DNA of 64,000 bases, from NCBI GenBank assembly GCA_020891255.1, contig BQFW01000005.1, positions 930,001-994,000 on the forward strand. Direction: 5' to 3'. Below are positions 1-64,000 of the stretch, in pieces. Source of the stretch: Entomortierella parvispora E1425 (lineage: Eukaryota > Fungi > Mortierellomycota). A model generated the notes under the pieces. It searched no databases. It worked only from the letters and a program-made list of their open reading frames with translations, and had not been told where the DNA came from. The translations under genes and the position numbers were made by a program. Position 1 is the first letter of the stretch; each line of letters begins with the position of its first letter.

Positions 1-870
1 ATTGAACTATGCCTCAAGAATGCAAAGGACGATCAATACGCAGAGGTGATTGAGAATCTCGGCCGTCACTCTCCCTTGAGAAGCTTAACAATGAGCAAAA
101 CCACTTTTGGACCTAAATCTGCCCAGGCCCTCCTCTATGGTCAAGGCGGTCGCCATCGGGCCAGTTTGGAGAAACTATACATTCGATATTGTCGTTCCGT
201 AACAGGCGCGATGGTCCACCAGGTTTTATGCTCATTTACAAAACTCACTACTTTGCAAGCACCCTTTATAACAGAGTTGGATGTCCTTCAAGACCCAAAG
301 CCGTGGGTCTGTCTCGGAATGAAGGACTTAAAAGTTTGTCTGTATGTACCGATTCTTGGAGCGGACATGGACCTGAATACGATCACGGTCGTGGATCCAA
401 CCGTCCCTGTCACTAGCAAGTCTCTACCGCCTGTTGTCCCCCGACCCTCGACTGCTTTACTGGACAGGATTGCAACGCTTACTCGATTAGAGCTGTTGAA
501 TGTAGCATGTCGTGATACTGTGGTGCCTCCAAGAGCACCATTGACTGTTCAGCACAGACGCCCGACCGACTGTTGGACTGTTCCGCCCATCCAGTTGGAC
601 AATGATGAGGGCACTGTTTCCGATCACTTTAGTGGCTATAGTGGCAGCCTGACTCGCCTGGGAAGTCTGAAACGACTACGAGAATTCATTCCGACTTCAA
701 CAGGCCATTGCTGGACCATGCGGGAGGCACAGTGGATGGTAGAAAACTGGCCACAATTGGTCAGCCTTGAGTGCAGTCCTTTGCTCGACAATCAAATGAC
801 GTCTGAAGAAGTGTCCCTCTTCCTTGAGCAGCATGGCGTAGAAGATAATTATGACTTCCTATTTGACTAG
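1..870 (+). CDS. 3' part of an F-box/leucine-rich (RNI-like) protein; 5' end lies upstream of the window
   Basis: Frame is open from base 1 to TAG at 868-870. Near-identical to the C-terminal half of the 14412..16184 protein (e.g. TFGPKSAQALL, LEKLYIRYCRSVTGAMVHQVLCSF, CWTMREAQWMVENWPQLVSLE). Confidence 0.8.
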   Translation: MELCLKNAKDDQYAEVIENLGRHSPLRSLTMSKTTFGPKSAQALLYGQGGRHRASLEKLYIRYCRSVTGAMVHQVLCSFTKLTTLQAPFITELDVLQDPKPWVCLGMKDLKVCLYVPILGADMDLNTITVVDPTVPVTSKSLPPVVPRPSTALLDRIATLTRLELLNVACRDTVVPPRAPLTVQHRRPTDCWTVPPIQLDNDEGTVSDHFSGYSGSLTRLGSLKRLREFIPTSTGHCWTMREAQWMVENWPQLVSLECSPLLDNQMTSEEVSLFLEQHGVEDNYDFLFD

Positions 871-1298
871 TTTTGTATATCTATAAAGATATAGTACTTG
901 CCCTCAACCGTGAAAGACCATTCTTTCTTTTCTTTTTTGTAATATTATAGGCTTATATCTCAAAAGACAGGGACACCAAGTATGACACATCCTTGAGCGC
1001 TTCACCAGCCCTAGCCTCCAATGTCTTTGATATTATTACCGTCTAAATTCAAGGTGATCAATGTCGATTTGGTTCAAGGTGGTCACGGTTGAATTGGTTT
1101 TGAGTGCCTCACCTGGAGGAAGGCGCTCTTTCTTTCAGCAAGATGTAGACTTTTTTTTTTTTTTTTTTTTTAATTTATTGTCAATTTGAACCGAAGATGG
1201 CTGAACTCGCGGTGATCAGATCGTCGTGAAGGTGCGTCCGGGACAACGAGACAACGTTATCTGATCAAGTTTGAAAGAAAACTCCTATTTCTATTCGA

Positions 1299-1637
1299 TT
1301 ATACAGGAGGCCATCCACCTCTCTTCATGACTGCGCTCGGCTGGCTTGTATGTTTAATCTTGAACTGGGGATACCCATCGATATCGATGTAGCTGTAACC
1401 AGACGCGGCTGCCCCGGTACCAATGCGTTGATATTCTTTGCCAGCTTCGATACGGCCTCCAAAAATTTCATATGATCCGTTGCTTTTCAGCACCTTGAAA
1501 TGAAAAGACGTTCCCACTTTCTGCGAGTTGTGAATCCTGAGAGAGTAATCCGAGTCTTCAAGTCCCACCAAGAGCTGTACTTTTGCGATCTTGGTACCGT
1601 CCTTGGAATTCAGTACAGCCTTCCCTCCAACACCCAT
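1299..1637 (-). CDS. Small intronless protein of unknown function, 112 aa (MGVGGKAVLNSKDG...KRGGWPPV)
   Basis: ATG at 1637-1635 inside the 1299..1877 ORF; the ORF upstream of this ATG looks like T-rich UTR. TATATAAA on the minus strand about 135 bp upstream. Protein-like, beta-rich composition; no signal peptide. Confidence 0.55.
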   Translation of the reverse strand: MGVGGKAVLNSKDGTKIAKVQLLVGLEDSDYSLRIHNSQKVGTSFHFKVLKSNGSYEIFGGRIEAGKEYQRIGTGAAASGYSYIDIDGYPQFKIKHTSQPSAVMKRGGWPPV

Positions 1638-1968
1638 GACGATTAGTTTTAAACGAGTGTGATTTTGAACGAAGATGGAAAATGTGATAAGAAGGAGGAG
1701 CAAGAGCAATTGGAAGCGAGAGACTAGGAAAAGAGAATTGGGAAATAGGTGTGGGCTTGAAGGAGTGTCTTTTATATATTTTTGTTGGGTATTATAGATA
1801 CCAATGGTTACTTTTTTGGTTAGAGTGTTGACTGACCTCGCCTTTGCAAATGAAAAGAGCGCATTGGGCACTCGCACTGTTCTTCACTTTTTACTCCTGC
1901 CGTTGTGGCTGCTGGGCAAAAGAAAATTTCAAGGGGCACGCCCTCTTAATCCTGGTAAAGACTCCAAC

Positions 1969-2330
1969 CTGCCAGCTTAAAGGCGGCGTCCGCCATCGCC
2001 ACAAAGTTCGCGTCTTCCAAACGATCGAGGGCTGCCTCGCGAAATCAGTCTTCGTGGTTGCAACCAAAAGCTGCCGTTCTTCCTGCAAGCATCCAGGCAG
2101 TGGCAGGGTGTTGTCTCAGTTCAAGCAGTCGTTCCTGTTAGAGGGAAGGAGGGCGATGGTGACGGCAACGAGAGAGGTTGGCTAGATATTCTCACAGGCG
2201 TCGAGGTAAGGCCTCTGGGGTGTTGTAAGCCGAAACCGTAGTTGAACGGCCAGTGAGGTTCAGACGCCATGACGCTCCAGTGGCGGCACCTCGTTGACCT
2301 AGCTTGAGGCATTCATACTGGAACCGGTAA
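1969..2330 (-). pseudogene. Degenerate copy of the 3' end of the RPAP1/RBA50 gene
   Basis: Translates in shifting frames to RLNLTGRSTTVS, TSTPVRISSQPLSLPSPSPSFPLTG and EAALDRLEDA, matching RLNLTGLSSSVS, TSTPVRSSSRPLSLLSTSSSFPLIG and DAALDRVEDA at 16290-16680. Frameshifted. Confidence 0.8.
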
Positions 2331-2639
2331 AGAATCGATGCGGGACAGTTCTTGTGTGAAATTTCAAGAGAGGGCGCAAAATAAGGTTGGCTTGGGTGGA
2401 TTGGGTTCCACGTGCGTTGTGGGGGAAATGCAGACAGGGCGCCAGAGTTGCGGATGGAATGTTGCATGTCAGTGATGGCAGACGAGGATGCAGTGATGGA
2501 GGAGGATGCCATCTGGATCATTCGTTCTTCACCGCCCTCACTCACTCTTCATGTTCAAGCGAGGAGTCGACAATATTGTACAGAAGCTCTCTCTCGTCGA
2601 CTGGACCCACCGCGACCTTGACCCGTGGAGCTCCAAAAT

Positions 2640-3270
2640 TTCAGTTTGCCTCTGTCCTCTGATGTTCGCGACCAGCTTGTGCAACACACGGACAAAGGAT
2701 CACGGGACGGGCTCGCAGGACGTTATATCTTTTTCCGATCCCATCTCAGAGCCGGGATGTTGTCGCTATGGATATCATCGGCCTCCTTCACATACAGCCC
2801 GCAACTTCAACGTCATTACGGCGTCGCAGACAAGTTCATCAAGCTTGCCCACCTTGTCGTCAGCACCACTATGGCCACGGTCCTCGATGCCTCTCACCAG
2901 TTTTTTTTTTTTTTTTTTTTATTTTTGATAGCATCTTCGAGCTGCACAGACAGCCCATTTCCATCGGGTAGCTATACTTCGATTGTACTAACAGAGGTTG
3001 TTGGATGTGAAGTTGGCGTTGTCCACAGCCTGGTGCCCACTGACGGATAGACAAACAGAGGTTATGAATGGCTGTTACGAGCTTTTGTTTACAACACACA
3101 GTCCAACTGGGGTCAGTTGCTTTCACAACAACGCAGTCAATGCTTCCACTGGCTCACTGCCCTTCATTGGCACTGGTCTTCGTCCTCGCCTTCTAACCAC
3201 ACTCCTCGACATTGGCAACAGCCCTGTCTTCACCGTCGACTCCTTCCTCGCAGATCCGACGTCTAACTGA
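2640..3270 (+). mobile_element. Ty3/gypsy LTR-retrotransposon integrase relic
   Basis: Frameshifted translation gives PIPSQSRDVVAMDII, VADKFIKLAHLV, STAWCPLTDRQTEVMN, LLRAFV..QSNWGQLL and NNAVNASTGSLPF. These match the gypsy integrase core pattern (PW..vsMDF, VVDrltK.aHf, STa.HPQTDGQTE, aYNns.h.STG.sPF). Confidence 0.8.
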
Positions 3271-3800
3271 CGGCGAAGAAGTTTGGACAATCGTAGGAAA
3301 AAAAAAACACGATTGAGCTGGCTGAATCGCGCCTTTTCGGTATCTGAGTACTCCCTCCCCCTCATTGTTAGTCAGTTCTTTCCGGTTTGATGACGCTCAT
3401 CCAATCGAGTAAGGCTAAACCATTCACAAGGGGAAGGGCCTCAGAGAAAGGGGGCCCTAAGAGAGCGGAAGAAGAGGAGAAGTGCGAAGCAAAGGAGACG
3501 GAGGATCTGCAAGGGGGGGGGGGGTGCAGCGCAGCGGCCAAAAGAGCAACTGCGCAATGATCTACCCTTGTTGCGCAGAAACTGCACGCGTCGACAGCGC
3601 GTACACATTTGAGTATGCGATCGATCTTTCCCAAGAGGACCAGCACAGACAGGATAGAACGGGCAATGAACATCAGCCAATAGACGTAGCCATCCTTCTT
3701 GCATAGCGCGCAGCCAACAGATGCCGGTATTTCTCAGCCATCCATCCCAGAAGACCGTGAGGGGCCACCTTGATACTGGAGCTTGCGCAGTAAAAACAAG

Positions 3801-3808
3801 TATATAAA
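3801..3808 (+). promoter_or_regulatory. TATA box of SDR copy 1 (TATATAAA); equivalents at 6892, 10119 and 12582
   Basis: Same context (TGCGCAGT(A/G)AAA(A/T)CAAGTATATAA) about 70-100 bp upstream of the ATG in all four SDR copies. Confidence 0.6.
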
Positions 3809-3898
3809 TCATGGCTGGAAAGACAAGGCCCCTCTTTTGTCATTACCTTCATACACTCATACACTCATACACTCATACACTAGCTAAGATTGAACATC

Positions 3899-4771
3899 AT
3901 GCCTCCCCATCCTGATCCCCATGCTGACAATTTCGTCTCCACTGCCCACAGCGACACATACCCTGCCATCGCTCATTCGAACCATCAAACCCAAACCGTC
4001 CTGATTACTGGTGCTTCCAGGGGCATCGGACGTGCCACTGCCATCTCCTTTGCCAGAGGTGGTGCGGCAACCATCATCATTGCTGCACGCTCTGGATTGG
4101 ATGAAGTAGAGAAGGAACTCCTAGCTGCCGCGTCGTCGTCCTCATCTCCACCCCGGGTTATCAAGCTACAGCTGGATGTTGTCTCGGAAGCCAACGTGGC
4201 GCAGGCGGCGGAGCGAGTGAAGCAAGAGTGTGGCCATCTCGACATTTTGGTCAACAATGCTGGCTACATCGAAGACTGGACGCCCATGGCCGAATCCAAC
4301 CCGTCGGAATGGTGGAAAACATGGGAAGTCAACATCAAGGGCGTGTACCTGATGACTCGCGCATTCCTGCCTCTTTTGCTTCAGGGCTCTTTGAAAACTA
4401 TCATCAATGTGAGTTCCGTAGGTGCCCACCACGTTTTCAAAGGAGCATCGAGCTATCAGACAGGCAAGTTTGCGCTTCTGCGATTCAACGAGTTTATCGC
4501 TGTGGAATACGAAGACCAGGGGATCATCGCTATTGCAATTCATCCAGGTGGCGTGCCAACAGAGTTGGCGCTGAATCTCCCTGGTAATTTGCACCAATTC
4601 CTTGTGGATACGCCCGAGTTGGCCGCTGACACTGTAGCATGGTTGACGCAGCAGCAGCGTCATTGGCTTTCTGGGCGATATGTCAGCGTGAACTGGGATA
4701 TGCCACAACTAATGGCAAAGAAGGAGGAGGTCGTCGAGGGAGATAAATTGAAAATGCGAATCGTGATCTAG
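3899..4771 (+). CDS. Classical short-chain dehydrogenase/reductase, tandem copy 1 (290 aa, probably NADP(H)-dependent)
   Basis: TGASRGIG glycine motif, Arg at the end of beta2 (AARS), NNAG, catalytic Ser (NVSS), YQTGK (YxxxK), HPGGVPT. Intronless. AATAAA at 4894-4899. Confidence 0.93.
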   Translation: MPPHPDPHADNFVSTAHSDTYPAIAHSNHQTQTVLITGASRGIGRATAISFARGGAATIIIAARSGLDEVEKELLAAASSSSSPPRVIKLQLDVVSEANVAQAAERVKQECGHLDILVNNAGYIEDWTPMAESNPSEWWKTWEVNIKGVYLMTRAFLPLLLQGSLKTIINVSSVGAHHVFKGASSYQTGKFALLRFNEFIAVEYEDQGIIAIAIHPGGVPTELALNLPGNLHQFLVDTPELAADTVAWLTQQQRHWLSGRYVSVNWDMPQLMAKKEEVVEGDKLKMRIVI

Positions 4772-4967
4772 AAATCACGGTCTGTTTGAAGATAGTCAAG
4801 ACAAAGAGAGTGTGTTGCAAGAGTACGACTGTTGTACGGTGTCATCACGCGGTTCCGTGCCTGACGGGTAGTAGTGGTAGTATCCGGCACCAGAATAAAC
4901 ACCTGTTTTTTAATTGAGCTAGGAATTGAGGGTGGGGCCGCTCTCTTTGTTTCCAGGAGATAAATCT

Positions 4968-5784
4968 CTAGATCATGATATTGCCTTCTACAGCGGATTG
5001 CCTTCTACAGCGGGTTTGAGGGCTTGTTTGGACCCTTCCCCGCCTGATCCAACATACGTGACAACACAGCTTGCAAAAACGATATAGCAGGGGACACCGT
5101 AAAAGCTGCTTTTCTTGCTTTTCTTGATGTATTTTGGGAAACAAGCGTCTTTCAAGTAAAATGCTTTGGAAACAATACGAAAAGCAAAAGTTCAACATAC
5201 TCTCCAGGATGTAGTTCCTGTCATCGATGAAATTTGCACACTTGAAGCCTTCCCTGTTGGACTCCAAACATTCCTTGACCTTCTGGACGTCGTGCTACTT
5301 GTCCTCGTGGACCCCATCACTCACAATACCGACAAAAGCGACCTGTCTAGCGTACTCCTCGGCCAGTTCCAAGATTTCAGCTGAAGCTCGATTTTTTAAA
5401 GCGTGATCTCCAACACAACAACAGGTCCCACTCCCGTAAGTTCTGGCCCGTGCAATTGGCTGCGTTGCCTTTGACGACTGTTCCTTCCGAGCAATCGTTG
5501 TGTAGTAGATAGGTCCGTGCAACATTGGGTGAGAGCTCTCAAGATGTAAGACTCAGCTGAATAAATGGTAGGAGAAAACGATGGTCGTTTACTCATGTTC
5601 ATACGAGAAGCTCTTTTCCTAATAATATTAGTTGAATATGTACTGTGGAGCAATGCATGCTTGAACTGTGAAGTAGTTTCAAGTCCCGCTACCAGTGGGT
5701 ACCATAAGTTTTGTGGAGGTTGGTGAACGAGTCCAGGATCAGCCTCAGTTGTTAAGGAGGGAGGGTTTGCTCTTGTGCGTCCAT
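4968..5784 (-). pseudogene. Thioredoxin-fold (TlpA/redoxin-like) pseudogene, copy A
   Basis: Fragments MDAQEQT, GPVVVLEI, EILELAEEYARQVAFVGI and VVTYVGS in different frames, with internal stops. No WCxxC motif. 17-bp tandem duplication at 4980-5013. Family call is from recalled motif similarity. Confidence 0.55.
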
Positions 5785-6274
5785 GATACGATTTCGCTGG
5801 GGAGAATGTCGACTTGGGGGGACGGATTTAAAGACAGGAAACCAAAAAAAAAAAAGGGGGGGCTGACAAGCTATTGCACATCCGTGGACAACGGAACGCC
5901 TGAAGCTAGTGTGGCCCATGGTCTGAGCATGCGTGTGCTGTTCGAGAGGAGAGACGCTGGACCGCATCGTACACACGCGTGCCTCTCTGCTTTTGGGTCG
6001 CACAAAATGTCCCGACCACTCCTTTTTCAAGTGAGGTCCACTTTTTTGTGGTGGGACCACTGGCGACCACTTTTTTTTTTAATGGATGTGACCTTTTTGG
6101 GCATGATCACCATTTTCCTGCAGGAATCACTGAAAAAGAGTGAAAAAGACTGGAGCTGCAGGTCTGTTGACACAATTGCACCACTCCTTTATTTGAGTGG
6201 CGACCAAGTGGTGGCCACCAAAAAACTGAATGAGGCCACCGTTTTTGTGCAACGATGGATGGTCATTTTTTCAG

Positions 6275-6562
6275 GTCCAGTTGTCGAGGCTGAGTCAGAG
6301 CGATAATTCGATTCTATCGACAGGAGTTGCACAAACCACTGGGTGTGAAGTTGGCTATGAGCGACGTTACGAGCTTTTGTTGAGAACTCACAATCCAACT
6401 GGGATCAGTTGCTTTCACAACAACGTAGTCAACGCTTCTACTAGATCATCGCTCTTCATTGACACTGGGCATCGTCCTCGCGTTCAAACCACACTAATCG
6501 GCATTCGCAACAGCTCTGTCCTCACCATCGACTCTTTCCTCACAGACCCGACCTCTAATTGA
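6275..6562 (+). mobile_element. Shorter copy of the gypsy integrase relic, amplified with the SDR unit
   Basis: Aligns by eye to about 2960-3270 (ggatgtgaagttgg...gttacgagcttttgtt...tcagttgctttcacaacaacg...accgtcgactc). Confidence 0.75.
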
Positions 6563-6967
6563 CGGCGAAGAAGGTTTGGATAATTGTAGAAAATACAAAA
6601 AAAACGGGCTGTTGACGCTCACCAAATCGAAGTGGGGAAGAGGGCGAATCAAAGGAGACAGGAGCAAGCTGTACACGTCGACAGCACGTACTGCACACGT
6701 TGAGTAAGGGATCGATCATTAAGAGCTAGACCAGCACAAACAGGAAAGAACGGGCAATGAACATCAGTCCGTTGGACGTAGCCCTCCTTCGTACAGAGTG
6801 CAGCCAACAGATTCCGGTATTTCTCATCCCAGAAACCTCCCAAATGAATGGGGGGCCACCTTGATTCTGGAACCTGCGCAGTAAAATCAAGTATATAAAT
6901 CATGGCTAATGTCCTTCTTTGTCATTACATTCATACACTCGTACACTCCCAGCTAAGATTGAACATC

Positions 6968-7840
6968 ATGCCTCCCCATCCTGATCCCCATGCCAACAAT
7001 TTCGTCTCCACTGTCCACAACGACACATACCCTGCCATCGCTCATTCGAACCATCAAACCCGAACCGTGCTGATTACTGGTGCTTCCAGGGGCATCGGGC
7101 GAGCCACCGCCATCTCCTTTGCCAGAGCTAGTGCGGCAACCATCATCATTGCTGCACGCTCTGGCTTGGATGAAGTCGAGAAGGAACTCCTAGCCGCAGC
7201 GCCACCGTCCTCATCTCCACCCCGGGTTATCAAGCTACAACTGGATGTTGTCTCGGAGGCCAGCGTTGCCCAGGCAGCGGAGCGAGTGAAGCAAGAGTGT
7301 GGCCATCTCGACATTTTGGTCAACAATGCTGGCTACTCCTCAGATTGGATTCCCATCGCCGAGTCCGACCCGTCGGAATGGTGGAAAACATGGGAGATCA
7401 ACATCAAGGGCGTGTACCTGATGACTCGCGCGTTCCTGCCTCTTTTGCTTCAGAGCTCTCTGAAAACCATCATCAATGTGAGTTCCATTGGTGCCCACCA
7501 CACTATCAAAGGAGCATCGAGCTATCAGACAGGCAAGTTTGCGCTTCTGCGATTCACCGAGTTTACGGCCGTGGAATATGGCGACCAGGGGATCATCGCT
7601 ATTGCAATTCATCCAGGTGGCGTGCCAACAGATATGGGAGTGCGTCTCCCTAGCGATTTACGCCATTTCCTCGTGGATACGCCCGAGTTGGCCGCTGACA
7701 CTGTAGCATGGTTGACCCAGCAGCAGCGTCATTGGCTTTCTGGGCGATATGTCAGCGTCAATTGGGATATGCCACAGCTTATGGCGAAGAAGGAGGAGAT
7801 CGTCGAGGGAGATAAATTGAAGATGCGAATCGTGATCTAG
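6968..7840 (+). CDS. Short-chain dehydrogenase/reductase, tandem copy 2 (290 aa)
   Basis: Same motifs as copy 1. True ATG (MPPHPDP) at 6968; the ORF-track start at 6902 runs through the 5' UTR. AATAAA at 7962. Confidence 0.93.
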   Translation: MPPHPDPHANNFVSTVHNDTYPAIAHSNHQTRTVLITGASRGIGRATAISFARASAATIIIAARSGLDEVEKELLAAAPPSSSPPRVIKLQLDVVSEASVAQAAERVKQECGHLDILVNNAGYSSDWIPIAESDPSEWWKTWEINIKGVYLMTRAFLPLLLQSSLKTIINVSSIGAHHTIKGASSYQTGKFALLRFTEFTAVEYGDQGIIAIAIHPGGVPTDMGVRLPSDLRHFLVDTPELAADTVAWLTQQQRHWLSGRYVSVNWDMPQLMAKKEEIVEGDKLKMRIVI

Positions 7841-8034
7841 AAGTCACAGTCTGTTTGGAGATGGTCAAGATAGAGTGTGTTTTACAAGAGTACGACTGTC
7901 GTACGGTGTCATTCACGCGGTTCCATGCCCTATAGGTAGTAGTAGTAGCATCCGGCGCCAGAATAAACCCTTATTTTTTTAATGAGCTAGGAACTGAGAT
8001 GGGGCCGCTCTCCTTGTTTCCAGGAGATAAATCT

Positions 8035-8885
8035 TTAGACCATGGTATTGCCTACTACAGCAGTTCTGAGGGCTTCTTTGAACCCTTCCCTGCCTGATCC
8101 AACATACGTGACAACACGGTTTGCAATAATGATATAGCAGGGGGCACCGGAGTAGCCGCTTTTCTTGAAGATATCTTTTGCGAAACAACGGTAAAAGTAC
8201 CCGTTAGCCTCAAATCGCATCTTTCAAGTAAAATGTTTTGGAAACAATGCAAAAGTGGAAGTTCAACTTACTCTCCTGGATGTAGTTCCTGTCATCGATG
8301 AAATTTGCACAGTTGAAAGCTTCCCTGTTGGAGTCCAAACATTCCTTGACCTTCTGGACGTCATGCTCCGTGTCCTCGTGGACCGTATCATTCACAGTCC
8401 CAACAAAAGAGACTTGTCCAACGTACTCCTCGGCCAGCTCCGAGATTTCAGGAGATGTTTGATTTTTTGAAGCGTGATTTCCAACACAACAACAGGTCCA
8501 ATTCCCGTAAATTCTGGCCCGTGCAATTGGCTGCGTTGCCTTTGACGACAGCTCCTTCCGAGCAATCGTTTTGCAGTAGATAGGTCCGAGCAACATTGGG
8601 TGAGAGCTCTCACTATAATAAGACTTAGCTGAGTAAATGGCAGGAGAAAATGATGATCGTTTACTCATCTTCACACGAAAAGCTCCTTTCTATGACATTT
8701 GTTGAATATGTACTGTACTGTACAGCGATGCATGCTTGAACTGGAGGGAGCTCACCAATTGGCAACTGAAAGTAGTCTTCAAGTCCCACTACCAGTGCGT
8801 ACCATAAGTTTTGTGGAGGTTGGGGAACGAGTTCAGGATCAGCCTCGGGTTGATGTTGAGGGATTGTTTGCTCTTGCGCGTCCAT
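8035..8885 (-). pseudogene. Thioredoxin-fold (TlpA/redoxin-like) pseudogene, copy B
   Basis: Fragments QLHGPEFTGIGPVVVLEI, SPEISELAEEYVGQVSFVG, VQKVKECLDSNREAF and AKDIFKKSGYSGAPCYIIIANRVVTYVGSGREGFKEAL across frames. The WCxxC segment expected after VVVLE is absent and the frame shifts there. Confidence 0.6.
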
Positions 8886-9314
8886 GATAAGATTTCACTG
8901 GGAGAGAATGTCGACTTGGGGGATTTAAAGACAGGAAACCAAAAAAAAAAAAAAAAGGGCAGACAAGCAATTGAACATCCGTGGACAAACAGATGGACCA
9001 CGGCACGCCTGAAGCTTGGTCCTTGGTCTGAGCATGCGTGTGCAGTTCGAGAGTAGAGACTCTGGACCGCATCGCACACACGTGCTTTTGGGTCGCACAA
9101 AATGTCGCGACCACTCCTTTTTCAAGTGAGGCCCACTTTTTTTTTGTAATGGATGCGACCTTTTTGGGCATGATCACCGTTTTCCTGCAGGAATCACTGA
9201 AAAAGAGTGAAAAAGAGTGGAGCTGCAGGTTTGTTGACACAGTTGCACCACCCACTCCTTTATTCTGAGCAACGAAGGATGGTCATTTTTTTTTTTTTTT
9301 TTCAGAAAAGTGGC

Positions 9315-9645
9315 CCCAGTTGTCGAGGCTGAGTCAGAGCGATAATTCGATTCTGTCGACAGGGGTTGCACAAACCACTGGATATGAAGTTGGTGTTGTC
9401 CACAGCTTGGCGCCCCGATGAGGGATAGACAAACTGAGGTTATGGGCGGCGTTACGAGCTTTTGTTGACAACATGCTATCCAATGGGATCAGTTGTTTTC
9501 ACGACAACGTAGTCAACGCTTTTACTAGATCATCGCTCTTCATTGACACTGGGCATCGTCCTTGCGTTCTAACCACATTAATCGGCATTTGCAACAGCTC
9601 TGTCCTCACCGTTGACTCTTTCCTCACAGACCCGACCTCTAAATG
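9315..9645 (+). mobile_element. Third copy of the gypsy integrase relic
   Basis: Starts with the same ccagttgtcgaggctgagtcagagcgataattcgattc sequence as the copy at about 6275 and aligns to 2960-3270. Confidence 0.75.
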
Positions 9646-10213
9646 ACTGCGAGTCTGGACAATTATAGGAAAAAAAAAGGGAGGGACACCCTCCTCCTCC
9701 TTATTAGCCAATTCTGTTTCTCTCTGGTTTGTTGACGCTCACCGATCGAACAAGTGTAAACCGTTCAACTCCACAAGGTGAAGGGTCTCAGAGAAAGGAC
9801 TCTGAGAGACAAGAGGAGCGAGAGGATCTGCAAGGGGGCGTGCTGCGCAGAGGCCAAAGAGCAACTGCGCAATGATCTCTCGTGGTTGTGCTGAAACTGT
9901 ACGCGTCAACATCGCGTACACATTGCATAGGCGATCGGTCTTTCCAAAATTCGTAAGAAACAGGACCAGTACAGATAGGAAGGAACAGGCAACCTATTTG
10001 TCAGTTAACCGTGGCCATCCTTTTTACATAGTGCAGCCAACATATTCTGATATTTTTCAATCCAGAAGACCGCCCAAATGAATGAGGCGGCAACTACAGC
10101 GTGCGCAGTAAAAACAAGTATATAAATCATGGCCGAGAAGTCCTCCTTTTGTCATTACCTTCTTACACCCATACACCCATACACTCATACACTCCCAGCT
10201 AAGATTGAATATC

Positions 10214-11086
10214 ATGCCTTCCCATCCTGATCCCTTTGCCTACAATTTCATCCCCACTGTCCACAACGACACCTACCCCGCCATCGCTCATTCGAACCAT
10301 CAAGCCCGAACCGTCCTGATTACTGGTGCTTCTCGGGGCATCGGGCGAGCCACTGCCATCTCCTTTGCCAGAGGTGGTGCGGCAACCATCATCATTGCTG
10401 CACGCTCTGGCTTGGATGAAGTCGAAAAGGAACTCCTAGCCGCAGCGCCACCGTCCTCATCTCCACCCCGGGTTATCAAGCTACAACTGGATGTTGTCTC
10501 GGAGGCCAGCGTTGCCCAGGCAGCGGAGCGAGTGAAGCAAGAGTGTGGCCATCTCGACATTTTGGTCAACAATGCTGGCTACATCGAAGAGTGGACACCC
10601 ATCGCCGAATCCAACCCGTCGGAATGGTGGAAAACATGGGAGATCAACATCAAGGGCGTGTACCTGATGACTCGCGCGTTCCTGCCTCTTTTGCTTCAGA
10701 GCTCTCTGAAAACCATCATCAATGTGAGTTCCATTGGTGCCCACCACACTATCAAAGGAGCATCGAGCTATCAGACAGGCAAGTTTGCGCTTCTGCGATT
10801 CACCGAGTTTACGGCCGTGGAATATGGTGACCAGGGGATCATCGCTATCGCAATTCATCCAGGTGGCGTGCCAACAGACTTGGGGCTGAATCTGCCTGGT
10901 AATTTACACCAATTCCTCGTGGATACGCCCGAGTTGGCCGCTGACACTGTAGCATGGTTGACGCAGCAGCAGCCTCATTGGCTTTCTGGGCGATATGTCA
11001 GTGTGAACTGGGATATGCCACAACTCATGGCGAAGAAGGAGGAGATCGTCGAGGGAGATAAATTGAAGATGCGAATCGTGGTTTAG
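10214..11086 (+). CDS. Short-chain dehydrogenase/reductase, tandem copy 3 (290 aa)
   Basis: Same SDR motifs; ATG (MPSHPDP) at 10214; AATAAA at 11214. Confidence 0.93.
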   Translation: MPSHPDPFAYNFIPTVHNDTYPAIAHSNHQARTVLITGASRGIGRATAISFARGGAATIIIAARSGLDEVEKELLAAAPPSSSPPRVIKLQLDVVSEASVAQAAERVKQECGHLDILVNNAGYIEEWTPIAESNPSEWWKTWEINIKGVYLMTRAFLPLLLQSSLKTIINVSSIGAHHTIKGASSYQTGKFALLRFTEFTAVEYGDQGIIAIAIHPGGVPTDLGLNLPGNLHQFLVDTPELAADTVAWLTQQQPHWLSGRYVSVNWDMPQLMAKKEEIVEGDKLKMRIVV

Positions 11087-11388
11087 AAAATCACGGTCTG
11101 TTTGGAGATGGTCAAGACAGAGAGAGTATGTTGCAAGAGTACGACTGTCGCACGGTGTCATTCACGCGGTTCCATGCCTGATGGGTAGTATTAGGAGTAG
11201 TATCCGGCACCAGAATAAACACTTGTTGTTTTAATGAGCCAGGATGAGGGTGAGGCCGCTCTCTTTGCTTCCAGGAGATAAATCTCTTGACCATGATATC
11301 GCCTTCTACAAGCTTTGAGGGTTTCTTTTAACCCTTCCCTGTTGATCCAACATAACACGATAACGCGGTTTGAAAGAATGAGATAGCA

Positions 11389-11605
11389 GGACTGTTCCGC
11401 CCATCCAGTTGGACAATGATGAGGGCAATGTTTCCGATCACTTTAGTGGCTATAGTGGCAGCCTGACTCGCCCGGGAATCTGAAACGACTACGAGAATTC
11501 ATTCCAACTTCAACAGGCCATTGCTGGACAATGCGGGAGGCACAATGGATGGTGGAAAACTGGCCACAATTGGTAAGCCTTGAGCAGTCCTTTGCTCGAC
11601 AATCA
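11389..11605 (+). pseudogene. Fragment of the F-box/LRR gene 3' end embedded in the SDR array
   Basis: Near-identical to about 575-795 (gactgttccgcccatccagttggacaatgatgagggc...cagtcctttgctcgacaatc), with an indel and a stop. Closer to the 1..870 copy than to the 14412 copy. Confidence 0.85.
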
Positions 11606-11754
11606 GAAGATGGCCCCTTTCCCTTGACCAATCTCTGTATTTTTCACTTCCAATACCGTTGATCTTATTACGGTCCAAATTCAAGGTGAAGAATGTCTTT
11701 TTGGTGTTGAGTGCCTCACTTAGTCCCTAGCCCCCTCCTTATTCTTCGATCAAG

Positions 11755-12240
11755 TTGTATCTCTTTCCGATCTCATCCCAGTGTCGGGTTGTTGTCGCTA
11801 TGGATGTCATCGGCCTTCTCATACAGCCCGCAACTTCACGCCATCATGGCTTCGTAGACAAGCTCACCAAGCTCGCTCACCTTGTCCCCAGCACCACTGT
11901 AGCCACGGTCCTCGAGCTGCACGGACTGCCCAGTTCCATGATATCGGGTAGCTATACTTCGATTCTACTGACAGGTGCTGCACAAACCACTGGATGTGAA
12001 GTTGGTGTTGTCCACAGCCTGGGGCCCCGATGACGGATAGACAAATAGAGGTTATGGGCGACGTTACGAGCTTTTGTTGACGACACACAATCCAACTGGG
12101 GTCAGTTGCTTTCGTGACAATGCAGTCAACGCTATTTACTAGCTCACCGCTCTTCGTTGATACCGATCATCGTTCTCGCTGTCTAAGTACTCCTCGGCAT
12201 TCGCAAAAGCTCGACTCTTTGCTCACAGACCCGCAGATCC
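11755..12240 (+). mobile_element. Fourth copy of the gypsy integrase relic
   Basis: Translates to VVAMDVIGL, FVDKLTKLAHLVPSTT and LHGLPSSMIS, the HGlP..ivSD region of gypsy integrase. Aligns to 2715-3260. Confidence 0.8.
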
Positions 12241-12651
12241 GATCTCCAAAAAATATCCTTTTTAGTCAATTGTTTTCCGGTTTGTTGACGCTCACCAAAT
12301 CGAGTAAGGGTATAAAACCATTCAACGAAAGGGCGAATCAATGGAGACAGGAGCAACTGCGCAATACTCTACCATAGTGCGCAAAAGCTGTACGCGTCGA
12401 CAACACGCACACGTTGAGTATGCGATCGATCATTTAGAAACAGACCAGCACAGACAGGAAAGAGAACATCAGTCCGTTAGTGGTAGCCATCCTTCTTACA
12501 AACTGTAGCCAACAGATTCTGGTATTTCTTAGTCGGAATGAGGGGCCACCTCGATACTGGAACCTGCGCAGTGAAATCAAGTATATAATCATGGCTAAGA
12601 CAAAGTCCCTTCATATACTCATACACTCTCAACAAAACAAGACTAAACATC

Positions 12652-13524
12652 ATGCCTCCCCATCCTGATCCCCATGCTCTCAGTTTCGTCTCCACTGTCC
12701 ACAACGACACCTACCCCGCCATCGCTCATTCGAACCATCAAACCCGAACCGTGCTGATTACTGGTGCTTCTAGGGGCATCGGGAGAGCTATTGCCATCTC
12801 CTTTGCTAGAGCTGGTGCGGCAACCATCATCATTGCTGCGCGCTCTGGATTGGATGAAGTCGAGAAGGAACTCCTAGCTGTCGCGCCATCGTCCTCATCT
12901 CCACCCCGGGTTATCAAGCTACAGCTGGATGTTGTCTCGGAAGCCAGCGTTGCCCAGGCGGCGGAGCGAGTGAAGCAAGAATGTGGCCATCTCGACATTT
13001 TGGTCAACAATGCTGGCTACTCCTCAGATTGGATTCCCATCGCCGAGTCCGACCCGTCGGAATGGTGGAAAACATGGGAGATCAACATCAAGGGCGTGTA
13101 CCTGATGACTCGCGCGTTCCTGCCTCTTTTGCTTCAGGGCTCTTTGAAAACTATCATCAATGTGAGTTCCATTGGTGCCCACGGCACTATCAAAGGAGCA
13201 TCGAGCTATCAGACAGGCAAGTTTGCACTTCTGCGATTCACCGAGTTTACCCATGTGGAATATGGCGATCAGGGGATCATCGCTATCGCAATTCATCCAG
13301 GTGGCGTGCCAACAGACATGGGAGTGCGTCTCCCTAGCGATTTACGCCATTTCCTCGTGGACACGCCCGAGTTGGCCGCTGACACTGTAGCCTGGTTGAC
13401 GCAGCAGCAGCGTCATTGGCTTTCTGGGCGATATGTCAGCGTCAATTGGGATATGCCACAGCTTATGGCGAAGAAGGAGGAGATCGTCGAGGGAGATAAA
13501 TTGAAGATGCGAATCATGGTATAG
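12652..13524 (+). CDS. Short-chain dehydrogenase/reductase, tandem copy 4 (290 aa)
   Basis: Same SDR motifs; AATAAA at 13647. Confidence 0.93.
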   Translation: MPPHPDPHALSFVSTVHNDTYPAIAHSNHQTRTVLITGASRGIGRAIAISFARAGAATIIIAARSGLDEVEKELLAVAPSSSSPPRVIKLQLDVVSEASVAQAAERVKQECGHLDILVNNAGYSSDWIPIAESDPSEWWKTWEINIKGVYLMTRAFLPLLLQGSLKTIINVSSIGAHGTIKGASSYQTGKFALLRFTEFTHVEYGDQGIIAIAIHPGGVPTDMGVRLPSDLRHFLVDTPELAADTVAWLTQQQRHWLSGRYVSVNWDMPQLMAKKEEIVEGDKLKMRIMV

Positions 13525-13779
13525 AAAATCACGGTCTGTTTGGAGATAGTCAAGACAGAGAGAGTATGTTGCAAGAGTACGACTGTCGTACGGCGTCATC
13601 ACGCGGTCCCACGTCGGATGGGTAGTATGGTAGTATCTAGCACCAGAATAAACACCAATTTCTTGTCTCCCCTCCTTCCGGTTTTTTAATTGAGCTAGGA
13701 ATTGAGGGTGGGCTGCTCTCTTTGTTAGGTCCGAGACGAGGGGTGGTTGTCATAGTCCTGCACAAACTAGTCGCGGATA

Positions 13780-14265
13780 TCCTTTGTCAGAGACAGAGTG
13801 GCTCTATGGTGCTCAACGGGGTCAGGGTTGCGGCAGTCCGGTCGGTGAGAGACACCATGTTGCGAACTATTGAAGTTGGAGTCGTTCTCTTGAAATGGCT
13901 GCACCCAGCGCGCCTGTCGTCGACGAGTGAGCTCGGAGTGCGTGGGTAGATGACAGAGACTGGCATGCACAGGTGTTGACAGTGAACTTGATTCCACCAA
14001 GGTAGTAGTGTTTTGTGCGTGGAGCACGAATGACCGCTCGCAACTCCGGCTTATAGGTGAGAAGTTCTGTTCAGCTGACTGTTTGTGTTTTTCCAGGAGT
14101 GAATGCGAACGAATGAACGTTGCCATGTCGTTCCATCTGGGGCAGCACTGCGCCATGACGAGGCCAGATGCATCGGTGGTGACAATGACGATGAGATCAT
14201 GGCCAAAGATGCGGAGCGCAGGGGCAGAGCAGACGGCGCGTTTGAACTGGAGGACGGCGGCTCGG
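13780..14265 (-). mobile_element. Ty3/gypsy pol relic (RT connection plus RNase H)
   Basis: Minus-strand translation gives FKRAVCSAPALRIF...VTTDASG, SAEQNF and HASLCHLPTHSELTRRRQARWVQPFQENDSNF, matching sAPvL...vtTDAS, aE.NY and DH.sL..l.tq..l.rRqaRW...lqe.df of gypsy RNase H. Confidence 0.8.
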
Positions 14266-14411
14266 TCCCTGTGAATGGTGAAGATGGAAAGAGGAAAGAG
14301 GGCTGGACACCGCGTGAATAAAATAAAATTTGTGCATGCCGCATCTCTTGTCTTTATTCATTCGCCATCTCTCTCTCCTTCCTCCCTCCCTCTCTTCATC
14401 CCGCATTCGCC

Positions 14412-16184
14412 ATGGTGCATATCGCGATGTTGGACCTGCCCGAGATCAGTGCTGCTGTCGGCTCGTATCTACCCCTCAGCTCCTTGAGTCGATGCACCCT
14501 GGTCTGTCGCGCCTGGCGCAGCATCTTTCTCCCAGACCTATGGAGGGTCTTTGCGACCCAACGCTACTTTGGCGAGAACAGCAACCCCCATCCAGAGCTG
14601 TCAGTCGAAGTGCTTGCTGCCTTAGAGAAGCACGCAGGTCTGGTCCGTCAACTCAAGGTCCAAGAGTACTTTTTGGTCCAGCTTCAGTCCATCTACCTCC
14701 CCAATCTCCAATCGCTTTCCGTTGCTCCATATTTTGCTGCCCTCGACCAACAGGAAGCACAGACGGCGCTGGAGGATCTGATCGAGCGACATGATCGCCT
14801 GCAGATACTGGGAATTGAAAACAGGAACACATTGCGGATGCAGATTGCCTGGGATATAGAGACGAGGAGGAAAACCGCCAGTGATGGGGACGAAAGATTT
14901 CAGGAACAACAGCAGCTTCGAACCTTGTCTGTCCATGATCATGTTCTTGACGCACAAGGGCTCTGTATGAACCAAAACGCTGGCTGGGATCTCTTACGAG
15001 GATTAGAAACCCTCTCACTGACACGGACCAAGTGGACTCTTACAAAAGACGACAGCGTGTCATTATCGTCCTTACTTCTTCGCGACCATTTCTCCCATCT
15101 AAGAAACAACCGGATTCAATCTCTGTCCCTGATCGACTGTCAACCTCAGTCGACGGATCTAGACTTTCAAATCATCACCCACTGCCAACAATTGCGATCT
15201 CTAACATGGCACCAAAGAGGATTTGGTGATTGGCAAAATCAAAGTCTGTATCTAGTGTCAGGCATGGCGAAAGGTTTGGCCGAAGGACTTTGGCCCTATC
15301 TCGACACGGTTGAACTCTGCCTCAACAATGGCACGGACGACCAGTACGCGGAATTGATTGGGAATCTCGGCCATCACTCTCCCTTGAGGAGCTTGACGCT
15401 GAGCCATACCACCTTCGGACCTAAATCTGCCCAAGCCCTTCTTTGTGGCCAAGGCGGTCGCCATCGGGCCAGTTTGGAGAAACTATACATTCGATATTGT
15501 CGTTCCGTAACAGGCGCGATGGTCCACCAGGTTTTGTGCTCATTTCCAAAACTCACTACTATGCAAGCACCTTTTATAACAGAGTTGGATGTCCTTCAAG
15601 ACCCAAGGCCGTGGGTCTGTCTCGGAATGAAGGATTTAAAAGTTTGTCTGTATGTGCCCATTCTTGGAGCAGACATGGACCCGAAAACAATTGCAGCTAT
15701 GGACACAACTCCTGCTGTCCCTAGCACATCTCTACCGCCTGTTGTCCCCCGACCCTCGACCGTTTTCTTGGATAGAATTGCGACATTCACTCGATTAGAG
15801 TCGTTGAACGTTTCATGCCGTGGGATTGTGGTGCCTCCCAGGGCGCCAGTGTCTGTTGAACTCAGACGCCCAACCGACTGTTGGACTGTTCCGCCCATCC
15901 AATTGGACGATGATGAGGGCACTGTTTCTGACCACCTTAATGGCTACAGTGGCAGCCTGACTCGCCTGGGAAGTCTGAAACGACTTCGAGAATTCATTCC
16001 GACTTCAACAGGCCATTGCTGGACCATGCGGGAGGCACAATGGATGGTAGAAAACTGGCCACAGTTGGTCAGCCTAGAGAACATTCCTTCACTTGAGAAT
16101 CATGAGATGTCGCAAGAAGTGCGCCTTTTCCTTGAGCAGCATGGGGTAGAAAACAGTTTTGATTACCTTGACATATTTGACTAG
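14412..16184 (+). CDS. F-box / leucine-rich (RNI-like) protein, 590 aa
   Basis: N-terminal F-box-like motif LDLPEISAAVGSYL...LSRCTLVCRAWRSIFLPDLW followed by LxxLxL repeats. Single long intact ORF. Confidence 0.85.
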   Translation: MVHIAMLDLPEISAAVGSYLPLSSLSRCTLVCRAWRSIFLPDLWRVFATQRYFGENSNPHPELSVEVLAALEKHAGLVRQLKVQEYFLVQLQSIYLPNLQSLSVAPYFAALDQQEAQTALEDLIERHDRLQILGIENRNTLRMQIAWDIETRRKTASDGDERFQEQQQLRTLSVHDHVLDAQGLCMNQNAGWDLLRGLETLSLTRTKWTLTKDDSVSLSSLLLRDHFSHLRNNRIQSLSLIDCQPQSTDLDFQIITHCQQLRSLTWHQRGFGDWQNQSLYLVSGMAKGLAEGLWPYLDTVELCLNNGTDDQYAELIGNLGHHSPLRSLTLSHTTFGPKSAQALLCGQGGRHRASLEKLYIRYCRSVTGAMVHQVLCSFPKLTTMQAPFITELDVLQDPRPWVCLGMKDLKVCLYVPILGADMDPKTIAAMDTTPAVPSTSLPPVVPRPSTVFLDRIATFTRLESLNVSCRGIVVPPRAPVSVELRRPTDCWTVPPIQLDDDEGTVSDHLNGYSGSLTRLGSLKRLREFIPTSTGHCWTMREAQWMVENWPQLVSLENIPSLENHEMSQEVRLFLEQHGVENSFDYLDIFD

Positions 16185-16284
16185 TCTCTTGCTACATCCA
16201 TCAAGCCCCAATTTTTCATATTTTTTTTGATGATAAATTTATTAAATATCACCCTACAAAAAGGACAGAGAAGGATACGAGACT

Positions 16285-19200
16285 TTATAGCGCTCGATGC
16301 TGCCAGCTCAAAGTCGGTGCCGCTGCTGCAGCCAAGATGGCGTCCTCCACACGGTCAAGAGCAGCATCGCCACACGTGGCCGAGATCCAATCTTTCCTGG
16401 CACCAACCAAAGGCTGTCGTCTCTCCCGGAAACAGTCAGGGGGGGTCAGGATGTTGTCACAGTTCAAGTAATCGCTGCTTCCGATCAGGGGGAAGGAAGA
16501 CGATGTCGACAGCAAGGAGAGCGGTCGGCTGGACGATCTTACAGGCGTCGAGGTAGGGGCTGTGGGGGTCGTTGGCAGCGACTGGGCAGAAACCGAGGAT
16601 GAAAGTCCAGTGAGGTTCAGACGCGTAGGCGCACCAGGAGTGGCACCTGGTTGATCATAGTTGCGACTATCGTACTGGACCCAGTCCCGCACAAGCTCTT
16701 CGCTCTTTGTGCCAGCAACAATAGCAGACACAATAGCGCGTCGCTCTTCTGCCACAGTCGAGTCTTCAATGGCCTCCGTTGCCTGGGTCTCAGAAACAAC
16801 ACGTTTTCCACGAACAGGGGCAGCTGGCATCTTGATGGGTCCCAGGGCAACACGAGCCAAGTGATGCACTGCAATCCAGTAGAGTACAGGGTTACGCTGC
16901 TTAATAACGCGCCCGCTGGCCACGGCCTTGAGGTAGTGCTTCAGTACTTCAGATGTGACGAGTCCTTGGTTGTCCTGGATCAGGCTTTTGAGCGTTCCCG
17001 CGTCCAGTTCCTCCCAGCGAGTCGTCACGCTTCCCAAAAAGTTGAATGATTCTTGCCAGATAAGCAGTTGAAGTTCAGTCGAGAGCGCCATAGCTGGGAG
17101 CAAAAATCGAGCGGCTGTCGCTTGGAACTGGAGGAGCGTTCCTGTCGTGAACGAATTTTCCATAAAGTTCTTCATGAATTGCGAGAACGGCATGGGGCTC
17201 GTGAGAACTGACAGGATCTTCTCGTTCAAAGGGGCCTGACCTTGGGCATCATCTCGAATGACCAATGAGGAGTCGCCTCGAGTGCTGAAATGATCCAAAA
17301 GACGGTTGAGTGTAGCCTCGACTTCCTGGTCTATGAATCCTTCTTCTTCGTCTTCTTCCTCCTCTGCATCAGCTTCCTCCTCCTCATCTGCTCGAGCTGG
17401 CTCTCTCTCACCCTCCAAAGTCAACACCTTGAGTGCCGCCATGTAGATGAGCTCAAATGATATTCCATCCTGCGTCTGGAGCAATGAGTATACAAAGTCG
17501 AGCGTACAGTGCACCACTGAAGTTGCGGCAATCAAAGTTCCAGATTCCTCCACATAGTTCAGTTTACTCCTGAAAAGCAGTTCAATCGGGTAGAAAAGCC
17601 AGTTGAAGAGAGGCTGTCCTGTAATTCTGCTATAGTCCATGACCATGTTGTTCAGACCGCGGCCGTCATGACTCCACAGGCACTGAGAAATCTTTAGGTC
17701 CTTGTCACTCTTGATAAAGTACTGAAGATACATGGGCTCGAGGATCCTCTTGACAACACTGATCTGCTTCGTGTTTTGGCTGAGAAGCTTGCCGAGGACG
17801 CGTGGGTTGAACAAAATCTTGATCAAAACGTCGTGGCTCACGCACTCATCTCCAGGCAGATCAATCTGCAGTAGCGACAGCGCGGTGACTTGGAACAACT
17901 GGAAGAAGGTAAGTTTGATGTGGGAGCTGTTGTCGGGATCCTGCTGATATACCAGGTTATCCATCGCCGTCAGCCAATGTGCCACAAAGTAGACACCATG
18001 ACGTGCAATAAAGGCCATCCAAGGTGGCAGTTCGTTGGGGATCCTGTCCTGCACTGCGAGCTCAAACTTGGTGACACCCTCGACAAGATTAAAGACAGAC
18101 TCCGATACCAATGTATCGATGGTTTCCTTGAGAATGTGTTCGGGGGCGGAGGTGAGGCGCGCCAAATAGAACATCGTAGTCAAGTGGCTAGACATGTACT
18201 CTGAGCACAATGACACTTCATACAGGCGGGTGGCGAGTGTCAGCAGGTTGGATGGGTTGCTCAGAGACACACCAACATGAGGAAGGAGATCATCTACGGT
18301 ATCAATCTCTTTGCCCATAGCGGATAAAAGTCGCCCATGCACCATCTTGAACGTGTCGGTTCTTGTCCACTGCTTGAGCTTCAAAACGTCCCAAATGCGG
18401 TCTAAAATATCGACGTTGTCTGGTGGGTTTGTTGATAAGTAGCGAGTCCATGTGCTGATATACCTAGTCGTCGAGGCTACCAAGGCTGTCTGCTCCAGAT
18501 CGAGATCTTGCGATGAACTCTGGCTACCCCATTGTGCGACGCCATCCAGTGCAATGTCTAAAAACGATGTGGCCTGGGCCCAGCAGAGAGAGTGTTCGGG
18601 CACTGTCCGATGAGCATCTGCAGCAGCGTGGGTCCAAGCAGTTGCCAGCTGGAAGAAAACAGTGAGTTTTCTTGACAAGAAGGACTTGACGACAGGGTCG
18701 ATGTTCTCTTTCGATCGTTCAACGATGGTGGAGGCAGCGTCTTGCAACAAACGCGATTGCATACTATCCGCTAGGACGTTGCAATAGAGTCCGTAAGCGG
18801 ACAAGGATCGGAAGAGCTTTAGTACTTGGGTCTGCACCTCAAAACTCTGGCGGTTTCCGACCAGCGGCTCAGGTGTGAGCACCAGGAAGCGGAGAAGAGG
18901 TTCCAAATGACCCTCCTCAATAATAGCAGACGCGTGCTTCTTGGAAGAGCGGATGGTAGTATCCAGAACTGCGATTGCTTTGACGGAACAAGAGAGTTCT
19001 ACATCAGTCTTCTCCGAAGGCCAGCTGATAGTACCAAATTGGCGGACTAGAGTGGCAATAAAGCCCTCGCACTCAAAGACTTTCTTGGCAGCCCCGGCAT
19101 GGGTCCTGACCAAAGACAGCAAGATATCGAGCACCTGAGAGTTGGTATGTGCTGGAAGCTGACAGACGTCCAGAATGTATCGAAGACGAGGAAGGACACT

Positions 19201-21315
19201 CATAGCAATAAGTCCGTCGAAAGGGTCTTTGGCGGCCAAAATAGCGTGGGCGCCGATCGTCTCTTCTCCTTCCGTGCCCTGCTCCTGACTAGCCTGAAGG
19301 GTGTCGGGTTTGAGTTCCATGTTGGCAAAATGAGTGATCGCCTGGTATTTGAAGCCGAGATTGATTCGTTCATAGCCACGGTCTAGCAAATCCAGCAACT
19401 CCCAAATTTCTTCAGGACGCGCAATATCCCCTGGAGGCATCGCCCATGCATGGAGGGCGTTAACAGCTGCCACAAGTCCCGAGTCGGTTTTGTCGTCCAA
19501 AGCTGCACGAAGATATACTGGTGCACGGAGTCTGTCAATGAGCCAACGGAGAATTCCAGATCGAATCGTAAAAGCGCCAAACTCTGCATCTCTACAGTTA
19601 CGAAGGATTTTTGCGAGGATGTTGAGAGGAATGATGCGCTGACTAGGGACGGTGGATCGGATAAGATGCAAGAGCTCTGACAGCGTATAGCCGGCCTTGG
19701 TAGGATCGGCACCATGGTGATGGAGTCCAAGGTGGACTGGTGTATCCTCGCCCTGGATGATTTTGCCTGCAAAGTCAAAACGGTAGTGAGCAGCTGGTGG
19801 ATCGGCATCGCTGACGGTGTACGGCTGTACTCCAGGGGCAACAGATTTTCCAACAGAGATTTTCCCGCCGCTATTAGTTCCTTCAATGCCCATCCACTCC
19901 ATCTTTTCTGGCTCTGCAGGCACGTTCTGGAAGTATTTTTTTTTCATGGCCAGAGGATGGTCACCCTCTTCTTCCTCATGTCGTTTGCTTTGGAAAGTAG
20001 AGTCCTCGTGGTGACTCTTTGCCTCCTGCATATTGACGACCTTGCCTTCGACATGGACACCCTCCGAGAAGCTGACTCTTCTCTGGGGTGTCTTTCGCTT
20101 CATCAGTTTGTTGATAAGTTCTGGGTCGATATTCCTCATGAGTTCAGCCCTAGCTTCCTCAATTTCCTGCTGAGACATGTTGGCGAGTTTGTGCCTGTTT
20201 TCGTCGTCGATCTGTTCCATCAATGTACTGTGCGGCGTGTCGGGTTTCTTCAGGACCGAGTGGAGGCCGCTTGTAGGTCTTGGTGGCAGGGCCGTGTCTA
20301 TGGTGGATATGCCATTCGATATGAGTATATAAAGATTTCGGCATATCAAGATTCTGTAGTTCCTCTTCCACATCCTTACTGGGTGACTGCTGAGGGTTCA
20401 TCCCTGATCTTGGTGGCCTCGACGTGGGTCTAGAAGAGGGTTCTTGAGGACAGGAGATGTTGATGTTAGTTTGATAGATCCGATTTGCAGCCAGACATTG
20501 GTCTTTAGACTGAATAGCTTACCATCAATATTCTGTACAACGTCTTTTCCTTGAGTGAGTTTCACATATGAAGATGACGCTGGACGATCGTCGTTGGAAC
20601 TGGATTTTGGAGTAGCTGTACCCTGAGCCTCAGCAAGACGTCTGGCGAACAAACTCTTGCCCTTGGCTGCTGTTTTGGAGGGTCGCATGGTGGGTTCCAA
20701 AGATCCTAGTGTTGTTGTCGCTCCAGCAGGTGCAATAGCCTCGCCGACCGGTTTTTCCAAGACCTCGTTTAAGATATGCCCCATAGACGGACCTGCCGAG
20801 GCCAGACGCCGCATAGTTTCTTCTTCAGTTTCGGCAGGGATCTCCTCCTCAAAACGATCGGAGCTTGGCTCGCCCTCATCGTCGTCCAGATTGATTTCAA
20901 ATCGCTCTCCTACAGTCTGGAAGTGTGTCCTGGGTCCTTTGTCAGCCCTGTTTTGCAGGAATCTAGATCCTCCACGAAGGACTCCTGAGGGCGTGATTGT
21001 CGGAGGGCGAACAGGCAGATCGTCGCCATCTAGCGCGACCACGTCCTTCTCGAGAGGCGGAGGCATATCATCGTCATCGTCATCCTGCACTGTCGTTGCT
21101 TTGGATTGAGTGGTGCTTGGACTACTTTGGACCACGGGCGGTAGCCTCTGCACACGGACCACAGACGCTGCAGGCCTGTCTTGTGCCTTGAAGAACTCTT
21201 CCTGCATCGCTAGTAGGTCTTCCTCGGTCTCGGGCACCTGACGCCTTTGCCGAATGACGCGCGCATGCTCGACTCTTCTGCGCTCCTCTTCCATTGGGTT
21301 ATTGTCCTCGTCCAT
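16285..21315 (-). CDS. RBA50: RNA polymerase II assembly factor RPAP1/Rba50 (spliced, at least 2 introns near 20.3-20.6 kb)
   Basis: IDDENRHKLANMSQQEIEEARAELMRNIDPELI (RPAP1_N-like) and RFDFAG...LGLHHHGADPTKAGYTLSELLHLIRSTVPSQR (RPAP1_C). GT-AG introns join ORF 20398..21315 to 16285..20373. Confidence 0.9.
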
Positions 21316-21473
21316 GTGGGCTGTTTATCTATGAGAAGAGACGACTGCATGTGTGAGAACAATGGTACGACGCGAAGAGGAATGGGACCCTGCGCAGCAA
21401 GAAACACGTCCATGCCGACAAGGACATGAAGGGCAGTACCGTGAGTAGGGGAGCAAGCAGCGACGTGCAAGGA

Positions 21474-21545
21474 GTGAAGGAAGGAAGGAAGGAAGGAAGG
21501 AAGAAGGAAGGAAGGAAGGAAGGAAGGAAAGAAGGAATGAAGGAA
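21474..21545. repeat. (GAAG)n microsatellite in the RBA50/IPI1 divergent promoter
   Basis: Direct reading: gaaggaaggaaggaagg... with a few interruptions. Confidence 0.9.
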
Positions 21546-21984
21546 TGAATGAACCAACAAACAAGGGAATGAGCGAATGAATGCGTCGCACAGCAGGCAA
21601 GCAAGCAAAGAAGGACAAAGCAAGAAAGCAAGAAAGCGAAACAAAAGAGAACCAAAGGGAAAAAAGGGGCTCACCGCAGCGGTGCGTGCGCTTTTCTTCT
21701 TTCTCTCTGAGGGAAAGGAGAGGGAGACGAAGCGTGGCTGCGCTTGTGGGCGCCCCTTAAAAAAAGAAAAAAGTGTTTACTTGTTCGTTGCGTAGCAGTC
21801 ACTGCTTTCTATTTGCTTTGCTTTGTTGCATGCTGCTGCCTCTTCTTGTTGCTTCATGCACTTTTCATTCCTGGCCGCCTCTCATTGTCGCCTTCCTTTC
21901 CTCCTTTCTTCCTGCTCTCTGCGTCGTTGTAGCTTGTTCTCTTACGCATAGACACGACCGCATCCCCGACATATATCACCAGTC

Positions 21985-24900
21985 ATGCCAAAGTCCAGTA
22001 GCAAGAGGAAAAAGGAGAAGAATGCCGACTTCAAGGTACTGCTCGCAGTCTTGCTACCAAAGCCACGCCTACCTTTGTGCAAAGAATGTACACTCACTAG
22101 GCATCCTGTCTTGATCAAATAGAAAACCAAATTGAAGGTTGGAAAGAAAAAGGCTGTGTCCGACAGCTTCACCGATACCTCCTTCAAGTCTCGAGGTAAA
22201 CACTGGAACGCCTTACCATCTCCTTGGATGAAGCGACCGTCCTCTGGAGACATTGTCCGATCACAATAGGATCTCACCACCTTTATCTTTTTAATTTCTA
22301 GCCATTTCATTGCCCAGTCAGTCCATTACTCATGACAAGACAGCCCTCCTCACCAACTCGCGCAATGTCACGTTCTCGGAGCTCATGACCCAGTTGAAGC
22401 ATTACAGTCCTAGCACTCGGAAAGACGCCCTCCTGGGTCTTCGGGATCTCTTCCACCGTCATCCACACTTGCTGCCTCTTCATCTCGGTGTCCTTGTTAA
22501 CACGATCCTTCGTCTGCTTATTGACGATGTAGGTTCACTTGGCATTGCTGGATCTGATTGAATATGCAAGAGTCCGACAATCGATGCACTAACCTTCTTG
22601 CAATCTCATAGTCCAACATGGTTCGCAAGGGGCTTCAGACTTTCTTGGGAGAGTTTATTCCCATGCTCCATCCTCGTGATGTCCATCCTTTCTTGCCACT
22701 CCTCGTCGTTTATACTTGTTCGGCCATGACACATATTCTCGAAGATATCCGCGAAGATGCTCTCGCCTTCTTGGACTTGTGGGTTGCTGCCGGTGGACAG
22801 ATGGTTGTCAATGGATTCTGGGACAAGGTATGGATCAAATTCAAGCGGATGGCCGGTGTATTCATGGTGATTCCGTTGCTGACTCTCTTTTTCTTCCTAC
22901 AGATCATTCCCAACTACATCTCTCTGCTGACCTCAGACTCAAACGCCACCAATGCCTCAAAACTTTCAAGTGCAATGTCATTCTCGGCATCATCCACTAG
23001 TCGTATGGTTGGCAGTGGATCCACAGCCGTATCAGGAGCAACACAGAAGGTTGTCGCTGGAGCCACTGGAAAGAATGCACCTGGTTCTCTGAAGGCCAAG
23101 AGTGAAGTGTTGCAGAGTTTGGCAGGATTCTTGCAGGAAGGTCTTGGAGGGGAAGGAGGTGAAAAGGATCCATACTGGTTCTTGAGAAACTTTTTGGGAA
23201 CAGCTCATGCACGCCAAGCCTTCAACTCTTCCAGGACTCAGATTGGATCTCAGACACGGAAATCAAAGAAACGCAAATCAAAATCGTCCGAGGGAAGCAA
23301 CAAACGTGCAGCTGGACGTTCAGTACGCAAGGACTCGGCTTCTGGATCAGACGAGGAGGATTCTGATGAGGATTCTGATGAGGAGTCGGACGAGGAGAGC
23401 GACTCGGACAGTGACAGCGAGGAGGAATCTGCCGACGAAGAAAATGCCCTGCAGGATGACGCGCTTCACTTTGATGCCTCCCCTGTAGTTTCTTTTGGAG
23501 AGGCCAAGAGACATCTTGGAGTTCTCGCCACATTCCCAATTCACCCTTCGACAATGTCATCGTCGACTGTCCAAGCCATCTTTGGTCAGACTCAGACCTC
23601 CTCCAACAACATCAGTGGCGCTGCAAGTATTCCCATCAAAGTTTTCCCCCAGCAAGGAGGAGCCAGTGCCTCTGGAGCAGGAGCCATCGTTGGATCAAGC
23701 GGCTCTGGAAAAGCAGGCAATGACAACATGAGTGGCGTTCAAGGAAGACTGGCCCAAATCCGACCTCTCATCTCAACCTTGCATCCCTTGCTGTTGTCAG
23801 TCTGGCTTGATACTGCACCAACTGTTTTCAAGTCCTCAACAACAATCCATGCTGGCCATCCATTGACGATCGTTCATCTTGTCATGAAGATCTGGGGTAT
23901 CCTTTGGAGAGCAGCATTGGCAAGACCCAAGAAGAAGAATATCGACTCGGAGGAGGAACAAGAGGAGGAGAGACAAGAACAGAAGTGGCTCGACGAGTTT
24001 TTGCAAAGCTTGCTCAAGCACGTTTTGATTTACTTTCCCTTTGGCAAAGATACATTGGGTATGACCGACCCAAAGGTAAGTTGAGATGTGCTCTTGGATT
24101 TGAATTAATTGAATATTTGATTTGAAATTTGAAGTCTGATACGTTCTGGTATTCTTTATGTCGCACTCATAGGTGGCATCTCTTCTTCAGGATATGAACA
24201 CCACTTACTGCGAGCTTACCTCCTTGTTCTTGTTGGGATCTGGCACTGGAAGGATAAAACGCGTTCCCAAGAGCAGTTTGAAAAAGGCGCCAGTCGCTGA
24301 AAAGTCGAAGCGTCAAAGTGCAAAGAACGTCAAGTCCTCTTACCGACCCTCAAACAAGTCGTTCAAGAAACAAAAGCAGGCCGAGGAAGCAAAGGAGTCC
24401 TCAGATGATGACGACTATGACAGCGAGGAAGATGAGGAAGTCACTGCTGCCAAATCGGACGATATGGTCTCTATCCAAGTGGAAACCCCGGCCTGGGCAG
24501 ATCAAGTCGTGGACTTTGTTCTTGATACGCTTGGATGGAAGAACCCTGACGCCGAACCAGCCGAGGATCAAATGTCGACGGTGTCTTCCGACTTTAAGCC
24601 TGAGCATCTCATTGCTCTTCTCCCAACCATCTGGACATTGTTGAACTGTTTGGATACTCAGAGAAGAGAGTGGGTATTCGAGGCGTTCATGGCCTACTTT
24701 GATGAGGCACACGTTCAGAGTGGCACCAAGCGCATTGTGCTTCAATTCTTGGCTCTCGTAATCAAGGTATGCATGAACACACATTTTTTCCTTCAATTGG
24801 CTGTTTCTACGTCTTCATGTTGGCTTACAATATACCTTTTTTCTATCCTGTAGCTTCAATCGCACCCCCATTACACAGGATCATTCACCATTTTGGTACC

Positions 24901-25564
24901 CGGAGCACGACCAGGATCTACAAAGGCAATTGCGGGACTGGATAAGAAGGACAGAAAAGAGCAGCGTGCGTCCATCGCCAGGATGTCGAAGCTCCTTTCA
25001 GCTAGCTTGCTCAAGTTGCCCAAGTTGCTTTGGGACCTTGGCACAGAGAGAATTGAGACAACACAGACGGTGCTGGATCTTCTCGCCTGGGTCACTGTTA
25101 TTGCGGGCGATAGTCAGGCAGGTGCCGAAAACGAGGCCGAACGCGAAAATTTCATCCAGACTCTGCAAAGATTTTTGGCGCTCTTCTTCTGTGTCACTGT
25201 CGCTGGTAAAGGTGGTGATCAGGAGAAGAGGACGATCCTGGGGCCATTTGTCAGACTGCCCCTGGCGTTGCAAAGACGTGCTATCGAGATTGTCTTTTAC
25301 TCTGGAGCAGCGAACGTAGTTACTCAAACAGGATCAGGCAAGATGAAGAAGGACACAAAGTTGCCTCCTCTTTTGGCGGCAGTCATGTCTTGTTGTACTG
25401 GTAAGTTCGGGTTGATGGAAGAAAAAAAGAGTTGATGTCTCCAATTCAATACGTCTTTTTAACATGGTTTGTTACCCTGCCTTGCTTCCTTCTATCTTTT
25501 CATAGTCGGCGATCTTTCAGAAGAGACCAGGCTGTATATTGAAGAAACTCTGCAAATAAAGTAA
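21985..25564 (+). CDS. IPI1: Rix1-complex pre-rRNA processing protein Ipi1/TEX10 (multi-exon)
   Basis: Spliced N-terminus MPKSSSKRKKEKNADFK|KTKLKVGKKK..NxTDTSFKSR-like|AISLPSQSI and LKHYSPSTRKDALLGL, LLVVYTCSAMTHILEDIREDALAFLDL (Ipi1_N). The last exon ends EETLQIK-TAA at 25564. Confidence 0.88.
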
Positions 25565-27137
25565 AAAGTTCGTTCATCTTCTCCCCCCCCCCCCCCCCAA
25601 AAAAAAATGGCCGTCATCATGATGAGATTTCTAGTGGCCTATATATGTTTCTTGACCCTTCGATGCGGAAGATTTTAAGTATGTAAGTCTTCTTGCCTTC
25701 GACAGTGACTGTAGAGCAATTGCCAGGCCCTCATGAACGAGAGCGCAAGAATAACAGCTAGGAACTTTATTCAGCATCTAGAAAAGACGTCAATCCCCAG
25801 AGGTGAGAAAGCAGCCACCGCACTTGGGAGCGTGTGTTGCCAGCTTGCCCTCATTTGACACTGCCTTTGCTCCTTTCCTGCCTCGCATCAACACTCCCCT
25901 TTGCATCATCATCGCTTTCTTGTCGACTGTTCGTCACGGTCCGCCTTACCGATCGCTTCTTTGACGACGTCAATCCGCGCGCGTAGGCACGCCTTTGCCT
26001 TTCTTGTGCCTTACTCCTGACATTGTGCCCTCTGAAAGGTAACAACCCAATTTGGATGTAGCCCATGCTGAAACACCCTGTCATGCGCGGCCCCGCTTCT
26101 TTACCTTGGCGGATATACTACTTCTGGGCTCTGCCGGGCGAGGAGTGGCCGCGACAGTGGTGGTCTTCGGAAGAGCTCTCGTGGCATGTGCTCTCTTGGG
26201 CGCCATGTGATCTCTCCGATTGATAAATCTGATTCTTGACCTACAGCTTTCTGCGAGTTTAGCTTCCAACAGCGAAGCACAAGGAATTTTCGATACGACA
26301 CCAGTCATTAGCCGCCCTCCTTTCTTGTGTGCATCAGCTTTTTTTTCTGCTTTCCAGTGAGAATCAAGTTACACAAAAACGAAAGAAGGGCCAATCAACT
26401 CGAAGATTCAAGAAAGTGATTCTCTTGGCCTCGAAGAAAGGAGGCAGGCTATTGACGCGATTATGGCGGAATATGAGGATTTCAACGCGAAGAATATCCT
26501 CCCTGTTCTATTCATGGCATTACATGTCTTCAGGAAATTTTAACACATGGTCCGAACTGCGAAGTGAGGCGGACTGTGCTATGGCCATGGTTGGCCCAAT
26601 TCTGGAGGAGATCCTCCTGATCTCGTCAGTCAAGCTTCCATCAAAGCTGTCTGAACTGGACCTTAATCAAGAGTTTTTTTTTTTCCGTTTCAAGCTTCTC
26701 AGAACCACCAAGAAGTATCTCGAAGAGAGGCGGGAAAGCGCACTACAGGACTACCACCCGTTTCCTACTCTTGAAACCCCTGGGCGTCGTTGTGCCATGA
26801 GCTCCCCTTGCAAAGGATCCAAGATCAAGAAGAGCATCTTTTGAGTGTCACGACTCTTAAACGTGTTTATGCTGTCATGCACGCACGCATGCAGACCAGA
26901 CGACTGAGTCGCCTCAAAAAATAAATCGAGAGTATTCCCCAATCATATAGTTAGGCACCTACCAGACCACACCGGTCTGAGTTCATTTACCGTGATTGAG
27001 AAATTGCAGCGCTGAACAGTTATCGCTGCGATCGGCGGCTGTTCCATCTCTGTTGGGTCAGCACAAGTGGTGCCAGATAGAAAGGGGAGCCACTTTGAGA
27101 GCAAAAGCAGACATCCCCCCCCCCAAATTCCTTTTAT

Positions 27138-27734
27138 TCAGTTCTTGTAACCATCGCTGCTAATACCATTGGCCCAATCATCTAGCCTCTCCTTCACCCT
27201 CAACTTGTCGACCAACTCATCCGCCCTTCTGGCCATCTCATCACGATCCACCGAATGGTATGTGAAGCTGACCGACTCGTCCGTCTCGTCATCATCCTGA
27301 TATTTGCCAATCTGCACAGTGTAAAACGACAAGTAATCACCCTCCAGCTCTGTGAACAGCTGAACGATCGACCGATTGTAGCTGCCATACTCTGGGATGT
27401 TGCGCAAGAACGTCAGCAGCTTGGAATTGTCGGGCAAATGGTTCACGAGGTCGTTGATGCTGGGCATGCTGCGGCTGGAGGGTCCCAGGTACTGCATGAA
27501 GGTCGTCGGGTTCACCTTGATGGTCACCACGTTGGGAAACTCTGCCTGGAGGACGCTGAGGAAGCCCGAGGGGTCAGTGTTCCCAGGCCGGTATCCAGAT
27601 TTGTCTTGACAGTACTTTAGAATGGTGGCCAGGCCATCTTGCTGGTTGGCTCGGTCCGCAAAGGCTCTACGCAATTGAGCATCCGTGTCATCGGCCTTGA
27701 GTCCGACATGGTATCCTGCTGTCACGTCAGCCAT
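27138..27734 (-). CDS. Intronless 198-aa protein of unknown function
   Basis: Clean 597-bp ORF with C/G-ending codon bias, AAAAATG start context, and TATAAAA on the minus strand about 250 bp upstream. No recognisable motif. Confidence 0.7.
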   Translation of the reverse strand: MADVTAGYHVGLKADDTDAQLRRAFADRANQQDGLATILKYCQDKSGYRPGNTDPSGFLSVLQAEFPNVVTIKVNPTTFMQYLGPSSRSMPSINDLVNHLPDNSKLLTFLRNIPEYGSYNRSIVQLFTELEGDYLSFYTVQIGKYQDDDETDESVSFTYHSVDRDEMARRADELVDKLRVKERLDDWANGISSDGYKN

Positions 27735-28588
27735 TTTTTTGTGTCTTTGACAGGGAGTGAGTGAGGCGAAAAAAAAAAAGCAAAGGTTAAAAGAAATTCT
27801 GAGGCCCCGTGTGCATTCGCTAGAGATTCACAGTAGTGACAAACAGCACTCACCAACTGTTTGAGAAATGGTCCCGAGGGTGCTGATTCGAGTGCTGTGG
27901 ATTGTGAGGTATATTCAGAAAAGAAGGAAAGTAAGGGAGTGAAGTTGAAAACGTCGGCGCCCGCCAAAAAAAAGACTTGGGTTTTATAAGGGCTTGTCCC
28001 AACCTCCCGCCCATTGTGCCATAGTACACATCGACCATCGGGGGAGTTTTTTGTGTCCAATGTCATCACTTGCATTGCATGAACAGTGGAGGAGATGTTC
28101 GTTAGCCACTCCATTTTCCTTCTCTTGGAAAGAGATTTTTTGCATTGTCCCGCGGGAATTCTGTTGCGGATAAAGTCTCTGATGACAAACATCCCGCGTG
28201 CTGCATGCAAGAGCGAGGTTTACATAAACAGGGCATAGGTGTGAAGGCTAAAGCCAACAGGATGAAAAGAAAATTTCATGACCTTGCGTCCATCAGGGCT
28301 GCGCCGTTGGCCCAGGCTCGTTCTCCGCGGGGAGAGCAGGATCAGTCCAGAACGCACAAACGCGTTGGCGAGTGCGTGTGTAACATCTATCTTGTGGAGC
28401 CCAGTCTGCAAGGTCCCTCTGGCAGTCATCGACCGTCCGATAGCCTCGGTTGGTTGGATAATCCAAGCCATCAAACAGCCATTCTTTTGGGGTGAAGCAG
28501 TATATGTTTGCTCCTACAGCCATACACCTCCAAGGAGTTGCGAGCGCATCCTCCATAGTCCTTTACGCGACATTTCCTCTTTTTCTTT

Positions 28589-29069
28589 TTATTGATGGTA
28601 CAGGTCGTCATTACGCATCTTCACGCAATTGGACCAGAATCGAGCGGCGCTCTCGCCGTCAACCTCCAAGAGGGTATCATGCGCGTTCGGGTGAATGTCA
28701 TTCAAGGTGCGGCAGCATTCCGCCTGCTTAACAGTTTGACAACAGAGTCCCTTATTGCCGGTCGCACAACCCCTCCTTTCAGTCGTGCACCGAAAGTTGT
28801 TGCCATTAGGGCAATCCGAGTTGCAAAGAGGTAGAGATCCCTCCCAGCCGCAGAAACTGGGATCCCAAGTGACAGCCTGACAGACCCGAGCAAACGCAAA
28901 AAGCGCCAGAATTAAAGCGGGTAGGATGAAAACGATGGTGTGAGCCTGTCAACGGTATCAGGAATCAAAGAAGAGATCAAGAGAAGGCGTATGGTGTCAA
29001 GAGTGTAAGCGACAACTTTGTATATGATCCACATGTTGTCAAATAGGTCCGTACCTTGTTGGAACGCAT
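28589..29069 (-). CDS. Small secreted cysteine-rich protein, 123 aa, 2 exons (absent from the ORF track)
   Basis: Exon 1 29069-29055 (MRSNK), intron GTACGG...GACAG 29054-28946, exon 2 28945-28589. Hydrophobic signal IVFILPALILALFAFARVCQA, then VTWDPSFCGWEGSLPLCNSDCPNGNNFRCTTERRGCATGNKGLCCQTVKQAECC... with 10 Cys in the mature part. TATAAAA about 90 bp upstream. Confidence 0.8.
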
Positions 29070-29957
29070 GCTTGTCAAGTTTGGGGACGTTGTTCTGAGA
29101 TGAGAGGGTCTGGATGTGATCTGTGTCAACTACAGGGGCTTGTATGGGAGTCTACTTTTATAGGGTGGCAGGGTTAGAGAAAAAAAAAAGAAAGCGAGAA
29201 GAGTGATGAACTACTAGGGGCCAGGAAAGGCAAAAAGTATGCAAACCCGACGGAGGAGATCAACAAACTGAAGAAAGCCAGGGATGAAAAAAATGTAAGG
29301 AATGGAAAGGACAGGGGGTGGAAAAAGTGAGAGGTAAGAAACACACGAAAGAGATGAAAAGGTAAGAAGTCAAGGACAATACCGAAAGGCAACGCCGACG
29401 AGTCGCATGATTTTCTTTCTGTTTTCAAGGGGAAGAAATGAGGAAGCTCGATCGACACGGGGGGAGGGTGGCAAATCGCAAGACATGCTAGGCTTGAGCT
29501 GTAGCAGCGACAGGGTGGGAGTATTCGAGAGAAGTCCTCTTTCTTGAGCAGTTGGAGGAAGATTCAAAGTTCGCAACTGCAGCATCCAAACTAAGCGCAC
29601 TAGTGCAACTCCTTGGCCGATTCCCCCTCTTGAGCAACGTTCTTCGAACTTTAAACTGCAGCGCGTGAGCCGTTGCCATCATCTCACCTCACCACATTTG
29701 CCAATTCGCAGCAAACAACCATTTCCTTCGCAAGCGGCACAGCACCAGAAGACAACCTTCCCACGCACGTCCGTGCAGCATGCGGTGACCATTCCTGAAC
29801 AAAAAGAAAGGAAGGAAAAGAATCCCCTCTATTTTTTCTTCAACTTCCCGCCCTTTCCCCCCCCTGTAGTATCCAAAAGCACTAGCAAGGCTATAAGTCA
29901 ATTGACATTCGACGTTTTCTACGGTTCTACTCCATATACTGTAGTGTGAACCAGGCG

Positions 29958-30540
29958 CTATCTAAAGCCGACCTTGATGTTGTAACCCCCGCTGACGACT
30001 GTACTCTGGAATCCAACACTGCCAACACACGAGCCATATTCATATGAAGATAGGATCTTGCCTCCATTGGCGCCGGCGTCTTTGAAGTGGGACTGAAGAA
30101 GGTCACTTCGGTCTCAGGCAGCGCGCTTCAAACTGCGAGATGAACATTCCAAGAGGTGCATTCCACAAACACGGGTCGGGTGCTGGCAAGTTTTCCTGAT
30201 CCAGCAGGCATGGGCACGGCGCCAATGACGGTCGAGGTGCCTGTTACGGTATCCACCAAGATGGCTCGCCAGGCGGTTCCAATAGTGTTCTCGATTTGAA
30301 TGTTGTATTATAGGTGTGGCTGTAGTCTCCGTTGATTTGAGCAGTGCAAGCAACAACTGGCCCACCACTGGCGCCAGATTTGCAATTGGGGTGTCCGGGC
30401 AGAGCGCCGTTCTGAAAAGTCTTGTGGACGACTCCAAAGGCGCTCTTTCCACCCACGTTCGGCTTTGGCAGAAAACCGACGAGACTGACTTGATTGAGCC
30501 CTTTGAAACCAAAGTGCTGGGCTTCAGCCCACCATTGTCC
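29958..30540 (-). pseudogene. Frameshifted relic of a beta-rich, probably secreted protein
   Basis: Joining frames gives GQWWAEAQHFGFKGLNQVSLVGFLPKP...HPNCKSGASGGPVVACTAQINGDYSHTYN / QIENTIGTAWRAILVDTVTGTSTVIG...FVE / *SALPETEVTFFSPTSKT / GANGGKILSSYEYGSCVGSVGF...GGYNIKVGF. At least two frameshifts and one in-frame TGA. Confidence 0.65.
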
Positions 30541-30810
30541 AACTGTCCAGAGTTTTCAAAAATCTCTCCGTCCTAGTTTCTTTAACTTGACGGCAACCGT
30601 TCTCCGGCGCCCCTTGACACGGTGAGTTGCTGACACCATGCCCTTGTTTAGCTACCACGCCGCCAACTACTTCAGGGGCCATTGAAGATGTGCTCTTCGA
30701 CATAGCCTTTTGGCCGAGTTTTTGTCGGTCTGGATCTTCATCTTGAGCATTGGTGGCTAGTCAGTCGTGTCGTGGATGACCCTTTTTTATTTTTTTTTTA
30801 ATATTCTGAT

Positions 30811-33565
30811 CTACCAATAACCATTCCGGCGACCAGCATTCAGGACGTATTGTTGATTTCTCTGTCCACGTCTCACAAGATCTGCAGTCCATCGCATCAG
30901 AGCCCTCCATCCTGCCTCACCCTCTTTTCTGCCCTGTCCCACATACGCCAGGATAGCAAAAGCAATGGGGCTCTTACGCTTGTACAGCACTGCAAACACA
31001 ATCAACAACAGGACCGCGTTGATCAAGCCCTGTCGCAGGATCAGCTTCAGGATACCCCTGGCCGACCTTCGCTCCAATGCCTGAGTCTGTGATTTGATCT
31101 TGAGCGACTCTTGCAAGAGATCCAATCGTTCGTGCAAGACGGAAATGTCGGTCTGGAGTCGAACTACCTCGGTTTCCAGTTGTTGAGTCGACACCAAATG
31201 GGGGCACACCACCGTCACCGACTGATTCGTCACTTGATCCTTCACGACCACCGCGTTGGGGTTCTTGGGCACCCCAGAACTGGATCCACCAGAGAGCGCA
31301 GATGAAGCGGCGCGAGCAGAAGCCGCCGCCAAGCTGCTTCTCAAAGCTGTGAATCTAGATACAATTCCTTGTCCTATCCTCTTGCCTTGACTGGTCGCAG
31401 CATTGACTGCAGATGAAGAGGTGGGGCGAGTTGGCTCCACCGCCATTTTTGAGGCGGGCTCCGTGGCCGATCGCTGATGAAGTCCCGAAGGCTGGGTAAG
31501 ATCGGTCGACTCATTGCTCGCATCTTTTTTGTCCTGATGTTGGGTTGGCTCAATAGCGGGCGCGATAGCTGGTGAAGCTCCTGGTGCGATTCCAGGAGCA
31601 GTGGCAGAGGCCGCTCTAGCCTGAGCAAACATGGCGGCTGGGCACATAGCGCCTGAGGAGGCAGTCTTTTTAGACACTGGACACACGAGTCCCTCCATTG
31701 ATGAAGCCTGGGGCAATGAAGGTGCAGACGCCGAGTGGTGGATCACAGGTTGATTCTGGGTGTCGTTCAGGGATGCCAAAGTCGCCGGTGACTCGGAGGC
31801 ATTGGTGGCATCATGAAGAGCAAAGACGCGGTAAGGCTCCACTCTCGGTGATTTCAGCTCTGCGGATTCCTTGGCCAGGATGTCTGATCTCGAATCCTGC
31901 AAAACGGTGGGAATTTGGATTTTGATGTCCGTGTGAGCTCCTTCTTCCTTGATATCTTCATCCTCATCTTCGGCGTCAAATACGCCTTCGTCAATAAACT
32001 CCTTCACATCCGAGTCTTGGCGGTGAGGTGAGGGTGGAGAAGGCATCTGTGCCACGGTTGGTGAGATGTACGGCAACTGGTTCTCCATTATCCGCTCCTC
32101 TTGCTCGCTTGCGTCATATTCTTCGGACGACTGGTATACATCGTCGTCGTCATCGTCGTCATCGTCATCTTCATCTTCATCTTCATCATCTTCTTCGCTT
32201 TGTTCGTCTTGTTCGTCGTCATCTTTCTCATCGTGTTCATCCGCGTCCTCCACAGTGTTGTCTTTTCCCGTTTCTTCCTTCTCCTGCAGACGGTGCTCAG
32301 CAACTTGCACGGATACGGGCCGTGACTTTTGGACTTCGGCTTCATATGCTTCATCGTCTAGGATTTCTTCCTCGACTACGGTCTCCGTGATTTCGCGGTA
32401 TCCCTGATCATCGTTGTCCGTTGTTTCGTTGAGAGCCTGGTTATTGTCCTCTGCTTCACTGTCGACGATATTTTCACTTGCAAGCTCATAAACAGAGGTT
32501 GCAGCCGACTGAAGTCCTCCTGTTGCGGTTGACCGAATCGACTGACTGAGGGATCCTTTGCGGGCCGAAGATGGGCGCAAGGAGGGTGAAGAGGAGGTCT
32601 GGACTGGTGAAGGAGATGAAGCGGATGAGAATGCAATTTGATCGATGATCGGCGGAAGCTCTTTTTCAGTGTTGATGCTTGAGAAGGTAGGCGAAGACGA
32701 TCGGGAAGGACGTTGCGTGATCTCCTCGGCCAGTTGGTGATGATCCGGATGGCTTCCTGGTTTTGTCAACGACTAGCAGGAAGATGCATAAAGCAGAGGC
32801 GCGTTAGCCATCTTGACCCAGAGATGACTCAATCCATGGTGAATCCTGATAAAAAAAAAAAAAGATTCTTCAAAGACTTACGCTCACAACCAGCTCCACG
32901 TAGGTGTCTTCGGCCTCCTTTGTTGTTTTGCCGCGCATGTTGGCCCACGCCTGCCATTTGCTCCTTGCGGCGATCTCAAAGAAAGCAGGCTTGAGGCCCC
33001 TCACATCGCCTTTGGTCGCTTGCTTGTAAGCTCCATAAAGCTAGTTGAAAGAAAAGAGAGGGAAGGAAACCCAAATGCCAAGCAAAGAAAGAAGAAAAAC
33101 ACGGTGAGTCTGTTGGTCGTGAAAGTGACTTTCACATGTGGGGACAGATCTCTTCATTTTCGTTGGATATGAGCCATTCCAGATCACACAGCAAATGAAG
33201 AGGGGCACACGACATATGAAAGAAAGGATTTTTCTTACCAAGAGCTGATCTTCTGGTGTGAACGAGACAACGTCGCTTCCATTGTTGCTGCTGCTGCTGC
33301 TGCTACTGCTGCCGGTGCTAGAGTTGAGAAGGGTATGGGTATCGGCGATGGCGCGGTTGCTGGCATTGACAACATGGACTGCACGGTCGAACGGCGTCAG
33401 ACCGGGCACAGTGGTGGAGAGAGCAGGCAGGGGTGTGAGAGGTGGGGAGCGAGAGCGTACTGCTGCCTGGGAAAGGGGTCGGTGAGGAGAGGATGGAGAA
33501 GTGGGTGAGAAGGAGGGGGGGAATGTCGATGAAGGAGAGCCAGACGATGGACTTGTTGCTGCCAT
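30811..33565 (-). CDS. Acyl-CoA-binding (ACBP) domain membrane protein, ACBD5/Atg37-like, about 815 aa, 3 exons
   Basis: Exons 33565-33239, 33040-32882 and 32772-30811. ACBP motif FDRAVHVVN...EDQLL|LYGAYKQATKGD...KPAFFEIAARSKWQAW..MRGKTTKEAEDTYVELV, then an acidic disordered middle, a coiled coil (LETEVVRLQTDISVLHERLDLL) and a C-terminal transmembrane segment. Confidence 0.85.
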
Positions 33566-34597
33566 TGCAGTGTGGAACTGGAACTGGAAGGAAGAATAAA
33601 CCGGCGGTGTTTTAGAATGAAGAGGGACTGAGAGCGAGAGAGAGCGAGAGAGAGAGGAGAATAAAAAAAAAAAAAAAAAAAAAAGAGTTGGAAAGACACT
33701 AGAGTAGAGTGGAGAAGTGGAGTGGGGATGCAACGCAATGCAATGTAATGACAAGAAAGAGACAGAGACAGAAGAGAACGAGTCGAGCGAAAGAGACAGA
33801 GAGACACCCAACAACAGCACGAACTACTGTACGCAACTAGCTGACTGTGCACGCACAAATCCTGGATCCGAGGCGACATGCCCGCCGATCGCAGCCGAGA
33901 CGAGACGGGGCGGACGAGGCGGACGAGGATGGACGCGGACGGAGAGGGCAGAGGACACGGCGAGAGAGAGAGAGCGAGAGCGGGGAGGGAGGGTTAAGGG
34001 TGCAGAGTGAGAGAGAAGAGGAAAGCGAGTCGGCGGTTAAGGGGCACAGACGCGTGTGAGTGCTGGACTGCTGGCACACGTTGTCGCATCGCCTGCTGTG
34101 GTTTGCGTGCGTGCGCGCTCTTGTTTCTTGGCTTGCCTGTCTCTGACTGGGCCACTGGGCAGAAGACCGGACCTGCGTTGGCTTAGGTTGCATCCGTGTA
34201 CGACCCGACCACACCCCAGACATCGATCATAAATATCCCCATCCTCCTCCCCTTGTCCCCCTTTGGTCCAGATATCGAGATGATCTGGAGTGGACAAAGG
34301 GCAAAGCGCACTCTGCTCTGGCCAATGGTCATCCGTCCCATGGTCACACTCGCTCGGGGCAAAGGGACAGACAGGTCAGGTCTGCGAGATGGAAGGGAGG
34401 TGAGCCACTTGTTCCCCCCCAAGAACATCTTCTCTTTCCTCCTTCCTTTCCTCTTTTTCTTCTCTCTTTCTCTTTTTCTCTCTTTCTTCTCTTTCATTCT
34501 TCTCATCAATTCGCTCATTCGCATTCTCTCTCATTCAACTTCCATTCCCAATTTCCTCTCTTTCCTTGTACTTTACTGTACTTGAATCCAACCTAGC

Positions 34598-37491
34598 ATG
34601 AAGTTTGCCAAACAGCTCGCTCTCCGAAGCATCCCCAGTTGGGCGCCTTACTATCTCGACTACAAGTCATTGAAGCACTTCATCAAATCGTCGTTCAAGG
34701 ACGTGGCTGGCAAGTTCACTCTTTCATGTTTACCTAAGCACCTGTATTTCATTTCCCCCAAGCAGTACCTAACACGATCTTTAATGTCGTCATAGAGCCC
34801 CTGGGTTCGCTCGAAAGTGCAGATGACGAACATGCCCCCCATGCTGATCCAGTAAACGGTGAGACGGATCAAAATGTCGAGCCCGTCCTCGATCAAGTCA
34901 AAGAGTCACCCGAGAGTCAGGAAGCGATTATGGATTCGGATTCGCAGAGTCCCGCTGTCCCGATCATCCAAAAGACATTGGTTGACGTTGATCATGACGA
35001 CAAGGGTCTTGCATCGGGCGTCCACTCCAAGAGCACGGATGATCCAGAGCGTGAGGCCAGTATTAGTCTCATTGTTGAAGGGTTTAAAGCCCTCCTCTGG
35101 GCCGAGCTGGAAAAAGTGAATGCACGCTATGAGGCTCAGGAACGGGTTGCTGGAGTGACGATGGAGCGACTGAATGCAGCGGTAAGTCTTGTGGATCGGG
35201 CGTCCGTCCCTGACCTCGAGGAATGTGGTCCTTGTCAACACAACGTAGGACAACAGATGCAACAGTGGTCTCATGCGCTCTCCACATTTTTGATTTGATC
35301 GGTCGATTTTTAGTGGCGAGCCAACTTTACTCCTGCAGAGTTGAAGCAATGGTGAGTGGACCGTGCCTTGATGTGGACCCGTGCTTCTAGCCCATCCTGA
35401 CTATTCTATTCTCAATTTCTTGGGATCATAGGAGGGCAGAGCTGACAGTCCTGATCCTGAATCTCGAGTACCTGCTCGAGTTCAGCCAGACAAACATCAC
35501 CGGTTTCAAAAAGATTATCAAAAAGTTTGACAAACAGTATCGCGGATGCCATTCTCCAGGAGAGCCAGCCTCGTCTGCAGATTCGTCGATCCACTTTGGA
35601 GAACAGGGTCACAACATCGGTAGCCCCCAGAATGGAAGCAATCAGGAGACTCTGACCTATCTCGGTACTTCAGTCGACTCTGAGGCCGCAGGCCCATTGT
35701 CCATGTTCAATGCCTTGGGCATCCACGGTCGAGGAACACCTACTATCTACCTGCCAAGTAGCTATCCAGAGCCAGCAGCCAGTCTTCATCCACAGGAGTC
35801 TTTTATTCGTCATGTACACTCACCCAACAGTCACCACAAGAGTCTTTTTTACCACAACTACTATGGAGGGGTGTCGGCATTGTGCGTTGAGTTTTGGAAG
35901 ATGGTGACTGAAAAGACGTTTGCAAAGAGCGAAAAGGACGAGCGCCTTTTGGCTCAGGCTAGAACGGTAAGACGGCTTTTTCTTTTTGCTTTGGTGTAAC
36001 TATGCCACCATGCCACCATGACCCCAAGACGCTCTATTGACGCACCTGCCCTCTCTCTGGTCTTCTGGACTCGACTAGCTGTGGAGAAAGCGTACGCCAG
36101 TGGTGCCTGAAATGACGTCTCCGCTATCGCTGAATGTAGATCCAAAGGACTATCCTGTTTGGGACGACCTAGACCTAGAGAGTTTACCTTCAGGACGTCT
36201 GACGCGCCTCTGGGTTGTACTAGCAGAGGATGCAATGAGTACTCCGATCCGCGTACCCGTGATTGTGGCCAAGGGAGTCCGACCGGGTCCCGTTGTGGGT
36301 TTGGTAAGTGAGCCGTCGGCCGAAACCAAAACCATCGATGAATTGAGCGCTCCAAAGTCCGATGTCCAGGGAGCTTCCTCTTTTAACTTTGTGGTCCCCA
36401 TGTGAATTTTTGTCGGTGTTTCTAGACGGCTGCCTTGCACGGAAACGAACTCAACGGAATCCCTTTGACCCACCGCCTTGTACTTCAAGAGATTCAGTGC
36501 AAAGCCCTTCATGGAATTGTTGTCGCCGTCCCTGTGGCCAATGTTCCAGGATACTTGGCTCAGCAGCGCGGTTTTAGTGATGGAACGGATCTTAATCGAC
36601 TCATGCCAGGGTAGGCAACTGTGAACCGAGACATAGGGGGGTTTGGCAATCCGTTACTAACTTGTATACTCTCCTATTACAGAAAAAAGGATGGTACGAC
36701 CTCGCAAGTGTACTCTTACAACCTGATGACCAGGATCATTCGGCATTTCACCCATCTTATCGATCTTCATACGGCGTCCAAGGGACGAGTCAATTCACTC
36801 TATGTCCGAGCCAACATGCAGAACCCGACAACACGACACATGGCTCGTCTTCAGAACCCACAGATTATTGTTCACAACACCTCGCCCGACGGATCTCTTC
36901 GTGGAGCGGCGATGCAGGAGTACAACATTCCGGCCATTACGGTCGAGATTGGTGACCCCTCTCGGTTCCAGAAGCGATTTGTCAAAAGCGCCATCTTGGG
37001 CGTGACCAATATTCTGAGCCACCTGAAAATGATTGAGGATGACCATGAGGTTCAGGACTATGACCCCGTTGTCTGCGCAAAGAGTGTAAGAAAAACAAAA
37101 TGTGGAAAACAGCCCAATTGTGGCGTCCTTGTTCGTTTGTGCTTGTCCGAGGAGGAAAAAAAACAGAGGACAGATAACAGATAAGCTGACCTTTTTACCC
37201 CTTATCTCTTTTTTTTTTTGGCTTGTAAAAAAACAGTACTGGATTTTCACCAAAGGAGGTGGTATCTTGAATGTATTGCCAGATGTCAATACCTGGGTTA
37301 GAAAGGGAGAGCTCATTGCGACACTGCACAACATTTTTGGAATGGAGGAGCATCGTTATTTTGCGCCCGAGGATGGTATTGTGGTAGGCAAGTCGGTGGA
37401 TCCAGTGTGTCAGAGTGGCTGCCGTATTCTTCACCTAGGTGTCGTCAGCGATAGATACCCGGAAGGCAAGATCAATGATGGACATTTGTAG
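34598..37491 (+). CDS. SPX domain fused to a succinylglutamate desuccinylase/aspartoacylase (AstE/AspA, M14-like) zinc hydrolase, 712 aa, 8 exons
   Basis: Exons 34598-34709, 34796-35181, 35314-35351, 35432-35966, 36079-36303, 36426-36610, 36683-37085 and 37237-37491 sum to 2139 nt in one open frame. SPX: MKFAKQL...W..YYLDYKSLKHFIK and NITGFKKIIKKFDK. Hydrolase: AALHGNE, DLNRLMPG, IDLHTAS, ITVEIG, plus a C-terminal beta-hybrid domain. Confidence 0.85.
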
Positions 37492-39761
37492 ATGTGGGGA
37501 AGGATGCTTACCTATGTAGTCTAGTTAAAAATAAAAAAGAAGAGCGTGTTTAGCAACTATGCACCGAGACTCTTGATCTTCAGATTTTTCGTTTTCCGTG
37601 CCTCCATGTTCTCACTATCATCGTCACCATCAACATCATCATCATCATCTCCCATAAATAGCCTGCAGGATCTACATCACCCCCAGCAGTGTTCAATAGG
37701 CTTTGAAAGAGCACGGAGAGAGAGATATTATTTCCGTTTCGTTCATTCGGCCCCACTTTGTCTCTGGGAACAAAATGAAATAAACGAGGGGAGGGTTTGA
37801 GCTGCATCCTTCACTCCAAGAACTGCCGAGGGATGATCCCCCCTGTTTTGTTCTGGAAAGAGGTCTCGATCCATGGAGCGCGTTCATTGATAGAAGAACG
37901 AACAAGGAAGGGGGGGGGGCTGACTATGTAGGGCCAATCCTTTTTTTTTTTGTACCACCCAATGGCAACGTTGCTGCAACCGCTCCCCCCCCTTGACCTG
38001 CCCTCAAATTGCAATTCTCCGCGTGCGTGCCTTCGCCCACTGACCTTGAGGCTGAGGGTGTGGAACGACAAAAGGCACGTTGCCGAGTCAGGGTTTGAGG
38101 TTGCCAACAATTTTTTTCGTCACGATCGAGGAGGTCTACGACCGGGAGAACCATTGGTTCTCCCCCCCCTCCCCCCTCCCCTCAAAGATGGTCAGGTTGA
38201 CAAGGAGTAAAGCAACCAGCAGGGATTAGCATTTTTTTTTATTTTATTTCAATTGATTGAAATAGAGATTGCATGCAATCGCACAGCGTTTTTTTCGATG
38301 CAGTGGATTCCATACAAGGGTGAACAGAAAAAAAAGAAAGGCAAAACCAAAAGAAAAAGTGTCCGTGGACTCTGTGTGATTCGACAGAGCCAAAAAAAAG
38401 TCAATTTATGGGAGGAAGGTGAATGAACAGGTCAAAGCAAAATCAAATAATTGTTCTGTTGGCTCTCATTCGCTTTTCATTTTAGCGCGTAAGCTGCTGG
38501 GCTTGACTCTGGCGGTTGAGTGGCAACTTTGGGAAAATTGGCTTCCTATCTTCCAGAAAGATAGAAATTCTGAATCGGGCTGGGAGAAGGGAAAGGGAGG
38601 GAGTTGTGAGTGTCCAGACTTTTTACGAGATGAGTGGGGTCCATGGATGGTTCTTTTCGACGCTGTCCTGGTTTCGGGAAGATTGTACAGTACATGTACA
38701 AGATCCATTATCAAGCATGGTGAGCATTCGATTTCCTTGTTGATAAGACAAGAACTGGAAGAAAAGGCAGTAATGTAGAGTCCACACCAGTTCTCATCGC
38801 GACCAAGAACGGGGAGAGATTAGACGCCCCGTGAAGAGCCGTCATTGTTGTTATCTTGATGATCATGCACAGCCATCAAAGGAACCCAAACAATCGGCAC
38901 GCAGGAGAAGCAGAGGGCAAAGAGGCAGAGCAAACGATTGCAGACACACAGGTCAAAAAAGCAAGGGACCTTGCACACAGATAGATATGATTTATTGGCA
39001 AGATAAAATGGCAGATGCGCGTTCTAAAAATACTCTGTGGGTCCATACTCAAGGCCCAGCAGGGAAGGAACCACTTTTTTGCAGCCCATTGAATAAGACG
39101 CTACCTATTCTATTGCGGCCAGTCAACACATGAACCTTCATCATGAGGATCATCCTTTGGCATCATGATGCCGGAGTTGCATCCTTCATCTGTGCATGAA
39201 TCCTCCTTGTGGTTCCCACAGAAGCAATCGAGCGACAAGAAAATGAAAAAAGAAGAGAAAAAAAAAGAGAGCCGATCTTGATCTGCACCGTGATGGTGCC
39301 TCATGGACAAAAGAGAACCCCACTTGCTCATTTCATTCTTGATTCTTCCCTGCTGGCCGGCCGCTCGCCATAAAAAAAGAATACTGTAATGAAAAAAAAG
39401 AGAGGCAGGCGTCCGTCCCTTTATTTTTAGCTCCATCGCACCACAGTCGAGTCCAGTCCAGCCCAGTCCAGAAAAGCACACAGTCAGTGAGAGAGGAGGG
39501 CTCTCAACTGTGTCCGTTCTGTTCTGTTCCTCTTTCTCTCACTCTCACTACTGTTCTTTACTGCCGCCTCTTTCTTTTAAAAAAAAACCAAAATCTCGTT
39601 TCTTTCTATCTCTCTTTTCTCTTCTCCTCTCATCATCATCTTCATCTTCATATACCCATAACCCCTCCCTTTCCTCCTTTCCTCATTCTCTCGTCTCTCT
39701 TCTCTCCTCTCATACCCCCTCTTTTCCGACCTTCAGGACTAGTCTCTCATATCTTGCAAAC

Positions 39762-42193
39762 ATGATCGCCGCTTCCTCGCTCTCGATCCAGACCCCAAAG
39801 CAGCACCAGGAGGCCTCTTCTCCTTCCGAGGCTGTGCGCCACCTCAAGGAACGCTACCAGGCGGCCGGTCAGGGACACCTCTTCAACTACTACGATGAAC
39901 TCACCACCGAGGAACAAAAGAAGCTCGTGGACCAACTCTCGGCCTTGAACGTCGAGCGCGTCAACAGGATCCACCAAAAGGCCACCACCTGCCCTTCGCC
40001 CATGCTCAGCAACCAGGCCGCCCTTCTCGCCCCTTTGCCCGATGAGTGCTTTGACTCTGTCATGGATGCCTCGGCTGAAAAGACCCAGGAGTGGCGCACC
40101 ATCGGATTGAACCAGATCAGCCAGAACAAGGTCGCCGTCATTCTCTTGGCCGGTGGTCAGGGCACGCGTCTCGGCTCTTCGGCCCCCAAGGGTTGCTACG
40201 ACATCTCCTTGCCCTCCAGCAAGTCTCTTTTCCAGATCCAGGCCGAGCGTATCCTCAAGCTCCAGGAGATGGCCCAGAAGCAGCCCGGTGCTGTTGACAA
40301 TGTCGTCATCCCTTGGTACGTCATGACCTCTGGACCCACCCGCCCCGCCACTGTTGCCTATTTCCAGGAGAACAACTACTTTGGCGTCTCTAGTGATAAC
40401 GTCGTTTTCTTTGAGCAAGGTATGTAACGGAAAAGAGGTTCAAAGCCTTGTTGTTTATTTTTGGTGTGTTGTTGTCGTCATGGACGGGGAGGGGACCCAT
40501 TGAACATGATCTGTGGAGCAGGATCAAAAAGCAAGGGCTGCAGGACAACGGAGCAATCGACCCACAGCTGCTTGTTGCACTGCAGCTGCAGCGTGGAACA
40601 AGAAAAAGGAGGCTAAAGGGACAAGATCAAAAATCAAAAAAAGTGAGGGGACGCAAAGTGGCCCTGGCTTTTTGTTTGTCTGCGTGCGTGTAGAGATGTG
40701 CGCAAGAGGGATGAAGGAAGGCAGTAAAAAAAAAGGACAAAAGCGCGCGTTGAATCGCGTCTCAGGTGGGCCAGGGGGCATGAATGAGGGGAGGTGAGTG
40801 CGACAAGGGTCGCGTTTATCTCCTCATTTTTCTTCCTGTTCCAGGTGCCAGAGGGGTCCCATGGGAAGAGTGGGTGAGTGAATGTTCTAATCAGAACATG
40901 CACGAACCAACTCGGGTATTTATTCCGGTTCTTCTTTCCCTTTGACTTTTTGCTCAATCGACCTGCAGTTCGGAGCCAGAGGGACGCCCAGAGGGCAATC
41001 TCTATCATGACCTATTTTTTCTATTTTTTCTGTTCTCTATCGGACGGGGTTGGAAAACACACAAAAGAGGATTGTGATCAATCGGTCCGGTCCAGAATGA
41101 TGATTCCATCAGTCTGAAACTGACTTAGCTCATCTTCGTGTGCAAAAAGTGTTCTCTGTGGTGTGCATTCCCGCCTTGTCTTTTGGCCTTCTGGCCCTTG
41201 CCCTTCTTCTTTTCCTTTTGTTCGCTCGTGAGTGGATCGATTCAGGAACGAAAATCGCTGACCTTTTTACCCTCTCTGTCTCACTCGTTATCCATAGGTA
41301 CTTTGCCTTGCTTGACCTTCGATGGAAAGATCATGATGGAGTCAAAGTCGCAGGTCGCTGTGGCTCCCGATGGCAACGGAGGTGTCTATGCCGCTCTCCG
41401 TGGCACCGGAGTGTTGGCCAACATGGCTGAGCGCAAGATCGAGTTCCTCAACGCCTACTGTGTCGACAACTGCTTGGTCCGTGTGGCCGATCCCGTCTTT
41501 ATCGGATACTGTGTCCAGAAGAACGCCGACTGCGCTGCCAAGGTCGTTCGCAAGAACTACCCCACCGAGCCCGTCGGTGTTGTGTGCCTCCGCAACTCTG
41601 CCTTCAACGTGGTCGAGTACTCTGAGATCAACGACGACGTCGCTCACGCCATCAACCCCAAGAGCGGCCAATTGGCTTTCGGAGCCGGCAACATTGTCAA
41701 CCACTTTTATACCCTCGACTTTTTGAACAAGGTCGAGTCGTTCGAGGGCGACTTGGAGTACCACATTGCTCGCAAGAAGATCAAGTCGGTCGATCTCCAG
41801 ACTGGTGAGGTTGTTGCCCCCAAGCAGGTCAACGGCATGAAGTTGGAGTTGTTCGTCTTTGATGTCTTCCCCTTCACTGAGCGCATGGCTGTCTTGGAGG
41901 TTGAGCGTCGTGAGGAGTTCTCGCCCCTGAAGAACGCACCCGGCTCTGGTCAGGACTGCCCCGAGACTTCTCGCTCTCACATTTTGGAGCAGCACGCACG
42001 CTTCATTGAGGCTGCTGGAGGAAAGATTGTTGTTGGTGAGGAAGATGCTCAGGTCGACGGTGTCCCCACATTGGAGTTGTCGCCTTTGGTCTCATACGCT
42101 GGTGAGGGTCTCGCCGAGATTGTTGCTGGCAAGTCGATCAAAACTCCTATCCAGATCCACACTGTCGAAGATCTCAAGCGCGCCGTCTTCTAA
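39762..42193 (+). CDS. QRI1: UDP-N-acetylglucosamine pyrophosphorylase, 517 aa, 2 exons
   Basis: LLAGGQGTRLGSSAPKGCYDI, VIPWYVMTSGPT, FFEQG|TLPC, APDGNGGVY, GMKLELFVFDVFPF, EFSPLKN. Intron 40420-41297. Also called UAP1. Confidence 0.95.
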
Positions 42194-42830
42194 GTCAAGT
42201 CGTGCTCGACTCGCTCTTTTCGCCCCTCTTTGTCATTTTTCATTTCAGCGTGTTTTTTTTTCTTTACTTTTTTCATTGTTAATTCTTTTCCATTAATCCC
42301 TTTTCTACAAGGACGAGAAAAAGGATCTTGCCCTTTCCCTTCCCGCCCCTCCCCCATCTCTTTCATTTGTTTCTGTCCTTGTTTGTAGATAGAGCAAAGA
42401 ACTGCTACTTTGTCCTTTTGGACAGTAACGTTCTTTTGCCAACAGCCAGTACCTTTTTTTTTCTCCCCTCCTTTTTTTCCTTTTTTTTTGTTTGCTACCT
42501 TGCACCTCCTCCTCGGTTTACTTTTTTGTTGATCTCTTGCCAATTGCCGTATACCCAAGATGGAAGACACGGACTCCTTTCTCTCTCTCTCTCTCATCCT
42601 CTCATCCTCCTCCTTTTGCGAGTCCTCCTCCTTCTCCCTCTCTCCTCTTTCCTTGCCCCTCTTCCCTCTGTTCCTGCAATGGCGATTGACATTAAACAAA
42701 CAAACAAAAAAACCAATAAAAAAAGGACAAAAAAAAAAAAAAAAAAAAAAACAAGAAAAAAAGGATGAAATGGATTGAAAATGCAAAAATGGTATTATAT
42801 GTATTCGTACATCTTGGACATTTGTTCCTT

Positions 42831-45423
42831 TTACAGGGAAGAAACGGCCTTTTCTCTTTCCTCTTCCTCGACCATAGACGTGTCAAGACGGAGTCTCTTT
42901 TCAGGGCCCTCCTCCTGGTACGGGTTGGAGGAAGAGGATGAAGATGCCACAGACGGACTCTCGACATCGCCTTCCATCAGATCAGAATCCTCCATGCCGT
43001 TGCCAGAGACCACAATCGTCCACAAGTGCCGTGTCTGATCCTGGCCCTTGTTCTCACTCTTGGACGCCAGAGTCAAGAGGTCCGACTTGACCTTGGGGGT
43101 CAAGACATAAAACGTATTGTCCTGTCGGATCAACCCACGCTGCTCAAGGCGGGCCAAAAACCCGGACCATTCTTGCTTGGCCTTGCTCTTGCTCAATTCG
43201 GCCTTTGGTAACGTCGAGCGATCGATCAAGGAAGCGGCCATTGATTCCGCCTTTTCTGGTTGTTGTTGTTGTGGTTGTTGTTGTGGATCATCATCGATCA
43301 GAGAAGATGAAGACATCAATGAAGCGGTATCCTTGTCCGTATCCTCCTGGTCCTCATGGTGATCACCCTTGGTATCCTGTCCCTCCCCTGCGTCGAGGGT
43401 CTGATTCTTGGCAGCCGCCACCTCGGCCGCTGCCTGCACACGTTCTGCGCGGGTCAATAAATGCTGAGCAGGATCCAGTCCCAAGCGCACCAGTTCGTCC
43501 CTGTAAATCCTCTCATTCTCCACATTGGCAAGGGCCTGGAAATACACATTCGTCATGCCCGCAAACTTGCGCGGATGATCCCATTGCGCCGCAAAATCCA
43601 GGAACATGCGCATGTCCTTCAGATCCTGATCGCCTTCCTCCTCGGGATGTTGGGCTGCTGTGGTCGTCATGCCCTTGGGTGAAAGCGTCGACAGATCCAG
43701 ACTGCGGTGGTTGAAGAAGGATTGGATCGCTGCTAAACCCTCGGGGCTGCGCAAGATGGTCGAGACTTCCACGCCTGGGAGCTTGAGTTTATCATTCTTG
43801 TGGAGGATATAGTTCTCCTCGACGGGGGTATCTTCTGGGTCCCTGACAGGGATCACTTTGCCCTCGCGGACCAGCCGTTGAAGGTATTGCTGAGCGGCCA
43901 TGTAGCGTTCTTCAGGTTGGTAAATCTTTCGGAATCGACCATAGTACTTGCTGATCGAGTTGAGCAACGCATTCACAGTAAGCGGCTAAACGAAGGTCAA
44001 AAGAGAATGTCAAAGAGTTTAGATTAGCTTGGGGTTGCCCAAAGAACACAAGTGCCCGATCTAGGTTGAAGATGGGGGTTTCTTCTTGTTTTTTTTTTAC
44101 CTTTCCCTTGCCACATGTTTTAACCAAGACTTCCAAGATCTCCTGGGTCGTCTCCGCTTCCGACAAAGGGAACCGTTGCGCAAACGTCTGGAACCCAGGC
44201 TTGAGCTGACCCGCCAACATATTTTCATAAATCGCCACGCCCGCAAACGCATCCTTGGCCGCATACCAGACCCATTTCGGGTCCAACGTCTCCCGATCCC
44301 AGTTCCATCCCAAGATCTTGCGCGTCTTGATCACCTCCCGCCCCGGACGTCCATACATGGCATCCAGATCCGCCAACGACGTGCCCAAGATCCGGCGTTC
44401 ACTCGCCATGTGCGCCAACTCGACCAGTCCCTGACAGTCCACGCCATAATCCTTCCTCAACCCTTGCGCATCGCCCACAATCCCGACCCCACACATCAAC
44501 TGTTGCGGGTCTTCCAAAAAGGCTTTCAGACGGGGCGGGAACGGGATCTTCCTCTTTTGCTTCACGCCCAAGATGTTGTAGATCTGAAAGATCAAACAGA
44601 CATCCTGCGTCGCAATCTGGATCAACGACACCTCTTGTTGGACTTTGGTGATGAACGTCGTCGTCGTCTCCGTGTCCAAGCCCACAGGCCCAGGTCCGCC
44701 GCTCCCTTTCGTGGCCTCGTAGTATTCTGTGAACAACTGCATCATCAACTCGGCCTCTGGGTAGGTCGAGGCCAAAAAGACGGGCGGCAATTCCCGGACC
44801 CGTTGGATATGGCCCTCCGCCATGGCCTCACACAGGATCGCGACACTGGGCGTGAGGTATTCCTCTCCATGGGCGGGCGGACTCGGTGCTCGCACTGCTG
44901 GGGGCAGTCGAGAGTGACCAGGGCGGGACTGTTTATGGGTCATGATGGGTTGGATCCTGGGTTCACGCTTGGCCTTGGGGCCTGAAGGGTGTGGACGGGG
45001 TGTGGGGTGCTGGTGAGGGTGTTCAGAAGGAGAATGCCGAGACTTGGGTCTTGCAGAGGAGGTGTTGTTCCAGTGAGGTGTGGGTGGTTGAGAAGGAGCT
45101 GAAGTAGAAGAGGTGAGCTGCTGGGGAAAAGGCTTCTTTGACTTGACTCTTTTCGCCGCTGCGGCTGCTGCGGCGGCAGTCGTACCTGTTGCAGAGGTCG
45201 ATGCTGCAGGAACCACAGCAGGGGCGGCAGGGGTAGAAGAGACGGACGCCTCGGCGGAATGGAAGCGCCGGTTGGCCATGACCGGACGAGTTGGTGGCAC
45301 CTTGGACAAAGACAAGGTCAAGCGGAGAGCCGCAGACGAGGACGACGAAGAGGAGGAGGAAGGGGAGGAAGAGCGATGGGCACAGACAAGGGATGAGCAG
45401 CGCGTGCGGATGCGAGGCAACAT
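42831..45423 (-). CDS. WRN/EXD2-like DEDDy 3'-5' exonuclease with N- and C-terminal extensions, about 825 aa, 2 exons
   Basis: ExoI VGLDTET, IQIAT, ExoII FLEDP...GVGIVGDAQGL, ExoIII YAAKDA. Intron 44100-43986 joins the two ORFs in frame. Arg/Ser-rich N-terminus starting MLPRIRTR. Confidence 0.82.
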
Positions 45424-45836
45424 TAGACGGGGCAAGGCAGATCCAAAAGGGAAGAGAGTGTCCCCGTGCGGAATGGAGTGGATGAATGCAGGTGCGGAGA
45501 GAGAGTGAGAGGGTGAGAGGGTGAGAGGCAGTGTTGTTGGACCGACTTTTGACTTTTTGGCTGGTGTGTTGTGTGTGTGAGTGTGTGAGAGAGAGTGCAG
45601 TGTGTGCAACAACACCGCAGGGGGACAAAGGGGACAGGGAAGGTCCATGCGATTGATTGATTCACACGGTGGCTGAATTCATTCCCTGGTGGGAATGGGA
45701 TGCACCTGAGAAAAGAGTCAACAACAGTCACATAATTTCTTTTTCTTTTTGCGACATGCATTTTAATGCGATGGATTTTGACGGTGATATACAAAACGAA
45801 AGAGTGGGAATGTAAAAAAAAAAGGATAGAGATCGC

Positions 45837-47830
45837 TTAGAAGGCAAGGGCATCGCCAGAGTTCTCCATGCTCTCCTTGACAAACATCTCCCAGTACTGG
45901 TAGATGATGGTTGTGCACAAAAGAATACCGGTGCCGGAGCCAATGGCACCGATCAAGTCGGCAAAGACAGAGACGGCACCCAAAACAGCACCACCGAAAG
46001 CGGCGGCGGTGGGGATGACACGCTTCAACTCCTTGTACATGGAGGCATCACGATGACCGGCCATGACCATGTTCTGGTCCTTGAGCTGCTTGGCAACATC
46101 GCGAGGGGAAGAGCCAGAGACCTCAATCCAGGTCTTGGACAACAAGGCGCAGGCAGTCAACATGAAGGTGACATAGACAACAGTGTGGATGGGGTCCAAG
46201 AGGGCCTCAGTGATGCTGTGAGGGGGCGAGATGTAGTAAGCAAGACCACCAGAGGCAATCATCTGGTTGGTGCCCTGGTAAGGGGTCCAGGTACCAAGGA
46301 TGCGGACGAGAATGTTCTCAGGGAAGCGGGTGTGGACCATCTGCGAGATCATGAACAAGTTGGAGGTCAAGGCCGACTGCAGCATGATGGGCATGTTGGA
46401 GGTGTAGAACAACTTGATGGGGTAGGTACCACGCTGGCCACGGAAACGGGAAGACTTGACGGGGAGCTCAACACGGAATCCCTGGAGGTAGATGACAATT
46501 CCAAAGATCAAGACAGTGGCCAACAAGTTCATGACGTTGGGCAAGTTCTGGCGGTAGAAAGCCTCCTTCAGAGCACGGGACTTGTTGGAGCGGGTAAAGA
46601 GCAAGTGGAAGAGAGCAATCAAGGCACCCTCAAACTCGGGTCCGTTGCCGACGTTGTAGGTGGTGGGGCTGAGGGCCTTCCAGAGGATGGTCTCGCAAAC
46701 GTTGGTGGCGATGAAGAGCGAGATTCCAGAGCCGAGACCGTAACCCTTCTGCAAGAGCTCATCCAGAAGAACAACAATGACACCAGCAACGACCAACTGG
46801 AGGATCAAGAGCAAGCAGATACCGGCACCCAACTCGGAAGGAGGACCGTACAATCCGTTCATGACCGAGACAGTGGCCTGACCGAAAGCAATCAAAACAG
46901 CAAACACTAGAGAGGGAAAACACAAATAAAGAGGCTAGGAGTGTCAGACGACCAGGTCTTACCGGGATCCGATCAACGGGTGCAACAAAATGAAGGCAAA
47001 CTTACACTTCTGGGCTCCGTTGAAGAGCGAGCGATCCTCCTTGAGGCTGTAGTCGACCTCAATGAGGTTGGCGCCAGCGAGGAGCTGCATGAACATGCCC
47101 GAGGTGACAATGGGGGTGATACCAAGTTCCATGAGGGTTCCACGGTTGGAGGCAAGGATAGCACGCATCCAGTACAGGGGATCAGAAGAGTCGGAGGACA
47201 TGATTCCGTACAAGGGGACCTGAGAGCAAACCAAGAAGATGAAGAGGGTGACAGCAGTCCAGAGAACCTTTTGCCTGAAAGGGATCTAGTAGTAGCAAGA
47301 ATGCCATTATTCAAGGAAGGGACCAGGAGTTAGTTTTTTGTTTCTTTTCTTCGTTGAAGGCAAGGAGTCATGTTTGGAATAGGGGGGAAAAGGGCAGAGG
47401 CGCCTGCTTACCTTGCGCTCAGGGGCAGCAATCTCGGGGAGGACGGCCATAAAGGGCCTGATCAAGTGCAGGAAACGGACTGTAGAAAATAAACAGGTAA
47501 TGATAAGGATTAGTCGGTCAGGTTCTCGTCTTTTGCTCCATGTTTCCATGATAAAGGTTATGCCAGCCAGTTGACAGGGATCGTTGTCGTCTGTGGGAAC
47601 AAACGGTTCCTGAACTGAGGAGTTCCTGTCCTAATCCAATGGCCCACATATCCTGCTTATGATCCATGATTGAAAACGCATCGACAACTGCAGTAGGTGG
47701 ATCAGTCCTCCTGGGAAAGTATGGCTGTCGCGGGTTGAGGACTACACGGGTTGCTGGCTCCAGGAGCATACCGGCTCCAAGGGCGTCAGGGCGAGGATGC
47801 GTCGATGAGAAGACACTTACAGCCAGCCAT
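45837..47830 (-). CDS. SEC61: Sec61 translocon alpha subunit (multi-exon)
   Basis: MAG|[10 protein letters not shown] (10-nt first exon), [73 protein letters not shown]. Confidence 0.97.
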
Positions 47831-48171
47831 GGTGCTAAAGAGACAGACGGTCGGCCGCGGGAAACAGGTGGGGACAGACGGTGGAGACCGACAGGGAAGA
47901 GAGGGATGGAGCGGAGGGGAGGGGAGGAAGAGTGAGGAAGGATGGGATGATGAGGAAGAAATCTAAAAGAGATGAGCGATGAACGCAAAAGAAGAAACGG
48001 ACCAAAGAAGCGCGCGAACAGATCCGACCAATCAGAGCTGGACAACTGCTGTTGTCGATATTCATCACGTGATTCATACTCACAGCTTTGGTGGCGCACA
48101 CACTCCCCATCTCCAAGGGGACAAAAGGATTGGAATGCTGTGCACAAGGGGTTTTATTACATTTTCACAAC

Positions 48172-51100
48172 TCAGATTCCTAGCCTCCTTTTACGCAAAG
48201 GCGTTCCTGGGGCTCGGAAGCCAGGTGTAGCAATCCGGAATCGTGCCTCGGCCACCGATCCACTGCCTTCTCCAGAGAGAGCTGCAGCCGCAGCCGCAGC
48301 CTCCTTCTCTTCATTCTCTCTCGTTTGCTTCAAATCCATCTCCAGTGCCATCCTGGCCTCCTCCGCCTTGGTCGCTGCCCGCTTCTCCCTGTGTGTGTAC
48401 GACTTCTCCTTGACGGAGTAGAACATGGGGCCCAGTTCGGCGAGCCAGTGTGGATCAACCGAGGTAACGCACTGCATGTACTCCTTGGACGTCATGACCA
48501 ATTCGTGATACACAATGTAATCCGGATTGTAGCCGAGACCATAAAGGGCCGAGGTCGGGTGCAAGTGACAGGGCATGCCTGTACGGCAGTTGACATACTC
48601 GCCTAGGGCCTTGATTCGTCCAGCTTGGTGGAAATAGGCCGAGCAAATACACTTGCGGATAATATCCCAGTCCGTGTTACAAGAGATGTATGGCATCTTT
48701 TCCGACTTCATCATGTCCATCAATTGAGATCGAACCTCACGCGCCTTCCTCAGGGCCTTGGGTTGCACAAAGTGCTTCAAACACCAGTCGTCCCTGTATC
48801 CGTTCGATCGCCATTGAGTATACACGTTCAGCAGCGTCAAATGGTCACTCTCAGGGACGAAGAACTTTTCTCTGGCGGCATCTGATTCCTCCAAGCGCTC
48901 CTTGGGTCGGTAAAAGACTGTTGGCACAGACAGCATTGAGACAATGGTCACAATCTCGGCCGTACAGCCCATGGTCTCCGCCACAATCAACATCTTGGCC
49001 AAGGAGGGTTCTGTAGGGAAGACAGCCATCTTCTTTCCAATAGGTGTAAGTTCGCCCGTATTATCAAGCGCACCTTGAATCCAGAGTTGGTACATCGAGT
49101 TGAGCAAGTTGTCCTGGGGCGGAGGGTCCATAAAGTCAAACTCGAGCAAGTTCTTGACGTTGAGTGACTTGAGCTGAAGGACAACCGAAGACAAGTTTGT
49201 TCGCTGAATTTCGGGGATCGGGTTCACAAACATCTCGTAGACGAACGCTTGCTCTGTGTACAGTCTCCATGACGTTCCTGGACCAGTACGACCAGCGCGT
49301 CCAGATCTCTGGTTGGCGTTGGCTTGAGAAATGGGCGTGATCTGGAGCGAGTCCATACCAATCTTGGGATTAAAGACCTTGAGCTTGACATAACCGGCAT
49401 CAACCACATAGAGAATACCGTCGATGGTCAGCGAGGTTTCTCCAATGTTGGTAGCAACAACACACTTGCGTGCATTGTTCTCGCCGGGCTCGAAAATCTT
49501 GGCCTGAAGATCGGCGGGCATCTGAGAGTAGATGGGCAAGACGGCCAGCGGTGGGGCGTTGTCGATCTGTGCCAAACGCTCAGTTAATACCTGACAGGTG
49601 ATCTCAATGTCTTCTTGACCAGTCATAAAGACTAGAATATCTCCTCCTGGTTGCCCAAGATGAATGGCCAACACTTGCTTGACGGCGCTGTCGACGTAAT
49701 CCTCGCAAGGGACCTTGCTGAACATGATATCGACAGGGAAAGTTCGTCCAGGAATTGTGAAAGTAGCCGCATTACCATAGAATGAAGAGAACTAGAGAGA
49801 CATGGTGGACAAAAGTTAGTAATCTGCATTGCTTGCGATGTCCAGTGTCGGAGGAGCTATGTTCACAATAGATATTTACCTTGTCTGCGTTCATTGTCGC
49901 CGAGGTCACGATAAGTTTCAAGTCTCGTCTGCGTGCCAGGATCTTCTTCATGAGACCCATCAAAACATCCGTGTTAAGGGAACGTTCGTGAGCTTCGTCC
50001 ATGATAATGGCGCTGTAATGGTCCAAATCACCCTCACGAATGGACTCGCGGAGCAACACACCATCGGTCATGTACTTGATCACGGTATCCTTCGACGTCA
50101 CATCCTCAAAACGAATGGCGTATCCCACCGTAGATCCCAGCTTGCATCCCATCTCCTCGGAAACACGACGGGCAACAGACATGGCGGCCACACGACGAGG
50201 CTGAGTACATCCAATCATACCAAAGGTACTGTATCCATCCTCATGCAAGAACTGAGTCAACTGAGTCGTCTTTCCAGAACCGGTTTCTCCAACCACGATA
50301 ATGACTTGGTTGTCTCTGATAACTCGCATGAGCTCTTCCCGGACGGCAAAAGCTGGCAGATATTGACGCTGCTCCTTCATGGTTTTACTCTTTGAAAACG
50401 CACTGGCAGCCTCTGAAGTCTTGAGATGAGAGGCAAACTGAGAGTCACCCTTGGCATCCATGTCCTCATCCTGATCATCCGTAGCCTTGGCCTTGGCGAT
50501 GGCCTCTGCTGCTTCAGCATTTGCTTGATCCTCTGGATTCTCCAGACCCATGACATTACCCAGAGCTGTACCTGCGACTTGGAATTTTGGTGCTGCCTTC
50601 AGTCTCTCGGCCTGTTCTCGCTTTTCTCGGACGAGAGCACTTCCCTTGCGAGAAAAGATGGCCATATCTGATGTCGGATCTTTGACAGACTGGACAGCCT
50701 CCACTTGTTTGGTAAAAACGACTCTTCCATCCAAGAATGGTGGCTTGATATCATGCACCAACAAGTGCACACGCGCCTCGGCTTCATCGTCAAAGTCGGT
50801 GTCTACCTCAGTCCGTTGGAAAACACCACTGGTCAACATTCGATTGGTTTCCCACATCTCGTTGTCCTTGTTGTACTGAGCCTGGCGTGCAGAGATCTTC
50901 TTGATTTGCTTCTTCTCAAGCTCCTCTTCCTTCTTGGCATCATGTTCTTCGTATTGGGAAAAGGGGTTGTAGGATTCGTCCATGGCTGCGCCTGTCTCCT
51001 CCATGTTGTACCATTCACGGTCCATCTGTTGTTGTTCATGCTCCCATTCTTCCTTGTCAGCCTTATCCTCAAAGTCTTCGTCGGGGAATGTTCCCATACT

Positions 51101-52704
51101 GTCGTCGTATGCTGATGATGGAACACGTGGGGTAGCCATATCCCAGTCTGAGGTCCCGCGGCTTTGGGTGGGAGGCCTGTAGTCTATTCCATCAAACATT
51201 CAAATTTTAGTTTCCATAGACCAGTCGAATTTCAAAAAAATCGCTGTTCTAGCTGTACAAATCCTTACCTCTCCGTGGCGTCAAACCTCCAAGAAGGGTC
51301 CTGTCAGTAGTGCTTCCAGTTCTGGAAGGCGTAGCATCCCATTCGCCCCTGTTGGGTCGTTGGCTTCGAGGTTCCACAAAGTCTGTCCTCCTAGGAGTGA
51401 TACTGCCTCTTGAACGGTCATCTCGCCGATCGGTACTCCGCCTATCGTCCCTGCGGTCTCTGTCGCTCGATCCATTGCGATCACGATCTCTATCGTCATC
51501 GCGTCTTCGGTCCTTCTCCCTCTCCCATACTCTGTCTCTGCTGTCTCTGCTATCTCTGCTGTCTCTGTCCCTGCTGTCCCTACTGTCCCTACTGTCTCTG
51601 CTGTCTCTGCTGTCTCTGCTGTCTCTATCTCTGGATCGATAGTCATCCCTGCCATATCGACCTCTGTCCCTAGATCGGTCGTCATCCCGATCGCGACCGT
51701 CCTGAGCCCGATCGTGCAATCCTCCTCTGTTGCGCTCACGCTGCCTACGTTCCTCAGCTCGTCTTAGAGCCTCCTGACTGACTCCTCCAGGATGAGAAGG
51801 TGTCTCCATGCGTTTAGAACGATACTGAGGCTGAACTGCCTTGAATGTGGTAGAGGACTGTGGGACCTTAAACTCGCCGTCTTTGCTTTGGGTATATGAG
51901 TCGCTTGTGGTGTCTTCGTCGTTATCCCGCCACTCGTCTTCCACCTGAAGTTTGATCTTTTTGGAGTCGGATTGCTGACCTGATCTCTCACGTTCTTCCC
52001 GTTTTTCCTTTGCTAGTTTGTCGAGGCCCAATCGTGATACGCCTACTGGGACAGCGGGTGCCTTGAAGACATGGCGCTAAAAGAGGAGTAAAAAAAACAA
52101 GAGTTATTAGCCCAGTGTCGATGATGATATGAGAACAAGCTGAACAAAAAAAAGAAAGTTATGTGGGATCCTCTTACATCGTCCGTCGCCGATTTGACAG
52201 TTTTAACAAGTCCTCCTTTCATAACAGGCGCTGGAGTCTCGTCTTCCTCATCATAGGATCGAGTGAATCCTGACATGGCGATGGCTGGTCCTTGCGCTTT
52301 CCCGTTCCCTTTTGGGTCCTGTTTCCCGCCAGAGGGGGATGAAGGTGCTCCTGGGCCGTTGACACCATGTTCGCGATCATGGTTCTGGATCTTTAGATAT
52401 ATATCAAACAGGAAGGTCTCCTTGAACTTTCCGAATGCAGCACACGCTATTAAAGAAGGTGCCAGGTCCCAGAGAAAGGAGGAAGTGCGCAAGTTAGCAT
52501 GACAAGTATGAGCTTTGTGTATATAATGACCCTCATCGTTTGAATGGGTGGCGCGGTGGAAAGGTTGGTACCTTTGACGAATGCGCCGACTTGTGAGTGG
52601 TTGCGGGCAATCTGGATGACCTGGCGAGCAAGGAGGTCGTTTGCATTGACCAGATTAAGCGCACGCGATAGCTCGATGGCGACATCGTGTTCCAGGGTGG
52701 CCAT
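48172..52704 (-). CDS. PRP16: Pre-mRNA splicing DEAH-box helicase Prp16/DHX38 (multi-exon)
   Basis: [62 protein letters not shown]. Upstream [15 protein letters not shown] and VKDPTSDMA motifs are characteristic of Prp16. Confidence 0.93.
51532..51626 (-). repeat. Coding 9-bp tandem repeat (GACAGCAGA-like) giving an (RDS)n tract in Prp16
   Basis: Translates to [29 protein letters not shown] in ORF 51249..52031. Confidence 0.85.
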
Positions 52705-53045
52705 GGTGCTTGAGTGTGTGTGTTCGCAAATGGTGGTTGTTTGTGATCACGGCGAGAGACCACTGTTCTTTTGTCAAATTGTCAAATTGTCAGGTCTCTC
52801 GCCGTGATCACAAACACCTGTTCTTTGCAGGGCTATACCGATCCCGCTTTTAGACCAACAAAATAATCGAGCAAACAAGTGGCGGTCACGGTGGCTTTGC
52901 TTTCTCCAATCCCAAGCAAGCCAGCACAAGTGACCCAGCCAGTCCAAGCAAACCAGCGATCAGTCGCATGCTCAAAAGAGTCTTCCTCCTCTTTCTTTTT
53001 GTCTCTGCTCGACGCATCTCCATCCCCCCATAGCACACGCCCATC

Positions 53046-54664
53046 ATGACGACTGTGGAAAAGATCAAGGAAATCGAGGCCGAGATGGCCCGTACCCAGA
53101 AGAACAAGGTGCGCCTGGTTTTTTACTTTTGCCACCGATCACCTCTCGATTCCACTCCCTCCCTCGGCACTTCACAATCCATCCTCATGCAACAAATGCC
53201 TTCTCTTTTCTTTTGACTCCTCGGTTCTAATCCCTGTCTCTTTCTCTCATTTTCTTTACCACATAGGCCACTTCTCAACATTTGGGTGGACTCAAGGCCA
53301 AGTTGGCCAAGTTGAGACGTGAGCTCTTGACTCCTACCTCTGCTGGTGGTGGTGGTCCAGGTTGTAAGTATCCAAGCAACAGCAAGATTCTTTGACTGCG
53401 AGCACATCGCTCGGCAAAGCCTTATATATACTTGGAGACTAAAAACCTCTCTCTCTTTCTCATAGTGGGATTCGATGTCGCCAAAACAGGAGTGGGTCGT
53501 ATTGGATTCGTTGGATTCCCTTCAGTCGGAAAGTCAACACTCATGTCCAAGCTTACAGGAACACACTCTGAAGTTGCTGCTTATGAGTTCACAACCTTGA
53601 CCACCGTGCCCGGTGTGGTCCAGTACAACGGCGCAAAGTTGCAGATTCTGGATCTTCCCGGAATTATTGAGGGTGCCAAGGACGGAAAGGGTCGTGGTAC
53701 GTTTCTCGGCTCTAGCTCAGCTCATTTGCAACGGAAACATCATGATGATGTCAAAGGATTTCGGCACCCAAGGACAAATACGCTACACTGGATGGATCGA
53801 ATTCAATCTGACTCGTCTCTGCTCCTTTTTGACTTTTGTGTCATTCAATAGGTCGTCAGGTTATTGCTGTCGCCCGTACCTGCTCGTTGATTTTCTTGGT
53901 TTTGGATGTGTTGAAGCCTTTGGGAGACAAGCGCATCATTGAGAAGGAATTGGAAGGATTCGGTATTCGTCTCAACCAGAAGCCACCAAACATTTACTTC
54001 AAGAAGAAGGAGAAGGGTGGTATCAGTATGACCAACACTGTTCCTTTGACGCATTTGGATCTGGACGAGGTCAAGGCTGTGTTGAGTGAATACAAGATCC
54101 ACAACGCCGATATTTCCTTCAAGTGCGACGCCACCGTGGACGAGTTGATTGATGTCATTGAGGGCAACCGTGTTTACATGCCTTGCTTGTACGTCTTGAA
54201 CAAGATTGATCAGATCTCGATCGAGGAGCTCGACTTGGTCTCCAAGATTCCCCATGCTGTGCCTATTTGCGCCCATCACGAGTGGAACTTTGACGAGCTG
54301 TTGGCCAAGGCCTGGGAGTACCTGGATTTGGCCCGTATTTACACCAAGCCCAAGGGTCAATTGCCCGACTACTCATCGCCTGTCGTCCTCCGTCGCGAGA
54401 CGGCCACGCTGGAAGGATTCTGTAACAACATTCACAAGGCCATTTTGCGCGAGTTCAAATAGTAAGTCGTGTGCAGCATGGATCGAGGATATGGTGTTTA
54501 GTTGTTCGTCAGGGGACGACCTTTGCTGACCTCTTTTCTCTCTCTCTCCTTTCTCCTCTAGTGCATTGGTCTGGGGATCTTCAGCAAAACATAACCCTCA
54601 GAAGGTCGGCAAGGAGCATATGCTTGCCGATGAGGATGTTGTGCAGATTATCAAGAAGGTTTAA
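53046..54664 (+). CDS. RBG1: Developmentally regulated GTP-binding protein DRG1/Rbg1 (multi-exon)
   Basis: [58 protein letters not shown]-terminal TGS domain ending [11 protein letters not shown]. Confidence 0.95.
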
Positions 54665-54830
54665 TAGGACAGACGAGCGAGCGGGAGTAGTGTAGAGCCG
54701 GCGTAGCATTTATATAGTGGTTGTTCATTCTTGACGTTGCATCGAGCAATAAGAGCGAGTTGGACAAGCACAGCCAATTTGAACAAAATTTCATTCATTC
54801 CAGACCGTTGAACGTATATATGTGGCTGTA

Positions 54831-54870
54831 GAGAGAGAGAGAGAGAGAGGGAGAGAGAGGGAGAGAGAGG
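54831..54870. repeat. (GA)n microsatellite
   Basis: Direct reading of gagagaga... downstream of RBG1. Confidence 0.85.
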
Positions 54871-55341
54871 GTAGCAAGAGGAGAGAGAATCCAATCCAGA
54901 AGAGAACAAGAAAGAGAGTGAGTGAGAAACAGAAAGACAAAAAAAGAAAGAAAGAAAGAAAAGGACATGGATCTGTCTGCAACAAAGAGTAATTTCGGTT
55001 CTGGCTGCTTAATTCTCACCCCCTGTGCGATCCCCCTTCCACTCCCCCCTGCCCAGTCAATCCCCCTCCAGTCCAATCCAATCCAGAAACAGTCGCGTCT
55101 GTCCATCATCTCATCTTCATCCTTCGCTCTATTCTCTATTCATCCGCCCTTGCCTCTCTTCTCTTCATCCTTCTTCCTCTCCCCCGCAGACTGCTTGCTA
55201 GCCAGGACCCACCGACAGACCGCGGACTACAGGACGGACTCTCTTCACTGACAGGATCATTCTCATCGTTGCTGGAGATTCCCCTTCTTTTCCTTTTGTC
55301 ATCATCCCTTCCCCTTTACCCTCCCATTTGTCGCCCTTCAA

Positions 55342-57209
55342 ATGCGCTTCTTCATCTCGCGCCATACCTTCGTGGCCATCGTCGCCTCCCTCCTCATCTC
55401 ATCTGCCGTTGTCTCGGCCGAGGGTGTCAACTGGTCCGATGAGGATGTCCCCATCGTCCCCCAGGTCTTCAAGATCACCAACTTGCTCCGAACCCTTGAC
55501 CTCTCCAAGCCGCTGATTCGGGAAATCACCTCAGCCGCCATTCAGAACATCGCTTCAGAGGATGTGACCGATTACTACTTCCCTGTCGACCAGGCCTACG
55601 AGGACCACTTGGCCTACATCTCGGCCGAGAACAGAAAGACCAAGGAGATTCTCAAGGTCATCAAGGACCCCGAGTTTTACGATGCGTAAGTTTGCTTTCA
55701 AAACGGATAAATAGAACGCGTAGACATGCATTGTCGAGGCAGACAACTGACTTTTTGAGACGATGGATCGACCTTGGCTCCCTTACAGTGAGTTCCAATA
55801 CTACAAGATCAAGTTGTCATCACCATTGGCACCTGGTGAAAAGGTCCAGCTCACTATCAAGACCTCGCTTGCCAACATTATCCGCCCATTCCCCACCCAT
55901 GTTGGTCAAGCAGAGCGCCAGCAATTTGTCTTTTTTGGAAACCCATTCGCATTGACCGCCTACCCCGCCTCTAAGCAAAAGACAACCGTCATGTAAGGAT
56001 CCAGTCCAGTGGACTACCCGGCTGCCATTTCAGTATCCGTTGATATCTCGCCATTCACCCACTAACCGTTCCTTTTGTTGCTACCTACTCAACAGTACTC
56101 CCAATGCTGTTCTGGAGGTTCACGAGCACCCTGAGGAGAGCGCCTTGGTGGTCAAGGCCAACCAGGTCATTCTTGGCCCCTACACCGATGTCAAGGCTTT
56201 GGAGCACGGCATCTTTGAGGTACAGTACGAGTTACCCGGCACCGTGAGCCATGTCCGTCACCTTCGTCGCGATGTCGAGGTCTCTCAATGGGGCAACAAC
56301 CTCGCCATCGAGGAGCACATCAACTTTGTCAACAACGGCGCCCAGTAAGTGGACTTTTTTAGGATCCTTCTATTCATTGTATTGGCGGGACGATCTTACT
56401 CAAAACTGAATGTATTTCCTATTCGCTTGTATTCTAGGTTGAAGGGACAGTTTAGCAGAATCGACTTCCAGCGCAACCCTATGGCCATTCGTAATGGCAA
56501 CGGCATCTTGGAGTTCGCGACTCAGATTCCCAAGTTGGCCAGGGACATTTACTACCGTGATGAAATTGGCAACATCTCGACCTCCGTGCTCCAGCACCAC
56601 GCTGACCACATTCAATTCAACCTTAAGCCTCGCTTCCCCCTCTTTGGTGGCTGGAACACCACTTGGTACACTGGATACAACGTCCCCTTGGATGGTTATC
56701 TTCGCAAGTTGAGCGGTGACAAGTACATTCTCAAGGTTCCCGTCTTTGCACCCATCAAGGATACCACCTATGAGGACGTTGAGATTCGTATCGTTCTTCC
56801 CGAGGGTGCCAAGTAAGTTGCCCGATTGTGTTTTTTCTACAAGGAGAAAACGGGATGACACCAAGGCTATTTCCTTTGTAGCATTTCTTTTTAACCAAGT
56901 TGCTTTTTTCTTGCTATTCTTTTCTAAAACAGGAACGTCAAGTTGGAGATGCCTTTTGAGGTGGAGCATATCGATCATTCGACCACCAAGACGTACATGG
57001 ACAGCGCTGGGCGCTACACGATCACGCTCTTGGCCAAGAACTTGATTGAGGAGCATGCTCAGGATTTGTACATTGAGTACGAATACCCCTTCTCGTCTTA
57101 CTTGACCAAGCCATTGGCTGCTGCCACGATGCTCATGGTCGTGTTTGCTTCATCTATGATCTTTTCTCGTTTGGATTTCAAGATTGGAGGATCGACCTTG
57201 AAGAAGTAA
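55342..57209 (+). CDS. OST1: Oligosaccharyltransferase subunit ribophorin I (multi-exon)
   Basis: Signal peptide; LRRDVEVSQWGNNLAIEEH; FSRIDF; IYYRDEIGNISTS; LKPRFPLFGGWNT; C-terminal transmembrane segment after KPLAAA. Confidence 0.93.
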
Positions 57210-60200
57210 GAAAGCGAACCCCTCCCCCCCCCAACAACAACAACACAAAGCAAGTATATATTACATGTACGAGGGCATCTAGAACCCCTAGAGGACAAAA
57301 CTAGGTGCCAGAAGGAGGATACCATCTAGGCTGTGATCTAAAAAGCTCATGGATCGAAAAGATGTGGACAACCAATAAACGTTCATTCAAAAGTTTACCC
57401 ACAAACCTACACTTTCCACATACTGTCATGATGTGCCATCCATTGAGATACCTCTTGTCTTTGACCTTGTAAAGTCCCGAGACACTCTGATGAGGTTGAA
57501 ACGTGCACAGCTTCAAATGAAAGCTGACGCTGTAGAGTGAAGGGGTTCAGTCTTGTGTCTTTCATGAAGGCTGCGTCCTTTGTACTTCGCAGCGCGTGTG
57601 ATACCCATTGTGATCAGAGATGTCATTTTCGTGCCCAGCTATGACCCAGGTTGGACACCCCAGAAGACATGAGATTGTGCCGAGAGAGCGTACTTTGTCA
57701 CCAAGGTTGTCTCCTCCAACCAAAAACAGAAACTCACAATCGGAGGACCTTGTCCATTGTTCGTCCTTTGGGTGAGAGTGAGTGTTTTCGATCAAAGTTA
57801 CGAGTCGCTCGCTTTCTCGTCTCTCTCTGCTTCTCTATTCTCCTTTCTCAAATAGCTCTGTATGAAAGAAGAGTGTAGGTGTGTGAGAGGAAGATCACCA
57901 CAAAGAGTGTATTCTAGGTGATTCATGATCTACAGCCCTCGCCCACTCCATCCAGCAGCAAACGCGACGCGCGCGCGTGTTGTCTGTCTGTTTTGGTGCT
58001 TGGAGAAGAAGACTAGGATAGGGTAAGCAGCTTAGTAGACACCCATGCGAATGGCAGGGGCGGAAATCTTCATTTCAACCCAAGGCTGTGTTGTCGCAGA
58101 AATTTCTGCGATGGGCAAACTGCAAAGGCGAATCTACGCCCTCCCTTCCCCCAACAGAACGCGACATTGGACCATTGTTGACGTCTAGGGGGAAAAAAAA
58201 ACTAGATTTGGCGGATGTTTGCGCCAAAGAGGAACGAATTAATAATAGTAATGCATTGAAAAAACTCTGACATGGATTAAAACGCGTGCCTTTATTTCTT
58301 TACATGTTGAACCGAGAACTCTAGAAGGGTTAAAAGATAGAATGCAAATGATGCAGGGACCACTGGAAAAAAAAGCGAGATGAAGCTTCAACATGCCATC
58401 GACCCTTGGGACCATTGGATTCATGTCCACCATTGGGCCATGTCCGTTCTTCCTTCTTGACCTTTGGGCGCAAACCCATCAAAAGATGTATGCTCTCATC
58501 CTTTTGTGTTTTCTCGGACGCAAAGGGCTCGGGCTCGGGCGCTGTGTGGTCTGGTCTGGATGGTGTCATGGTTGCATAGTCTAGCCAGGTCTCGAAAAAA
58601 AAAAAAAAAAAGGTCTCGCCATTTTCGCCCGTTGTGAGACGACGTTCATGAGAGCTTTTTCGGGCTGACCAGGAAGCGAAGCGAGAAAAGTGGGTATTTT
58701 TTTTTTTGCTCTTCATTTCTGTACCACTGACAGTTTTCTTCTGGAATCCTTCTTTTTTTTTCCGAGAGTAACTAGCGTGAATGTTCTGACCAGGTGATTG
58801 AGGACTCTTTTTGAGTACAGTACAGTACAGTGCGGTGGAAGAGGGAGGCAGAAGTGTACCGAAAGTAGAACTCCCTGGGAGTACCTTGTACACACTACAT
58901 GATGGTTACCCAGGGAAATGGCGCGATTCTCGGGGAGTTTTGTTATCAATTTTTGTTCGTCTATCCTCTGATCAAGACAGATCCCTTGCATAGAGAAAAA
59001 AATGAAGGTCTGGACACCCACTTTGGATTGAACTATCGTCATGTGCTCCGTGTGCATCTCCAGGAGGAAAGGAGTGAAAGGACGCGGTAGGTATTTGCGC
59101 GCTGGTTAAGTGCCATGCAACATCGGGGTCTTGTGAGCTAGCCCTGCTTTTTTGTTCGCATGCAGGTCGCCACTCGTCTTCTCAAGCATGTCGGATGTCG
59201 ATGCACACCCTGGAGGTCAGTTCTGCAGATTGCCCGTAGAAAATCTTGGTCAGCAGGGGTTGGCATTTGGGTACCGACAGGAGATACGTGAAGCATTCTG
59301 GGTCATTACACAGCAGCAGAATCGCGCCAGCCCTCACTCAATCTCTCTCTCACTCTTGGACGAGCCGAGAAAGGCGCAATGTGAGTGGTCAACAAGGTGC
59401 TGCATGCCCTGGTGACTTCTTGCATGGCCTTTTGCATGGATGTGAGTGGTTGTATCCACTCTTTGCATTAGAATCGTACTTGCACAAGGACTGAGATGGA
59501 CAAATGTCCCTTCTTTTCATAAGGGGAGTTATTTTAGTCATCCGTTTCTGGAATCCATTTTCTCAAGGATGGGCGGTTTAGATGCTCAAACCATGCAGGT
59601 CTTCCTCCTCCTCTCAGACCCACGCATGCTGACATTCCGGCATTAGGCATTGGGGGAGAGATAGTCAGGTACTAGCGCGTTTTTTTAAGTGTTTGTTTCT
59701 GAACGGTTCTCGTCCTCCTTCCTTGTCCCTGGGAAGAAGGCAAAGACAATAAGGAGACACAAAAAGAGAGAAATGGCGACATGGTACGACTTTGCCTTCT
59801 TGTTCACCTAAAGGAGACCACTCAATTGATCAGCGTGTAATTTATTTTTTTTATCTTGCCAAGGGGGTGAAGGGATGAAAGGTGCGGACCGTTCCATTAG
59901 CCGTTGGAACAGAAATTCATTTACCCCTTTGTCCTCTTTCAAAAGGATGACGAATATCATGTGCTGCGGGCCATGGGCCTCCCCTTTGACCCGGGAGAAG
60001 AGAGGAAGGCAAGGAGAATGTTGATAACGAGCGTGGGTAATTGAGAATGGAGCAAAGTGACGAATTTTGTTGTGGACAAGGCCCGTCCGCCCTCTTCTCA
60101 TCATCCCTCCCTCCTCCTCCTCCTCGTCCGCATCTATTTTCTCAGCACGCCCAACATACCCACAGACAAGTTCACACGGCTTGTTGACGGGAAAAACATC

Positions 60201-60298
60201 AAAGCACACCATTTCACGCAAAGTAACGAACCTTTGCGCCAAAAGGGAGGAAAAATAGAAAGCGACAATGGAATGTGCGCGCTTTGGAAGAAGTTCGC

Positions 60299-60322
60299 TT
60301 GTTGTTGTTGTTGTTGTTGTTG
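60299..60322. repeat. (TTG)8 microsatellite
   Basis: Direct reading. Confidence 0.85.
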
Positions 60323-61896
60323 TTTATCCTCCAACGGATGAATGTTTTTTGGGTAAAGACTTGTCTACAAGGGGTCGTAAAAACAATTCTCCTTCGATGA
60401 ACCCGGGGAATCTAGCGTTTTTGTTGATGCGACAGAAGAAGAAAGGGAGAGGAGGGTCAATGGATATCCAGGGTCGAGACACAACCCGAGAAAAGGAAGA
60501 CGCGTCAAGGGTGAGTGACGCCCACAACAACAAGAGCAAGGGGGCGAGGACTGAGGGCGAGGCGAGACCCTGAAGATGAGTCTCTCAAGTCTAACAGACC
60601 ACCAACAAACGCTCGGTGGTTTGTTGTTCCCCTCTTTGAACTGTTGAGCAAGAAGGCGCGGATGGGAAGGTGGAGGCGAGGGGGTAGAAAATGGGCACAC
60701 GAACCGCCCTGAGAGAAAGCAACCGCGATTGGTTGGTCAAGAAACAATGACCAAAGAGTTGATGATGTTGCTGTCGTCTTCAGTCCAGTTGACAACGGCT
60801 ATAACATCAGGCAAAGTCAACACCATCACGACAAACACGCCAATCCGACAAAAAGACAAAAAACAAGGTTGAGGAGAAAGGGAGATGGTTGAGAGCTCCA
60901 GGGAAAAGAAAAAAAATCCATTCCCTGGTAAAAACTTGATCGAGGGAAAAAACAAAGAGTAGACCGTCAGGGTGCAAAATAGGATTGCACAAAGACGGGC
61001 TAAGGGTGCATCCACAAACAAAGTGCAACACACTGTGTGCGCTAGACTGAACAAACTTTCACAGAAGGTGGGCTCATGCAAGGGACCACACCTGCATGTT
61101 TGCATGCTAAAAGAATTCATTGCTCGTGTGTATTTTCTATTCTGTTCAAAATGTGATTGACATGGCGGCGAAAAGACCTACCGGGAAACCCTGGACGGGC
61201 GACATAGCATTGGGTATCCTCATTTCGTTGAGCAATGTCGACAGAAGGTCTGGGTCTTTCAATATCAACAGCAATTAGTCCTGGCAATTGTAATTTTGTT
61301 CGTTCATAGCGTTCAGGTACAACCCCTCTACCCCTGCACAAGTCATCAAACTCGCCCATGGAGGGGTTTGGCTCGGTTCCTGCATCTGACACGCGTCCCT
61401 CGTGGGGGGTCCGATGCACTGCTTTAGTGCGTGTTCAAATACAGTATGTATCCTTTGGACCATACTTTTTGATAATGCGTCTAGATCCTATCACGGGTCC
61501 ATCCTGCATATTGGACACACCTGTTACCGAGGATTAAGACTCCCCTGGTCCGATTTTTTTTTTCTGTGTAGCCATGCAATGGCACCATCCATGGTTCAAC
61601 TAAACACGACATTGGGCATTCATTGCATGTTGCCGAAATGCCGTCTGCTCTCACGACCATCTTTTCTTTACTCTTTTCTATCCTTCATTCAAAACCCTTG
61701 ACAAAATGGATCAGACCCTGAGCTGACGCGATCGGACAAGACTAATTGTGCATTTGTAAGATTTTCAGAGACCCAAGCGCGTTAATGGGGTTAGCCATTG
61801 CAAAGGTGTAGCTCATAGCTTTTCCCTGGGGAAACGATCAGCCCTTTCCAACCGCACAACCCTTGCATCCTTGTCCTTGAGAACTTGAGAAAAATT

Positions 61897-61904
61897 GTAT
61901 AAAT
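61897..61904 (+). promoter_or_regulatory. TATA box upstream of the subtilase
   Basis: gTATAAATA about 140 bp upstream of the ATG at 62039, followed by a pyrimidine-rich leader. Confidence 0.6.
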
Positions 61905-62038
61905 ACCGACCAAGCAACTCCAGTTTTCCCCTCTTCTCTTCATCCCACATCAGCTTCTCTTCCTCTTCACTCCTCTCTCAACCCCATTCCAACAAACCAA
62001 ACCAAACCAAACCAAACACCAGCTCCTCTTCTGCAACC

Positions 62039-63199
62039 ATGAAGTACACCATCCTCATCGCCGCTGTCATTGCCTTGGTCCAGGCCGCTCCCCTCGTTAA
62101 CAACGGAGGCAAGCCCATCACCGACTCTTACATTGTCATCCTCAAGGACGGTCAGACTGCCGATACTTTCCAGCCCCGCTTTGATGACATTGCCCGCCGC
62201 CAGAACGGCCGTGGTCGCAAGCCCACCATCCACCGAAAGTATGGAAAGATCCCCGGTTTCGCCGCTTCCCTTAGCCCCGCTGCCTTGAAGGAGGTCTTGG
62301 CCTCGCCCGAGGTCGCCTATGTTGAGCAGGATGCCATTGTCACCATCCAGGGATCCCAGTCTTCTCCTCCTTCCTGGGGTCTGACCCGTGTCTCCCAGGG
62401 CAACTTGGACTTGACCAAGCCCTACCTCTACAACGATGCCGCCGGTGAGGGTGTCACTGCCTACGTTGTCGACACTGGTGTCTACGCCGCCCACTCTGAT
62501 TTCGGTGGTCGCGCTACCTTCGGTGCCAACTTCATCACCGGCTCGGCCAACACGGACGAGAACGGTCACGGTACCCACGTTTCCGGCACCATCGGTGGCA
62601 CCAAGTACGGTGTGGCCAAGAAAGTCAACATTGTCGGTGTCAAGGTCTTGGACGCTTCCGGTTCTGGATCCACCTCGGGCGTCGTTGCCGGTATGGACTG
62701 GGTTGCCCAGCGCGCTGTTGCCGGAAAGTCGGTCGTGAACATGTCTCTTGGCGGTGGCAAGTCCCAGGCCATCGATGATGCCGCTGGCCGTCTCTTCAGG
62801 GCTAACATTCCCTTGATCGTCGCCGCCGGTAACACTGCTACTCAGGATGCCTGCACTGGATCTCCCTCGGGTGCCCCTAACACCTTGACGGTCGCTGCCT
62901 CGGACAAGACTGACAAGCCTGCCTCGTTCACCTCCTGGGGATCGTGCGTTGAGATTTTCGGACCCGGTGTTGGCATCACCTCTGCCTGGATCGGATCCAC
63001 CTCTGCGACCAACACCATCTCTGGCACCTCCATGGCCACCCCCCACGTGGTCGGTGTCGCTGCCCTTTACCTCTCCTACAACAGCTTGCCCACTGCCCAG
63101 TCCGTCTTTGACAAGTTGACCTCGACCGCCACCGTTGGCAAGATCACCGGTAACCTCAAGGGATCCCCCAACAAGTTGGTCTTCAACGGTGCCGTCTAA
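62039..63199 (+). CDS. Secreted S8 subtilase (proteinase K-like) with inhibitor-I9 prodomain, 386 aa
   Basis: Signal MKYTILIAAVIALVQA; I9 prodomain YIVILK; catalytic triad motifs VDTG, HGTHV and GTSMATPHV. Intronless with strong C-ending codon bias. Confidence 0.96.
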   Translation: MKYTILIAAVIALVQAAPLVNNGGKPITDSYIVILKDGQTADTFQPRFDDIARRQNGRGRKPTIHRKYGKIPGFAASLSPAALKEVLASPEVAYVEQDAIVTIQGSQSSPPSWGLTRVSQGNLDLTKPYLYNDAAGEGVTAYVVDTGVYAAHSDFGGRATFGANFITGSANTDENGHGTHVSGTIGGTKYGVAKKVNIVGVKVLDASGSGSTSGVVAGMDWVAQRAVAGKSVVNMSLGGGKSQAIDDAAGRLFRANIPLIVAAGNTATQDACTGSPSGAPNTLTVAASDKTDKPASFTSWGSCVEIFGPGVGITSAWIGSTSATNTISGTSMATPHVVGVAALYLSYNSLPTAQSVFDKLTSTATVGKITGNLKGSPNKLVFNGAV

Positions 63200-64000
63200 A
63201 TCTGGCCCCTTTTGGCAGATTCCCCTGAACCATTCTGTTCATTTTGAACCAACGGTTCCCCTCTTTTGTATCTAGTGCGTGTATTTAGTTGTATGTAGTC
63301 AGTCAGTCAAGTTATGACAGAAAGAAGGGGTGGGGGACAGCGTTGATCGTCTCCCCTCCCCCCCACCATTCCCTCTTTTCTTTCTCTTTTTTTTGTGTCC
63401 CTTTCCAATGACTCTTTGTTTCGCTGGTTGAAAAAAAAACATACCTTCAAAAACCTATTCTTTGACAGAATAAAAAAAATTATAAAAAAGCAAAAAAATG
63501 AAAGGATTTGGGGAGAGGAAGAGGACCCATGGGCTCTTTGATCGTTTGTTTCTTTGGTTCTCTTGTTCTCTCAATCTCCACAGGATACCATGGGTCCAAA
63601 AAAAAAAAAAAAAAAAATCGGATCCAGGACAATCCACGCCCTAATTCTCTCATTGGTTGGGATTGAGAGCTACAGTTGGCGCATCTAAGCGCCCATACGC
63701 GCTTAGAAGCATCCAAAATGGCGAGGGAGCTTTAGTAGACTGGGCCTCCATAGTTTATTTGTGTGTTTGGACCCACACACCACATTGCTGATTGGGGCAC
63801 AGTTTATGCCATAATTTCGTCCAGTGACGTCATTATGGCGTGAATTGTCCTCCTTTCACAACGTTTTGCACGCGCGCGGCGCGTCTCGACTTTGGTTCTT
63901 GTCTCATTTGACGCTCTTCATCAACTCTATCTCGTCCCACATTCTTTCACCAACCCTCTCCTTCTCTCGCATTTTCTCGCTCCCTCGCTACTTGCAAGTT

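What the first reader, a model, noticed from the sequence alone, without database searches (positions are those of the whole stretch)
34598..37491. SPX-AstE/AspA fusion: a candidate inositol-pyrophosphate-regulated zinc deacylase
Seen in sequence: eight exons splice into one 712-aa frame. The SPX domain keeps both ligand-binding patches (DYKSLK in the N-terminal helices; TGFKKIIKKFDK lysine cluster). It is followed by a linker and a complete M14-like AstE/AspA hydrolase with zinc ligands HxxE (HGNE) and DLH, the NR substrate motif (DLNR) and a catalytic Glu (TVEIG). Established: SPX domains bind inositol pyrophosphates and control phosphate-homeostasis proteins (fungal Pho81, Pho87/90/91, Vtc2/3/4/5, Gde1, Syg1/XPR1); AstE/AspA enzymes remove acyl groups from N-acyl amino acids or peptide termini. 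I know of no characterised protein joining the two. Inference: phosphate status may directly gate an amino-acid or peptide deacylation step, linking P sensing to N/C metabolism in this lineage.
Basis: partly seen in the sequence, partly recalled or inferred. Interest (0 to 1): 0.85.

Follow-up and report, generated by a model that had tools for sequence, protein, structure and literature searches.

The report
SPX phosphate sensor fused to zinc amidohydrolase
This is a real single fungal gene that joins a phosphate-status sensor (SPX) to a complete zinc amide-cleaving enzyme; the fusion is old and widespread in early-diverging fungi and some protists, nobody seems to have studied it, and it may tie phosphate signalling to turnover of an unknown peptide-like compound.

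Summary
Observation confirmed. The eight exons (34598-37491, +) splice into 712 aa, 100% identical to the deposited protein EMPS_03786 of Entomortierella parvispora. Pfam finds SPX (65.8 bits) and AstE_AspA_cat (104 bits). All six SPX ligand residues (Y22, K26, K210; K206, K209, K213) and the hydrolase zinc and catalytic residues (H437, E440, R490, H523, E582) are at least 90% conserved or invariant in 54-66 orthologues.

The fusion is not an annotation artefact. The exon 4/5 joint lies inside a block conserved across fungal phyla. Single transcripts from protists carry both domains.

It is not lineage-specific. It occurs in Mortierellomycota, Glomeromycota, Kickxellomycotina, Entomophthoromycotina, chytrids, Saitoella (Ascomycota), Balamuthia and Spongospora. 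The fungal clade is monophyletic (100/99).

The hydrolase is not AstE, ASPA or DoeB by NCBIfam cut-offs; its fold is closest to DoeB (TM 0.82).

New here: the nearest bacterial homologues (50-56% identity) sit beside a conserved ~480-aa ATP-grasp-like ligase, often with a RimK ligase. In Balamuthia that ligase gene lies directly downstream of the SPX-hydrolase gene.

Most likely mechanism: inositol-pyrophosphate-gated hydrolysis of an ATP-grasp-made amide. I found no paper on it. No RNA data could be laid for this genome. The scan holds no earlier report of this fusion on other DNA.

The parts
34598..34709 (+). Exon 1: start codon and SPX helices alpha1-alpha2, with Tyr22 (34661-34663) and Lys26 (34673-34675) of the phosphate-binding cluster
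   Evidence: Pfam SPX positions 1-31 on this exon alone, E 2.3e-07. Y22 is kept in 65 of 66 and K26 in 66 of 66 orthologues.
34710..34795 (+). Intron 1 (86 nt), with a GC-AG boundary (donor GCAAGT)
   Evidence: The protein across the joint (FKDVA|EPLGSLES) matches orthologues (FKDFAGPLESLES).
34796..35181 (+). Exon 2: disordered acidic insert (aa 38 to about 120), then SPX helix alpha3
   Evidence: AF2 pLDDT is below 50 for aa 41-102, and a helix at 121-166 has pLDDT above 90. The insert is gapped in about 55% of orthologues.
35314..35351 (+). Exon 3 (38 nt): loop between SPX alpha3 and alpha4 (WRANFTPAELKQ)
   Evidence: Conserved in Mortierellaceae orthologues.
35432..35966 (+). Exon 4: SPX helix alpha4 with the lysine cluster K206, K209, K210 and K213 (35511-35534); a disordered linker (aa 225-322); then the C-terminal SPX helices (aa 328-357)
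   Evidence: Pfam SPX positions 302-327. The alignment to Vtc4 chains has an offset of 77, which gives K129, K132, K133 and K136. These lysines are kept in 62-65 of 66 orthologues.
35967..36078 (+). Intron 4 (112 nt, GTAAGA...CTAG): the joint between the SPX half and the hydrolase half. If retained, the frame stops after 11 codons (TAA at 35997-35999).
   Evidence: The flanking residues LLAQART|LWRKRTPV lie in a block (SEKDExLLxxARxxWRKRxP) shared with Basidiobolus, Geosiphon, Linderina, Neoconidiobolus, Synchytrium and Calcarisporiella.
36079..36303 (+). Exon 5: short linker and the first beta-strands of the hydrolase domain. It holds an internal ATG (Met369, 36112 by my own count from the sequence) that could start a hydrolase-only product.
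   Evidence: AF2 strands at 397-434. The ORF listing shows the internal Met. Balamuthia is annotated with SPX-less isoforms.
36426..36610 (+). Exon 6: zinc ligands His437 and Glu440 (HGNE, 36438-36449) and Arg490 of DLNR (36597-36599)
   Evidence: Pfam AstE_AspA_cat positions 8-63, E 5.4e-12. H437 and E440 are kept in 65 of 66 and R490 in 66 of 66 orthologues.
36683..37085 (+). Exon 7: third zinc ligand His523 (DLH, 36768-36770) and catalytic Glu582 (TVEIG, 36945-36947)
   Evidence: Pfam AstE_AspA_cat positions 84-192, E 8.2e-12. Both residues are invariant in 66 orthologues. They align to HSG and TTELG of DoeB 6twm.
37237..37491 (+). Exon 8: C-terminal beta-rich domain of the AstE/AspA fold, and the stop codon
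   Evidence: Aligns to DoeB residues about 258-334. AF2 strands at 623-697 have pLDDT above 90.

Best explanation
One eight-exon gene (EMPS_03786 of Entomortierella parvispora) encodes a soluble two-domain protein with no membrane segment.

The N-terminal SPX domain has a complete inositol-polyphosphate/pyrophosphate binding surface. Two disordered inserts interrupt it.

The C-terminal half is a complete, catalytically competent zinc amidohydrolase of the AstE/AspA (M14-like) superfamily, in the DoeB-like structural subgroup. It belongs to none of the named enzymes.

Shown here: the gene structure, both domains, conservation of every ligand and catalytic residue, vertical inheritance across fungi, and linkage of the hydrolase to ATP-grasp amide ligases in bacteria and in Balamuthia.

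Inferred: as in other SPX proteins, binding of InsP7/InsP8, which report phosphate sufficiency, changes contacts made by the SPX domain. This switches the attached hydrolase on or off. The hydrolase cleaves an amide bond next to a free carboxylate in a product made by the partner ATP-grasp ligase(s). That product would be a small peptide-like metabolite or a short C-terminal amino-acid tail. Phosphate status would thereby set the level of that compound.

The direction of the switch and the substrate are unknown.
For: Gene and fusion:
- The 712-aa model is identical to the deposited protein.
- SPX plus AstE_AspA_cat occurs on one polypeptide in about 80 or more models from many phyla.
- The exon 4/5 joint lies within a conserved block.
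- Transcript-derived complete ORFs carry both domains: TSA GECG01006364 (P0227) and MMETSP transcripts P0259 and P0265.

SPX competence:
- Y22, K26 and K210 correspond to the phosphate-binding cluster (PBC) of ScVtc4: Y22, K26, K133.
- K206, K209 and K213 correspond to its lysine surface cluster (KSC): K129, K132, K136 (PMC9911596; offsets).
- All six are at least 90% conserved.
- The long helices are modelled at pLDDT above 90.

Hydrolase competence:
- H437, E440, R490, H523 and E582 are invariant or nearly so.
- Foldseek TM is 0.82 to DoeB 6twm and about 0.8 to 3na6, 3cdx and 2qj8.

Inheritance:
- The fungal SPX-fused clade has 100/99 support with phylum-congruent topology.

Substrate lead:
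- Bacterial homologues at 50-56% identity lie next to a conserved ~480-aa protein in 6 of 8 contexts, and next to a RimK-type ligase in 5 of 8.
- That partner folds like glutathione synthetase, GspS and RimK ATP-grasp ligases.
- In Balamuthia its homologue (about 50% identity, E 1e-135) is the next gene downstream of the SPX-hydrolase.
Against: - There is no transcript evidence from this organism.
- No biochemical datum exists for any member.
- I could not inspect interdomain contacts in the model; only pLDDT and pTM (0.72) are returned.
- The ligase partner is not within 10 kb of the gene in the window, in Linderina or in Basidiobolus. Its presence in E. parvispora could not be tested.
- Balamuthia is annotated with SPX-less isoforms, so part of the enzyme pool may escape SPX control.
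- The deep backbone of the tree is unresolved. One versus several fusion events, and any bacterial origin, remain open.
Confidence: 0.6

Rival explanations
1. Two adjacent genes (an SPX-only gene and a stand-alone hydrolase starting at Met369) were joined wrongly by a chance in-frame intron.
For: The hydrolase half from Met369 (344 aa) has the size of bacterial stand-alone enzymes of 320-350 aa. Retaining intron 4 would end an SPX-only protein after 11 codons. Some pipelines did call hydrolase-only models, for example the Linnemannia elongata 303-aa model P0279. No RNA reads are available for this genome.
Against: The same architecture is called independently in about 80 or more genomes across phyla. 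It also appears in single transcripts of protists. The residues on both sides of the joint form one conserved block, including in species with a short linker. P0279 starts at Met410, inside the fold, so it is a truncated model.
Confidence: 0.03
2. The fusion is real, but the SPX domain works as a ligand-dependent docking module, as plant SPX proteins do with PHR factors. It would bring the hydrolase to, or sequester it from, another protein or compartment, rather than gate catalysis in cis.
For: Stand-alone plant SPX proteins act by PP-InsP-dependent binding to partners (established; structures 7e40 and 7d3y appear among the hits). In the Mortierellaceae, long disordered segments separate the SPX helices from the hydrolase, which would suit a tethered arrangement.
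Against: Most orthologues outside Mortierellomycota have a short linker (517-550 aa in total). The SPX end is joined directly to the conserved WRKRxP segment. The pTM of 0.72, despite 165 disordered residues, suggests a defined two-domain arrangement. Neither point is decisive.
Confidence: 0.2
3. The enzyme is a classical small-molecule N-acyl-amino-acid deacylase (AstE-, ASPA- or DoeB-like, acting on N-succinyl or N-acetyl amino acids) in amino-acid catabolism. This is what the first reader proposed. The ATP-grasp neighbourhood would then be irrelevant to the fungal protein.
For: The best solved relatives are DoeB, AstE-like proteins and ACY3. The HxxE, NR, H and E active-site motifs are shared. 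A paralogous chytrid clade is fused to HutD, a domain linked to histidine utilisation, which hints at N-acyl or N-formyl glutamate-type substrates.
Against: Scores against the curated equivalogs are far below cut-off: DoeB 65 versus 402.7, AstE 21.9 versus 170, ASPA 19.1 versus 180. Sequence identity to DoeB is only about 22%, whereas the ligase-linked bacterial enzymes are 50-56% identical. CphZ, a dipeptide hydrolase, is also among the structural neighbours.
Confidence: 0.25
4. The SPX domain is an evolutionary relic with no ligand-sensing role, and the protein is simply a constitutive hydrolase.
For: None specific. Two large inserts interrupt the domain in this species.
Against: All six ligand-contact residues are kept in at least 90% of 54-66 orthologues, across a span that includes several fungal phyla and protists. 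The inserts fall between helices and are absent in most orthologues.
Confidence: 0.05

Closest known systems
SPX-enzyme fusions of yeast: Gde1 (SPX-ankyrin-GDPD glycerophosphodiesterase) and Vtc4 (SPX-TTM polyphosphate polymerase)
   Same: The SPX domain starts at residue 1 (MKF...). The same six basic and tyrosine ligand residues are present. A catalytic domain follows on the same chain. The presumed logic is the same: PP-InsP occupancy sets enzyme activity.
   Different: The output domain is a zinc amidohydrolase with no evident phosphorus substrate. No member has been characterised. The family is absent from the usual model organisms: it was not seen in Saccharomyces, plants or animals.
DoeB/EutE, N-acetyl-L-2,4-diaminobutyrate deacetylase of Ruegeria pomeroyi (PDB 6twm, 6twl)
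   Same: Best solved structural and sequence match for aa 410-697 (phmmer E 2.3e-15; Foldseek TM 0.82). The HxxE, NR, H and E motifs match, as does the C-terminal beta domain.
   Different: Identity is only about 22%. The NCBIfam DoeB equivalog scores 65 bits against a cut-off of 402.7. There is no SPX domain, the gene context is ectoine catabolism, and the organism is bacterial.
Bacterial stand-alone AstE/AspA-family 'predicted deacylases' in ATP-grasp/RimK operons (for example Polyangiales MAG P0298 and loci L001 and L005-L008)
   Same: These are 50-56% identical over the whole hydrolase half and are the nearest non-eukaryotic relatives in the trees.
   Different: They have no SPX domain and are 320-350 aa long. 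They are encoded next to a ~480-aa ATP-grasp-like ligase and often a RimK-family ligase. Their function is also unknown.
CphZ, cyanophycin dipeptide (beta-Asp-Arg) hydrolase (PDB 8ein)
   Same: Same superfamily fold (Foldseek E about 3e-16). It is an example of this fold degrading the product of an ATP-grasp-type ligase, cyanophycin synthetase.
   Different: It is a more distant relative (TM by target 0.64, 15-17% identity). It has no SPX domain.
Chytrid HutD-AstE/AspA fusion proteins (for example Spizellomyces punctatus P0231 and Batrachochytrium salamandrivorans P0229)
   Same: The hydrolase domain is paralogous (about 50% identity) and is also extended at the N-terminus by a putative small-molecule-binding domain.
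   Different: The N-terminal domain is HutD/Ves (PF05962), not SPX. They form a separate clade (100/99). Several chytrids have both proteins.

Membership tests
SPX domain (PF03105), inositol polyphosphate/pyrophosphate sensor | Profile match above Pfam's gathering score, starting at residue 1 | tested here: met
   65.8 bits against a cut-off of 27.8, E 9.5e-18, from residue 1. Exon 1 alone scores 31.6 bits.
SPX domain (PF03105), inositol polyphosphate/pyrophosphate sensor | Phosphate-binding cluster Tyr22, Lys26, Lys133 (ScVtc4 numbering) | tested here: met
   Y22, K26 and K210. The numbering comes from an offset of 77 to Vtc4 chains 5iit and 8i6v; the residue list is from PMC9911596. Kept in 65, 66 and 65 of 66 orthologues.
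SPX domain (PF03105), inositol polyphosphate/pyrophosphate sensor | Lysine surface cluster Lys129, Lys132, Lys136 (ScVtc4 numbering) | tested here: met
   K206, K209 and K213. Kept in 65, 63 and 62 (plus 3 Arg) of 66 orthologues.
SPX domain (PF03105), inositol polyphosphate/pyrophosphate sensor | Helical-bundle fold with long alpha3 and alpha4 helices | tested here: met
   AF2 helices at 2-34, 121-166, 173-219 and 328-361, mostly with pLDDT above 90. I made no separate structural search of the SPX part.
SPX domain (PF03105), inositol polyphosphate/pyrophosphate sensor | Binds InsP6 or PP-InsP | not testable with these tools
   Needs ITC or a similar assay on recombinant protein.
AstE/AspA superfamily (PF24827, M14-like zinc hydrolases) | Profile match above the gathering score over the full catalytic domain | tested here: met
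   104.1 bits against a cut-off of 25; residues 426-608 cover profile positions 1-192 of 192.
AstE/AspA superfamily (PF24827, M14-like zinc hydrolases) | Zinc ligands His-x-x-Glu plus a distal His; the Arg of the N-R motif; a catalytic Glu. The roles are taken from established work on aspartoacylase and are my own knowledge. | tested here: met
   H437, E440, H523, R490 and E582 are present. They are invariant or 65 of 66 in orthologues. They align to the same motifs of DoeB.
AstE/AspA superfamily (PF24827, M14-like zinc hydrolases) | Two-part fold: an alpha/beta catalytic domain plus a C-terminal beta domain | tested here: met
   Foldseek TM by target is 0.79-0.82 over about 325 columns to 6twm, 3na6, 3cdx and 2qj8.
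Succinylglutamate desuccinylase AstE (NCBIfam PRK05324, TIGR03242) | Score at or above the curated cut-off | tested here: not met
   21.9 bits against a cut-off of 170. TIGR03242 is not reported for the window protein.
Aspartoacylase ASPA (NCBIfam PRK02259) | Score at or above the curated cut-off | tested here: not met
   19.1 bits against a cut-off of 180.
DoeB/EutE N-acetyl-diaminobutyrate deacetylase (TIGR02994) | Score at or above the curated cut-off | tested here: not met
   65.2 bits against a cut-off of 402.7. The name some records carry, for example in Smittium, is therefore not justified.
Described SPX protein classes (Pho81, Pho87/90/91, Vtc2-5, Gde1, Syg1/XPR1; plant SPX, SPX-EXS, SPX-MFS, SPX-RING; algal SPX-VTC, SPX-SLC) | Partner domain after SPX is one of: ankyrin/CDK-inhibitor, SLC13-type transporter, VTC/TTM, GDPD, EXS, MFS, RING | tested here: not met
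   The only other Pfam domain is AstE_AspA_cat. The surveys I read list no such class.

The most novel reading that the evidence does not exclude
SPX-hydrolase and its ATP-grasp ligase partner form a previously unrecognised synthesis and breakdown pair for an unknown peptide-like metabolite or C-terminal protein tag. The pair would have been inherited or acquired from bacteria. In eukaryotes, fusion of the degrading enzyme to SPX placed it under inositol-pyrophosphate control. This would be a new output branch of phosphate signalling, present in early-diverging fungi, amoebae and rhizarians and lost from most Dikarya, animals and plants. One attractive form of the idea, which is speculation, is that the compound is a nitrogen-rich counter-ion or store whose level must track polyphosphate.
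Probability: 0.3. Interest if true: 0.8.

Novelty: new variant of a known kind. Interest (0 to 1): 0.62.

Why it matters
SPX domains are the common receptor through which eukaryotes read phosphate status. Every characterised SPX protein handles phosphate itself, by transport, polyphosphate synthesis, glycerophosphodiester hydrolysis or control of the PHO/PHR regulon.

A conserved SPX-gated amidohydrolase would extend that signalling to carbon and nitrogen (amide) metabolism. It is found in fungi of ecological and applied interest: Mortierella and Linnemannia, arbuscular-mycorrhizal relatives, chytrid pathogens such as Synchytrium, and the amoeba Balamuthia.

The linked ATP-grasp ligase gives a practical route to the unknown substrate. 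The family is also a clean case of a regulatory module present in early-diverging fungi but lost in the Dikarya model species, which explains why it has gone unnoticed.

Tried and rejected
- **RNA evidence.** The look-up of sequencing runs listed no RNA run and only DNA or unknown runs of the species. No junction reads were obtained.
- **Literature.** Five searches combined SPX with desuccinylase, aspartoacylase, AstE_AspA or deacylase, or with SPX class names. They gave nothing on this architecture. Reviews and a dinoflagellate survey list no such class.
- **A remembered paper.** A comparative-genomics paper on amidoligases that I recalled from memory could not be fetched. I do not cite it.
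- **Solved structures with one exon.** This gave only noise. The whole hydrolase half was needed.
- **ATP-grasp partner or RimK inside the window.** tblastn found nothing. Nothing lay within 10 kb in Linderina or Basidiobolus either.
- **Fungal homologues of the partner.** The last homology search returned only the 120 best bacterial hits out of 3689. The fungal distribution of the partner rests on an Atlas cluster label and on AFDB hits without organism names.
- **Atlas search with the Basidiobolus orthologue.** It returned only bacterial stand-alone clusters.
- **Single versus multiple origin of the fusion, and direction of any transfer.** The tree backbone is unresolved. I make no claim.
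- **An SPX domain on the Balamuthia ligase partner.** Its N-terminus is not SPX-like.
Full report

Reading 34000-38200 and joining the eight proposed exons gives a 2139-nt frame of 712 codons ending in TAG at 37489-37491. The exons are 34598-34709, 34796-35181, 35314-35351, 35432-35966, 36079-36303, 36426-36610, 36683-37085 and 37237-37491.

Six introns have GT-AG boundaries. The first has a GC donor, GCAAGT.

The translation is 100% identical over its full length to P0159, 'uncharacterized protein EMPS_03786 [Entomortierella parvispora]', which UniRef names 'SPX domain-containing protein'. The window is therefore from E. parvispora (Mortierellomycota).

Pfam on the whole protein gives SPX (PF03105; 65.8 bits, cut-off 27.8) and AstE_AspA_cat (PF24827; 104.1 bits, cut-off 25; residues 426-608 cover the whole 192-position profile). 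The separate exons give the same two families. All the quoted motifs are present.

**2. One gene or two?**

This was the main risk. The hydrolase half from Met369 has the size of a bacterial stand-alone enzyme. Retention of intron 4 would end an SPX-only protein after 11 codons.

The answer therefore comes from relatives.

- An exhaustive HMMER search with exon 7 found many 500-900-aa proteins with the hydrolase at their C-terminal end. Pfam showed SPX at the N-terminus of most of those tested.
- A word-indexed search with the M. hygrophila orthologue, and then with a 54-sequence profile, listed the precomputed pair PF03105+PF24827 in many taxa:
  - every sampled genus of Mortierellomycota;
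  - Glomeromycota (Geosiphon, Ambispora, Paraglomus);
  - Endogonales (Jimgerdemannia) and Calcarisporiella;
  - Basidiobolus, Neoconidiobolus and Massospora;
  - many Kickxellomycotina (Coemansia, Linderina, Martensiomyces, Ramicandelaber, Smittium, Mycoemilia);
  - many chytrids (Synchytrium, Chytridium, Phlyctochytrium, Cladochytrium, Zopfochytrium, Blyttiomyces, Irineochytrium);
  - the ascomycete Saitoella complicata;
  - the rhizarian Spongospora subterranea.
- Cluster look-ups added Balamuthia mandrillaris (Amoebozoa) and MMETSP marine protists.
- Three of these are ORFs called 'complete' on single assembled transcripts and carry both domains: TSA GECG01006364 = P0227, and MMETSP P0259 and P0265. 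In those organisms the fusion is one mRNA.
- Most telling for the window itself, the residues on either side of the exon 4/5 joint (LLAQART|LWRKRTPV) sit inside a block, SEKDExLLxxARxxWRKRxP. Basidiobolus, Geosiphon, Linderina, Neoconidiobolus, Synchytrium and Calcarisporiella share this block, and they have much shorter linkers.
- The other six junctions also fall in sequence that is continuous in orthologues.
- A 303-aa hydrolase-only model from Linnemannia elongata (P0279) starts at Met410, inside the fold. It is a truncated call, not evidence for a separate gene.

I put the probability that this is a single fused gene at about 0.97.

**3. Anatomy**

The AlphaFold2 model was built on the 54-sequence alignment. 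It has mean pLDDT 77 and pTM 0.72.

- SPX helices lie at 2-34, 121-166, 173-219 and 328-361.
- Two disordered inserts (41-102 and 225-322) split them. These inserts are gapped in about half of the orthologues and are largely a Mortierellaceae feature.
- A confident alpha/beta hydrolase domain and a C-terminal beta domain cover 397-697.
- There is no hydrophobic segment of membrane-spanning strength: the maximum 19-residue Kyte-Doolittle mean is 1.49. The N-terminus is the SPX start itself. The protein is most simply cytosolic; this is inference.

**4. Is the SPX domain competent?**

PDB sequence hits include rice SPX1, Chaetomium Gde1 SPX, XPR1 and Vtc4.

The Vtc4 chains align with a constant offset of 77. 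In ScVtc4 the phosphate-binding cluster is Y22, K26 and K133, and the lysine surface cluster is K129, K132 and K136 (PMC9911596). The window protein has Y22, K26 and K210 for the first cluster and K206, K209 and K213 for the second.

In 66 full-length orthologues these residues are kept in 65, 66, 65, 65, 63 and 62 (plus 3 Arg) sequences. Five of the six (all but Y22) are flagged nearly invariant in the cross-kingdom alignment A1; Y22 is kept in 65 of 66 orthologues. A relic domain would not keep them.

**5. Is the hydrolase competent, and which enzyme is it?**

H437 and E440 (HGNE), R490 (DLNR), H523 (DLH) and E582 (TVEIG) are invariant or 65 of 66. They align with the same motifs of DoeB. 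Their roles as zinc ligands, substrate or transition-state arginine and general base are taken from established work on aspartoacylase, which is my own knowledge.

Foldseek places the domain closest to DoeB/EutE 6twm (TM by target 0.82), then the uncharacterised 3na6, 3cdx and 2qj8, then CphZ, AstE, ACY3 and the classical M14 carboxypeptidases.

Against NCBI's curated models it scores 65 bits for DoeB (cut-off 402.7), 21.9 for AstE (170) and 19.1 for ASPA (180). It is a member of the superfamily but of none of the named enzymes. Names such as 'N-alpha-acetyl-diaminobutyrate deacetylase' or 'succinylglutamate desuccinylase' on some records are not justified.

**6. Evolution**

I built trees of the hydrolase domain: a quick tree with 106 rows and a careful tree with 75 rows.

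- The fungal SPX-fused proteins, Saitoella included, form one clade (100/99). Its inner topology follows the phyla: Kickxellomycotina; chytrids; Entomophthoromycotina with Basidiobolus; and Calcarisporiella, Glomeromycota and Mortierellomycota. This is vertical descent from an early fungal ancestor with loss in most Dikarya. No other Dikarya fusion appeared. The one other Dikarya hit, from Pestalotiopsis, is a stand-alone enzyme in another branch.
- SPX-fused proteins of Balamuthia, Spongospora and marine protists form further groups.
- A separate clade of chytrid proteins carries HutD (PF05962) instead of SPX.
- The backbone joining these groups to several bacterial stand-alone groups is unresolved. 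I make no claim on one versus several fusion events, or on gene transfer.

**7. A lead on the substrate**

The profile search shows bacterial stand-alone enzymes at 50-56% identity to the hydrolase half. That is far closer than DoeB, at about 22%.

I read the genomic context of eight such bacterial genes.

- In six contexts a ~455-486-aa protein without any Pfam or NCBIfam match lies immediately upstream or close by, often overlapping. The six copies are 51-66% identical to one another.
- In five contexts a RimK/GSH-S_ATP ATP-grasp ligase is adjacent.
- The unknown partner models confidently (pLDDT 92). Its best solved matches are glutathione synthetase, glutathionylspermidine synthetase, a gamma-glutamylcysteine-synthetase-like protein, YgiC/YjfC and RimK. 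The Atlas features point the same way. It is an ATP-grasp-type carboxylate-amine ligase.
- The partner also has eukaryotic relatives. The Atlas reports a structural twin cluster that is 86% eukaryotic, with Mucoromycota the commonest phylum. AFDB clusters hold entries at 39-54% identity named 'tubulin-tyrosine ligase family'; organism names were not shown.
- In Balamuthia the gene directly downstream of the SPX-hydrolase, on the same strand, encodes a 531-aa protein about 50% identical to the bacterial partner (tblastn E 1e-135).

Ligase and hydrolase are thus neighbours from bacteria to an amoeba. This is the usual signature of a functional pair that makes and breaks one amide-linked product. 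CphZ, a structural neighbour, is a precedent: it degrades the dipeptide derived from an ATP-grasp-type polymerase product.

The partner is not within the 64-kb window, nor within 10 kb in Linderina or Basidiobolus. I could not test whether E. parvispora encodes it elsewhere.

**8. Mechanism proposed**

- Shown: a soluble protein with an intact PP-InsP receptor and an intact zinc amidohydrolase on one chain, conserved for a very long time.
- Inferred by analogy with Vtc4, Gde1, XPR1 and plant SPX proteins: InsP7/InsP8 binding at the Y22, K26, K206-K213 surface changes SPX contacts and switches the hydrolase. Turnover of the ligase-made amide would then follow phosphate status.
- Unknown: the sign of the switch, the substrate, and whether SPX acts in cis or by docking to a partner.

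My confidence in this overall reading is about 0.6. The rivals are set out separately.

**9. Comparison with what is known, and novelty**

SPX fused to an enzyme is a known design (Gde1, Vtc4, and plant SPX-RING as an E3 ligase). This partner domain is not in any described SPX class. Full-text searches that combined SPX with aspartoacylase, desuccinylase, AstE_AspA or deacylase found nothing relevant.

The architecture is, however, already present in public databases through automatic annotation, and it is far from specific to this lineage. I therefore rate it a new variant of a known kind. It is uncharacterised rather than undiscovered.

**10. Earlier notes of this scan**

A first-reader note on another piece of the same genome (s1-185176) reports an SPX domain fused to an ACT-ACT phosphoserine phosphatase. 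I did not check it. If true, this genome holds more than one unconventional SPX-enzyme fusion.

Noticed in passing
Loci L001, L002/L003, L005, L006, L007 and L008 (bacterial); L011:12578-14608 (Balamuthia): A highly conserved ~480-aa bacterial protein family has no Pfam or NCBIfam model, and the search returned 3689 proteins at E<=1e-20. It folds as an ATP-grasp-type amide ligase and lies next to the AstE/AspA-like hydrolase, often with a RimK ligase. Its eukaryotic homologue is the next gene after the SPX-hydrolase in Balamuthia mandrillaris.
   Followed up: partly
Proteins P0229-P0249, P0020, P0023, P0026, P0035, P0036, P0051 and P0056 (chytrids): A paralogous clade of the same hydrolase is fused at its N-terminus to a HutD/Ves domain (PF05962) instead of SPX. 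Several chytrids (Synchytrium microbalum, Irineochytrium, Zopfochytrium, Cladochytrium) have both the SPX and the HutD versions. This architecture also looks uncharacterised.
   Followed up: partly
Proteins P0260-P0264 (Balamuthia mandrillaris): The annotation lists isoforms of the SPX-hydrolase gene: the full 579-aa form and N-terminally shortened forms of 437, 422 and 345 aa. The 345-aa form is the hydrolase alone. The window gene has an equivalent internal Met369 at about 36112.
   Followed up: partly
window 34710-34795: Intron 1 of the gene uses a GC-AG boundary (GCAAGT donor). The other six introns are GT-AG.
   Followed up: yes
window 34420-34590: A long pyrimidine-rich (CT) tract lies directly upstream of the start codon. 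Part of it (34443-34501) tripped the read laying filter.
   Followed up: no
window 39510-42190 (+): The next gene downstream on the + strand encodes a UTP-glucose-1-phosphate uridylyltransferase family protein (UDPGP, PF01704), split over at least two long ORFs.
   Followed up: no
window 16288-20373 (-), 43915-45648 (-), 48175-51199 (-), 22618-24081 (+), 14412-16181 (+): Other neighbours by Pfam are RPAP1, a 3'-5' exonuclease domain protein, a DEAH-box helicase (two ORFs), an Ipi1/Rix1-complex protein and an F-box protein. None has an evident link to phosphate or amide metabolism.
   Followed up: no
window 30814-32769 (-) and 33044-33820 (-): Two long ORFs upstream of the gene (652 and 259 aa) have no Pfam match at E<=1e-4.
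   Followed up: no
I did not check it.
   Followed up: no
Protein P0218 (Synchytrium microbalum, 1167 aa): This gene model places the SPX-hydrolase at residues about 650-1167 of a much longer protein. It is probably a merged model with an upstream gene.
   Followed up: no
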